Source: Torpedo marmorata
Lineage: Eukaryota
Length of the DNA stretch: 64,000 nucleotides
Direction: 5' to 3'
NCBI GenBank assembly: GCA_977017645.1
Contig: OZ360241.1
Span: 59,024,001 to 59,088,000, forward strand
The first letter of the stretch is position 1. The number at the start of each line of letters is the position of its first letter. Of the stretch, positions 1-64,000 are shown one piece after another. The position numbers were made by a program, and so were the translations under genes. The notes under the pieces are model-generated. The model saw nothing but the letters and a program-made list of their open reading frames with translations. It was not told the DNA's origin and searched no databases.

Positions 1-59
1 GTGAAGCTTAAGGAGCCTTGTATTAAGTGTCTGGAAGACAAAGGTCTTCTGCCTAGCTG

Positions 60-900
60 ATCCATCAAGCAATACTATCCCTCAATGTACAGCCGTCCCC
101 CCCCACCTGAAAATCAAGGTCCAAGATGAATATTTGGAAAACATAGCTCACTTTCCATATCTCAGGAACAACCTATCAGCGAAGGTAAATGACGATGACC
201 ACTACTTTCCGCACGCAAGCACAGCTTTTGGTCAGCTGAGGAAAAGAGTGCTCAAAGAGCAAGGGTCAAAGTTGGCCCTGATGTCATGGCCTGCAGAGCA
301 GTGATGACCCCTGCCCTCCTGTAGGGGAATTAAGGGATATGGGGAAAAGGCAGGTAGGTGGAGATGAGCCTATCATCAGATCAGCCATGATCTCATTGAA
401 TGGCAGAGCAGGCTCGGCGGGCCGGGTGGCCTACTCCTGCTCCTATTTCTTATGTTCTTATGTGTGCTTCTGAGACATGGATCAGGCACCTCAAACAACT
501 GGAGAAGTACCAATAACACTGTCTCTGCAAAATCCTCCAAACCTTTGGGAGTGTAACTGAAACAACATCATCACTCTCTCTGGGCCAACATCCCCAGCAT
601 TTAGACTCTGATCACACACAACCTGTCCCAGAGGGCAGGATACATTGTCTACACACCTGATACAAGAATCCCGAAAGGTCCACTCTGCCCCAAGCTTTAT
701 CACAGCAAGAGATTACTAGGAGGACAGAAAAAAGACTTTTGGGATGTTCCCCAAATCTCAGTATCGACTGGGGAAAAATGTAACCTCCACACAGATTAAT
801 GGAAATTCTGGCTCATGTCTGCTCCAAGTGGACAAGGAGTATCCAGGAAGGAACCAACTATGCCTGCAAGCACATGCAGGACATTTACAACAATAGAAGG
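60..900 (+). mobile_element. Decayed RTE-type LINE fragment interrupted by a CR1 3' end (about 325-461)
   Basis: RT C-terminal remnants FPYL, AFGQLRKRV, PALL..ASETW; insert ends in cctactcctgctcctatttcttatgttcttatg (CR1-type tail). Confidence 0.65.
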
Positions 901-907
901 AGCACAC

Positions 908-1137
908 AGGAGCGGCAAGGTTAGCGTAGCGATTAGAACAACATTATTACAGCACCAGCGACCCGGGTTCGAATCCTGCGCTGTCTGTAAGGAGTTGTAC
1001 TTGCTCCCCGTGTCTGCGTAGGTTTCCTCCCTCCCTTCAAAATGTACGGGGGTTATAGGTTAATTGGGATATTTAGGCGGCATATGTTCGTGGGCCGGAA
1101 AGGCCTGTTACAGTACTGTATGTCTAAATTTTTAAAA
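908..1137 (+). mobile_element. tRNA-derived V-SINE (HE1-like)
   Basis: A/B-box head (ggttcgaatcc), V-domain gtctgtaaggagtt..ctccccgtgtctgcgt, tail tgtctaaattt. Confidence 0.8.
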
Positions 1138-1289
1138 TACAGAGCATCCCAAACAACTCACCCACCTGATGGGCCAAATGTCACTGGCCCCTTCTATGTA
1201 AGAATCTGCAGATCTCACATTCGAATTCCCAGCCACCTCCAACTGAAACAGAAGCAAGTCACCCAGTATTAGCATGAAACTTAAATGTA

Positions 1290-2300
1290 GAGGCCACAAT
1301 GAAGATATCTGATACTGATACAAATATCGGCTGTGTGGTTGACCGTGAGGAAGAGAATTCAAGGCTACAGGATGATATCAGTGAACTTGGTGGATAGCAA
1401 AGGATCAAATGGAATTCAGTACGGAGAAATGTGAGGTAATGCACTGAGGGAGGACAAACCAGGCAATGCACATCAAACAGTAAAATGCTAAGAAAAGAAA
1501 CATGCTGATCTTGGAGTGTATGTCCAGGAATCTTTCAAAGTAGCAGGACAGATGAATAAGGGTTAGGAAGGAGACACACAGGAGAAAACAGGATGTTCTG
1601 AAGCGCCAGAGAGCAGTAGAAACCACAGAGGGGGAGCAGTGAGAGAGGGACTCACAGAACTCCTGTCGAAGAGCAGAGAAAAACGTCAAAGATGGCATTA
1701 AAAGTAAAAACACAAAAATGCCTGAGGGACTCAGCAGGTCTCGCAGCGTTCATAGGAGGTAAAGATATATAATTGATGTTTTGGGCCTGAGCCCTTCTGG
1801 CAGGTCTTGAAGAGAATTCACAGTGGAGTAGTAAACTGTGGACACACAGGAGGAAACGGGACGTGGTCAAAGTGCCGCTGTAACGCCTAGTTACTCGATA
1901 TCAGCCTTCATAAAGGGTTTTGGTTCAATCGACCAATCTTTTTCTCCCACTGATGCTGCTTGACCTGCTGAGTTCCTTCAGTAGATTGTGGTTCGCAAGG
2001 GTTAGGAAGACATAGGAAGGAGTACTTGCCTCTATTGGCTTGGGCACACAACGTAAGAGTAGGAAGGCCTTGGTAGAGTTGTATAAAACTAGTTTGGCTA
2101 CAGCTAGAGTAATTGTACAGTCGTAGTCAACACATTAGAGAAGGATGAATACGAAATCCAGACAGGGTTAACATCTCCCTTTGCGAAGAGATAAGTAATT
2201 TGGAAGTGTAGACTTAATTGATGGAAGGATGAGAGGAGAAATGAAAAAAAAATGACCATTCAATAGCGGATTGGAACTCAATGCCTCAAAAGGTGGTGAA
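1290..2300 (+). mobile_element. Decayed CR1 LINE containing a Penelope-derived insertion (1571-1996)
   Basis: CR1 RT remnants; 13-bp direct repeat aagggttaggaag at 1558-1570 and 1997-2009 flanks inverted pLTR pieces. Confidence 0.65.
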
Positions 2301-2397
2301 GAACCATTGCTTGTAGTCCTACGGTCAAAAGCTGAGGTGGAATTAACTAAAGTCCATGGAACTATGGCCAGTGATGACCTTCTATTCTGTAATTCCC

Positions 2398-2530
2398 AGG
2401 TTTTTGTGAGGGGCGCTGGACAAAGTAGCGACTCTCTGTCTGCCTTACGGTAGACAAAAATTAAAGAGTTTCATGTATGTTACATTCTAAATGTAGTATT
2501 ACGTGACAATAATGGAACCTTTACCCTTTA
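2398..2530 (+). mobile_element. 5'-truncated copy of the 5S-derived SINE (body and tail only)
   Basis: Matches the reverse complement of about 29250-29378; ends gacaataatggaacctttaccc. Confidence 0.75.
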
Positions 2531-3854
2531 CAATATTCCTGACCCAGGTATTAACTGGTGCATTGCAGAAAATTGCCTGCAGTACTAGTTTCTGTCAACA
2601 GAGGTTCCCAGTGAGGCAGTGAATGGCAAAACGGGACCCTTGTAATAGCTGAACAGGCCAAAGTGAATGTCCAGAGAAAATAGGATTGTTTTGAGATTGG
2701 ATTACCTTCCTATCTGGACCTACACTTCCACTGAATTGAATAGAAATAATAAAAAACCTGTAATACAAATTGTCTATGTAAACAAGATGTGTTGTAGTTG
2801 CACCCTCCCACCAGTGGTGGTACCGTAGCTATATTATACATGCCAACTCCTCTTTAAATGCCCAACTCTGGTTGCCACAGAGCTTGAGTGTCTTTGTCAG
2901 GATTATTTCAGAGAACGTTGGAATTCAGTGGCATCCTGAAGGCCACCACCAGCCAGATTTCCATTTGAACCAGCCACATAAATACTGTGACAACCTGAAC
3001 AGGTCACAGACTGGGTGTCCTGCAGTGAGAGAATAGTTTCCTGGCATCTGAAAGCTTTCTACTGACTACAAAGCACAAACCATGAGTGATGGAGTACTTT
3101 ACTTGGCTGGATCAGTGCATCACTAACAATTCAAGAAGCTTGATTTCATCCAGGACAAAGTCGCTTGCTTGACTGATACTTCATCTACCACCCTAAATGT
3201 TCATTCCTTCCACCGGTAGCACAAACGTGGCTGCAGAATATCGCATAAAAACATTGCAATTATTCACCTGGGCTATTCCAACAATGCATTCCAGACCTCT
3301 ATCCACAAGACTGACAAAGACTTCAGGTGCATAGAAATACCATCGTCTGCAGGATGCCCACCATCCTGGTACAGGCAGTCCCCAGGTCCCATTTCTGTCC
3401 CATAACCCAAGTTCTCCCTAAGTCAGAAAAGTCTGTCTTCTACAGTCACCCACATCAACTGTTTTTGTGGTTTCCTGCTTGGTGTGAGCTCATCTATGAG
3501 AGGCTGGTGTTGGGGTTGAGCCTCACAGTGCTCGGTTCTCCCATTTATTTTCCCTTCTATCTTTCCCCTGCCTAAGGGAGCTGCTCGGGTCAAGGGTCAT
3601 CACGGGCTCTTCCTCACTTTACCCAATACTATTCAGGAACAAGCCTCTTCAGTGAGACCAGTAATATGGTCCATCAAGTGAGGCTGAGTGGAGGGACCAA
3701 TGTCAGGCCGGGACTGGTGCATGTATCCGGTGAATTGGGTCTGGGTATTTGATGAACATTCACTGTCGGGGGCTGTTAAGTGGTCTGTGATCACTTCCTT
3801 ACTAATCCCACCATCCCACTCCCCTCACATTAACCTCTTTCCTTTATATCCTAG

Positions 3855-4020
3855 GTGCCGCAAGGATTTAGTGGACAGGCTCAGCTAAAAGTGTGGGGCA
3901 ATCGACATCTCACCGGTGATGGATACATCTTCCACAACTTCACCACCGTCACCATCGACTCCAAGGGATCGTCAGTGTTTATCCAGACAGACAAACCTGT
4001 CTACAAACCCAAGCAGAAAG
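3855..4020 (+). CDS. CPAMD8: CPAMD8 exon A1: VPQGFSGQAQLKVWG...FIQTDKPVYKPKQK
   Basis: ctag|GTG acceptor, AAAG|gtggac donor; 166 nt, phase 0 to 1. Confidence 0.93.
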
Positions 4021-4853
4021 GTGGACCTTCCTCGCCCACCTCTACGTTGCCCGTCACTTGAGTCTCGGCATGCGTCACGTATTGAACGCTGAGAGACCAG
4101 GAGGAAGAAAGGGAGGAGAAGGGGGATGGAAGAAGAGGGAGAATGCCCTCATTACCCAAGCACGTCATTGTAGCTGACTTCTCCAATCATGTAGTCATGA
4201 ATTCAAGTCCCTGGAGTGGCCGCACTGAGGGAGAACTGCATTGTTGAACTTGATTCAATCCATAAAGATTAATATCCCTGTATTAATGCCCTATATACAC
4301 ATCTAATATCTGACCTGTGAGCCAGCATCCTTTCTTCTCTCTCTCTTTTATTCATTATCTTTTTCCTTTTTATTGCATTTATTTATCTTTTTCTCTATAT
4401 CTGTTGGTAACTGGAGGGGAGAGATTTAAATGGGACAGTGTCCACATCTTGTGTCCCTTTTTTACCTGCACTCACTCTATATGACATAACAACAGCTCCT
4501 TGCATTTATTTAGGGCCTTTAACTTAAATCATGTGACTCACACCACATCACAGATTGAGCTACGTTATGCTTGTGCCAGTAACCAAAATGATATATTTTA
4601 AGGAATGTTTAAAGGTGGCAAGAGAAGTTTTGGGAAGGAATTCCAGAGCTTAAGGGCCACCGAGACCATGGTCACCAATTGTGAGGCGATTAAATTTGGG
4701 GCTAACCGGCGTGCCAGAATTGGAGGGGCACCGAAATCTCTCGGAGTTGGAGTCCCCATCTGTAATCTGGGCAGCACACAAGACGAGTTTAGTAAAAGCA
4801 TCAATTGCTCCATTTTTTTTTCACTGTTGCTTTTCCCTTTCTTTCCTTCACAG

Positions 4854-4906
4854 TGCTGATTAATGTGTTCACTGTCACCCCTGAACTCCGACCCACCAAT
4901 CAGAAG
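4854..4906 (+). CDS. CPAMD8: CPAMD8 exon A2: (V)LINVFTVTPELRPTNQK
   Basis: polypyrimidine tract + cag|TG; AAG|gtagga; 53 nt. Confidence 0.92.
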
Positions 4907-5944
4907 GTAGGATTTCTCGCTCTCTCTGCCAGTTTTGTACATAAATTGATTAAACAGAAGGAGTGACCTCCAATGCAATGTGAGCCCACAACAGCAGCAA
5001 GGCCCTCCTCTGTCCTATTGCTGAACCCTAGGTGATTTAGCCTGTCTGTAGCAGGATAACAGTGTCTGGTTCAAGGGTGTCTGGCTCATCCACAAAATTG
5101 ACTTGTTGCTCTTGGAATCACCTCCGGCTGACTCTCAGATTGTCACCAGTCTGAATGAAGTCCTGGATTAATCTGGAATGGGTCAGAAGCTTGGATCGGA
5201 GCACTTCCTTCCTGCAAACCCACATCAGCTCCATGTCCAGCTCTGAAGCTATTGTTTGCACTGGCTCTTCCCCAAACCACGTTCCTATCTATCATCTGGC
5301 TCCTTACAGGATACAAGCTTAGAGCATTCCTGCCTTGGCCATTGACGTTCGTAAGCATAGAGATTAGCATGGTAGTACTGTGCTTGTGACTGGTCCAGCA
5401 GCGAGAGTTTTGGATTGTTGTTCCAAGGGCGTGAGCTCGAATCTCACCAGGGCAGAGTAATGTAACTTCAAGTAATTAAATAAATCTGGAATAAAGAGAA
5501 TGCCAGCCTCAGTAAAAGAGGCCATGACACTACCAGGTTGTTATAAAAACTACCTGGTCGTTAATAATGCTGTCGATCAAGTGAGGTGCTCCTCATCAAG
5601 TCTGTTCTAAATATGAATTTAGATCTACATTCTCAACTCTTTCTGAGTTTCGGGATAATTAGATGCAGAATAGATGCTGGCACTGTCAGTGATGTCCTCA
5701 TGCTGTGAATGGAAACAAAAATATTCTGATTCATAAATATTTTATTGATTTCATATCATGGTTTTAAAAGGCAGGTGTTTTTCTCTGCCTGGGGAGCATA
5801 GCTGCCAAGACCAATATGATTTGGCACTTCCTGGCTATTCTGGGAAGGAGGCGATGAGACTTGATTCCCCCATTGTGTATTAATCCTTGTAACTGTTCTG
5901 AGACAAATGAGGGTTTTCATAGGCTCTTTTGAGGGAGTTTTAAT

Positions 5945-6430
5945 AAAAACACACACAGAAATGCTGGAGGAACCCAGCCGGTGTCGCAGCGTCCATAGGA
6001 GGTAAAGATATATTACCGATATTTCAGGCCTGAGCCCTTCCTCAAGGTATAAGCAAAGAACAGGAAGGTGTCAGAATAAAGACTGAAGGATGGGAGGGGG
6101 AGGAGTTAAGACCAACAAAAGGTGTTTATTGGATATGATAAAGAGGAAAGGTGAGAATTGATTTTAGCTCTGTGAAAGGAGTCAGAGGGAAAAGGGAGAG
6201 AGAGAGAGACAAAGCTGGGAGAAAGGTGATGGGGAAGAAGTGGGGGGGGAGGTTTAACGGAAACTGGAGAAGTTGATGTTAATGCCATCCATTTGGAGGG
6301 TGCCCAGACGGAAGATGAGGTGTTGTTCCTCCAATTTGCGGGTGGTCTCAGTCTGGCAGTGCATGAGACCATGGACAGACATGTCAGGAAGGGAATGGGA
6401 TGGGGAATTGACATGGTTGGCCACTGGGAG
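5945..6430 (-). mobile_element. Penelope-like element 3' end/pLTR
   Basis: GIY-YIG C-terminal peptide RKLEEQHLIFRLGTLQ.DGINI.F plus pLTR tail. Confidence 0.85.
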
Positions 6431-6851
6431 TTTTAATGTCAGAGTCACATATAGCCACAGGGGAAAGAAGATAAGTTTCCTTTGCTCAGGGGCATCAGTG
6501 AGGCAGGTGAGTTTTCTCACAATTCCACACCTTTTACCGAGACTGGTTACAGTTTGAAGAGGAGGTTGAGATGTGAATTGAAAACTCTATGTTAATAAAG
6601 TACCTTGATCCTTGTGGTGATTTTCTTATTCCCTGGAGCCTCCTGTTTTCATTTTGTGCTTAGTTGAAGGATATGTGAGCTCTGTTAGGATCAGTCATTA
6701 GAGTGAATAGGAAAATTGGGTACAACTGTAGAATGGCTCCGTGACCTTGTGGGTCTAGGTATCATTGCTACTGATCCTCTCAGTAATTCAAGAATGTTAT
6801 CGGATTGAGTCATAGAAACCACATTCATTTATCACTCTCCCTCTCTTGCAG

Positions 6852-6869
6852 ATTGAGGCCTACATCGTG
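6852..6869 (+). CDS. CPAMD8: CPAMD8 exon A3, 18-nt microexon IEAYIV
   Basis: ctctcttgcag|ATT...GTG|gtgagt; fills the LEAYIL-equivalent gap between neighbouring exons. Confidence 0.88.
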
Positions 6870-7531
6870 GTGAGTTCCATGGAGCTAACTTCAATCCGAG
6901 GCTGGGATGTTGATGGTTTCACTTTGTTGTCTCTTGGTGGTTTTCTCTGTCCTCTGACAGAGTTTGACACAGAGTGTTACTACTCTATTCAGAGTACTGC
7001 CTATTTCTCTCACCTCTCTCTCTTTCTGTCCCATTGATTACCATCAATCTCTGCCTGTTTCTTCTGCTTTTCTACCTTTCACTAGAGCAGATTGAAAGAT
7101 TCAGTCTGCTCTAGTGGAAAGGATGACTCCAGCAGTGTTCGTGCTGCGACTGAGACCTGGTGTTTTGCACCAACGTTCTGCCTGCCCCCAGCAATAGCAT
7201 TGAGCCTTTGGTTGGGAACTCTGCACACAACAGAACCTGATCCATTGGGAAGACATCTACAGGTTGCATGCCCCATCCAGTCTCGATGGCGCCGTGCATG
7301 CTTATGATTAACAACAGGAAATGGGAGCAAGCGTTTGAAATCAGGTTCAGATATGGAACACTGAAGCTCCCTTCAAATCGTGTGGGGCATTCGCGGACCC
7401 ACTCGCATCAGTATATGCCATCGTTTCGATGTTTGAAGGGCCATGCTTAGTGGAGGGCAGATGTTGTTTAGGCAGTACTCTGTCGTGGGTTAAGTTTCTC
7501 TTCTCTCTCTCATTGCTGGTCTCCTCCCCAG

Positions 7532-7586
7532 GACCCCCGAGGCTCTCGGATGATCCAGTGGAATGAGCTGAAGCCAGTGTGTTGTG
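7532..7586 (+). CDS. CPAMD8: CPAMD8 exon A4: DPRGSRMIQWNELKPVCC
   Basis: ccag|GAC; TGTG|gtaagt; 55 nt. Confidence 0.93.
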
Positions 7587-8211
7587 GTAAGTTCCTGAAA
7601 TTCCCATAAAGTTATCATCAACAGTTAGGGTGAATGTTGACATCCCACAACTGTCAATCATCACTCAACTTACTTAACTATAGCTAAAATCCCTATCCCA
7701 TCTCACAGGCATCCTCTTCCTGGGGCAGCAAATGTGTCTGAGCATCTGGTCAGACTCCTTAGTATTGAACCTGGGTACGTTATCAAGATGAGAACATGTC
7801 GAGGCATTTGGCAGTGGGAGGTCATCAATCAATCTGATTCCCAATATTTCCAGGCAATGATATTGGGAAACTCCTGGGCATCGAGGCCTGGCTGACTTCA
7901 CCCACTCGAGGGAAAGATAGAATATACATGCTGTGGGGGGGGGGTAATGTAGAAAAGATTCACCACACTTGTTCCTTGGAAGACGAGAGGAGATTGAGTG
8001 AGTTGGGTCTCTTTCGAGTTTAGAAGAATGAGAGGTGATCTCATTAAAACAGCCAGATGGATTCAGATAGGAGGTCTTCCCTGGCTGAGGAGTCCAGAGC
8101 CATGGGTCACAGTCTCGAAATAAGAGGGGGTCATTTAGGACTGGGATGAGAAGAAATGTTTTCACTCAGAGGGTGGTGGACTTCTGGAATTCTTCACCGT
8201 GGGAGGGTTGT

Positions 8212-8640
8212 GATTTCAGATTTCAGATTTTATTGTCAGAGTACATACATGACATCACATACAACCCTGAGATTCTTTTTCCTGTGGGCGAGGCAGAATT
8301 ACCACTTATGGGTAGTGCAAAAAAACAAAACTGTACACATGTAAACAAATAAAGAAATGTAAACAAACTGTGCAATACAGAGAGAAAAAAAAGTGCAAAA
8401 GTAAGAGTCCTTAAATGAGTCCCTGATTGAGTTTGTTGTTGAGGAGTCTGATGGTGGAGGGGTAGCAGCTGTTCCTGAACCTGGTGGTGCGAGTCTTGTG
8501 GCACCTATACCTCTTTCCTGTTGGAAGCAGAGTGTGTGCTGGGTGGTGTGGATCCTTGATGATTGGTGCTGCTCTCCAACAGCAGCGTTTCCTGTAGATG
8601 TTCTTGATGGTGGGAAGGGTTTTGCCTGTGATGTCCTGGG
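8212..8640 (-). mobile_element. Rex1/Babar-type LINE 3' end
   Basis: IIKDPHHPAH...RFRNSCYPSTIRLLN peptide; tail gacaataaa(atctgaa)n. Confidence 0.85.
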
Positions 8641-9263
8641 CTTTGTGGAGGATCAGAGATTGATTGCATTCAGAACAGAGCTTGATGTTGGATATTGGAA
8701 TAGGGTAGGAAGATGTGGTTGAGGTAGGAGACCAGCCAAGCATAGCAGAGCAGGTTCAAGTAGCTGAATGGCTTCCTTCTGGTCCAATTCTCACATTGGT
8801 AAGATCCCAGGAGCACAGACATCAGTTGCAGGATGAACACAATCACCTTGTGCCTCTTGTTTGACCTGAGACTAACTCTGGTTCTGAGTATTTCCCAGTG
8901 ACCCTCAGTTCACTGTAGTGAAAAGATGGACTCACTCCAGGATTGGAGCACCAACACGCCAGTCTGTCGTTGCCAAACTGTTGCTGGTTAAATTTTGAAT
9001 TTTATTTGCAGCATGTTAGAAGCTGATTCTGGCCATTTAAACCCATGCCGCCCAATTACACCCAAATTAACCTACAATCCCGAACGTTTTGAATGGTGGG
9101 AGGAAACCACCACTCTGTGCCGATGTTCCCACCTCCCACTAACTCATGGATGAGATGGGGGCCATAAAGGAATGGGGTGAGTTGTGGGTTGGCGTATTGA
9201 GGGTATTGAGAGTGGGAGTAAGGAGTGAGACGTGGATGGGAGGGGATTGCGGGGGATTATGGG

Positions 9264-9492
9264 GAATGTTCCCTCTAATTTTTAGTAGACAGTGTGCGCA
9301 AAAATCTTATGTTTTGTGCAATTTTTTTTCCTGTGACAAAAGTATGTGCGCACTGAATGCTTGTGCATTCAATAAGTATAATTATTAATTACTACATTAT
9401 TTTAGGTAACTAACCTTTTGTGCGCACATTAATTTCCTTTGTGCGCTGGTTGCAAAACGTGTGTGCACGCGCACAGCTTAGAGGGGACAGTG
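9264..9492. mobile_element. Non-autonomous hAT-like MITE, internally deleted relative of 38157-38493
   Basis: Termini aatgttccctctaa / ttagaggggacagtg. Confidence 0.7.
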
Positions 9493-9783
9493 GAAACTTC
9501 TGGGCCTAATGTGGGCAAGTGGGACTAAAGCAGGAGGGTATGTTGTTCGCCATGGGCAAGCTGGGACTCTGGGCCTGTTTATGTGCTGTATGACTCTGTG
9601 ACATATGGGGGAGGGCGGGGAGGTGAGGAGTGCCTCTGTGAAGAGAGGAGAGTGGGTTCCCTGCTTTCTGGGATTGAAGGCTGCTGCCCAGATCTGTGGG
9701 GTCCTGTGTCCTGCTCGGCCCAACTCAGCAAATTCCTTCTCCGCACCCTGATGAAGAATCAGCCAGTCTTTGCTTCATTTCAG

Positions 9784-9897
9784 GGATTGTAAACATGAGC
9801 TTCCCACTATCAGACCAGCCTGTGATCGGAGAGTGGTTAATCTTCGTGGAGCTTCAAGGATACACTTACAACAAAACATTTGAAGTGCAGAAATACG
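9784..9897 (+). CDS. CPAMD8: CPAMD8 exon A5: (G)[17 protein letters not shown]...FEVQKY
   Basis: tttcag|GG; TACG|gtgagt; 114 nt. Confidence 0.95.
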
Positions 9898-10753
9898 GTG
9901 AGTGTGTTCACTGTTTCTAACTCTACACTGGTAGTGGTTACACTGTCCCACATTCAGATGAACAGGGCTTGCACAACCCCAATTGCAGACTAAAGAATTT
10001 ACATGCCCCAACATGTGGATTTCCAGCGCTGACGGAGCCCCCACATGTGGACCGCCAGCGTATAGCTTGTGCTTGGAGCCGAGGGTTGCTGACAGTCTCT
10101 GGCTAGAACAAAGTGAGACCAGGCTCAGAGATGAACATCGATGCTTTTCCATCAGGCTTTAGTTATTTTGGCAGGATTTATACCCAAGAGGCAGGATCTG
10201 TTTTTAATTCATTAAAAGTGTGTTGCTCTGGCAACCAGATGCTCTTTGGTAAGGGAACAAGCCATCGCTCTTCACCTGCTCAGCAAATGTGGTGAGAGGT
10301 TTGGGATTCTAGTGAAGACCAGAGCTGCCTGGACGCCAATTCTGACCAACTGCTTCTGTGCACAAGGTCCGATGCTCTCTGTCCTTGGTGGCAGACTTTG
10401 CTCCTATTACAGTCCTATTCCCAGTCTGCTCCCACACATGACCCTTGGTTCTCTGCCAAGTTCAGACCCAGCTGACGATGTCCTGTTGCAACATCCATTT
10501 TAAAATTTCTCATCCTCGTGATGAAATCTTCCATTGCTTCACCTGTTGCTTCATCTATCTTTTCCGAGACCCACGGGTTCCCGAGCTCCTCCAATTCTGG
10601 CCTCCCCACATTTAATTGCTTTGCTATTGAAACCATATCTTTAGATGCTAAAAAAAGTACCTTTGCAACACTCTCTTTCCTCCCCTCTTTCTCTCTCTGT
10701 CTCTCCTTTCTCACTTTTATTCTTTCATGTGCTCTCCTTGCCTCTATCCCTTA

Positions 10754-10756
<3 letters not shown>

Positions 10757-10784
<28 letters not shown>

Positions 10785-11055
10785 CCCCTTCCGCCCTGTC
10801 TCGCTCTCCCTGTCTCGCTCTCCCTGTCTCGCTCTCCCTGTCTCGCTCTCCCTGTCTCGCTCTCCCTGTCTCGCTCTCCCTGTCTCGCTCTCCCTGTCTC
10901 GCTCTCCCTGTCTCGCTCTCCCTGTCTCGCTCTCCCTTCCTCGCTCTCCCTTCCTCGCTCTCCCTTCCTCGCTCTCCCTTCCTCGCTCTCCCTTCCTCGC
11001 TCTCCCTTCCTCGCTCTCCCTTCCTCGCTCTCCCTTCCTCGCTCTCCCTTCCTCG
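10757..11055. repeat. (CT)n followed by a 14-bp tandem repeat, CTCGCTCTCCCTGT switching to CTCGCTCTCCCTTC
   Basis: Directly visible; runs into the assembly gap. Confidence 0.97.
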
Positions 11056-11198
11056 NNNNNNNNNNNNNNNNNNNNNNNNNNNNNNNNNNNNNNNNNNNNN
11101 NNNNNNNNNNNNNNNNNNNNNNNNNNNNNNNNNNNNNNNNNNNNNNNNNNNNNNNNNNNNNNNNNNNNNNNNNNNNNNNNNNNNNNNNNNNNNNNNNN
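11056..11198. other. Assembly gap (143 N)
   Basis: N run. Confidence 0.99.
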
Positions 11199-11844
11199 TT
11201 TTTTTCTCTTTCTCTCTGCATGGAATGCAAGTTATGTTAGGAATTTGGGTCAGGGAGTTGAAAGGATTCCTCAAGGAATGATTCCAGCTTTAGTGGGTGG
11301 CTGCAGTGCGGTGGGGGAGGAATTTAACCCCTTCTCTCGTATCCATGTGGGAATGGTTTGGGTCAGGAGTTATGGAGTGGCCCTCCGTTCGATTTAGGGT
11401 GCTCGCTTTCTTCCCCGTCTCCCTCCCTGTAGAAACCCAAACTCCGTCTCACTGCGTCACTACTGCCTGACGTTCCATCTCCTCCATGACTTTCCGCCAT
11501 CAGCTTTTTCAACCTGACTTGGTGGCTCCTGCCCTTCTTGCTTGCAAACACCTAGATTTTTAAATTCTGCTCCTTACCTCAGACCCCTTCATAGCTTCTA
11601 CCCTTCCAGTCCCTGTAACCTCCTCAGTCAATAATTCTGGTGTTTACAAAGGTTACTTCAAGGGTAAAAAAAACTGAGAGTGGGGAACATCAAAAGTATC
11701 AGGTGTGGTTCCCGAAAGCTTGTCCTAAGAGATGACCTTCAGGGAGCATCTTAAAGAAGGGAGGGAGGGAGGTAATTATCCTTTTTCATAATAACCACTG
11801 ATGGTTTGGTCTGTAGACTGATAGAAACACCAAACACTAAGTCA

Positions 11845-13440
11845 GTGACAAAAACATAAATGTTGGAAGAACTCAGAAGAAGCAGCCTTTTTGAAAAGAG
11901 AAAATGGTTAACGTTGCGGGTCGGAGACCCCTTCCCCAGACTTGGGGGGAAAGAGGAGCGTTTAAAAGGAGATCTGGGGGAAGGAATGAGGTGTAAAACA
12001 AAAGCTTACGTGGACATAGGCGGACACATCGAGTGATGAGAAACGTTCGCAAGAAATGGGGTGAGAAAGGGTGATCAGCAGGATTATGGGAAACAATGAG
12101 AGACCAGTCTATCTCAAGTTTGAAAATTCAGAGTTTATTCCAGGTTGCAAATTGCCCAGATGGAAGGTAAGATGTTGTTCTTCAGTTGGAGTGGGATTGA
12201 GAATTAAAGTGGCACGCAACAGGAAGCTCAGAATCACCCCCTCTGGACTAGGCACAGGTCCTTCGCAAGGCGATCACCCAAATCTGCGTTTGGCTTGTCC
12301 AATGCGGAGGCCACATTGTGAAGACTGAATTCAATGTACATTATTGGACAAAGGACAAGTGAATACGTGCCTCAGTTGGAATGACGGTTTGGCATGATGT
12401 AATGTCTTGTTGTATCTAATTTTCTCTAGACTTAAACATTAAAGACAATAACTTTCAATTTGATAAGATCTGGGGCCCATTCATGGAATAATATCACGAT
12501 TGGAAGATTTAAGAGGTTTGGATGCTCCGAGGATTCTTTATCTGGTGTCTGGAGGTCGCTGTTTGATCCATATTTGTACCTTTTTTTTTCCTAAATGGCA
12601 ATCTTGATTAGAGGAAGGGGTTAGATTAGAATTAGGTTAGTTTTGGGTTTTTTTTTGAATTTTTTTCTCTTTTTCTTTTTACTTTTTTTTTCCTTTTTTT
12701 GAGTAATTGGGAAATGGGTTTGACTATGTCTATTACTGTTTATTTTTTTAAAATCAAATAGAATTTAACTTTGATCTATATGGAAAATAGTTCTATGTAG
12801 TTCCAATAAGTTATACTATATGTATACGAAAAGATTTATTATCTGTCTATTACGGATCATGTATATGTGATATATGTTAAACTCAATAAAAATATTTTAA
12901 AAAGAAAAGGAATGACGGTTTGGGGCCCTGGGTGGTGGGGAAGGAAGAGGTGAATGGACAGGAGTTGCATCTCCTCTTCTTAGGAAAGTGCCATGGGACG
13001 GGGAATGGTAGGTGGGGATGGAAGAGTCATAGAGTGGTCCCTGCAAAATGCAGAAAGGAAAGATGTGATGGGTGATGAGATCATTTTGGAGCTGGTGGAA
13101 ATCACAAAGTATTGAATAAAGGCTGGTGAGATGGATGGTGAGCACTCCTGTATCGTACTGTCCCAGCAGGGAGGGAGTCTGGTGAGAGGAGACATGCAGG
13201 GAATGGAGGAATCGCAGTTCTGAGCTCCATCCACTGTGGCAGAGGGGAAGCTACATTCCTCCTCCTTCCTTTGAGTGGAACCAGAGTGGACGGCCTTATC
13301 ATTGGAATAAATACCATGGGAACAAAGAAACTGGGAAAGGGAACTCTGTTCGTACAGGAGGCAGAGTGAGAGGATGTATAGTCAAAGTAGCTGTGAGAGT
13401 CTATGGGCTTGTAAAAGATGTTAGTGGCTAGAATTGGGAG
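11845..13440 (-). mobile_element. Old Penelope-like element split by an L1 insertion
   Basis: Degenerate GIY-YIG and RT-linker homology to 32550-33520. Confidence 0.7.
12393..12908 (+). mobile_element. L1/Tx1-clade LINE 3' end
   Basis: KIWGPF-stop, T-rich 3'UTR, aataaa plus A tail; 15-bp TSD ggaatgacggtttgg at 12378-12392 and 12909-12923. Confidence 0.85.
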
Positions 13441-13539
13441 AAATGTTCCACAGACTGGCCAGGTTCTTTCAGCATTTTTGTTTTTGTTTCAGATTCCACA
13501 TCTGCAGTTTTATTTGTTTTTCATTACTGCACGGCATGG

Positions 13540-13725
13540 ATAGCACATGTTAAATACAGGATAAAGCTCCCTCTTCACTGACCTGTCACGTGCACCCAGA
13601 GGAGGAACTCCATGTTTTAGATGCAAGTTGAAGGTCCCTTTGCACTGTCCCATCAAACACTCCCAGAGCAGACACAGGTTAGATGCAGAGTAAAGCTCCC
13701 TCTACACTGTTCCCTTCAAACAGTG
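13540..13725 (+). repeat. Degenerate ~65-bp tandem repeat (ggttagatacagagtaaagctccctctacactgtcccatcaaacactccc...)
   Basis: About 3 units; same family at 20600-20970. Confidence 0.75.
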
Positions 13726-14232
13726 ATGTCCTGAGGGTGAACGAGGTTAGCATCTTCTTGTGGATCTCAGCCATTCTGGGGGCTGTCAGTGGCTATTGAC
13801 TGAGACTCCGCAAATTTGCTCCCTATGGATTTAGCAGCTGGCAGAGTGTCCTCGTGGGCTGGTTTCAGGTTCTGTTGCCGAAGGTGATTGGTCAACACCT
13901 AACTGACTGCTTCACTCAACGATGGTGTCGGCAATTTTGAGAGTTTTCTGGTAGAGTAGATAAAGCAAAATATTTTCTACTGACAAGAGGTTGATCACAC
14001 AGACACAGTACAGAGACATAAAATAATTGGCAAAAGGTCACACAAGCTGAGGATAAATAAACTTTGCAGTCGGTTGTGATCTGAAATGCACTGTCTAAAA
14101 GAGCAGTGGGAACAGATTCAACAGGAACTTTCAACGGGGAATTGGATAAATAATTGAAGAGGAAATATCTGCAGAGTTTGTGAGGAAAGAGAAGAAGAGT
14201 GACAATGATTGGAGAATTCTTTCCAAGACCCT

Positions 14233-14480
14233 GCACGGTTAGCGTAGAGGTTAGCGCAACGCTGTTACAGCACCAGCGACCGGGGTTCGAATCCGGCGCT
14301 GTCTGTAAGGAGTTTGTACGTTCTCCCCGTGTCTGTGTGGATTTCCTCTGGGCGCTCTGGTTTCATCCCACCGTTCAAAAACATACTGGGGGTGTAGGTC
14401 AATTGGGTGTAATTGGGCGGCATGGGCTCGTAGGCTGAAAGGGCCTGTTACCATGCTATATGTGTGAATTTTTAAAAATG
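14233..14480 (+). mobile_element. V-SINE (HE1-like)
   Basis: Near-full copy, similar to 42508-42763. Confidence 0.88.
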
Positions 14481-14705
14481 TAAACTTAGAAAATTAAAGG
14501 GCCAAATAGCCTCGTTTGCTGACTTCCAGTGAATATTCCATTCCAGCTTTTAAATTTTAAAATTTTTTTACATTTTATTTTTTTGATTTTATTTACAGCA
14601 TGGTAGAAGCCGACTTCAGCCATTGGATAATAGTTATTAAATGGAGAGAGAACATTTATGTTTTAGCCATATAACTGTAATGACCATTTTTATTCTTGCA
14701 TGTAG

Positions 14706-14790
14706 TGTTACCAAAGTTTGAGCTCACTATCGATCCTCCGAAGTACATCCAGGACCTAAGCAAGTGTGAGGAAGGAACTGTCCACGCCAG
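14706..14790 (+). CDS. CPAMD8: CPAMD8 exon A6: (V)[27 protein letters not shown](R)
   Basis: tgtag|TG; GCCAG|gtaagc; 85 nt; VLPKFE motif. Confidence 0.95.
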
Positions 14791-15406
14791 GTAAGCAACC
14801 CTTCCTACTGAGAAATAGCTGTCTGACTGGAGCCTCTCAGTATGTAGTCGAAGATAAAGGGTCTCCAGGACCTTTGACCTTCACACTTCAAGGATATGTG
14901 TCTGCTCCTGAATAAACCTTACCTCCAATAGCTTTATGATCTCAGCCCCGTGTGAACGCCTTCCCCATTCAGAACCTGAACTTCACAGCACCATCAGCCG
15001 AGGACTGAAAAGTTACAGAACGCTAGCTCCTTTTTCTCAACTGGGAAGAGATTTCCAGTCTGATCTCCGTGGATGCCCTCTTGCTGCAGGTCACAGAGAC
15101 TGGACACATGGGACAGGGTGTGTTAAAAGGACAGCCTCCATCCCGACACCAAGCCACAAGTGGAAACCAAACTCTGACTGCAGGTGGATAGCATTCATCC
15201 TTAACTGTTCTGGGGAGCTCAAAGTCTGGATATTTTAGGGAGGCTTTAGATCTGCTCAAGTAACCAAGCTTTGGTGGTGGAAGGGAGAAGGGTTGGGGAA
15301 TGGATACTGTTCTTTTTTTTTAAAAAAAAAAACCTTACACAAAGTAGATGTTCTGCTGATATTTAGAAATCTATTTCTTTGACCCAGATTGTTTTCTAGA
15401 TGTATA

Positions 15407-15772
15407 CCATATATACTCGTGTAATAGTCGATCCTGTGTAATAGTCGACCCCCTCTTTTTTTGGCCCAAATATCACGTGTTTTCCATATGACCTGTGTAA
15501 AAGTCGACCCCCCTATTTTGACCCCGACCGGCTGCCCACTGGAGCTCCCGGCGCCTCGACCGCGAACCCTTGCCTTGGCTGCCCGCCCATACGAGCTCCC
15601 GACGCCCTGAATGCGGACTTACCACCCGGTCCTGGCCATCCGAGCTCCCGACGCTTTGAACGACGCAGGTACTTACCGCGGTCAAAAGTGTGACTCGTGT
15701 AAAAGTTGACCCCCCCCCCAAATTTGACCCAAAAAATTGGTCCAAAAAAAATTGACTATTACACAAGTATGG
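15407..15772. mobile_element. Non-autonomous Tc1/mariner (Tc2-like) element
   Basis: TA|ccatatatactcgtgtaatagtc ... gactattacacaagtatgg|TA termini; repeated gtaaaagtcgaccccc. Confidence 0.7.
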
Positions 15773-17662
15773 TACATTTATATATGGTACATTTTTCTTT
15801 ACTAATGAGTTGCTGTTTAACTAGTTGAGACAACAAGGATTCAATGAATTTCCCAGATAATGAAACCCATATATTAATGCCTACTCCAAGATGTGTGCAA
15901 TGGAGTCACTGTGGATTACCAGAGATTGGAACATCTATCACTAACTCCACATATATAGTGATGTTCCACATTCCATGGTTTTCCCCATCCAACAAAATAA
16001 CATCCACCATTGTCTTGAAATCTCCAATTGAGCTCGGCTTGTTGAGTCTTCTCAGTAGTGACTTCCACTGACACAGATTTCCACTGCCCTTCGAAGCAGT
16101 GCCCGCAGATATCCTATTGAATGGCCTGATTTCAACATCCTGCCTCCACATTCAGGACTCCCCCCACCATTAGAATGATGGCTGAGACAGTAACGTCCTT
16201 GAGCTATTGCATCAGAGGAAGTGTGGGTGCCTGTCTCAGAATCAGAATCAGAATTTATTGTCATGAACAAGTCATGAAATTCGGTGTTTTGCGGCAGAAT
16301 GAATTGGCAGAAATCAGGTGAATGCACCTTGTCTTTTCTCCAGAGTAGGGGAATCGAGAGCCAGCGGACATAGGTTTAAGGTGAGGGGGTGCAGGGGGGG
16401 AGATTTAACAAGAACCCGAGGGGAAACTTTTTTAACACAGAGGGTGGTGGGTGTATGGATCAAGCTGCAGGAGGTGGAAGTTGAAGCAGGTACTGTTGCC
16501 ACATTAAGAAACAATTGGATGGATACATGGATAGGATAGGTTGAGGAATATGGAAAGAAGCCAAATGCAGGCGGATGGGACGCGTGCAGGTGGGATATTT
16601 TGGTCGGCGTGGGCAAGCAATGGCGGATTAACCATTAGGCTGAGTAGGCTGAAGCCTAGGGGCCCAGAAGGTAAGGGGGCCCATCAAACAACAATAGAAA
16701 TAAGAGATACAACAATAGAAATGTTACTTTAACGATGCCAAAGGGAAGTAAGCCACAATATTAAAAGTATTTTAAAATTGCAACAACTTGTAGCTTTCAA
16801 CGCTCCTGTCGATTGGCTTTCACCTATTCACTGAAATCAAAAAACAACGGGCCCGCTCAGGGCAGCAGCGGCTCAATGCGGGATCAATGGCCGTCTTTGA
16901 TACCCATAATCCCCCACGCAGCTGGAACCGCTCTGCCTGTGCCAGCGCCTGGGAAACGCGCATGCCTGTGAAGAGTAATGCAGTTAAAGCACACACACGC
17001 ACATACAAATAAAACAACATTCGGCAATGCATCGCAAATAAATATAAACGCACACGTGGCTGGTTTAGCAAATAAACAACACAAACTTGTAAATGGGATA
17101 CAAGGTTTAAAATTCATCAGTCTGCCCCTGTCTGCTGGAGACGCCTGTCCCGCTCGGTTGGTTTTGACTCAGTCAGGAACCAACAGTGAAATCACATACA
17201 CAAAATCCAGCGCCACGAGTAATTAGATTGTTAAAACACTCCCGTTCATTTCTAAACGAGAGGGTAAGAGTTCTGTGTAAACAAGACGCATTATCAATCA
17301 TCCAAGCATTAAAAAACATGCTTATTTTGCCAAGTTGTATCATTTCCTTGCGTTGGCTACTTGCAATGAAATCGCCAGTGTACATCAATGACACAAAGCA
17401 AAGTTGGGATGACCTGTCACATCCCAGAAAGAGAGAAGAAAACAACATTTGAACCACCCCTCCCCAAATAAAGCTTTTCAGAATTAAATCCTTTCAAAGC
17501 ACCCCACCCCCAAAAATCAGTTGGAAGCAAATCTGTATTAAAATTTATATAGCATGCATTAAAAAAAATAAATCATGCTTTCAAAATTGCTAATCAAATA
17601 TTGAAGTTAAAATATAAATGCATCATTTCATGCTATAACGACGTTCAGTGACCGACGGTTCA

Positions 17663-18427
17663 TCTAATATATATTTGTGCATGTATGTCTGTTTGTCTGT
17701 TCTCCATGCAAATCAATATGGAGCACTCTAGAAATGTCCAAGGAGGTTCAGTAGGGGTTACATTTGATGCTGAATGTCATGACCACATTAAATTTAACCT
17801 TTAAGGTCATATGAAGTTCAAAAGTTCAAAAAAAAATTGCACTTGCACCAGGGACACCTCAATTAGTTACAGTGCTGTGCATCAATGTACATTCAGAATA
17901 AAAACAAGTGGCCAAACCCAGTTCAATATGGGCCCAAAAAAGCAAGCAACATTGGCAGAAGCTCTTCACAAGCCCGTAGAGTTAGACAAAGGAGAAAGCA
18001 AGAGACAGCAGAGGAACATCAGTCTCGCCTCAGTGTTGATGATTCCAGACATGCAAGGAGCAGGCAGCAGGAAACAGAACAGCAACACCAGGCCCGCCTC
18101 AGTGCTCAGGCCTCCAGACAAACAAGGAGCAGGCAGTAAGAAACTCAGGAACAACGCCAAGCCCGCCTCAGTGCTGATGCCGCCAGGCATTCCATGAGCA
18201 GACAACAAGAGTCTGCTGAGGAAGAACAAGCAAGACTCCAAGCAATGCGAACAAAAGCCACCAGCCGAAGGGCAGCACCATTTACTACAGCCAACCTGCT
18301 AAATGCTGCATTCAATTACTCAGTTGACATTGAGTATTCTTCCATTAATGCAGTTGTAATTGGTTCCATGTCCGAGGTATGCCAACATTGTGGAGCAAAG
18401 CCCGGGCAACGCCGGGTATCCTGCTAG
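17663..18427 (+). mobile_element. Non-autonomous Helitron with N-terminal RepHel remnant (STPR repeats plus start of Zn finger)
   Basis: A|TC 5' end; 3' hairpin cccgg-gcaacg-ccggg (18401-18416) then CTAG|T; no TSD; 23-aa repeats and AFNY...VIGSM..VCQHCGAK. Confidence 0.85.
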
Positions 18428-18697
18428 TTATATTAATTAAAACTGCTTTACCGAGATGTGATACATACAAACGAACAGGTAACACTGAACACAAAATTAA
18501 CAAATTAAAGTATTAATTTCTCATTCAGTTGAGCCTTGGAGCGATATGGATCAAGTGCAGGGAAATGGGATTAGCCCAGAAGACCATATTGCATTGACTA
18601 GTTGGGCTAAAGGGCCTGTACCACGCTGTTTGACTTTATTAGCATAAAATCCAATATGTCTTGTACCCAGTGGCACTATTCCCAAAGTTCACGACGT

Positions 18698-18805
18698 CCA
18701 ATGATCACTGCACCCAGTAGTGTACGGCACTTGGTGACACATCATTCGTTCCCAATGATCACTGCACCCAGTAGTGTACGGCACTTGGTGACACATCATT
18801 CGTTC
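18698..18805. repeat. 54-bp tandem duplication
   Basis: ccaatgatcactgcacccagtagtgtacggcacttggtgacacatcattcgttc x2. Confidence 0.95.
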
Positions 18806-18954
18806 CTAATGTGCACCATTAAATTTATTTTCCTGTGGTGGGTTGACAGTGTAAGCAGCGTGGATAAGAGGACTATGTTGGAAGGTGCTCCACTGTTGGC
18901 TTCTGGACGAGCTGGTGGAGGCAGGATCTTTCTCCGTGTCAGATGTATTTAGAT

Positions 18955-19107
18955 CAGTGGTTCTCAACCTTTATTTTTCCACTCATATACCACCTAAATA
19001 ATCCCTTACTAACCACAGAGCATCTATTCTATGGCATAGGATGTCACAGATGCTCTGTGGTTAGTAAGGGATTATTTAAGGTGGTATGTGAGTGGAAAAA
19101 TGTTGAG
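18955..19107. mobile_element. Palindromic hAT-Charlie-like MITE
   Basis: cagtggttctcaacc start; about 55-bp near-perfect arms; right TIR truncated. Confidence 0.8.
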
Positions 19108-20395
19108 TTAGATAAACTCTTGAAACGAGATGAGATGGAAGACCATACAGTGCAGAACGTGGTCTTCAGACAGCACAAATACGGCGGGCCAAAGGGTCTT
19201 CGCCGCGGTTTGCGTTGAGGATCCTCTGCGCTTCTACTGGCAGCTGGAGGGGGGCGTGCTGTCCAGGGTCAGAGGATCTCGGCTCATCATGGTGGATCCG
19301 AGCGGAGCAGCCGATGGGTGGGCAGGGAGGGGGAACACGGGCACTTCAGCTGCCTGGGAAAAGCTGGAGGGGCCTCGTGGCTCGGGCAGCGTCCACGGAG
19401 AACAATGGTGTCAACGAGAGAGTGAGGGTGAGGGGAGGAGAGCGGGGAGTGTGCATTTGGAATTAATTCACCTATTCTCTCCAAAATGAACAGCGAAATC
19501 GCAATATTAACCCAAAAGATTGGTGAAGCATAGAATAGCTTTAAAGATTGAAACTGACATGACTCAAATATGATATTGACCAAAATCCTCTTAATTGATT
19601 GGCTTATTCCACCAAATCTGATACACATCCACACAAAATTGTCTTATGATGAGAGCGGGTATAAGCTTTAACTTAAATAGCTGAATCTTCCATTTAAAAC
19701 ACACAAGCGTTGGAACTACAACTGATTAAAAGTCATTCCTCCCCCCCGCCCTCCCTATTTTCTTCCAAAATTAAATTTACCACCACAACGCACTGATTTA
19801 TCCTTAAGTTTACGGAATCTGGAAAAATTCCACTAAACCAGCCAATAAGCTGTGGCACGCGCAACTCCAAGTGAGTGTGAGAGAGAGCGAGAGAGAGAGT
19901 TGGAAGGAGGTGAGTTGGGGCATGGTCTGCGAATGCCCCCCCCATGATGCCGACCCTGAGGGGCCTTACTAAAACTCAGCCGAGGGGCCCGGATGGTAGT
20001 TAATCCGCCACTGTGGGCAAGTTAGACTGAAAGGCCTGTTTCCACGCCGAATGACTCTAAAACTTGTTCATGGACTCTGCACACTCTGTGCCCTATTAAA
20101 CAAGGGCATTGGGGGACAGGTTGGAGCAAGGATTTCAAAACTTTAACAGAGAGTAAACTGGGAATAAAATCATTAAGTGGGTAATGGTGCTTCTCTAAGA
20201 TGTTCGGTCAAGGCAGTGGGTTAATTCTTTATCAAAACCTTGCTGCCCACTCAAAAACTGCATTGGCTTGGAGATTTTCATTCCAGATGTTGGGTGGGGA
20301 GGTAGGTCAGTTGCAGGGGAAGCCGTTCCACTGTGTGTGGCTGCACCAAACCAAGTCTTCGGCCTTGTGCTCACTCTTTCTCTTGTTCTCTTTAG

Positions 20396-20504
20396 GTATA
20401 CGTTTGGTAAACCAGTATTGGGGAGGCTGACAGTGAACATGACGGTGAATGGAGTGGGTTACTATAGGCACGAACTGGGGCATCCTGTGGTGAAGATCAT
20501 GGAG
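20396..20504 (+). CDS. CPAMD8: CPAMD8 exon A7: [23 protein letters not shown]...KIME
   Basis: tttag|G; GAG|gtatgg; 109 nt; YTFGKPV motif. Confidence 0.95.
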
Positions 20505-20599
20505 GTATGGAATCTCTGCACACGGGGATCAAATTATTGACTTCGGAAACATTATAGACTGAATCACTTATCATTTCAGTATTCAGTGAACAATCCCAT

Positions 20600-20970
20600 A
20601 CATTGTTCCATCAAACTTTCCCAGGATTGGATCAGCATGGCTTAGGTACAAAACTCCCTTTGCACTGAGGCTGGAACAATATAGGTTGGATACAGACACC
20701 CCCATGAGATACTCCCAGGGCAGGGACAACATGGGCTAATATAGGGTAAAGCTCCCTCCACACTGTCCTATTACACACTCACAGGGAAGAGAGAGCGTAG
20801 GTTAGATATAGAGTGAAGCTCCCTTGCTCTGTCACTCAAGGCAGGCACATCGCAGGTTAAATAAATTGTAACTCTCCCTCTGCACTGTCCTGTCAAACAC
20901 TTCCAGGTTAGATAAGCACATTAGATACAGAATGAAGCTCCCTCTGCACTGTTCAGTCAAACAATTCCAA
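20600..20970 (+). repeat. Degenerate ~65-bp tandem repeat
   Basis: About 6 units of ttagatacagagt(g/a)aagctccctctgcactgtc. Confidence 0.75.
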
Positions 20971-21177
20971 GCTGATATCTATTTGGTGTTTCATAAAGAT
21001 TTAGCACAGCTTCCATGCACTTATTCTCCTCTCTAATGAAGCTCAATATGCTAAATGATGTGCCCTGCGACGTTCATGCATTTACTAACCACGCACCTCC
21101 TTTAGACTTGTAGCATTCTGTTTGGCATTGCTTCCATCATTCTTCCTCTGAAAATGAGCCTTTTCCAACCTCTACAG

Positions 21178-21405
21178 ATCGATGGCTCGGCCTCCTTCCC
21201 CATTTGCGTGAAGGAAATGATGCCTGTGGATGTTCCAGAACATTTCCGAGGCTCGCTCAACATCTGGGCCTCGGTGTCAAGTGGCGACGGTAGCACGCAG
21301 ATCACCTTCGACGATTCGACCCCGGTTCACAAGCAGCTCATCGACATCAAGTATTCCAAGGACACTCGCAAGCAGTTCAAACCAGGCCTTCCCTATAAAG
21401 GAAAG
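21178..21405 (+). CDS. CPAMD8: CPAMD8 exon A8: [11 protein letters not shown]...[10 protein letters not shown]
   Basis: tacag|ATC; AAG|gtaatt; 228 nt. Confidence 0.95.
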
Positions 21406-21723
21406 GTAATTCCTGGGCCATTAAGCTGCCAAGCCTCCTGGGCATGGAAAAGACTCGTAATCAAGCCTCTCAAATGCCAGAACAACACAATCTAACTCTA
21501 GACCATCACTACCTCAATTCCAGGAAGATTTCATAAAGCGACTCCCCCTCACGCTCTTGTCGACAAATTTGTTGAGAACCCCTCCTCTTTCCGGGGAACT
21601 AACTGTCCGCTGCCTTGTGAAGCATCTTGGACCTGGCACATCATCCTGGGGCCAGAACCTGGCCTGGCACGATATCTTGGGTCTGGCTATCCTGGGTCTG
21701 AGACACCATCCTGTCTTTCTTCT

Positions 21724-22521
21724 TTTTTTTTTTTTTAAAATATTTTATTTAAATTTTTAAATCACACATTACATAAAATAATTTTGCATATAATTCTTAA
21801 AAAATACATGTGATTACATTTTCTCCCCCCCCTTCCCACCCTCCCCTCCCTAGCCCCTATATCCCCCTATTCTAAATTTTAAAGTAAAATAATAAAAGAA
21901 AAAGAAAAGAAAAGATAGAAAAATAGAGTGAGGAGTCAATAAACTTAAAAACTAATTTACCTTACAGGTTATTTCGCCGGCGGATCTGGTATCCAGAGAA
22001 TTTACATTATTAAACCCATAATCCTCATATATGGGCCCCAAATTTTCAAAAAAGAATGATATTTATTTCGTAGATTATAAGTAATTTTTTCTAATGGTAT
22101 ACATGACCGTAACTCTGCATGCCATCGCTCTAGATTTAAATCAACATCCGATTTCCAAGTAATAGCTATACACTTTTTCGAAACTGCTAATACTATACGT
22201 AAAAATTCTACTTGATACATATTTAATCTATTTCTAATACTAAATTTTTTAATATCTCCAAATAAAAATAACATAGGATCCATTGTAACTTCAACATTCA
22301 AAATTCTTTCTAAAAAATTCTTAACTTTCAACCAAAAATCTTGAATTTTTGGACATGACCATGTACAGTGTACAAAAGATCCTATTTCAGTTTTACATCT
22401 AAAACACATATCTGATAACGCTGGATTGAATTTCTTCAATTTTTTAGGTGTCAAATATAATTGATGAAAAAAATTATATTGTACTAATCTGTATCTCACA
22501 TTAATAACTTTAGTCATACTA
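21724..22521 (-). mobile_element. 5'-truncated L1-clade LINE (ORF2 C-terminal CCHC zinc knuckle, 3'UTR, polyA)
   Basis: Open 171-aa frame CFRC...HCTWSC...LEKITY...KIWGP; 14-bp TSD cctgtctttcttct at 21710-21723 and 22522-22535. Confidence 0.9.
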
Positions 22522-22793
22522 CCTGTCTTTCTTCTCTCCTTTCAAACAAGCTCTCGCTCCTCTCTTCTGCTTAAAACAAGCCCCTTGACCATGCTTTTGA
22601 AAACTTGCTGTAATATTTCTTTCCAGGGCTGAGTGTCGAGCTTTATTTGAAGATCTCTTTGGTGAAGGGCCTCGGGATAGTTTATTTTGTAAAAGGTGCT
22701 GCAGAAATGAGAGCTGCACGTAAGGAATCTCTCCCTTGGCTCCTCCTAGAGTTGACTGAAATTCTGACGTTGCCCTTCTATGTGCTTCTTCAG

Positions 22794-22964
22794 GTAGAGG
22801 TGACATATCCTGATGGAAGTCCTGCAAATGGTATCACTGTGCGGATCAAAGCTGAGCTCACTCCGAAGGACAATGTCTACACAAGTGAGCTGGTGTCGGA
22901 GGACAGCAAGGTGGAGTTTGAAATTCCATCCATTCCCACTGCTGCCCAGTACGTCTGGCTAGAG
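22794..22964 (+). CDS. CPAMD8: CPAMD8 exon A9: [10 protein letters not shown]...AQYVWLE
   Basis: ttcag|GTA; GAG|gtgaga; 171 nt. Confidence 0.95.
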
Positions 22965-23133
22965 GTGAGAAGAGAGAGAGGCCTTGTGGTTTATAGACAG
23001 GAGAGAAGATTGAGAAATCGAATACACACATACACACACACACATATGTTCACGCACATGCATATTCATATTTCCTTGTGTTCTCATGCACGCATGTACA
23101 TACACAAATGTGTATACTTGTAAATAGGTGCAC

Positions 23134-23326
23134 AGTAAAATCTCTGTTATCCGGAATTCAAGCAACCGGCAACCTCAAGCAACCAGCAAAAAAAGTTCTG
23201 GAAAATAAATGGGTAAAAAATATGGAAGTTTAAATTGGCACGCCTCGCCATTAGTTCTCCATTCTCCAAAACTCGCTTATCCGGATCTACCAATCGCCGT
23301 GGGTGCCGGATACCAGGGGTTTTACT
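23134..23326. mobile_element. Tigger/pogo-like MITE (short form)
   Basis: cagtaaaatctctgttatccgg / ccggataccaggggttttact termini; family shared with 31144 and 60963. Confidence 0.75.
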
Positions 23327-23558
23327 ACCTAAACATACATGCTCGCACAAGCACATTGAAATTTGTGTGTAGACACGGACACGTTCATCATATCTATTGC
23401 CTCACACAGATTTGAGGCAATAGAGACATGAAAAGTAGGCAGCGATTGGAAATGTCTCTTGCCTTCTCTCATCCCTATCACCTGTTTTGTGGAAATAGCC
23501 TCTTAAGAGGTTATGAAGGGATCTTGGTATTAATAATGATATTCTTGCTCTATCTTAG

Positions 23559-23687
23559 ACTAAGGTGACAGCCATCAATGGGACTCCAGCTGGTGACCAG
23601 TATCTCCCGAGCTACCTGTCCATTAGCAGCTGGTATTCACCAAGCAAGTGCCACATTCAGCTGCAAGGTCCCGAGCGAGCGCTCCAG
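23559..23687 (+). CDS. CPAMD8: CPAMD8 exon A10: TKVTAING...SWYSPSKCHIQLQGPERALQ
   Basis: cttag|ACT; CAG|gtgaga; 129 nt. Confidence 0.94.
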
Positions 23688-25392
23688 GTGAGATATTGTG
23701 CCTGGCAGCATCTCGTCTTCCCTTTCTCACCGGCAGAGTCGAAGAACTTTACAGGGTATCTGGAATTTACAAACTGTCTCTTCAGCTAACGTCCAGCCAT
23801 GGATTAAAATTTGGAAACAACACACACATGGTTTTTATAATACTCAACCTACGAGGGATTTATCCATCCCATTGAATCTGTGCTGACTCTTTGAAGACTC
23901 TAAAGTCCCACTCCCTCGTTCTTTCCCCTTAGCCTGACAGCCTGCTTCCCTGTTAAGTATATTTCAACAATACATGGATATGAACGGTTTAGAAGCATAT
24001 AGGCCAAATGCAGGCAAGTGGGACTAGCTCTGATAGACAATGTGGTCAGCAAGGATGAGTTGGGCCGAAGGACCTGTTTCTGAGTTGTATAGCTCAGTGA
24101 TTATTCCTCTAAAATTCTTTTGGACGTCGCATTTGTGATAACCCTATGGATCTCTTATCAGATCACCCTGAATCTGTGTCCTCTCACCATCAACTTATTT
24201 CACTCTGGAAACAATTTCTCTATAATTACTCTGCCAAAACGTCTCATTACTTTTAACACCTTATTAAATCTTCTCTTTAAGCTCTCAGTTCTAAGGAAAA
24301 CAGCCCAAGCTTATCCGGTCTCTCCACATTAATTGAAGGCCCTCATCCCAGGGAACATTCAGATAAATCCCCTATGCATCCTCTCCAAGGTTTTGACATT
24401 AATCCCAAGGTGTGTTGCCAGAAATGAGCAAAATCCTTTGGTTGCAGCCAAACTAATGTTTATAGAGGATTATCATAACTTCCTTGCTGTAGTAGGTGCC
24501 TCCCGCAAGATATAGGGTCATGAAGATTTGCTTTTAATTAGCCTTCTCGACCTAAACTGCCAACTTCAAAGACTGGTAACAAAACCCCAACTCTCTCTAC
24601 TTCTGGCCCTGTTTTAAAATTGTATATTTAGTTTATGTTGTCTCTCATTCTTCCTACTAAAATATATCACTTCATGTTTCTAATTTAGTCTTCCATTTGC
24701 TGTCCATTCCTCGAGCTATTTACGTTTTCCTGAATTCTGTTACTTTTCTTGTCATCGTTTGTTTATTTCTGATATTTGGTTAATCTACAAGCTTTGAAGT
24801 GATGTCCACTATCCCAAGCCAGGCCACCAATGAATATTACTGGAGTGTCTCAAGAAAGGGTCCCAACCTGAAACGTTCACTGTCAATTTCTCGCCACGAA
24901 TGCTGCCTGACTCATTGAATTCCACCAGCTTCTCAATGAATTTTCCTGGACCCACTTTCCCTGATCCCACGACTCTACAGCCGAGCTGGATCCTCTCTCA
25001 GCTGATCACACATCTCTCCAGGTCACGGACCACGCAGATGTATTGTTTGTCTGAATGTGTGTTATGTCTGGTTGTATGTCTGCATGTTTTGCACCGAGGA
25101 CTGGAGAACGCTGTTTCGTCAAGTTGTACTTGTACAATCAGATGACAATAAACTTGACTTGACTTGAACCAGAACTTGAACAGAACTGGAGCTCGATGAG
25201 CTGAGGCCGATCGTGGCCTTTCCTGCTGCTCGACTAGCAAAGCCAGCCAAGACTAGGTCAAGACAAGACCTCGTCTTGACTCAGACAAGAAAAGCCAAGG
25301 CTGGTCGACTCTCACCATGCCTTGTGGCAGGAGTCATTGCCAGCCACAGCCCGCTGCATCTCACAAAGCTCTTTCATCTCTCAATGCTCCAG

Positions 25393-25582
25393 GTGGGTGA
25401 GGAGGCTTGGATTCCGGTGAAGTCCACCTGTCCCTGTGACTTTGCATTACACTTTGAGATAGCATCACGGGGCAACATCGTGAGGACAGGAGTGCAGTCG
25501 GCCAGCGTCACCCAGCAGCGCAGTAAGAGGGCCACCGTCACCTTCGATAAGAAGAGACAATTGTCACAGACCCTGCAGAACC
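25393..25582 (+). CDS. CPAMD8: CPAMD8 exon A11: [15 protein letters not shown]...QQRSKR...TLQN
   Basis: ccag|GTG; AACC|gtaagt; 190 nt. Confidence 0.93.
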
Positions 25583-25819
25583 GTAAGTCAAGGGGAGAGA
25601 CGGACTGAATGCAGGAGGAAGGGTCAGTTGGACGGAAGAAGTGATGGAAGGCTGGAGAGAGTGAGGGGAGGAGCAAGTGCCAGGCAGAGAGAGGGCTGAA
25701 TGGATGGGTGGAGAAAAGACCAGAGGGAGGGAGAGAGGATCAGGCAGAAAGAGGGTATGAGGGAGGATAAGTTGTTAAGATGAAGGGACATACACGGTAA
25801 ATAGTAGGGCACTGAGGAG

Positions 25820-27030
25820 TGCGGTAGAACAGAGGGATCGGGGAATACAGATAAATAATTCCCTGAAAGTGGCGTCACAGGTGGATAGGGTTGTAAAGAG
25901 AGCTTTTGGCATATTGGCCTTCATAAATCAAAGTATTGTACAGGAGTTGGGATGTTACGGTAAAGTTGTATAAGACATTGGTGAGGGCAAATTTGGAGTA
26001 TTGTGTGCAGTTTTGATCACCTAACTACAGGAAAGATCAATAAGATTGAAAGAGTGCTGAGAGGATTTACAAGGAAAAAAAGTAAAACACAAAAATCTGT
26101 AGACACCGTGGTTGAAGTGAAAACACAACGCTGGAGAAACTCAGCAGGTCAAACAGTGTCCTTTATACAGCAAAGGTAAAAATACATAACTGACGTTTCG
26201 GGCTTGAGCCCTTTATCAAGGTATGAAAAAATGCCGGCAGGCGTCTGAATATAAGAGTGGGGGGTGGGAGGGGAGGCGTGGTTGCAAAGGCAGGAGGTAA
26301 TAGGTGGAGAAAGGAGGGAGGGGACAGCAGCAAGCAAGGGGAGGAGGGATGGCTCTGTGAATAGAGAGGGAAGGGGGGAGGAGTGCTGAAAGGGGGAAGG
26401 GAAGAGGGGAGGGGGAAGGGGGGTGGGAGAGGAGAGAAGGTTAACAGAAACCTGAAAAGTCGATGTAGTTGGAGAGTGCCCAGACAGAAAATCAAGTGTT
26501 GTTCCTCCAATTTAGGGGTGGTCTTGGTGGGATAGTACATAAGGCCATGGACAGACATGTGTGTATGGGAGTGTGACACAGATGTTGCCAGGACTTCAAA
26601 AACTGAGTTACAGGGCAAGGTTAAACAGGTTAGGACTTTATTCCCTGGAGTGTAGAAGAATGAGGGGAGATTTGATAGAGGTATACAAAATTATGAGGGG
26701 TATAGATAGAGTGAATGGAAGTTGGCTTTTTCCACTGAGGGTAGGTGAGATACAAACCAGAGGACATAGGTTAAGGGTGAAAGGGGATAAGTTTAGGGGG
26801 AACATTAGGGGAACTTCTTCACACAGAGTTATGGGAGTGTGGAATGAGCTGCCAGCTGAAGTGGTTAATGTGGGCTCAATTTTCACATATAAGAAAAATT
26901 CAGACAGGATGGGAGGGGTATGGAGGGCTATGGACTGGATGCAGATCAGTGGAACTAGGCAGAATAATAGTTCGGCACAGACTAGAAGGGCCAAAGGGCC
27001 TGTTGTCTGTGCTGTAATGTTCTATGGATG
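25820..27030 (+). mobile_element. CR1 LINE 3' part split by a Penelope copy (about 26075-26580, minus strand)
   Basis: MLPGL..LSY..RL..LGLYSLE.RRMRGDLIEVYKI peptide; acaag|gatgttgcc rejoins across the insert. Confidence 0.88.
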
Positions 27031-27578
27031 CACGAGTTCCACTGATCCCCGATCCCCACTGAATAATGGGTCCGACCAAGCCCACATTTCAGCTGGGTAT
27101 GGGTCTCAGAATTGTAAAAGTCACAAGGTCCAATGGTTCCTCTAATCCAGGGAATGAGCACAGTCGTCAAGAATGACAATTCAGTTATTCAGGGAATACC
27201 ACAACATCAGAAAGAGATATTAAATTGAGCTGTAAAGGGAAAAAAGGTGTAGTGGTGAATGCGGGCTCAATTTTCACATTTAAGAAAAATTTGGACAGGT
27301 ACGTGGATGGGAGAGGTATGGAGGGCTATAGACTGGGTGCAGGTCAGTGAGACCAGGCAGAATAATTGTTTGGCACAGTAGAAGGGCCTGTTTTCTGTGC
27401 TGTAATGTTCTATGGTTCTAAGGGAATGGGCAGCCGGAGAGAGGGAAAGGAGGATCGGACAGAAGGAGGGAGGTTTGGACAGTGGGATGGTGAGAGGAAA
27501 GGTTAGATGGAGTGAGGTGACTGGTCGGAGGGAGAGAGAATCAGATGAACGGAGTTGAACCTCCTGCTTTCTTCTCAG

Positions 27579-27751
27579 AGCGATCCACGTCTCCAAGCAG
27601 TGAGGTTGGTGTGTGTACCACCTACTTGCAGTTCACGGTCACGCATGATATGAGCCCACTCAGCCGCTTGCTCCTGTACTACGTGCGAGAGAATGGTGAG
27701 GGCATCACCGACAGCATCCAAATTCCAGTTCAGCCATCCTATGAGAACAAG
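27579..27751 (+). CDS. CPAMD8: CPAMD8 exon A12: (Q)RSTSPSSEVGVC...YVRENGEGITDSIQ...YENK
   Basis: ttctcag|AG is the phase-1 compatible acceptor; AAG|gtgggt; 173 nt. Confidence 0.9.
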
Positions 27752-27874
27752 GTGGGTGAGCAACAACGTCAACCTGCATTTATTAAATCACCTGTAACAA
27801 TGTAAAAGATACCAAGGTACTTAACAGGGTTTTGCCAAATAAATTTTGACCCTGAGCTACACTTTAAGGCAGAG

Positions 27875-28400
27875 TGAAGTAAAACATGAAAGTCTGCAGA
27901 CACCGTGATTGAAGTAAAAAAACACAATGCTGGAGAAATTCAGCAGGTCAAACAGTGTACTTTATATAGCAAAGATAAAGATGCATAAGCAATGTTTCGG
28001 GCTTGAGCCCTTCATCAAGGTATGAGCAAAATGTAGGCAAGCGCCTGAATAAAATGGTGGAGGGGAGGGGCAGGGGGAGGAGCACAAGCTCATAGGCAGG
28101 AGGTAATAGGTGGATAAGGGAGGGAGGGCACAAGAGAAAACAGGGAGAGGGGGACGGCTCTGAATGGAGAGGGAACAGGGTGGAGAGCTGGAGGAAATGA
28201 GACAGAAGGATAGGGAAGAGAGGGAGAACGAGGAGTGGGCTAGCAGAAACCGGAGAAGTCGATGTTAATGCCATCCAGTTGGAGAGTGTGCAGTTGGAAT
28301 ATTAGGTGTTGCTCCTCCAATTTACGGGTGGCCTTGGTTTGGCAGTGCGTGAGGCCATGGACAGACATGTAGATGCAGGAGTGGGGCGCAGAATTGAAAT
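27875..28400 (-). mobile_element. Penelope-like 3' end/pLTR
   Basis: RKLEEQHLIF..LQLDGINIDF peptide and pLTR. Confidence 0.85.
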
Positions 28401-28836
28401 GGGCCAAGCAAAAGGGCCTATTTTGGAACTGAACAACACTGTGACCCAATGACTTAGTAGGGAAGTGGTTAAGCGAGGGTTTTAAAGAGGCAGCAAGACA
28501 CAGAGGAATAGGAGGGGAAGTTCCACAGTTTATGACCAATGCATATGAAGGTATGGCCACCATTAGAGATACGGTGATGTCCAGAATTGAGAGATCTTTG
28601 GGTTGTATAGTGGGGAGAGATTGGAAGGTGAGCAAAAGCCTTGGTGAGATTTGAAAACAAGGCTGAGAATTTTAAAGTTGGCTCAGTGCTAGCCCAGAAT
28701 CCTGCCAGGTAACCTGAACTGGATAAACCCTCCATTTGTTTTTGGGAGTGTGGTGAAGTTTGGAGAATGGGACTGGGGTGCAGGAAATGTGTTGGATTCA
28801 TGACTATTGTACATGTTCCTTTGGTTGAATGTCCAG

Positions 28837-28986
28837 GTTTCGATTTCACTCTCCTCCAATAAAACAATGCCTGGTGACCTCATCAGTGTAGCGGTGAAGG
28901 GCGAGGCACGATCGTGTGTTTGCGTGGCAACCGTGGATAAGAGTGTGTATCTGCTGAAACCTGGCTTCCAGCTCACAACTGACAAG
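28837..28986 (+). CDS. CPAMD8: CPAMD8 exon A13: VSISLSSNKTMPG...VDKSVYLLKPGFQLTTDK
   Basis: ccag|GTT; AAG|gtattc; 150 nt; VDKSVYLL motif. Confidence 0.95.
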
Positions 28987-29243
28987 GTATTCACGGCCGC
29001 CCTCTCTCCCTGACGAGGAAACCATGTCAGAATTCCTTCGGCTCTGTAAGGCTTAAATCAACCAACCACATCTATCAAACTTCATGTGTGAAACCTACTG
29101 TTGACCCCTCAGCCTTAACAGTCTTTCTTGGGGAGGGAGCTTTGGATTCCCACTCTCATCCAGGACAAAGCAGCCCACTTTACCAGCACCCATTCGCGAT
29201 CCAAAGCATTCATTTCCTCCATCATTAGATGTCTGTAGATGTT

Positions 29244-29490
29244 AAAAAAAAAAGGTAAAAGTAAAGGTTCCATTATTGTCACGTAATACTAGAATGTAAC
29301 GCACAAAATTCTTTGATATTTGTCTACCATAAGGCAGACAGAGAGTCGCTATTTTGTCCAGTGCCCCTCACAGAAACCTACAGCACCTGGTGTTCCTTGG
29401 CAGTCTCCCCTCCAAGTACTGACCAGTCCTGTGCCTGCTTAGCTTCCGAGATCAGACAATCCCAGTCGTATTCAGGCTGTTGGTGCTGTT
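29244..29490 (-). mobile_element. 5S rRNA-derived SINE (SINE3 type)
   Basis: Minus strand: tctgatctcggaagctaagcagg...ctggtcagtacttggaggggagactgcc..gaacaccaggtgctgtagg (5S head about 29375-29490) plus LINE-like tail gacaataa..(ccttta)n. Confidence 0.88.
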
Positions 29491-29890
29491 AATGTACCAT
29501 GTCTGCAAAATGCTCACCCGCGCTCCTCCAATGGCACTTTCCAAGCCTGCGATCTCTGTCACGAACAACAAAGGTGAATGGAAACCCTACTTCCTGCAGC
29601 ACACCCTCCCTGTGGGACAACTCCATGACGTGAATTACATCACCATTCCTTCAGTGTCACTGGGTCTAAACCTTGAAGTTTGCTGATCAGTTGTACTATG
29701 GGAATACCTTCACCATGATAATTGTAATAGTGCCCAGAGGTGCCTTTTCAAGGGTAGTTAGAAATGGGCAATAATTCTGAAAAATAGAATCGTATTTCCC
29801 CCCCGAACGGTCTGGTCCTCTTCATTTTCCCTACACCTCTGGCCACAGTTTCCCATCAGCTGACCTTTACCCTGTCCATTTCTTCTCTAG

Positions 29891-30049
29891 ATCTTTCAGG
29901 AATTGGCCGATTATGATGTTTCAGATGCTTTTGGAATTCCGAAGGAGGATGGTCACTTTTGGTGGCCAGGGCTGTCATCCCGAAGACGGAGATCATCCGT
30001 GTTCCCTTGGCACTGGGACATCACCAAGGATGCCCACTTCGCCTTCAGT
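29891..30049 (+). CDS. CPAMD8: CPAMD8 exon A14 with RRRR beta/alpha processing site
   Basis: tctag|ATC; AGT|gtaagc; 159 nt; RRRR at 29981-29992. Confidence 0.94.
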
Positions 30050-30415
30050 GTAAGCACCATCTCATGGCAACCTCCCTCATCTCAACTCACTCATGTCTGT
30101 TTTCAGCCTGCATTCTTCTCCCCATAAGACACAAGCTCTCACCTAGAACAAGGGTTCCCCAGACACTGACCTTTATTGGGTTGGGTCCCCCACATACTGA
30201 CTCTCACTGGGATAGGTATTTTGGGTACTGAATCTTACTGGGTAATGTTTCCACAGGCACCAGCTTGCATTGCAATATGGATTCCTCAGACACTGACTCA
30301 CTGGGGCACAGGTTCCATATATTCTTGACAACATTGCTTGAGGACGTTGGGTGCTATTCTGATCTTCTACCCAAGTCCGATTCATTAATCTGTGTCTGCT
30401 TCCATGATTACCTAG

Positions 30416-30558
30416 GAAACTGGCTTGGTGGTCATGACAGATGTGGTGAGTCTGAATCACAGACAGAATGGGGGGATGTATACTGATGAGGCTGTGCCTG
30501 GCTTCCAGCCCCATACAGGCACGCTGGTGGCAGCTCTGCAGCCAAGGATCAGCCCCAG
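30416..30558 (+). CDS. CPAMD8: CPAMD8 exon A15: ETGLVVMTD...QPRISP(R), bait-equivalent region
   Basis: cctag|GAA; CCAG|gtaaga; 143 nt. Confidence 0.93.
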
Positions 30559-31143
30559 GTAAGAAGAACTCTCTACATTTCACCCTTGGTGATTACTTGA
30601 ATGGATTAATCCTTCATTGCAAAACTATACCGTCTCCTGCTGTGCTGATGAGTTTGTCCAGCACCTCTTGGTGTAACTAACGTGTGGACTGAGTGGGACA
30701 GTGGTACTTCCAGGACATCTTTGGTTGCTGCCATTAACATAACGTATATGCTGGTGTATAAGGCGACTGGGTGTATAAGACGACCCCAGAATTTCCACCT
30801 AAAATGTAGGTTTAGAGCTATACTCGCTGTATAAGACTACCCCAGGTCTGGCACTTACCGCTGAGAACTTACTGCCCCAATAGTCCTATACCAACCATCT
30901 AACTGACCAGCACGCTACTAAGCAACACAGTCTTGGCTATTTAAAATGTAGCCAATTCATTTCAAGTAATGGCAAAATACTGTCAATTACTTACCATAAT
31001 ATGCATCAAACGTTCCCAGCTGGTGTAACGTAAACACTAGTGATATCCCTTAGGCGTCGGTTCTTTTACAGGAACAAACATGGTGTCGAGTATAATTTTG
31101 CCATTTACTTGAAATTGATTTACTGATTTACTTGTGTATAATA

Positions 31144-32294
31144 CAGTAAAATTCCCATTATCCAGCATTCAATCAACCGGAAACTCAAACAACCAGCCAA
31201 AAAAATCGAGGAAATAAATTAAAAAAAAAAGAATAAGTAAAGTTTTAAATAAAAGTTTAAAATTGTAAAAGTAAATGTTCTCCGAAGCAACACCCAACCC
31301 CATGGTGAAGATGGGAGCAAACATTCAGACAGTGGAGCGCCCCGGCCGTGCCTCACCCGCAGCAGCTGTTTGAATAAAGTTTCAATAAAGTTGTGTTTGA
31401 ATAAAATGGCGGCGCCCAAGATGATGAGCCGGCCAATGCCGCTCGCCGCTGGGGCGGCTCTCCAAAGTGTCTCCCTATCCCTGCCTAGTGAGAGTCTTTA
31501 TCTTTATTAGCATATTATTAAGTATATTAGTGAGGCTTTAACTGTAAACCTGGGGGAGGGGGGTTAATTTTGACAGCGGAACGGTTAGTGTAGCAGGTAG
31601 CGCAACGCTGTTACAGCACTCGCGAATGGGGTTCAAATTTAAAGGAAGGTGAGCCAATGCCTGACCGGGATACTGGCGTGGAGGTGAGTCGGGTTGCGCC
31701 GAGGGGCTGACCGGGACACTTGCGTGGAGGTGAGTCGGGCTGTCAGCACGGGGAAGGTGCACCGAGGGGCTGACCGGGACACTGGTGTGGAGGTGAGTCA
31801 AGTGGCGCCGAGGGTCTGACTAGGATGCAAGGATGAAGAACTGGCCGATACCGCTCGCCGCTGGAGTGACTTTCCCAAAGTGTCTCCCTATCCCTGCCGA
31901 GTAAGAGTCTATATCTTTATTAGTATTAAGTATGTTAGTAAGGCTTTAGCTGTAAGCTTGGGGGACGTAGGGTTAATTATAACGGCAGCATGGTTAGTGT
32001 AGCAGCTAGCGCATCGCTGTTACAACGCCAGCGACTGGGCTTCGAATTTAAATTTAAATTTTGTAAGTTATGGGAATTACCTGATTAAAGTGAACTTTAC
32101 ATAATTAAAGACTACAATACTGATTTTTTTTTCAAATTACTTTAAATTTTGCACTGTCATTTGTCGTTTAAACGGTGTATTCTTAATGCAGGTGTATTAG
32201 TTAGGCATTGTAACAGTGCGTCTCATTCAACCGTAAAATTTGCATTTCCAGCGTCCGCGATCCCCATAGGTGCCGGATAATGGGGATTTTACTG
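31144..32294. mobile_element. Tigger/pogo-like MITE (long form, internal duplication)
   Basis: TA|cagtaaaattcccattatcc ... ggataatggggattttactg|TA. Confidence 0.85.
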
Positions 32295-32549
32295 TATTAT
32301 ACTGTAATATATTAGAAATGTTGACAAAAAGTACACTGCAGGAATTTTCTTTAATTTATAAACTCAATCTTGCTTCACGAGACTCTCGGTAGGACTGCGT
32401 TCGGACTGTTTACACCAGTCTTTGGTCTTGTCTATTCTAGTTCATTTGATTACACCAAATGGCGACTGTTAGCTTCGTTTGCTGTGCTGTTATTTTAGGG
32501 TATGTTAGACAGGTTTATAATACATTTTATAATACAGGTTTATAATACA

Positions 32550-33520
32550 ACAAACACAGAATCCCCCTTGTCCTCACCTATCACCCCACCAGCCTCCGTA
32601 TCCAACACATTATCCTCCGGAATTTCCGGCACTTACAACAGGATCCCACAACCAGACACATCTTCCCCTCTCCTCCCCTCTCTGCCTTCCGTAGGGACCG
32701 TTCCCTCCGTGACTCCCTCGTGCACTCATCCCTCCCCACCAATCGCCACCCCTGGCACCTTCCCCTGTGGCCGCAGGAGGTGCCACACTTGCACCCACAC
32801 CTCCTCCCTCACCACGGTCCGGGGCCCCAAATAGGCCTTTCAAGTGAAGCAACACTTCACGTGTATCCGCAGGACTGATTTACTGCATCCGGTGCTCTCT
32901 TTGTGGCCTCCTCTACATCGGAGAGAATGGGCACAGATTGGGAGATTGCTTCGCTGAGCACCTTTTCTCCATCCACACCAGTGACAGAGACCTCCCAGTA
33001 GCCAACCATTTCAGTTCTGTGTCACACTTCCATACTCACAAGTCTGTCCGTGGCCTTATGTACTATCCCACCAAGACCACCCGCAAATTGGAGGAACAAC
33101 ACCTCATTTTCCGTCTGAGCACTCTCCAGCCGGATGGCATTAACATCGACTTTTACGGTTTCTGCTCACCTGCTCTCCTCTCCTCCCCACTTCCCTCCCC
33201 CTTCCCTTCCCCTTTCCAGTTCTCCTCCCTCCCTTCCCCCTCTATTCACCTAGCGATCCCTCCTCCCCTTGATCGCTGCTGTCCCCTCCCTCCCTTCTCC
33301 ACCTATCACCTCCTGCCTTTGCGACCACACGTCCCCCCCCTACTCTTGTTCGGACCCCTGCCGACATTTTTCCATACCTTGATGAAGGGCTCAAGCCTGA
33401 AACGTCGGTTATGTATTTCTACCTTTGCTACATAAAGGACACTGCTTGACCTGCTGAGTTTCTCCAGCATTTGCGTTTTTACTTCAACCACGGTGTCTGC
33501 AGATTTTCGCGTTTTACTTC
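32550..33520 (+). mobile_element. Penelope-like element: GIY-YIG endonuclease region plus pLTR
   Basis: LIYCIRCSLCGLLYIGE (GIY-YIG), FAEH, PVANHF, LEEQHLIFRL; flanked by tttataataca repeats. Confidence 0.92.
33373..33413 (+). ncRNA. Minimal type I hammerhead-like motif in Penelope pLTR (U3 variant)
   Basis: CATACC-TTGATGA-A-GGGC-TCAA-GCCT-GAA-ACGT-C/GGTTATG: helices I and II pair, helix III is palindromic ACGT; activity untested. Confidence 0.65.
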
Positions 33521-33779
33521 TTTATAATACATTTTTATTGTTTTAATATAACATTACTATTAATCCAGCTTCCCAAACGTGTTTTTGTTAAAAAATATTT
33601 AGTGGTAGGACCGTAGGAGTTATGTGAGTGTTTTATGCTGTTCTCCATTGCCATGGTGGGCACTCTAAACCACAGGATATTAAGGTTTGGATTTTATACT
33701 TGCCGTATAAGATGACCTCTGGTTTTGGGGTGACATTTTTAAGGTTCAAATTTCGTTTTATACGCCGACATATACGGTA

Positions 33780-34110
33780 AGTGACAGAGTGGTGCACCAA
33801 GTAGAACTACTCTCTCACAACGTCAGTGACTGAGCTTCAATTGTGACCTCTACTGCTATCTGTGTGGAGCTTGCGTGTTCTCCCTGTGATCATGTCGGGG
33901 ATGTCTTCTGAGTATTTCGCTTTTTCTCCCACATCTCAATGATGTATGGAATGGTAGGATAATTGGTCACTCTAACTCGCCTGACTGTAGGTGGGTGACA
34001 GAATTGATGGAAATGTGAAAGAATAATTTCCAGGGAAAATTAGTAAAGGAATGGGAATACTCTTTGAATTATCAGAGAATTGATGGGCTGAATGGTCTCT
34101 GACACAGTAT
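33780..34110 (+). mobile_element. Older, degenerate V-SINE
   Basis: ctgtgtggagcttgcgtgttctccctgtga V-domain. Confidence 0.65.
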
Positions 34111-34423
34111 GGAAATATCATATTATGAATATTTCATCTACCAGATTATCTTTCATCTCCACGGCTGATTCCAGTAACATTACAGGATCCAAGTGCGCAG
34201 AGGTGAGGATGTAGTCGATCAGCTCATCAAAAGATGGCACCTCTGGCAGTGACGCACTCCCTCAGTACTTCAATGGAGAGGCTGCCTGAGATTTTGTGCT
34301 CAACCTCCTGAACTTCAGCTATAGACCGCTGACTCTGAGGTCAGGAAGAACAATGTAGGAAAGTTCCATTAGGGAGCTGAGAGAGATTGTGATGGTCACA
34401 GTGAGGAAAGAGTATGTGGGATT

Positions 34424-34901
34424 GTACTGTGGAGAGCATTCTGACTGGTTGCATCACTGTCTGGTATTAGGTGCCACTGCACAGGACAGGAACAGGCTAC
34501 AGAGGGTTGTAAACTCGGCCAGCGCCATCATGAGCATTAGTCTTACCTCCATTAATGACATCTTTAAGAGCCAGTGTCTCAAGAAAGCAGCTTCTATCAT
34601 CAAGGACCCTCACCATCCAGGTCATGCCCTTTTCTCACTGCTACCATCTGGAAGGAGGTACAGGAGCCTGAAGACATACTCAACATTACAAAAACAGCTT
34701 CTTCCCCTCTGCCATCAGATTTCTGAATGGACACTACTTCACTTTTTCTCTTTTTTACACCACATTTATTTTTATTAAATCTTGTATTTATGGAATTGTA
34801 ATTTTATAGTAATTTTGCATCTTGTTCTGCACACAACACCGCTGCCGCAAAACAACAAATTTCATGACACGTGTTCATGACAATAAACCTGATTCTGATT
34901 C
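34424..34901 (+). mobile_element. Rex1/Babar LINE 3' end
   Basis: KKAASIIKDPHHPGHALFSLLPSGRRYRS; tail gacaataaacctgattctgatt. Confidence 0.85.
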
Positions 34902-34983
34902 CTAGGCGTGACTTGGAGGAACTCTGTCCTTCCATCGACGTTCTCCTCTCCTCTAACACATGACTGTTTTATTTTCTGCTCAG

Positions 34984-35046
34984 AGCTGAGAAGAGGAAAA
35001 GGACCTTTTTTCCAGAAACCTGGATCTGGCATTGTCTCAACGTCAG
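34984..35046 (+). CDS. CPAMD8: CPAMD8 exon A16: AEKRKRTFFPETWIWHCLNV(S)
   Basis: ctcag|A; TCAG|gtagaa; 63 nt; FPETW motif. Confidence 0.94.
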
Positions 35047-36204
35047 GTAGAAGTATTGAAAACGGGCTTTTTACAAAAGGGCAACAGTTGGGTTGGGATA
35101 GATGCCAATCTTATTCCAAGTGAAATTACCGAAGGCGGAAATAAAATTTCTGGCTCATGATAAGCTAAAGGTAGTTATCCAGTTTTTCCATGGTATATTG
35201 GAGGTTATTGTCAAGTGTTAGATGAATGTCAAGCTTAAAGATCCCCTCTCCAATGTTCCTTATGTCTATTGACTGGACTGAGCCAAATATGGGTATTAGG
35301 GATAGGGGTGGAGGGGGTTAGAAATTCTGTGTCACTCAATATCACAGATCAATTTATTCCTTATATTAGAACAAGTAGATGAGCAGGCAATATCGAGAGC
35401 TGTTCAGAGTGCAGCTTAACAGTGCGGAGGATGTTCTCATTGTGGCTGACAGTGCATGCAGCAAAACAAGCTGAAAGATATGGTGGAGCTCGTCTTCCAA
35501 AAATGATATAAATTGCTTCAAAGCCCTTAACACGTTGTCAGAATATCTCCCAATGCTTTACCATTGCTGCATTCCTCGCCTAAGTGCTCCCATGTGAGAA
35601 TTTAAAACATTACCAGCTTTCGAGCCAAAGGATGAAAGGAATTTTGAGTTTATTTACTTCCAAAGCTCCCAAACAGCGCAGAGCACAGCTTGTATCAGAA
35701 TGGAATGACATTTCAGCAGTGATGAATGAGGGGAGGGGAGGGGAGGATTGAAGGCAGTGATCTCAATGAGGAGCCGTCTCACACCTGTGCACCTTGACAA
35801 TCAGCACAGCAAAGCTTTAGTTTGATGTTCTCCTGAGTTACAACCAGTGAAAATAGTTTACACCGTTCAATACACAGGTCTTCCTGTTTAACACTGTTAA
35901 ATGCACAATGGCCTGGATAATGCACTGTTGAATGGATTTTCAATAGACAATCGACATTCCCACACTGACATGTCTGTCCATGGCCGCGTACTGCCAGGTT
36001 GAGGCCACCCTCAAATTGGAGGAACAGCACCTTGTATTCCATCTCGGCAGTCTCCAACCTGAAGGCATCAATTTTGATTTCTCCAATTTTCATTAACTCC
36101 CTCCCCTGGTCTTTTTCTTTCCCTACCCCTCTGTCTCCTTTCCTCCAGTTCCCCACCCCCTTTGCCTATTACACGACCCCAGCATCTGCAGATTTTCTTG
36201 TTCA

Positions 36205-36920
36205 ATAGACACAGCTCTCTATGCGACACTGTCCAATACACAGTTCCATATTTAACCCAGCATACAATATACACAGCTCCTTGTATTGCACACAATACAA
36301 TACACACAACTCCTAGTGTAATGCACCATCCAATACACATATCGGTAGTTCCCTCTATAACATATTGCTCAATGTACAACTCTGTACCATAACTATCCAA
36401 TACAGCTCCCCATGTAACACACTCTCCAATACACACCATTGCCTGTGTAACACATTATCCAATGTGCAAAGTATCTTGTATAATATATACAAATCACGAT
36501 GTAACACACCATCAAATACACACATCAGTCTGTAACTCGCTGTCAAAAGCACACCAATTCGCCCAGCTCCCTGCAGCAGCATGCCCAGTACATACAGGAC
36601 CGTATATAATGCACCAGCCAATTCACCCAGCCCCCTGTATACGGGTATACCCCGCTTTACGAAACTAGAGCGTTCCTATGAAACCTTTCGTAAGCCTAAA
36701 TGGCGTAAAGCGAAGACCCATTCACTACTATTGGAGGCTATTGTCGTAAAAGCAAAAACCCATTCAAATCCTTTCGTAAAAGCGAACACGGCTTTCTTCG
36801 TAAAAGCGAATTTTCGTAATTCGAGTATTTGTAAAGGGGGTATACCTGTACACCATCCAATGCACACAACTGCCTTTGTAGCACGTTATTCAATACCCAC
36901 AGCTCCTGCAGCATTGCACT
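36205..36920. repeat. Degenerate ~33-bp minisatellite (ccaatacacacagctccc.gtgtaacacaccat), interrupted by a MITE
   Basis: Recurring ccaataca/cagctc units. Confidence 0.65.
36642..36848. mobile_element. Tigger-like MITE
   Basis: TA|cgggtataccccgctttac ... gtaaagggggtatacctg|TA. Confidence 0.82.
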
Positions 36921-37103
36921 ATTAAACCGGTAAATATGAATTCCTGTGACAATCCCATAACAATGATCTGTCATTCAGTAAGAATGTTTATTGGGAATTG
37001 TCTGTCAGTGCTCCGTGATGGGATTGAGAGAGGGTGTGTCGATTCTGTTAGAGAATTCCTATCCAACCTATTTGCCGTCTAACTGTATGTCTCTTGCCAA
37101 CAG

Positions 37104-37335
37104 TGATTCCACAGGCGAGGCTCGATTGCACGTGGAGATTCCAGATTCCATCACCACGTGGGTCACCGAGGCAGTTAGCCTATCCCAGGAGAGTGGCCTT
37201 GGACTGGCACAACCCACCGAGCTCCGGACATTCAAACCCTTCTTCGTGGATTTCACCCTGCCCAGCTTTGTGATCCGTGGGGAGCAAACCAAGATCCCTC
37301 TCATGGTCCACAACTACCTCCTGGCCTGTGCTGAG
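37104..37335 (+). CDS. CPAMD8: CPAMD8 exon A17: DSTGEARLHVEIPDSITTW...NYLLACAE
   Basis: aacag|T; GAG|gtacgc; 232 nt; PDSITTW and FKPFFVDF motifs. Confidence 0.95.
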
Positions 37336-37572
37336 GTACGCGAGGAACTGTCGTATCAGGAGGGAGTGAGTGGGGAAGGTGGATGGAGAAGATGGGGGCT
37401 GGGCAGCCCATGGGTTGGGGTAATGCTACTGCACCTGTATAGCTGCGACACTGCCACCTATGCAGCCAGGTGGAAAATTGCCCAGGTATGTCCAGCAGAA
37501 CAAATACAGCCTGCTAATTCCTGCCCAACCCGCCTACACTCATGGAAGGTGTCCTTGACAATGCTACCAAGG

Positions 37573-37936
37573 CAGGGTCGGCGCCAAGGGGGGGTGAGGC
37601 ATTTGCTTGCATTGCCCCCCCAAGCGAGGTGCTGTGCCCCCCACCCCATACGCTCGCGGCCATCGCTCGCCGTCAGACCCGCCCCCGCCCATGTCACTAG
37701 CGTGCGTCAAGCGTCACTAGCGTCTAACTTGACGCACGCTAGTGACTCTCCACGCAATAAAAGCAGCGCTTTGGTCTGCTACGTCGGAGGAACGGAGGAC
37801 GTTAACATTCGTTCGTCAGGTAGATACCAGCACCCCCCCCCCCCAGCTGAGCGAGTTTACGAGTGTTGTACTGTTCCCCCCCACCCCCCGATTACTCTAA
37901 TGCCCCCCTCTAACACTCGTTCTGGTGCTGACCCTG
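37573..37936. mobile_element. hAT-type MITE
   Basis: TIR cagggtcggcgcca / tggtgctgaccctg; 8-bp TSD taccaagg / tatcaagg. Confidence 0.82.
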
Positions 37937-37980
37937 TATCAAGGACAAGGCACTCACTGACCAATAACCTGTTCAAGGAT

Positions 37981-38134
37981 AAAAACACAGAAACGCTGGA
38001 GGAACTCAGCAGGTCTCACCGCGTCGTTGATGTGATTGACTGCTGAGTTGACACTGCGAGACCAGCTGAGTTCCTCCAGCATTTCTGTGTTTTTACTACA
38101 ATCAAAGCGTCTGCAGACTTTCATCTTTCACTCC
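37981..38134. mobile_element. Mini fold-back Penelope pLTR insertion
   Basis: 14-bp TSD acctgttcaaggat at 37967-37980 and 38135-38148; 45-bp inverted arms. Confidence 0.82.
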
Positions 38135-38156
38135 ACCTGTTCAAGGATGCCCAGAG

Positions 38157-38493
38157 CAATGTTCCCTCTCATTTTTAGTAGTCAGTATGTGCAAAAATCT
38201 TATGTTGTGCAAATTTCTTTCCTGTGACAAAAGTATGTGCGCACTGAATGCTTGTGCAAATGTAAACTTGAAATTGTTTCAAGATAACTTTGGCACAGCC
38301 TATCTCTCATGGCTAATAAAACTGTATTGGCATGTTTTAATATAATACAAGTATGATTGCATTCTACGAAGTAATGTATTTAGTTAAGATTTTATTAAGT
38401 AACTAACCTTTTGTGCACATATTAATTTCCTTTGTGCGCTGGTTGCAAAACGTGTGTGTGCGCGCACACGCACACAGCTTAGAGGGCACAGTG
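38157..38493. mobile_element. hAT-type MITE
   Basis: caatgttccctct / agagggcacagtg termini; 8-bp TSD gcccagag / gcccagat. Confidence 0.8.
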
Positions 38494-38929
38494 GCCCAGA
38501 TGGGGTTTTGCTTGTGCCCCTTAGCTCCAGACCTCATTGCAGACATAGTGGAAAGAGCTGAATTCCAAAGATAAGAGTGACTGTCCTTGATACCGAGGCA
38601 GGATTTGACCTGATTGTGGCATCCAGGAACCCTTGTGAAACTCAAGCCATAGGCATCAAAGGGAAAACACTCCAGTGACTGGGGTCTCAGCTTGCTCAAA
38701 AGAACATGGATGTGGCTGTTGGAGGTCAATCATTCTGCCCCAGGACATTACTGCAGGAGTTCCTTTGCTAGGCTTAACCAACATTAATGACCTTCCTTTC
38801 ATCTTAAGTTCAGAAATGTGCACTGATGATTATTTCCATTGCAGTAATTCAGAGAATGAAGCAGTCTGTGCCTCCATACGTTGAGACCTATAAATCATTC
38901 AACACAAACTGATATGTGGAAAATAACAT

Positions 38930-39422
38930 TCATTTCAATTCCCTGTCCCATTCCCTTGCTGACATGTCTGTCCATGATCTCATGCACTGCCAGACTAAGA
39001 CCACCATAAATTGGAGGAACAACATCTTCTGTCTGGGCACCTTCCAACTGGATGGCATTAACATCAACTCCAGTTTCTGTTAAATCACCACCACCCCCAC
39101 CCCTTCTTCTTCCCCCTGTCGCCTTTCCTCCAGCTCTGTCTCTCTCGCTCTCTCCTCCCTTTTCCCTTGTCTCCTTTTACGGAGCCAAAATCTCCTTATC
39201 ATATCCAATTAACACCTTTTGTTGGTCTGGACCGCTCCCCCTGCCAGTCTTTATTCTGACGCCTTCCTGTCCTTTGCTTATTCCTTGAAGAAGGGCTCAG
39301 GCCCGAAACATCGGTAATATATCTTTACCTCCTATGGAGGCTGTGAGACCGGCTGAGTTCCTCCAGCATTTCTGTGTGTTTTTACTACAATCACAGTATC
39401 TTCAGACTTTCGTGTTTCACTT
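38930..39422 (+). mobile_element. Penelope-like 3' end/pLTR within decayed CR1
   Basis: ttggaggaacaacatct, gatggcattaacatc; pLTR with hammerhead-like motif about 39279-39317. Confidence 0.82.
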
Positions 39423-40336
39423 CAACAAGAGAGAGGCCATCAACTTAGCCATGCCATTCAATGACAGATCCAACACCACATCCACTGTCCAGAAAGAGAG
39501 GAGAGCTGGACGAGCTACAAAAATATTGTGGCTACTGAAGCAGTGTATCCTGCAGAGAGTGACTCATCGTTTAACACCCAAAGCCTCTCTACAAAGCACA
39601 AGTCAGGAGCGTGATGGAATACTCTCCGCATGGTTTGATTAGTGCAGCTCCAACTATACATCGAGGGAAAACAGCCCAATTGATTTGAAGTTCACCTGCT
39701 TTTCTAAATATTCATTCCCTCCAACGCCAGCATACTGTAGCCGCCGGGAGTACCAGCTACATAATATATCACAATTACTCACCTAGGCTACTCTGTCAAC
39801 ACCTAAATCTGTAACCTCCACCACCAAAAGGATCGGGGCATTAGGTTCATGGAAAGGCTCCCCTAAAGCTTCCTCCAAAACTCACATTGTGCTGACTTAT
39901 AAATATATTCCTTCATCACTGGCTTAGATCCTACGTTCCTCCTAAAAGTACTGCAGGTATACTTTCACTGCACTGCCTTCAGCAGTTGAAGGAGGCAGCT
40001 CACCACCACAGCGTTTTCTTTGGCCAATTAAAATTGGAAAATAAATGCTGCTTTTGCCCATATCTCACGAAGGAACAATAGTAACAGCAGGAACCTAGAA
40101 TAGGTGCTGGAATGTACCCACTCAACCTGCAATACTCTAGATGCCAGGAGCCTGGAATGCAAATAAAGCCTTGCTTCAGTTTCATAGAGCTCTAGTCAGA
40201 CTTCACTTGCAGCACTTCAGTTGCCACTTCCTCAGAGGCAATGCAATGTAGATTCTCCAGACTAATGCCGGACTTGAAGGTTTAACTGACAAGGATGACT
40301 GCGTAGATTTGGTTTGCATACCATTATTTTAAAAGA

Positions 40337-41253
40337 GTGATCAACATAGGTGCACCTCAAGGATGCGTGCTTAGCCCACCGCTCTATTCAGTCTACACCC
40401 ATGACTGTGTGGCTCGGCACAATTCAAATGCTATCTACAAATTTGCCAATGACACCACGGTCGTCGGCAGAATCACAGACGGCAATGAGGAAGCGTACAG
40501 GAGGGAGATAGATTTCTAGTTGAGTGGTGTCACAACAACAACCTTGCACTCAACGTTAGCAAAACCAAGGAGTTGATTGTGGACTTCAGGACGAAATTAG
40601 GAGAACATGAACCAGTCCTCATCAAAGGGTCAGCAGTGGAGAGAGTCAAGAACTTCAAATTTCTGGGTGCCAACATCTCTGAGGATCTGTCCTGGAGCCT
40701 CCATGTCGATGCAATCACGAAGAAGGCTCGCCAGCGGCTATACTTCGTGAAGAGTTTGAGGAGATTTGGCATGTCACCGAAGACTCTTGCACATTTCTAA
40801 AGGTGTACCGTGGAGAGCATTCTGTCTGGTTGCATCACTGTCTGGTATGGAGGTGCCAATGAACAGGACAGGAAAAACTCCAGAGAGATGTTAACATGGC
40901 CAGAGACATCACGGGCACCAGTCTTCACTCCATCGAGGACATCTACAAGAGGCGGTGTCTTAAGAAAGCAACCTCTATCCTCAAGGACCCCTACCACCCA
41001 GGCCACACCCTCTTTGCATTGCTAAGGTACAGGAGCCTAAAGATGAACACCCAGCGGCACAAGGACAGCTTCTTCCCCTCCGCTATCAGATTTCTGAATG
41101 GACAATGAGCCACAGACACTTCCTCACTTTATCCTATTTTCTTGCAATATTTATTTATTTTCAAAATGTGATTTGTAGCAATATTTGCACCGTAATGCTG
41201 CCGCAAAACAATGAATTTCGTGACATGTTCATGACAAGACATTCTGATTCTGA
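40337..41253 (+). mobile_element. Rex1/Babar LINE RT and 3' end
   Basis: GAPQGCVLSP.LYS.YT.DC, KFANDT (FADD), FKFLG, KARQRLYF; tail (ttctga)n. Confidence 0.92.
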
Positions 41254-41978
41254 TGTGAGAGTGATTAAGAGTGTTGAAGTTTATGGGGTAGACAGAGAGA
41301 AACTCTTCCCTCTGCTGGTGGTGTACAAAACCAGGTGGCTGAGTCCTAAAATTGGAGCCATACTATTCACACAATGATACAGTACAGAGAAAGGCCCTTT
41401 GGCCCAACATGTATATGCCACCCCATCATTGCCCCATCTACACTATTCACATTTATCAGCACTATGTTTTGGCAATTCATCGAGTTACTCCTTATATGTT
41501 GTGAAAATACCTGAAGGACATCTCCTCACAATAAAGGCAAAGGAACTGTCAAAAGCTGCCGAAAAGCACGCACATTGGGAGTGAATTTGAGTTTTCAAGG
41601 CAGACTTTGATGGATTTTTGAAATGAAAATGGAAAATGATGCAAATATTCAGCAGGTTAGACAGCAGCTGTGGAAATAAGCACAGAGTCAACTTTTCAGT
41701 CAAAAACCCTTCACCCCATTGTTTTGATGGTGTATTTGATGTAAAATGCAAACAGCAACCACTTTACAGCACCTGCAGTGTTTTGATTTTTTATTGATGA
41801 ATATTTGTTAGTTCAGGGTTTTGAGGGTGTGGGTCAAATTTGGATAAACCAGAGTGTGAAATTAAGTTCAAGATCCCCTTCTGTTGTGAGTGGAGATGAT
41901 ATTGAATTGAATGTCCCATGGATATTCGTGACTGCAGTTTGTGCACTATGCTGAGATCAGTCTCCTCACCTGTTCCAG

Positions 41979-42132
41979 GTTCATGTCAAAATTACAGTCC
42001 CGAAAGGAATCAAATTTATTGGACACCCAGGGAAGAGACACCTGACTCGCAAGATGTGCATCAACTCAGACGAAGCCAAACCCACTTCCATCGTCCTCTT
42101 GTTCAGTGAACTGGGCCCAGCGAACATCACAG
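41979..42132 (+). CDS. CPAMD8: CPAMD8 exon A18: VHVKITVPKGIKFIGHPGKRH...GPANIT
   Basis: ttccag|GTT; ACAG|gtaagg; 154 nt. Confidence 0.94.
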
Positions 42133-42260
42133 GTAAGGATTAATTCCAAACTCTCAGGTTTCAGTGGCGTTTCTAGCAAGCAGTGCTGAGCGTCCTGTTC
42201 CCGTGCTGTGTCTGCTGAGTGTCAGAATACATGGACAGCCCTGTTGCTTTATTTTCACAG

Positions 42261-42403
42261 CCAAAGGGTTTGCTTACAGCGGGAGCAGCTGCTGCCAGGG
42301 TGGGCTCCAGGCACTGAAGAATGGCAGGTACCTGGACGAAAGCTACCTGGACAGGAAGAACCCAGCTGGCATAGACTATGTGAAGAGACGTGTCCTGGTG
42401 GAG
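42261..42403 (+). CDS. CPAMD8: CPAMD8 exon A19: (A)KGFAYSGSSCC...GIDYVKRRVLVE
   Basis: tcacag|CC; GAG|gtgagg; 143 nt; preceded by a 128-nt intron. Confidence 0.94.
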
Positions 42404-42507
42404 GTGAGGGACTCTCTACGATGTTCAGGGGACTTAAACCGCATAAAGAAGTACAGTAGAAAAGCAAAATGCTAGACGGATGAATTCTGAAATAGAATCA
42501 GCAAAAA

Positions 42508-42763
42508 GGGCGGCATGGTTAGCGTAGCGGTTAGTTCAACGCTGTTATAGCGCCAGCGACCTGGGTTCGAATCCAGCGCTGTCTGTAAGGAGTTTGTACG
42601 TTCTCCCCGTGTCTGTGTGGGTTTCCTCCCGGTGCTCCGGTGTCCTCCCACCGTTCAAAAACATACCAGGGGTTGTAGGTCAATTGGGTGTAATTGGGCG
42701 GCACGGGCTCGTGGGCCAAATGGGCCTGTTACCGTGCTGTGTGTCTAAATTAAAAATTTAAAA
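42508..42763 (+). mobile_element. V-SINE (HE1-like), full length
   Basis: gggcggcatggttagcgtagcgg head, gggttcgaatcc B box, V-domain, tail. Confidence 0.9.
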
Positions 42764-43025
42764 TGCTCCGCAGGTCAGGCAGCATCGATGGAGAGAGAAC
42801 TGCAGCTAATATCTCAGGTCAATGATGTTTCATTCGTTTAGCAGACAGTGTACAAGTTGGTTGGTCACTTTGCAGAAGTTGAAGTTGTAAATAGAAATCC
42901 TGAGGTATTTGCATATGATGGGAAAGTGTCTGTAAAGTCAGCAGTAATGTGGAGGGGTAATTGCTACAGTGGACCTGTGCACTCATCATTCTTTTATCCT
43001 CTCTTTCTCCCTTGGTGTTCCACAG

Positions 43026-43077
43026 CCTGAAGGATTGCCCAGGGACTACACCTACAGCATCTTTTTCTGCCCCAATG
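43026..43077 (+). CDS. CPAMD8: CPAMD8 exon A20: PEGLPRDYTYSIFFCPN
   Basis: cacag|CCT; AATG|gtatgt; 52 nt. Confidence 0.93.
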
Positions 43078-44195
43078 GTATGTGTCATCAGATTGGTTAA
43101 CGGTGCGTTCACGAAAGAACACTCAATGTTCTCTCCATATCTGTGGCCACGGATGGTGGAATGTACATTGTTTATAAATGGTTGCAATCACACCTCCAAA
43201 TCCAAGTCATACGTTGACGAAATTCTCTATTCATATTGCTACTTGCATTAATTTATTTCCCAAATCAGTTGAGTTGCTAAACAAGGAGTGACATTGAGCT
43301 CCAGAGATCAGGGTCATGTATACATGATACACGTATCAGGCCATTCCAAATTCATAGGTGTTGTGTAGCAGTTAATGGTGTCATGTTCTGGCCACTCCAT
43401 ATATGGTGTGACCCTAACTCTGGAGATAATGGCAAACGTTCTATCAGCATTGATTATTTCATAATATGTGAACGATCTCTTCCGGTCCCCACAGTTTCCA
43501 CTATTTGAAATGTAGTCTTCTGACATTTTCAGGTCCAAAGGGAATTATTTCTTATTTGTCCTCATGAAATTCATTTACAACAGTTTTGTCCTTGCTCAAT
43601 CTATTAATGTCCATTTATGTTTTTATATTGCTTGCAATCTGCCTTCCTTTGCATCATCGTTGGATATCTTGGATATGTGGATTTCTATTCCATTTACCAA
43701 AATCATTTAGAAATATGGTGAATATTTCAAGACCCAACAAAGATCTTTGTGGAACATTGCCATTTACATCCTCCTGCCAACTTGCAAATGTCCACATTAT
43801 CCCCAATTCCAGTTGTTCAACTAATTTTCTCTTCAGACAATTTACTGTTAATTCCAAGCGCTTCGGCATTAGTCACCAGTTTCCACTGAGGGTTTTTCTC
43901 TATTGCCTTTTGAAAATCTCCACAAATTCATTGATTTTATGGATGAATCATTGAGTTAATCGAAACTCCCATGTCATAGAACCATAGAACATTATAGTAC
44001 AGAAACAGGCCCCATCGCTCCTCTAAACTTCAATGTCAAGGTCATTCCAGTAGATCTCCAACCAAGAATGTCAGAGCACCTGTACCTTGTACTTGTGTAT
44101 ATGACAATAAACTCTCATTTCATCATCTCCTCTCCTCTCCAAAGCCTTGACATGCATCCTTTTCTGTGGCTAACTAATTCTCTTTGTCTTCTCAG

Positions 44196-44494
44196 AAAAG
44201 ATTCACATCTCCACCCCTAACAAATATGAGTACCAGTACATTCAGAAACCAGCCTGGATGATGCACTTTGACGTGGCTGTAAAAGCGCACAATGACGCTC
44301 ATTTCGCTTTATCAACGGGCCCTCACGACATGGCGGAAATGGTGGAGATTGTGATTGGAGGGCAACAGAACATGAGGACATGGATCACAGTGAGCAAGAT
44401 GGGAGAGCCAGTGGTCAGTGCCAGCACACCTCACATTCTGTCCTGGGATGAGTTCCGAAACTTCTGGATTCACTGGAAAGCTGGCATAGTCCAG
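44196..44494 (+). CDS. CPAMD8: CPAMD8 exon A21: FAMeT-like (Methyltransf_FA) domain, N-terminal part
   Basis: ctcag|AA; CAG|gtgagg; 299 nt; [28 protein letters not shown]. Confidence 0.94.
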
Positions 44495-44776
44495 GTGAGG
44501 TGCAGTTCCCATGGCATGCATGGAAAATGGGGCGCCTTTGGCTTTCTGACCTTGCATGTCCCTTCACCTGTCACCTGAGAGGGAGCTCCCTTGCGTCTGA
44601 AGTTCCTTCCATTTTTAATTCTGGAGTATTTTGTGCTTTGTATTCATATTGGAATTAGTCAGCAGCTGAAATTTAACCTGACTTACTGAGCCATCAGTCT
44701 CCATATTGTGTTAATAGCCAAGGTGCAGTCCGGTGCAGGTCTCGTGAATATTTTGTTGTTCTTGTGCTGTTCCTAG

Positions 44777-45002
44777 GTGGGACATGGTGCGGTGCCATCC
44801 AATGAGTCAATTATCGTGGAGTGGACAGTGGCTAAAGTTCCAAACGTCAAATATATCGGCTTCTCGACAGGCTGGGGCTCAGTGGGAGAATTCAAGATCT
44901 GGAGGAAGGAGGAATCAGAGGAGAACCACAACGAGGCCTTCACTCTTGGTGTGCCTCACAATGTGGTTCCTGGATCGGAGAGAGCCATGGCCTCCATGAT
45001 AG
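44777..45002 (+). CDS. CPAMD8: CPAMD8 exon A22: FAMeT-like C-terminal part plus VPGSERA segment
   Basis: cctag|GTG; ATAG|gtaaaa; 226 nt; YIGFSTGWG. Confidence 0.94.
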
Positions 45003-45039
45003 GTAAAAGCAGAGTTCAGTCCCATGCAAAGCACTTTAG

Positions 45040-46368
45040 TTCAAGTCAAGTTTATTGTCATCTGATTGTACAAGTACAATCCGATGAAACAGCGTTCTCC
45101 GGTCCTCGGTGCAAAATATGCAAACACAACCAGATATAACGCACATACAGACAAACAATACATATGCAGGACAAGTATTCATATATACAAATAAATAAAT
45201 TGTTACGTACCAGAGAGCAGCAATAGAAATGAGCCCAGACAGTGTAATATTTAAAATAATATTTTTAATTATTAATTAACAATAATATAACACCGTATCT
45301 AACTTATCTGAACTTATCTACTTAACCCCCAACTATGCACGAATATACTTGTGTGTTAAGCCACTACAGCTCAAGGCACAATTCTCGAAAGGCAGCTCAA
45401 AGTTCAGTTTCAGAAATTCAGTGTTGATACGTAGGCTTGAAATTGATGCAAAGAAGTTCACAAAGTAGGTGGGAGAGACCAGGCTTTAGACAGTCAGTTG
45501 TAAACTCACAAAATCCTTGTTGAGGCTTCCAGACCAATGTCCTTTTCAGACGGGTGGCAAACAAAACTCCCCTCTTCTTTGGCGTAGGGGACACGAAGCG
45601 AATGATGCTCATGAAGCTTCCAGAACCCATTCCGTGGGTCAGCTGATCAAAGTGACCTCCACTTTTTGGTCACAGAGTGGTATTCTCATTCCCCATAACA
45701 CGGAGAAATCAGACAAATTGTCTATAACCACATACGAGGCCACTTCAGTACTGTATTACTTCCAAGAGCTCTGTTCCACAGTACTGCTTCCTTAAAATGG
45801 CCCCTTCAGAAGTGACGTTTCCTTTGGCCATGATGGGATTCAATGAGTCCCCTTTGGCCACGATGGGATTTAACAAGTCCCCTTCAAAGTGAACTTTCCT
45901 TTAGCCACACGAAGCCACTTCAGCACAGTATAATTCAAAGAGCTGTTGCTCCTGTGCTGCTCCCTTATAATGGCCCCTGAGCAAACTGAGTACTGTGTCT
46001 TTAATCTGTTGGTCACATGGTCTCGGCACCTGCACTTCCTCTCTCTTCAGATGTATCCATTTTGGGAACACGGTGTCTTCAGCCTGCCAGCTCACAGTCA
46101 AACTCCCAAACTTGCAGCTTGATTTGTTCTCTTAAAGTGACAGTCCCAACTCAATTGAAAATGAACTGGGAGCACGTAATGTTTAGTGAATGTGAGAGTC
46201 TCAGATGGTTAGTGTGAGCAGTTCCTTTGGTCGTTCAGCATTCTCACTTCCCGTGGGAAGAAGCTGTTTCTCAGCCTGGTGATGCTGACTTTGATACTCC
46301 TGCATCTCTTTCTCGATGGGAGCAGCTGAAAGATGCTGTGTGCGGGGTGGAAGGGGTCCTCAATGATT
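45040..46368 (-). mobile_element. Rex1/Babar 3' end split by an LTR-like insert
   Basis: Tail tcaagtcaagtttattgtc at 45041; homology resumes near 46180. Confidence 0.75.
45201..46179. mobile_element. Probable solo LTR
   Basis: Starts TGTTACGT, ends ACGTAA; about 980 bp, no ORF, internal short duplications; TSD not resolved. Confidence 0.5.
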
Positions 46369-46859
46369 TACAATTCATCTGCTGAATGAAATGGAAGGGT
46401 TGGGCTGGGTAGGGTACATTGGTTGGTGTTTACTATGAGCAATCGCTGTGCTAGCAGGAACTGCTACATCTCATGGAACCAGATCCTATACATAGCAGAA
46501 CATCTAGGAGAATGGGTGAGTGCTAGGTAAACCAAGGGAGTGAATTTTGTCAGTGACTTTGGAAACCATCATCAAGATCGCTTCACTTTGTCCCATCAAG
46601 GTTTGGTCCACATCTGAGGTAGATCGAGTGTCCCGTGTGGCTTATTTGTCACTTAACTACACTAGCTAGCATCGTGGTACAAGTTTTCCCTCTCTCTAGG
46701 ATGTTGAAGCCCACTGCGGTCTGGATCCTCTGCTCTCCCCCTAGTGCATACACTCAGCGGGGTAAGGGGACCTTCCTCCCCCTGGGTACTGACACTTACT
46801 GGGGTAGAAGAACCTTCCTCTTCTTGGGGTGCAGCCACTCACTGGGCAGGTTGTGTATA

Positions 46860-47036
46860 TAGTTTACACAAAAATGCTGGAGAAACTCAGCAAGTCACGC
46901 AGCGTTCTTTATGTAGCAAAGATAAAGATATATAACCAACATTTTGTGCCTGAGCCTGACTTGTGATTTGCTGAGTTTCTCCAGCATTTTTGTGTAAACT
47001 ATCATCACAGCATCTGCAGATTTTCTTGTTTAACTC
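46860..47036. mobile_element. Mini fold-back Penelope pLTR insertion
   Basis: 40-bp inverted arms 46859-46898 / 46963-47002; TSD cagg(t/c)tgtgtata at 46847 and 47037. Confidence 0.8.
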
Positions 47037-47120
47037 CAGGCTGTGTATAGATCTGTGTGTATCTCCTTCTGGTAACCTTTTTGTATCTGCTATCCCTCTT
47101 TGTTACCTCTCTACTATCAG

Positions 47121-47297
47121 GGGATGTGATGGGCCCCACCCTCAACAATCTGGACAACCTTCTACGTCTCCCATTTGGCTGCGGAGAACAGAATATGATC
47201 CATTTTGCCCCGAATGTCTTCGTGCTGAGATACCTGCAGAAGACCAAGCAGCTGTTCACCGAGGTGGAGAGTGAGGCCACTGACTACCTGTTGCTAG
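47121..47297 (+). CDS. CPAMD8: CPAMD8 exon A23: thioester exon ([10 protein letters not shown])
   Basis: atcag|GG; CTAG|gtgagt; 177 nt; GCGEQ at 47177-47191. Confidence 0.97.
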
Positions 47298-47363
47298 GTG
47301 AGTCCCCACCTCTGTTTCGTCGGACGATCCATCCCATCAAAATGCAGCATAATTGGAATTCCA

Positions 47364-47416
<53 letters not shown>
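47364..47416. repeat. (CA)n microsatellite
   Basis: Visible. Confidence 0.97.
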
Positions 47417-47418
<2 letters not shown>

Positions 47419-48033
47419 GATCCTGAGACATTGTCGCCCCAAAGACAACCTGGAGTCTATTTCCACTCCCCACCCCCTGACCTATGATCACTGGAAAGCC
47501 AATGCTGTCCTCTTAGGGAGGCACCATCTGTGCCCCAGTGGGTTGTATGCCTGTGATGAAGCCAACTTGGGACAGGAGGAAATGCTGCTTCTTTCGAGAT
47601 CAGTGAGAGGGGGGGGTCTTACTTTTTTTTTTTTTTTTTTTTGCTGGATGACATTATTTATTCATTGTTTTGTTGCTGCTGGAACTGAACATCCATCCTT
47701 GTGTTGGAGAATTCCAATGATACACTGCAGCAATGTACCTCAGAGTCATTCTGGGTTTCGAGTGAATTTTGAACTCACACTCAAACTCAGCAATGGTGAT
47801 TATGAGGGTCATATTGAATCCACTGCCTTATCCTTTGCATGCAAGGTTAACCTGCTCCGCTCCAATGAAAACAACCCCACTATTTCCTGAATCCACTGAC
47901 GATTCCAGTTGCTCGTCTAGTAAATCTCCTCCATGCTGCTGTTTCGTTTAATTATTTTCCACTAAAGTGAAAACTGATGGAGAAAGAAACTGGAATTCTG
48001 GACAGATTCTCCTCTGCACTTTCTTTCCTGCAG

Positions 48034-48115
48034 GATATCAACGTCAGCTGACGTACAAGCGGGAGGATGGATCATACAGCGCATTCGGTGAGAGGGATTC
48101 TTCTGGGAGTATGTG
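48034..48115 (+). CDS. CPAMD8: CPAMD8 exon A24: (G)[26 protein letters not shown](W)
   Basis: tgcag|GA; GTG|gtgcgt; 82 nt. Confidence 0.95.
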
Positions 48116-48671
48116 GTGCGTGAATTTACTCAGTCTCTATGAATACAAGGACCAAGAAAATACTGGGGGAGAATTCTCCTTTTCCTCATTGGGAAGAGAG
48201 GGTTGGAACAGGTTAACCAGTGCCAGGGTCGCAGGTTACCGGGTCATTTCATGCAGTCTGCTCCCTGTATTGATCATGTTTTGGGTTGACCCAGTCTCAT
48301 CTCTCCAAGCTTCCAAGGATGTCCTATCCAACAAGTCCCCATTGCTTATTGTTAAAAGCAAAGAGGCAGAGAGCACTGATTGCGAAGAGTTTCAGAGCTA
48401 CGATCCCAGGAACGAAAGTTTGCCCTCTGGGAGAGAAGAATGATGTGGGCGGCAAAGTGCTGGACATTTTCCAGTTCTTCACTGTCAATGTAGACCTGTT
48501 CCTGTGTCGGATGATTGACCAGATACAGACTGGTGGAGAACTTCTGTTTCGTTAATGTTCGCTGAAAACCCTGGGCTGTTGTTTACGTCAGAGAAGTAGT
48601 TAAGGCCCTCCTTTGTGCAAAGCCTCACAAATTAATGTTTGATCAGATCAATGAAGGCCCTACACAGTACA

Positions 48672-48866
48672 CAGTGGCAGATTAACTACCACCCGGGCCC
48701 CTAGGCTGAGATTTAGTAAGGCTCCCCCTGACCTTCGTTGAATAGAATAGAATAAAGTGACGTCCCGCTCCTGCCGGGAGCCCGACGTCCCCGCTCCTGC
48801 CGGGCCCCCCTCCCTTCCGGGTCCCTAGGCTTAAGCCTACTCAGCCTAATGGTTAATCAGCCACTG
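48672..48866. mobile_element. 195-bp hAT MITE, same termini family as 16618-20013 (opposite orientation)
   Basis: cagtggcagattaac / gttaatcagccactg; TSD acagtaca / acagtgca. Confidence 0.85.
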
Positions 48867-49604
48867 ACAGTGCACAGCTCCAGGTGTGGTCTTGATCTTT
48901 TCCCTGGATCTGCCTGACTGCAAAAACAATCCCAAAGTGCCTTGTGATAATCTGAAGTGGCACAGGGACTGGGTGAATTTACTTTGCAAGGCGAGGGGGG
49001 AGGCAGAACATGATTCAATTAGATTCAGGCAAGAATCTTCCCAAAGGTGGAGAGGCTGATAAAGCCTTAATCATTACCAATGTCAGCCCAATATCCCTTT
49101 ATAAAAATCGTAATGGTTAGCATTTTATAATTCATTGAGGCTTTCTACAGTCAGTCACATTTTAAGGAGCAACAAATAGGGCTTATTTGTCAGTGTTTCT
49201 TTCCCAACTTTCCAAATTCCAACTGCTTTACTATTAGGACTTCACTTGTGTAATTGCTACTCGTGACTTCCTTGGGTGTTGATAGGGAGGTGAGGGAATG
49301 CTGACGGAGAGAGTCAAAGGTCTCATCAGTTCCAGGAATGGGGATCTGAGATAGGGATCTCTACCAGAGAAAAACTGGTAATTTCCTCAGGAATAGGATT
49401 AATACGCATAGAAACTGTCAAACCCAACAGCATTTCTTTAGATTTACTGGAGCCTCATGAATAGTTCTGGTCTCCTTATTTCAAAGAGACATAGCAGCAA
49501 TTGGGGGGAAAAGGATTACTGATTCACAAGGATGGTCCCAGAGCTGAGGTTAGAATTAACAAGGAAGGCTGTGGCTCTTTTCTCCAGACAAGACTGAGAC
49601 ATGA

Positions 49605-50066
49605 GTGAAACACGAAAGTCTGCCGACGCTGTGATTGTAGTAAAAACACACCAAAATGCTGGAGGAACTCAGCCCGTCTTTTCAGCGTCTATAGGAGACA
49701 AAGATATATTGCCGACGTTTCGGGCCTGAGCCCTTCTTCAAGGATAAGCAGAATAAGCCAGAAGCAGGAAATCTCAGAAAGTCTCAGAATTCAAACAATG
49801 GGGGAGGAATCCAGACCAACAAAAGGTGTTGATTGGATATGATAAGGGACCATAGACAAGAATTTATCATGTTTGTGCGAAAGGAGATGGAATGGAGAGA
49901 TAGAGCTGGGGGAAGAAGGAGGGGGGGGGTGGTTTTAACGAAAGCCAGAGAAGTTGATATTAATGCCATCTGGTTGGAGGGTGCCCAGTCGGAAGATGAG
50001 GTGTTGTTCCTCCAATTTACGGGTGGAAAGACCGGCTGAGTTCCTCCAGCATTTCGGTGTGTTTTT
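49605..50066 (-). mobile_element. Penelope 3' end with inverted terminal pLTR piece
   Basis: 15-bp TSD aagactgagacatga at 49590-49604 and 50067-50081. Confidence 0.88.
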
Positions 50067-51759
50067 AAGACTGAGACATGACCCAGTTAAAGTCTGTAAA
50101 AGCACAAAAATGCTGGAGGAACTCAGCAGGTCTCGCAGCGTCCATGGGTGGTAAAGACATATAACCGTTTTGGGCCTGAGCTCTACTTCGAGGTATGTTT
50201 CACACATTCAAAGTCTGTCAAGTTATGAAAATGTTCAATTGGGTAGACACAAGAACTTTGTGAGATAGGAAGAACAAGGGTGATAAATTTAAGATATAAA
50301 TTAATTTGGGAATTCAGGGAAAACTTTCCTCAGAGAATGAATAGCAGAGCTGCATTTAAGGGCAAGCAAAACAAAATGGAAAACAAGCTCTTCAATTCCC
50401 TGCCCAAACTTCTTGTTTCTCTCACTTTAAGATGTACCATAAACCTATCTATTTGATGAAGTTTTTGGTTACCTGCCTAATATCCGGTTAAATGTAGGAC
50501 CATTTTAGTTTGATATTAATCGGGGTGAGGACTTTGGCATGCTTACCTTCATTGTAGGTTTGACGCTAATGCAACTTGTGGCAGTCTGTTACTGGGTGAG
50601 ATGTGTTAAATGGAGTGGAAGGGGCTTGTGTGGAGCAAGAGCAGAGGCAGATGAAGAAACTGATATGGAGGGTATTGGTGGGGGGATGTAGGTCAGGGAA
50701 GAGAGGCAAGTGGGCAGAGAACTGAGTAACTGTGTGGCAAATGGTTTGTAGAGGGACTGGAGTCTTGGCCCGGATGGGAAAGGGGTTCCTGATTAGTGCA
50801 ACCTACTTTAATTATTACCTTGTGAATTGAGTAAGAAAGGTATTTTTTTTCTTTTTGATCTCATCTATAACAGTCAGCTTGATCTATTAACTCCCATAAC
50901 CTTTTAATCAGGAATCTTTCCAACATGCCAAGAAACTGAGCCTATATTCCACTGTCAGTATCTCGAGGGTATAATTCTGGCTTGGATCACTGGCTGGTCT
51001 GTGATTGGTGCGAAGCTGAAATGTCTCCTGTTTGGATGATGTCATTAGCTTGGTGCCAAAACTCCGCCTCTTCCTGAGGGCATGAATAAAAGACCAAATT
51101 AGTTGGAGCAGATCCCGAGATACAATCGCCAAACTTTGTTGTGGCTCATTGACAAAACCCCTGTGTACATGGGCACCAGTGAAACTGTCCTGATGGCTAG
51201 GGAAACCTGATGTTTGCCAAGACATTGCATGGTTATATCAGTGTGAAGGAGTTGGAGAGAAAAGCTAACAATTTGTAAATCTTGGCTCATGGCCCAGACA
51301 GGATTTCATTCAGAGATTCAAGCGTGGACGAAAAAAAACCAAAAAAAGCAAGTTGCTTTTCTGTCGGTGTGACATGCATGATGAAATATCTTTGGGTTAC
51401 AGGTGAACCTGGGGAACAGCCACACTCCGCTTTTAACAATCTCATTCTCCTGTGAGATCCAAAGCTTGCTTTCCTCTCCTCATTGACTCTTTTATAATGT
51501 CATGATGTGGTGTTGCTCAGGAAAATTGGTGGGGAGAGAATGAACCATCCAAAGTAGGAGTGAATCCCTGGACTGGGAGTGAGCCCTGAGATGCAGGGAG
51601 CCTCTCGTCAGCTGGGAGGGTGCCCTGGAATGGCAGCAAGCCCTGGGATAGGAGTGGGCCTGCTGGACTATACCTGCCCTGGTTCCTTTTTTGGATTTTA
51701 CCCCATCAGAGTCACTGCAATTGCACTCCTCCAGATTTACCTGGATACGAGGTTAATAA

Positions 51760-53490
51760 ATCCCTAAGACCAGGGAGAATGGGAAGCAAGGAAGCAGATA
51801 GCTGGAGCTTTGGAGAGAGATTTATTCCACCTTTATTGGCCATAGGTGAGGTGCCAGAAGACTTGATGATAGCTATAGTTTAAGAAGGGCAGCAGGAATA
51901 AGCCAGGCAATTACAATCTGTCAGCCTTGCATCAATGTTTGGGAACCTATCAGAGAAAATTCCAAGGGTAGGATTTGTATACATTTGGAAAGACAGGGGA
52001 GATCAGAGATATCAGCATTGCTTTGTTGGAAAGTCCTGCTTTGCTGGTTTGATTACGAGGAGGTAAGGGTTAGGGTTATGATTCATGAAGGCAGGGCAGT
52101 AGACGTCCATATGGACTTTTTAGAGGCATTTGACAACGCCCTGCGTGGTAGGTGGGTCCAGAGGTTTAAGGCACGTGGAAGCCAAATCAAGCTGGCTAAT
52201 CCAAACCGATAGTGACTGAGTGATAGGAGGCAGAGAGAGGATGGTGCTGGAAGGATGCTTTACTGATTGGAAATCTAAGATCAATGGTGTACTGCAGGGA
52301 TCAGTGCTGGGAGACCCTTGTTACTTGTGATGATATGAACAACTTGGATGTGAATGTAGGTAGTATGATTACTAAGTTTGCGGATGAGGTAGATTATGAG
52401 AGAGGTTGTCTAAACTACAGCAGGATATAAATCAGGTGGAAAATTGGCAGATGGAATTTAATCCTGGCCAGTGTGAATTGATGCATTTTGGGAAATCAAA
52501 TAGGAATGGGGCATATACATTCAATGGTAGGGAATTACGGAATGTTTTTAATTTAGACATACAGCATAGTAACAGGCCATTTCGGCCCATGAGTCCGTGC
52601 CGCCCAATTTACACCCAATTAACCTACACCCCCGAACGTTTCGAACGGTGGGAGGAAACTGGAGCCCCCGGGGAAAGCCCACGCAGACACGGGGAGAACA
52701 TACAAACTCCTTACAGACAGCGCGGGATTCGAACCCCGGTCCCAATCGCTGGCGCTGTAAAGGCGTTGCGCTAACCGCTACGCCAACCGTGCCGCCCTTG
52801 GACAGTGGATTCAAGCCCATAGTAACCTAAAAGTGACAACGTAGTAGGTCGGATGGTGAAGAAGACATATGGCATGCTTCCTTTCATGGGTCAGGGCGTA
52901 GAATATGAGTTGAAACATTATGTTGCAATCTTACAAAACACCAGTTAGGCCACACTTGGAGTATAATGTACAGTTCTGGTTCCCACACCATGGGAAGGAT
53001 GAGGTTGAACTGGAGAGAGTACAGAAGAGATTCACCAGGATGTTACCTGGATTTGAGGACTTTGGTTAGGGGAGAGATTGGATAGACTGAACTTGTTTAA
53101 CCTGGAGAGCAGAAGGCTGAAAGGTGATCTGAGAAAGGTATAAAAAATTATGAAAGGCATAAGTAGAGAATATTTTTCCAATGGTAGGGCTATCAGAGTC
53201 AATGAGGCAACAGTTTAAAGTGAGAATAAAGGATTTTAAAGTGGATTTGAGGGAAAAGTATTTTTACACAGAGTAGTTGATATATGGAAAGCTGAAAGAA
53301 GAATTGGTAGAATCAGTTATAATCACCATGTTTAAGAAAATGTAGACAGGCACTTGAATAGGCAAAGAATAGAAGGATCCGGACCTAATGTGGGCAAATG
53401 GGATGATGCAGATGAGCAAAAAGGGCACCGTAGAAGTGATGGGCTTGCAGAGTCCATTTCTGTGCTGTACAACTATGATTCTGTGACTTC
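51760..53490 (+). mobile_element. Decayed CR1 LINE (RT to 3'UTR)
   Basis: MDF..AFD, QGSVLG, KFAD, WQMEFN..QCE.MHFG remnants. Confidence 0.85.
52546..52797 (-). mobile_element. V-SINE (HE1-like), CpG-intact young copy nested in CR1
   Basis: Reverse complement of the 42508 family. Confidence 0.9.
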
Positions 53491-54035
53491 TTGGAACTGG
53501 TTTGGATTCACAATCCTGACCCATTGATTGTGAGTGCACATGGTTCCGGTAGAAGCAGCTTGGGCTTTCCTGCTATGCCCCTTCGTTGTTCAACATTCAC
53601 TGGCTGGTTTCACAAGCGATGTGGCCCCAGCAAGGCACAGGCTTCGTTAATGGAGCATCTGCAGCACGACCCATAGATATCTCAGGCCTATGTTGGTGAT
53701 GTTTCGTGAATACAGTGATGGAGGCAATTTGTGGCCTCTCTTTAGTTATTGGAAGAGTGCAGGACAGCAAAATCCCCAACTAGTAGATCAATGGGCAGGG
53801 GTGTGTCCTAGAGACATTGATAGACTATCAGTATTAGGCCACTGAATTTGTTGTTCAGAAACCTGTACCCCAAAAAGGCCTCTGATCTAAGAGCTGCTTG
53901 ATGAGGTCAGTGCCCATGAGGCTGGACGCAGGAGAATTGTGGCCTCTGATTTGGGCCTGGACTTGGAGTGGGACACCTTTTAAGCAAAGAATGAAAACTC
54001 TTAAACAGGGAGCTTCCTTGTACATGAGCTGCTCT

Positions 54036-54476
54036 GCTCAAGATCGAAAGCTATAGAAGGTAGTGAATGCAGCAAAGAACATCACGCAAACCTCCCTCCC
54101 CTCCATGGACTCCATCTGCATCTCCCACTGCCAAGGAAAGGCAGCCAACATACCGAAGGGCCCATCACACCCCAGACACACTCTCTTTTCCTTCCTCCTA
54201 TCGGCGAGGAGGCTTAAGAGTATGATAACATGCACCAACAGGCTCAAGGACAGTTTCTTCCCTGCAGGAGTCAGGCTCTGAGCGAACCCCATAACAGTAC
54301 TATCACGCTATCCTTGCTTGGTGCTAATTGATCTTCCTTTTCATTGTAATCCTCTACCCTGTAAATTGTTCTCAAAAACATGGCTGTACATAATGTTAGA
54401 GATAGCCTGTTGTTCTATTTGCAGAAGTACCTTTCTCACTGTACTCGGTGTTTTGTGACAACTAAACTTAAACTTG
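54036..54476 (+). mobile_element. Rex1/Babar LINE 3' end
   Basis: KAANI.K.PSHP.H.LFS..LS.RR; RLKDSFFP. Confidence 0.82.
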
Positions 54477-54529
54477 TGTAGAAAGGCCCTGGATAACTTT
54501 TCAGTTTCCCTCTTTGGTGCGAAAATCTG

Positions 54530-55383
54530 AAAGAAATGGCGGCGCTGCCGGAGCCGCTGTAACGGCAGCGCTGCCGCTGGTGCGGACCCGCGGGGAGCGT
54601 GGGAGCGGAGATACAGCGCTCCCGCGGGCCCAGCCACCCAGTCGACTGCCATCGGTTCCGCACGGGCTTTGAACAGCCCGCTGAGGGAGCCGACGGTGGT
54701 TTTATTTGAGATCCCGCGACCGCGGGGTCTGCGCCCAAGATGGCAGCACCTTTTAACCGGCAGCAGCCACGAGGGGCTGCAGACTCCGGGGAAGCGGGGG
54801 ACTGGAGCAGGGCACCAGTGGACGGGAAGATCACCTCCCCCCCCCCCCCGTCTGAGAAGGAGAAGCGGAGGAGACGACCCACGGGACGGTGACCACGGCG
54901 GCGGACCAGTGAGGGGCTCTGAGGCTGAAGGACCAGTGCTGCTGGCAACTCGAGGCGGGGAACCCGCGGAGGCTGTGGGCTGCTGGAGACTGCTGTCGGG
55001 GGACTCACGCCGGGCTGCGGACTACTGGGGACTGGCTCGAACTGGCTGGAGGAGTACCAGGTATCGGAACCGGGATGCGAGAGGGTGCCGAGGGCGCCCT
55101 GACCGTGTCGGAGGTTCGGATCTGGAGCTCGGGTTGCCGATGGTTTGGACTGGACTCTGTGTGGCTGTGGAGGCTGCGGAAGCGCTGGATGCGAATCTGT
55201 GGACACTCGGTGACTCTGGGGGGACTCTCTTTTGCTTCTCTTTCTCTGACTGTAAGGAATGTTAGAGGCGCTTAGGCAATTTCTGCCGGTGGCGAATCTG
55301 TCTGCCTTGCAGCAGGCAAAAATAAATTTCATGTATATGACACTGTTTTATTGCTATGACAATAAATTGAATCTTGAATCTTG
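54530..55383 (+). mobile_element. CpG-rich ORF-less retro-element with LINE-type tail
   Basis: About 700-bp GC/CpG-rich head starting near aaatggcggcg; tail gacaataaattg(aatcttg)2. Confidence 0.6.
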
Positions 55384-56619
55384 ATGCCAAAGATGCTTTG
55401 TAAGTTACAAAACTGACACAGATAGAGTTAAAATAGTCGCGATGCTTGTTGAAAGGGTGACCAAGCTCAAGAAGCTGAATAAATGTTTAAATATGACATG
55501 AACTGAGTTGCAGGAAAGGGTGTGAAGTCATCACTGAAGCCTAATCCATTACATTCGGCGATTCTGTAGTCACTGGAATGGAATTGGCTGCATCGGTACA
55601 TTGACAAGCAGCGTACAACGGCAGAAATCAACAGCTATTGTGGAGACACACTTTCAGTTCTGTTGCAGAGCCACTGACCTTTTCTGCCCTCCCCCACCCC
55701 TCCACAGCCAGGTCAATGTAAAATACCAGAGTAAATCATTTGAGAGAGGTAACAACCCCTTGCACAATGTGATTTAGTCCCTCACTATGAAAGATTGTGA
55801 CAGGCAGTTACTTAACACTTGAAAAATTCACTGCGGGCTGTTGGGTAAACGGCGACTCCCTCCCACTGCGTTGGAGGCAGGGGGTAATAATAGCACAGTT
55901 CAGTAGTTGAGAAGCTTCTCCCTCTCCCTCTGCCCCTCTTCCTTCTGCCTCTCTCTCTCTCTTTCTCTCTCTCTCTCACAACTCTGCAGCTAGCTGCAAA
56001 GGCTCGGGAGTCATTAGCAGCTGCTTTCTTGATCGGTTTTGGGGCCTCAGGGGAGTATTAAAGCACTGGCTTAATCTTGCAATTTTAACATTTAACCTGA
56101 GATGCCAGTTCTGTTGTGAATGTTATATTTTCCTAAATAAGTCTTTCCGAGCACTCAGTATGTTGGCGTCACTTAAACACACACACAGCTCACTTTCAGA
56201 GAGTTTAATCTCGGCCTGAATCCAAGCTTCCAATCGGATTGGCTCCAGCCACGCCGACAATTTACAGCAACCACTCACCGGGTGGGAGTTTGCTGGTGCC
56301 AGTCTGAACCTTGAGCTGGTCAGGAGGGAGGTTTTACCCCCCTCGTTCCCAACTCACCCACTTAACTTCCATCAATATCAGTCCTCCCTGGAATTGGGTA
56401 TGGCAGCAGGGGCAACCCTTTCCAAACAATCATTAATCATGTTAAGGATTTATGCATCCATAAATATGTATAATGTCTGTGTGTGTTTAAGTTTTCCTAA
56501 AGTGGTCAGGATAAATTCCTGCACACATCCCTGGCCCCCTCCACACCACACCTCTGATATCCACACTCCACCCATCAAATCTCCATCATTATCATTATTA
56601 ATAATTAATAATTTTGACT

Positions 56620-56842
56620 TTTTAGATTTAGACATACAGCACGGTAACATGAGCCCATGCCACCCAAATACACCAATTAACCTACAAACCCCATACGTTC
56701 TTGGAGGGTGGTAGGAAACTGGAGCGCCCGGAAGAAACTCGCACAGACATAGAGAGAACATACAAACTCCTTACAGACAGCTCCGGATTTGAACCCGGGT
56801 TGCTGGCGCTGTAATAGCGTTGCACTAATCACTATACTAACC
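56620..56842 (-). mobile_element. V-SINE (HE1-like)
   Basis: Reverse complement of family consensus. Confidence 0.85.
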
Positions 56843-56988
56843 ACTCATTGTTATTATTTATGAATTAGTGATCAAATGTTAATGACATCGATTAAATTCA
56901 ATAATGTTTAACTCCACCTGTGTGTCGTATTCAGAGTCGTGGAGAGCAAAACTAATGTCTCCCTCCCGTGTATCCAATGATCTCCTAG

Positions 56989-57145
56989 GCTGACCGCATT
57001 TGTACTGAAATCCTTTGCACAGTCCCGTGGGTTTATTTACATTGACCCGAAGGAACTAGCCACTGCCAAGGAATGGATTATACGGCATCAGCAGGAAGAT
57101 GGCTCATTCCCTGCAGTCGGGCGCATTCTGAACAAGGACATTCAG
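56989..57145 (+). CDS. CPAMD8: CPAMD8 exon A25: [11 protein letters not shown]...GRILNKDIQ
   Basis: cctag|G; CAG|gtaatt; 157 nt; not in the ORF track. Confidence 0.95.
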
Positions 57146-57564
57146 GTAATTCCACGAGTGGCCTCTCCCTGCAAACAGCACCGCATTCACCAGCACAAAG
57201 CATCTTGGAGAGGCAAAGTGGGAGAGAGAGAGAGAGAGGGCAAGAGTAGGTCACGAAGATGAAGGAACTGGACACCACTGGCATGTGATCTCCAAATGCC
57301 TTTGTGTGTCTGAATTTCAACTACTTTTGTGCACCTTTGATGAAATTATCAACAACAAGCAGGGTGGATGAGTGTTTACATTTTTGGATACCAAATGATG
57401 GTGTTTGTTACATAAATGTGCACGTGTGAAGTATGTGACCTGCATTGTGTGTCCAGTAGGATCTACTAACATTAGTGCATTCGGCTAAAACAGTCACCAT
57501 AGCCCCAGCTGTGGCTGGTCAGTGATTTCTGTTGGCCAACACTGCGTTACAACAAGGTCCATCT

Positions 57565-57745
57565 CCCTGTTCAGGTGGATGTTAAAGATCCCATGGCAAC
57601 TAGTCGATGAAGAGCAGGGGAATCCTTCGGGTGTCTTGGCCGACATTCCTCCCTCCACCAACACAACCAAAGCAGTTTGGCTGGTCAGTGATCAGATTGC
57701 CGTTTGTGGGATCTTTCTGTGTGTGATTGACTGTTCATGCTGTTG
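57565..57745 (+). mobile_element. Deu-domain SINE remnant (SacSINE1/AmnSINE1-like)
   Basis: aaagatcccatggca..gaagagcagggg..gtgtcttggcc..gtttgtgggatc. Confidence 0.7.
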
Positions 57746-57800
57746 AAGTTCCAGGGCCAAACTTGGCATCAACAGTAAATTCCAATTCCAATTTTTTCAG

Positions 57801-57875
57801 GGTGGAATCCATGGGAAGATCTCGTTGACTGCCTACGTAGTTGCTGCCCTTCTGGAGACTGGTATCACTTCGGAG
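57801..57875 (+). CDS. CPAMD8: CPAMD8 exon A26: GGIHGKISLTAYVVAALLETGITSE
   Basis: tttcag|GGT; GAG|gtatgg; 75 nt. Confidence 0.95.
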
Positions 57876-59153
57876 GTATGGTTGAGTTCCTCATCTGATC
57901 TTTGCATTTGGATTACAGTGATTGGTTGAAATGTTGATGGGATGAGTGAAGATTCTCATCAGACTTGGCCCTAGGGCTCTGACACCACTTTTAGAAAGTG
58001 CTACATTGGCCTGATTGACATTGTTCAGCAATGGTCTAACCAAGAGGTCTTCAGTGTTACCCAAAGCCAACCTCCTCTCTGCTAGGGTCCCAATCCCTAA
58101 AAATAAAGCTTCTCTTTGCAATTGTGTGAGATACAATGGGATGAATGCATAGTTTAACATTTATTTATAGTCACAGTCAAAAATGCCAACATGATGAGAC
58201 ATGGTCAACCTCCATGCGACTGATTTCTGGTTTTCTGCATACCAGAGAATCTGTCTATCCCGATTAGTGTCCCCATGTTTTGGTGACTGGATCCGTGACA
58301 GTGTTTACTCGTGGGGGTTCATCCAGCAGCAGAGTGGCCGTGGACACCCGTTTTCTGCTCTGACAAATGGGCCGTAGAGTGGGACAATTCTACAAATCAT
58401 TCATGTTTCCCAATGTGGAAGTGAACCAGAGGGACTTATGATAAGGCAAAGGGGATATGTATGCACTGTGTCATTAAACATTCCCAGTGAACGGACAGTA
58501 CAGTTTAGACATGGAGGGAAGCTTGCTCAACATTGTCTCATTAAATTCTCTCGGGGCAGGAGCTGCACAGGGTCATTGCAAAGCAAAATCCGCAGTGATC
58601 CTGCAGCCATTAAAATGCCACGATCCAGATGTCTGAACACATAGTTCACGCCAGTGTGACCCACTATTCTATTCAGTTGTCTTCAGGGTGAATGGAATGA
58701 AAAGGTTAATCAGAGCTGATAGGTGAACACTAATTAGGTAGGCTTAATCGCATTTCAGTCACTGATTGTAATTTGAAGAGGTTTGCAGGGGGACGGACAC
58801 AGGGTAGCAAGGGCCAGAGGGGATTCGGATTCCATGGTGTTTTTAACAGGGAGATGGAGGAATGTATGAATTCCTTGAATTCTTGTTTTATCAGGCATTT
58901 GCTGCTCTCTTCCTCTCCACATCAACTCAGGAGGGACCAGGAAACAGGAAGAAAATTAAATCTGTATCCTCACCAAGAGGAGACAGGGAGCTGGCAGTGA
59001 TCGAAGGAGCTGCACGATTCACTTGTTCATCAAGTTTAACCTCGTGTGCCCCAAATAAAAGAATGAACTCCAATATAGCTCCGTGCTTCCCAGATATGCC
59101 CAACTTTGGAATTTTGTGATTTAATGGCCTTGTTGTCACTACTTCTAGACATC

Positions 59154-59924
59154 CTGGGCTCAGGCTGAGAGAGCAGTGCTGGTTCAAGGGAATGAGAGAG
59201 GCAACAACATCCCCAATAGAGGGAGGGGGGAGGGAGGGAGAGAGAGAGATAGAGAGAGCACATGTCATGAATCTAGAATGAGAAAACAAGCATGGTGATA
59301 GAGAGAAAAGTGGGGTGGAGGAGAACACATGTGATGTACCTAATAGACAGACTGACAAAGAAAAGGTGGGGAGAGGACACCAAGTGCTTGATAGTGAAAA
59401 GTTCTGTGTAACAATCTTTGGAAAGAGAGAGAGTGTGAGTGTGCTGGAACTGTAATGGCAGAGAGTGAAAATGAAAGAGCACCAAGTCAAGTCACCTTTA
59501 TTTGTCGTTCATTACCATATACACAGTAAGACGAGATAGCGTTTCTCCAGGACCATGGGCAGATGTACATAAATATCATAATACAATAGAAAAAATTATA
59601 ACTTGCTAATACACATATATATCTAGGAATTGAGGAGCCTGATGGCTTGGGGGAAAAATCTGTTGCACAGTCTGGACGTACGAGCCCGAGTGCTTCGGTA
59701 CCTCCTTCCAGATGGCAAAGGGGAAAACAGTTTACCAAAGGGGTGTGAGAAGTCCTTCACAATGTTATTAGCCTTCCTCATGCATCGTGTGTTGTAGATG
59801 TCTGTGATGGTGGGGAGAGAGATACAGTATAGCGAAATCAATAGTTGTGAGCCTGATTGACAAAGACAGATGAGAGAGAGGGAGAGGAAAAGTATGATAC
59901 AGCCGATAGTCTGCTTTCTCTCTC

Positions 59925-59968
<44 letters not shown>

Positions 59969-60060
59969 CGCCCCCCCCCCCCCCCCCCCCATCTATTGGG
60001 GATGTTGTTACCTCTCTCTCACTCTCTTGAACCAACACTGCTCTCTCAGCCTGAGCCCAG
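59154..60060. repeat. Inverted repeat (core arms 59154-59220 / 59992-60060) enclosing a Rex1 fragment (59484-59822, minus strand)
   Basis: ctgggctcaggctgagagagcagtg...catccccaataga and its reverse complement, extended by (GA)n/(CT)n. Confidence 0.88.
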
Positions 60061-60243
60061 AATACCATCCAATCACAATATTCCAGTTCCAGGTATCTTG
60101 GAGAGAACCTTGCAGTACCAAGGGAGCAATGTTTGTTAGTCCAGGGAAGAAGAATGATGTTTATCAGGGCAAACCAATTTGACCAGAATAAAGATTGTAC
60201 ATATTTTAGATGTTGCTTTTCCCTCTGTATTTTGTGGTTTTAG

Positions 60244-60409
60244 GAGGAAAAGGCTGCGGTTGGAAAAGCTAAACATTTCCTGGAAGCAAACATGTACTCT
60301 GCAGATGATCCTTACACCACTGCCCTCTCTGCCTATGCACTGACCCTTCTCCGGAGCAAGCATGCCTCAGTTGCACTGAGAAAACTCAACAACATGGCCA
60401 TCATGCAAG
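60244..60409 (+). CDS. CPAMD8: CPAMD8 exon A27: EEKAAVGKAKHFLE...DPYTTALSAYAL...AIMQ
   Basis: tttag|GAG; CAAG|gtgtgt; 166 nt. Confidence 0.93.
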
Positions 60410-60562
60410 GTGTGTCCAAGCCTGTGCTGCATGGATGTATTCAACCACAACTTAATTTAACATAGTAGGAAATTCAGATGCGTTACTTAGATTCTCCAGC
60501 AAATAAATTCAATACAAGTCACATAAGGAGGTGTAAAACACAAAAGTCTGCAGACACCGTGA

Positions 60563-60897
60563 TTGAAATAAAAACACAATGCTGGTGAAACTCAGCAGGT
60601 CAAACAGTGTACTTATATAACAAAGATAAAGATACATAACCAACGTTTCGGGCTTGAGCCCTTCATCAAGGTATGAGCAAAATGTAGGCAGGTGCTCGAA
60701 CAAAATTATTTTCAAGGCCATAGATGCCAGCTTTCAGGCAAGACCTTGAAACTAATTTTGTTTGGGCGCCTGCCTACACTTTGCTCATATCTTGATGAAG
60801 GGCTCAAGCCTGAAACGTTGGTTATGCATCTTTATCTTTGCTATATAAGTACACTGTTTGACCTGCTGAGTTTCACCAGCGTTGTGTTTTCACTTGA
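60563..60897. repeat. 155-bp-arm fold-back of Penelope pLTR
   Basis: Arms 60563-60717 and 60744-60897, 26-nt loop. Confidence 0.92.
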
Positions 60898-60962
60898 GAG
60901 ATTAGCGCAAGTGATTGAAAGGTTTAAGAAGTGTCTTAAAGGAGGGGAGAAAGGTAGAGATA

Positions 60963-61644
60963 CAATAAAACCCCTGGTATCCAGAATTCAAGCAACCGGC
61001 AGCCTCAAGCAACCAGCAAAAAAAAAAAAAAATTGAGGAAAATAAATTAAAAAATTAAAATAATGAAAATAAAATAATAGGTAAAAACATACAGTTTAAA
61101 ATTGTAAAAGTAAATGTTCTCCGAAGTAACACATAAACGTTTGGTGAAGATGGGAGCAAATATTCAGCCAGCAGAGTGTCTTGGTTATGCTTTGCTCGTA
61201 GCAGCTGTTTGAATAAAGTTAGAATAAAATTGTGATGAAGAGCTGGTTGATGCTGCTCGCCGTTGGGGTGACTCTCTTAAAGTGTCTCCTTATCCCTGCT
61301 TAATTAGAGTCGCCCTGGTCAGAGGCTTTATCTGTAAACTTGGGGGAGGGGGGTTTAATTATATCTAATGTTTGTCTTTTGGGCGGCTCCATGGATGCAG
61401 CGACGGTTAAATGTTTTCAAAAAATGTGACTGAAAATAAAGTAAAATACTTTAAGGTTTATATATTCATGCAAGTGAAGTTTGTTCAGTGTAAGTACAGT
61501 ATAGTATTTTTGTCTTTTAAACTGTTTATTCGTAATGTAGGTGTATTAGTTAGGCATTGTAAAAGTAATTCTCAAGCAACCAGAAAATACACTTATCCAG
61601 CATCTAATAATCCCCATAGGTGCCGGATACCAGGCGTTTTACTG
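60963..61644. mobile_element. Tigger/pogo-like MITE (medium form)
   Basis: TA|caataaaacccctggtatcc ... ggataccaggcgttttactg|TA. Confidence 0.85.
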
Positions 61645-63396
61645 TACTAAGGAGATAATTCAGGAACATGGAGCCAAAGAGCTGAACCCACAGCTGTGAA
61701 TGGTGATGCAATTACAATTGGTGATGTAGAAGAGCTACAATTTGAGAGGCTTAGAGATGTCAGAGGGTTGTTGGAGAGGAGAGATGAGGATGTGGAAGTA
61801 CTTGAAAACAGAGGCATTGCTGAACCAGGGGCAGGTCAGTGAGCACAATCAGATGGGTGAACGGGTCTTGGTGCGAGTTACGACACTGGCAACAAAGTTT
61901 GAGTAATTCCAAATTTGTGGAAAGTAGTCTGGGCAAGGCCAGCCAGAAGAGTTTTGGAATGATCAAGTGTAAAGATAATGGAGGCAAGGAAGAGTGTTCT
62001 GAAACAGGTGAGCTGAGGCAAAGTTGGGCAATATTGCAGAGGGGGAGGAGGTGCAGATATCTGGTCTGCAACTCATCTGAGGGTCAAAGATGACACCAAA
62101 TTTGTTAATAGCCTGGTTCTGTTTTAGATGGATCCTAAGGAGGAATAATGGAGGAACTCAAAGGAAAAATGGAGGAATTGGCAAGAATAATGGAGGAAGT
62201 GGCAAAGGACCAGCCTTGAATGATGATGGTGTTACTCATGATTATCATTCACGTCGTGATTGTCCTGGATTGTTGATGTAAGCTTTATGTGTTGTAATAG
62301 GAAGAGCGAGGAGAGACACCACAAAACAAAATTGTACATTTTTAACATTTATGCAGGAACAGTGGGACTGAGGAGGGGAGATGCTGTGGCCACAGATTTT
62401 GGATAGTAGAGCAAGCTGAGAAAACCTTGGAGTTTGGGTCAATTGTATTTGAGAACAGAGTGACAGATCAATATTTGGTGTTGGAGGGGGGGAGGGGGTG
62501 GTGTCCAGTCAGTAGTTGATGGGATAGGATTTGGATGAGGGTTGTGAGCTGTGAGAGTGAGGGGGCTGGATGAATGTCATTATGAACAGTGAGAGAGAAT
62601 GTCAGGATCCCAAGGGAGACCTGGGCAAAAATGTGATTTAAAGAGGACGTGCTCAAGGTGGGTTCCCAGAAACAAGCTTCACAAACGGGGTCTGCTCAGG
62701 ATAACAATGAAGCAGGCCTCATGAGTGTTCTGGATGAAAATTCTGGTGGTATTGAGATGGGTATTGAGGGTATGTTGCATAAACCTCTGTGAAAGAAAGA
62801 AAATGGTCAACTTTGTGCCGCCTGTAGTCAGCCCCCAGTTTTCTGTTCTCATTGAAACTTATCACATAAATCGTGTCACCCCCAATTTCCGTGCTATCCG
62901 TCATTGACCTGTTACAGATCTTACAATAGGTCAGTGGGGCAGGGTTTATCTGGTTGCTGAAAGTGCAGAAAACCCTCCATGTCTAAAGGCTGCTTGCGAT
63001 GCTGTGACTGAGCGCTGGATAAATTGATAATTAAGATCTTCCCTCTTCCCCGAGCTAATTCAAGAAAACTGAGCTCTGGATTGCTTCAAATGGCTTTAAA
63101 ATGGTAATCATTGGCATAGGCTGGGTCCTGACCCACTAGCTGAAGGTGTGTTCTGCTCATGTGTTTTTAGAATGAATAATCAGCCAAGCCCAGGGAGAAT
63201 CTTACAGCACAGGAGATGCCATTCATTCAGTGTGCCTGTACTGATATCGCCCCAAGCTATTAGACCTCTTCAATTACATGTTTGATTAGCTTTCGAAAGT
63301 ACTTCTGGAATCTGAATCCTCCAACCTTTCAGGAGGGCATCCCAGATCTTAACTGTAATATGTGAGAAAACCTCTCCTTGTTTCCAATCTCATTCT

Positions 63397-63822
63397 GATT
63401 TCAGATTTCAGATTTATTGTCAGAGTACATACATGACATCAAATACAACCCTGAGATTTCTTTTTCCTGCGGGCGCAGCAGAATTACCCCTAATTGGTAG
63501 TGCAAAAATAAACTGTACACAGCGTAAACATGTAAACAAATAAACGAATGTAAACTAACTGTGCACTACAGAGAGAACAAAGAAATTCAATCAATAAAGT
63601 GCACAAGTAAGAGTCCTTAAATGAATCTCTGATTGAGTTTGTTGTTGAGGAGTCTGATGGTGGAGGGGTAGCAGCTGTTCCTGAACCTGGTGGTGCGAGC
63701 CTTGTGGCACCTATACCTCTTTCCTGATGGCAGCAGTGAGAACAGACCGTGTGCTGGGTGGTGTGGGTCTTTGATGATTGCTGCTGATCTCCGACGGCAG
63801 TGTTCCCTGTAGATGTACTCAA
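63397..63822 (-). mobile_element. Rex1/Babar LINE 3' end
   Basis: IIKDPHHPAHGLFSLLPSGKRYR; highly similar to 8212-8640. Confidence 0.88.
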
Positions 63823-63872
63823 TAGTACTCAATTCTGTTATTAGAATGCATTCATTTACCTTCTGAATTTAG

Positions 63873-63959
63873 ATGGGTTCACTCACTGGAGTCTGATGGG
63901 CACCACAGTCACGGATGAGGATACGTTCATGGGTTTCAATGATGGCCTCTCGCAGTCAG
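63873..63959 (+). CDS. CPAMD8: CPAMD8 exon A28: (D)GFTHWSLMG...NDGLSQS
   Basis: tttag|AT; TCAG|gtaagg; 87 nt; THWS motif. Confidence 0.92.
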
Positions 63960-64000
63960 GTAAGGGACACCTTTGCGATACAGCCCCTGCTGTTTAAATC

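What the first reader, a model, noticed from the sequence alone, without database searches (positions are those of the whole stretch)
33373..33413. Penelope pLTRs seed CPAMD8 introns with minimal hammerhead motifs carrying a U3 core variant
Seen: CATACC|TTGATGA|A|GGGC TCAA GCC(C/T)|GAA|ACGT|C|GGTTATG. Helix I (CATACC with GGT-ATG, one bulge) and helix II (GGGC/GCCY) pair. Helix III is reduced to palindromic ACGT, and the predicted cut is after GUC (33406). The core reads UUGANGA rather than CUGANGA, with an extra A after A9, in the well-preserved copies. Sense copies: 33373, about 39279, about 60786. Antisense: about 6012, 26185, 27985, 49706, 60635. Known: PLEs encode minimal hammerheads that work as dimers (Cervera and de la Pena 2014). 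Inference: a family-fixed U3.G8 variant; three sense copies in one pre-mRNA could in principle dimerise in cis and cut introns.
Basis: partly seen in the sequence, partly recalled or inferred. Interest (0 to 1): 0.7.

Follow-up and report, generated by a model that had tools for sequence, protein, structure and literature searches.

The report
Wobble-core hammerhead in Penelope retrotransposon ends
These intron motifs are leftover ends of a very abundant Penelope-type jumping gene that carries a known kind of tiny hammerhead RNA motif with a mismatched core pair; it is likely a slow or idle ribozyme, the breakpoints of the largest subfamily show no pile-up at the predicted cut site, and the copies in this gene are likely harmless passengers.

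Summary
The motif and the seven other listed copies are real. They lie in pLTRs of a Neptune-like Penelope element (RT + GIY-YIG) inside CPAMD8 introns. U3 is lineage-fixed: 83,292 exact U3 copies versus 817 with C3, the level of other single changes (502, 1,001). An older sister subfamily has C3. Helix I covaries at two pairs, and the rest of the core is invariant across six U3 subfamilies. U3·G8 is not new: Cervera and De la Peña's Fig. S3 prints a UUGAAGA PLE motif, and the extra A and palindromic helix III are their consensus features. In the largest subfamily, 5' junctions are not enriched at the cut site (103 versus 71 control; about 79 after removing indels) but pile up at the motif's 5' edge (623), so copies likely came from uncut RNA. 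That subfamily (56,038) adds a second wobble. Cis-dimer cutting of CPAMD8 is unsupported: the three sense copies sit in different introns, one has lost the palindrome, one is predicted locked in a hairpin, and orientation is unbiased (14:15). Cleavage is untested. The scan reported this motif before in this genome.

The parts
33373..33413 (+). Minimal type I hammerhead motif, subfamily A1: helix I CATACC/GGTTATG with a bulge at 1.3, core UUGAUGA (U3·G8), extra A9a, helix II GGGC/GCCT, GAA, palindromic ACGT, predicted cut 33406/33407
32550..33520 (+). 5'-truncated Penelope-like element (broken linker + GIY-YIG remnant, then pLTR) holding the motif; 83% identical over 939 nt to a long natural copy (L051); flanked by TTTATAATACA at 32539-32549 and 33521-33531, a likely target-site duplication
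39279..39319 (+). Sense copy, subfamily B1, helix III palindrome broken (ACAT); intron 37380-41976
60786..60826 (+). Sense copy, subfamily A3 (U17); part of 60756-60895, predicted to form a ~140-bp hairpin with the inverted copy just upstream
60635..60675 (-). Antisense copy (within 60533-60705), inverted partner of the 60786 copy in the same intron
49707..49747 (-). Antisense copy, subfamily B2
27984..28024 (-). Antisense copy, subfamily A3, decayed (ACAT, G1.2 lost)
26185..26225 (-). Antisense copy, subfamily A1, U3-A8 core and G1.1 lost (likely decay)
6011..6051 (-). Antisense copy, subfamily B1, decayed helix III (ATAT)
1768..1808 (-). Further decayed antisense copy, 5'-truncated inside the core
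50157..50197 (-). Further decayed antisense copy beginning at the 5' strand of helix I
3855..63958 (+). CPAMD8 host gene, exons for about residues 86-1370 of a shark orthologue; the 33373 copy lies in the intron between exon hits ending 30586 and starting 34982

Best explanation
The motif is the minimal hammerhead of a Neptune-like Penelope element's pLTR, with U3·G8 fixed across the dominant subfamilies of this genome; it is likely a very slow, protein-dependent ribozyme whose fold is likely kept by selection in source elements, while new copies are likely reverse-transcribed from uncut RNA. Shown: identity of the element, fixation of U3, invariance of the other core nucleotides, helix I covariation, no cut-site junction peak in subfamily A2, and a junction peak at the motif's 5' edge. 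Inferred: the U·G wobble weakens the position 3-8 pair needed for the active fold; any cutting would need a second copy (ACGU/ACGU helix III) in a tandem element transcript and probably the element's own protein; cutting is dispensable for copying. The CPAMD8 copies are neutrally decaying insertions that likely do not cut the pre-mRNA.
For: U3 83,292 versus C3 817, U4C 502, G8A 1,001. In untargeted DNA, U3 in 55 of 55 in-register A/B copies (62 classified, 7 out of register dropped) and C3 in 4 of 4 C copies (7 classified). Among six U3 subfamily majorities, 0 of 10 core and 0 of 10 helix II/III positions vary, against 3 of 7 tolerant positions (7, loop II, 17) and 57 of 127 flank columns; Fisher p 3e-5. 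Two helix I pairs change on both sides (A-U/U-A, C-G/U-A; 11 of 44 distinct rows each). A 766-codon open RT + GIY-YIG frame has U3 motifs at both ends (L051). A2 junctions: 103 at the cut site, 71 at +4, 623 at -31; 0 of 120 untargeted copies start at the cut, 19 of 120 start at -36 to -29. In print: in a type III hammerhead all single changes in this motif gave low activity (PMC9901934, passages); the anole PLE hammerhead cuts only with its protein, is not needed for insertion in vitro, and leaves no RNA-seq ends at the cut (PMC11167929, passages).
Against: No cleavage assay or raw RNA reads; only assembled contigs were available. The conservation test is biased in its favour, since copies were found with a pattern covering A9 to G1.1, and the pLTR tail has invariant runs of 8-10 nt that are not part of the hammerhead. 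Covariation is imperfect: C·A at 2.6-1.7 in 6 of 6 B3 and 6 of 14 B1 copies, U·U at 2.5-1.6 in 12 of 22 B2; the number of pairs changed on both sides (3) does not beat shuffles (440 of 500 as high). The youngest subfamily adds U2.1·G1.1 and some mobilised templates add G10.1·U11.1, which fits loss of function as well. There is no positive control: no young C3 family was found in which a cut-site peak could be shown. Cut RNA could simply be destroyed and leave no junction.
Confidence: 0.55

Rival explanations
1. The motif is catalytically dead in the U3 lineage and is kept for another job: a transcription start or promoter signal, or a fold bound by the element's protein or marking where reverse transcription ends.
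For: Wobbles accumulate towards the youngest, largest subfamily (A2, 56,038 exact copies, nested in A1 with short branches). No cut-site peak and a strong peak at the motif's 5' edge. The monomer's predicted best fold pairs G5-G8 with 15.2-17 and hides the core. Naiad PLEs thrive without canonical hammerheads (PMC8557442, passages).
Against: The positions that vary are those a hammerhead tolerates (7, loop II, 17 as C or U only), and helix I was repaired by two-sided changes between U3 subfamilies, which a plain DNA promoter signal would not require.
Confidence: 0.3
2. The U3·G8 ribozyme is efficiently active in the ribonucleoprotein particle; cut RNA is withdrawn from the template pool, so cutting limits or times transposition and leaves no junction scar.
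For: Core invariance; protein-assisted cutting in the anole element; natural U3 cores exist (PMC4209133 Fig. S3; a saltern variant cited in PMC7151607).
Against: The element reached at least 83,292 copies; mutational data point to low activity for an unpaired or wobbled position 3; extra wobbles spread in the youngest subfamily.
Confidence: 0.1
3. One reading: sense copies in CPAMD8 pre-mRNA pair in cis through helix III and cut the introns.
For: Three sense copies exist; 33373 and 60786 both keep ACGU. Conserved intronic hammerheads are known in amniotes (PMC6155905, passages), though those are full type I motifs.
Against: Different introns, 5.9-27.4 kb apart; helix III duplex -1.7 or +0.9 kcal/mol; predicted probability of helix I 0.01 for 33373 in its flanks and 0.0 for 60786, which pairs with its inverted neighbour at -233 kcal/mol; 14 sense versus 15 antisense pLTR pieces across the gene, 7 versus 9 spanning core to cut; copies show CpG-type decay.
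Confidence: 0.03

Closest known systems
Minimal type I hammerheads (min-HHR) in pLTRs of metazoan Penelope-like elements (Cervera and De la Peña 2014, PMC4209133; first 2 of 4 parts of the text and first 2 of 3 parts of the supplement read)
   Same: pLTR location, same strand as the ORF, extra nucleotide between 9 and 10.1, G10.1-C11.1, GAAA-CG-U-H with palindromic 15.2-16.2, mostly single truncated copies. Fig. S3 prints a PLE-linked UUGAAGA (U3·G8) row for Saccoglossus kowalevskii, and U3-A8 rows for Schistosoma.
   Different: Here U3·G8 is the state of all dominant subfamilies (28 of 29 complete motifs in untargeted DNA, none C3); helix I has a conserved bulge; the youngest subfamily adds U2.1·G1.1; U3 may have come from a one-U insertion.
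Anolis Poseidon element PAc hammerhead (PMC11167929, passages)
   Same: PLE hammerhead; uncut RNA is the main template in vitro; no RNA ends at the cut site.
   Different: PAc has C3-G8 and overlaps its start codon; it is Penelope/Poseidon clade, while this element has the CX2-5CxxC linker of Neptune/Nematis.
Neptune/Nematis clades of endonuclease-positive PLEs (PMC8557442, passages)
   Same: RT with DKG and YIDD, CX4CxxC linker, C-terminal GIY-YIG, inverted 5'-truncated copy next to the element.
   Different: Clade not placed by a tree here; Neptune versus Nematis not separated.
Non-LTR retrozymes (bioRxiv 10.64898/2026.07.22.740005, first 2 of 5 parts)
   Same: Type I hammerheads related to PLE pLTRs.
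   Different: Retrozymes are non-coding tandem arrays; the window's copies are dispersed ends of a coding element.

Membership tests
Endonuclease-positive Penelope-like element | Single ORF with RT and C-terminal GIY-YIG | tested here: met
   L051 766-codon open frame: RVT_1 E 1.8e-6, GIY-YIG E 5.5e-4, both just under Pfam cut-offs; window 32547-33480 is 83% identical to its 3' part
Endonuclease-positive Penelope-like element | pLTR with tandem or inverted arrangement | tested here: met
   L051 has an inverted 5' copy and a 3' pLTR; window pair 60533-60705 / 60756-60895
Neptune clade | CX2-5CxxC linker between RT and endonuclease | tested here: met
   CARRRCNTC; feature shared with Nematis
Neptune clade | RT phylogeny groups with Neptune references | not tested
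   No named reference proteins were returned
PLE minimal hammerhead | Core U4 G5 A6 N7 G8 A9, G12 A13 A14, A15.1-U16.1, H17 | tested here: met
   Invariant across six subfamily majorities
PLE minimal hammerhead | Watson-Crick pair at 3-8 (C3-G8 or U3-A8) | tested here: not met
   U3·G8 in 43 of 44 distinct rows; a printed PLE example shares this
PLE minimal hammerhead | Helix I of at least 2-5 bp with covariation | tested here: met
   6 bp with one bulge, two pairs changed on both sides, with mismatch intermediates
PLE minimal hammerhead | Helix II with G10.1-C11.1 and an extra nucleotide after A9 | tested here: met
   93% of cells paired; no two-sided change; G·U in 12 of 44 rows including the 33373 copy
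PLE minimal hammerhead | Palindromic helix III allowing dimers | tested here: met
   ACGU in all subfamily majorities except the 4-copy D class; lost in 39279
Self-cleaving ribozyme | Site-specific self-cleavage after H17 | not testable with these tools
   Only contigs available; the indirect junction test was negative for subfamily A2
Domesticated intronic hammerhead (RECK type) | Full type I fold active as a monomer and conserved at an orthologous intron | tested here: not met
   Helix III is minimal, copies carry decay changes and no strand bias; orthologous introns of other species were not examined

The most novel reading that the evidence does not exclude
A one-U insertion shifted the register of the catalytic core (old C3 became the closing base of helix I, the new U became position 3), trading catalysis for a stronger helix I. 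The lineage then kept eroding the ribozyme while expanding to more than 100,000 copies made from uncut RNA, and holds the hammerhead fold as a non-cutting signal at the 5' edge of the template. This would be a natural experiment showing that Penelope elements keep the hammerhead shape, not its cleavage.
Probability: 0.25. Interest if true: 0.6.

Novelty: new member of a known kind. Interest (0 to 1): 0.35.

Why it matters
What PLE hammerheads do is unresolved (PMC8557442 calls their function unclear). This genome holds a graded natural series in one lineage: C3, one-U C3 with a poor helix I, U3, U3 plus U2.1, and U3 plus U2.1 plus U11.1, with copy success rising as pairing weakens. That makes 'do these elements need to cut their RNA?' directly testable with a handful of 41-nt RNAs. 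It does not point to a new way of regulating CPAMD8.

Tried and rejected
Rfam scan: no hammerhead family matched. RNA evidence: no RNA holder listed, only contigs of three coded organisms; contigs cannot show ends. They hold the motif in hundreds to tens of thousands of contigs and 33379 T>C was not among the 40 rows shown (70 rows hidden), so sharing of U3 with relatives is a hint only. U3-A8 subfamily: rejected, G8A (1,001) is at background. C3 as the family consensus: rejected. Fossil cut marks: not found in A2; other subfamilies had only the 120-copy sample. Alternative register keeping C3 with a looped-out U: not excluded for A1, A3 and B, but impossible for A2, where that C has become U. 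Alternative hairpin between 2.1-A6 and loop II (CCUGA/UCAGG, CUUGA/UCAGG, CUUGA/UCAAG across C, B, A): -3.0 against -7.7 kcal/mol for the hammerhead monomer, single events only, not pursued. A tree on the endonuclease region did not resolve the order of C, one-U D and two-U D copies (one row each for D), so the insertion origin of U3 rests on length agreement with the C family. AUG inside the core opens only a 17-codon frame in the 33373 copy (read), so coding constraint was rejected. Papers not held and not seen: Lünse et al. 2017, Przybilski and Hammann 2007, Martick and Scott 2006, Scott et al. 2013, one recalled PubMed id. Lünse et al. may report U3 variants and their rates. Searches for U3·G8 wording found nothing relevant, nor for PLE hammerheads in sharks. 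Supplements of the bioRxiv preprint were not seen.

Full report
Observation. The 41-nt motif at 33373-33413 is as described, with U3 at 33379 and the predicted cut at 33406/33407. The seven other listed copies are present, plus two more decayed ones at 1768 and 50157. Exon hits for MG4, A2M, Methyltransf_FA and TED domains lie on the + strand, the best named homologues are shark CPAMD8 proteins at 85-90%, and tblastn gives the exon map. Rfam has no matching hammerhead model at E<=1.

The element. The 33373 copy ends a 5'-truncated insertion of about 970 bp flanked by an 11-bp direct repeat. It is 83% identical over 939 nt to L051, a natural copy with a 766-codon open frame bearing RT and GIY-YIG hits just under Pfam's cut-offs, a CX4CxxC linker, an inverted 5' copy and U3 motifs at both ends. 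By the features given in PMC8557442 (passages) this is a Neptune- or Nematis-type PLE; no clade tree was made.

U3 is fixed. Exact counts in the 6.2-Gb genome: U3 83,292; the same pattern with C3 817, with U4C 502, with G8A 1,001; reversed controls 0. So C3 is at the level of ordinary decay, and part of it belongs to an older subfamily C, in which 90 of the 100 listed hits (242 in all) have C3. In 1,064,000 untargeted bases (the window, 200 kb beside it, and 80 spaced 10-kb stretches), copies classed by downstream sequence alone have U3 in 55 of 55 in-register A and B copies (62 classified, 7 dropped as out of register), C3 in 4 of 4 C copies (7 classified), and U in 9 of 12 unclassified ones. 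A descriptor open at positions 3 and 8 found 29 complete motifs there: 28 U3·G8, 1 U3-A8, 0 C3; three shuffles gave 1 hit.

Is the fold still selected? Among majorities of six U3 subfamilies, 0 of 10 core and 0 of 10 helix II/III positions vary, against 3 of 7 tolerant positions and 57 of 127 flank columns (Fisher p 3e-5; core alone 0.005). The copies were found with a pattern over A9-G1.1, which favours this result, and the tail has other invariant runs of 8-10 nt. On 56 natural copies (10 per subfamily, 6 for B3; 44 distinct), 89.9% of cells pair, 23 cells change on both sides (0 of 500 shuffles as high), chiefly A-U/U-A at 2.3-1.4 and C-G/U-A at 2.6-1.7; but only 3 pairs are involved (440 of 500 shuffles as high), helix II has no two-sided change, and related rows inflate the counts. 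Mismatch intermediates exist in B1, B2 and B3. The youngest subfamily A2 (56,038 exact copies; nested in A1 with short branches) closes helix I with U2.1·G1.1. In L051 both ends also carry G10.1·U11.1, which suggests that a template with three wobbles was mobilised.

Origin of U3. A small old subfamily has the D-type tail and one U fewer (ATAC-CTGA; 107 exact hits, of which about 17 of 30 viewed are D-type and the rest look like single deletions in A and B copies). It has C3, the same length as family C, and a poor helix I. Both one-U and two-U forms occur among untargeted D copies. This suggests that U3 arose by a one-U insertion that moved the old C3 into helix I. The direction is inferred from length agreement with C; the tree did not resolve it.

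Does cutting leave marks? I had listed this test in my notes before earlier scan notes reported such scars in other genomes. Of 120 untargeted copies, 0 begin at the cut site (one at +1, one at -2) and 19 begin at -36 to -29, the 5' strand of helix I (BLAST ends are imprecise). Genome-wide in A2, junction patterns gave 103 at the cut, 71 at +4 and 623 at -31. Of 30 cut-site loci viewed, 7 were small indels in intact copies, against 0 of 15 controls; corrected estimates are 228 versus 225 (p 1.0; raw p 0.08). The -31 count is inflated by duplicates (11 of 20 loci viewed are one duplicated insertion) but remains several-fold higher. Copies that start there contain the whole core and cut site, so they came from uncut RNA. 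Whether -31 is the transcript start or an RT stop is not known. No young C3 family was available as a positive control.

The CPAMD8 idea. The sense copies lie in introns 30586-34982, 37380-41976 and 60408-63872. The dimer-forming helix is 4 bp: -1.7 kcal/mol for ACGU/ACGU, +0.9 with the 39279 copy. In its own flanks the 33373 helix I has predicted probability 0.01, and 60786 is fully paired with its inverted neighbour in the same intron. The 33373 element could also pair with antisense copies at 26 and 28 kb (-617 and -477 kcal/mol), though these too are in other introns. Across the gene there are 14 sense and 15 antisense pLTR pieces, 7 and 9 spanning core to cut; the sample is small. Nothing here supports intron cutting.

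Known work. PMC4209133 (parts 1-2 of 4, supplement parts 1-2 of 3) defines the min-HHR, lists the extra nucleotide and the palindrome as consensus, reports low activity even as dimers, and prints a UUGAAGA PLE row for Saccoglossus. PMC7151607 (passages) cites a natural U3..G8 saltern variant; PMC3088659 (passages and section 8) covers U3-A8. PMC9901934 (passages) found low activity for all single changes in this part of a type III hammerhead; I saw no number for C3U itself. PMC11167929 (passages) shows protein-assisted, dispensable cutting. Searches for explicit U3·G8 wording found nothing; Lünse et al. 2017 was not available. The scan has reported this same motif at least six times in this genome.

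Verdict. A real, known kind of motif with a rare but printed core state. The useful additions are the negative cut-site test, the 5'-edge peak, the graded erosion, and the possible insertion origin of U3. Interest 0.35.

Noticed in passing
window 29375-29493 (-): 5S rRNA match (42.6 bits, above Rfam's 38) inside a CPAMD8 intron; likely a 5S pseudogene or the head of a 5S-derived SINE.
   Followed up: no
window 33378-33382 with 33391-33395; subfamilies C, B, A: N2.1-A6 is complementary to loop II plus G11.4, going C-G (C), U·G (B), U-A (A) at position 3; could be an alternative fold or a quasi-palindrome repaired by template switching.
   Followed up: partly
L227-L256; G000 107 hits: Old D-type subfamily with one U fewer (C3, often C7 and U17) and a poor helix I; possible intermediate in the origin of U3.
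   Followed up: partly
L307-L317 (G000:C1:57.77-58.06 Mb): Eleven near-identical copies of one A2 stub with the same short-repeat flank, a segmental or array duplication.
   Followed up: no
L257, L260-L263, L273, L277, L279; L011, L061: Many inversion junctions join the motif to its own reverse complement within or next to the hammerhead, making short palindromic pLTR doublets.
   Followed up: partly
window 37980-38131, 46873-47036, 60533-60895: Inverted pLTR-tail pairs that would form long hairpins in CPAMD8 pre-mRNA, candidate A-to-I editing substrates.
   Followed up: no
runs X1 and X2 laid on window 33340-33480: Depth-weighted G>A at 33408 (G1.2) in about 40-55% without a matching C>T at 33377, hinting at an uncompensated helix I change in a relative; contig depths are unreliable for this.
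   Followed up: no
window 24855-24874 (+): Heavily decayed hammerhead-like end of another PLE family with a different helix II.
   Followed up: no
window 11056-11198: Run of 143 N inside a CT-rich tandem repeat.
   Followed up: no
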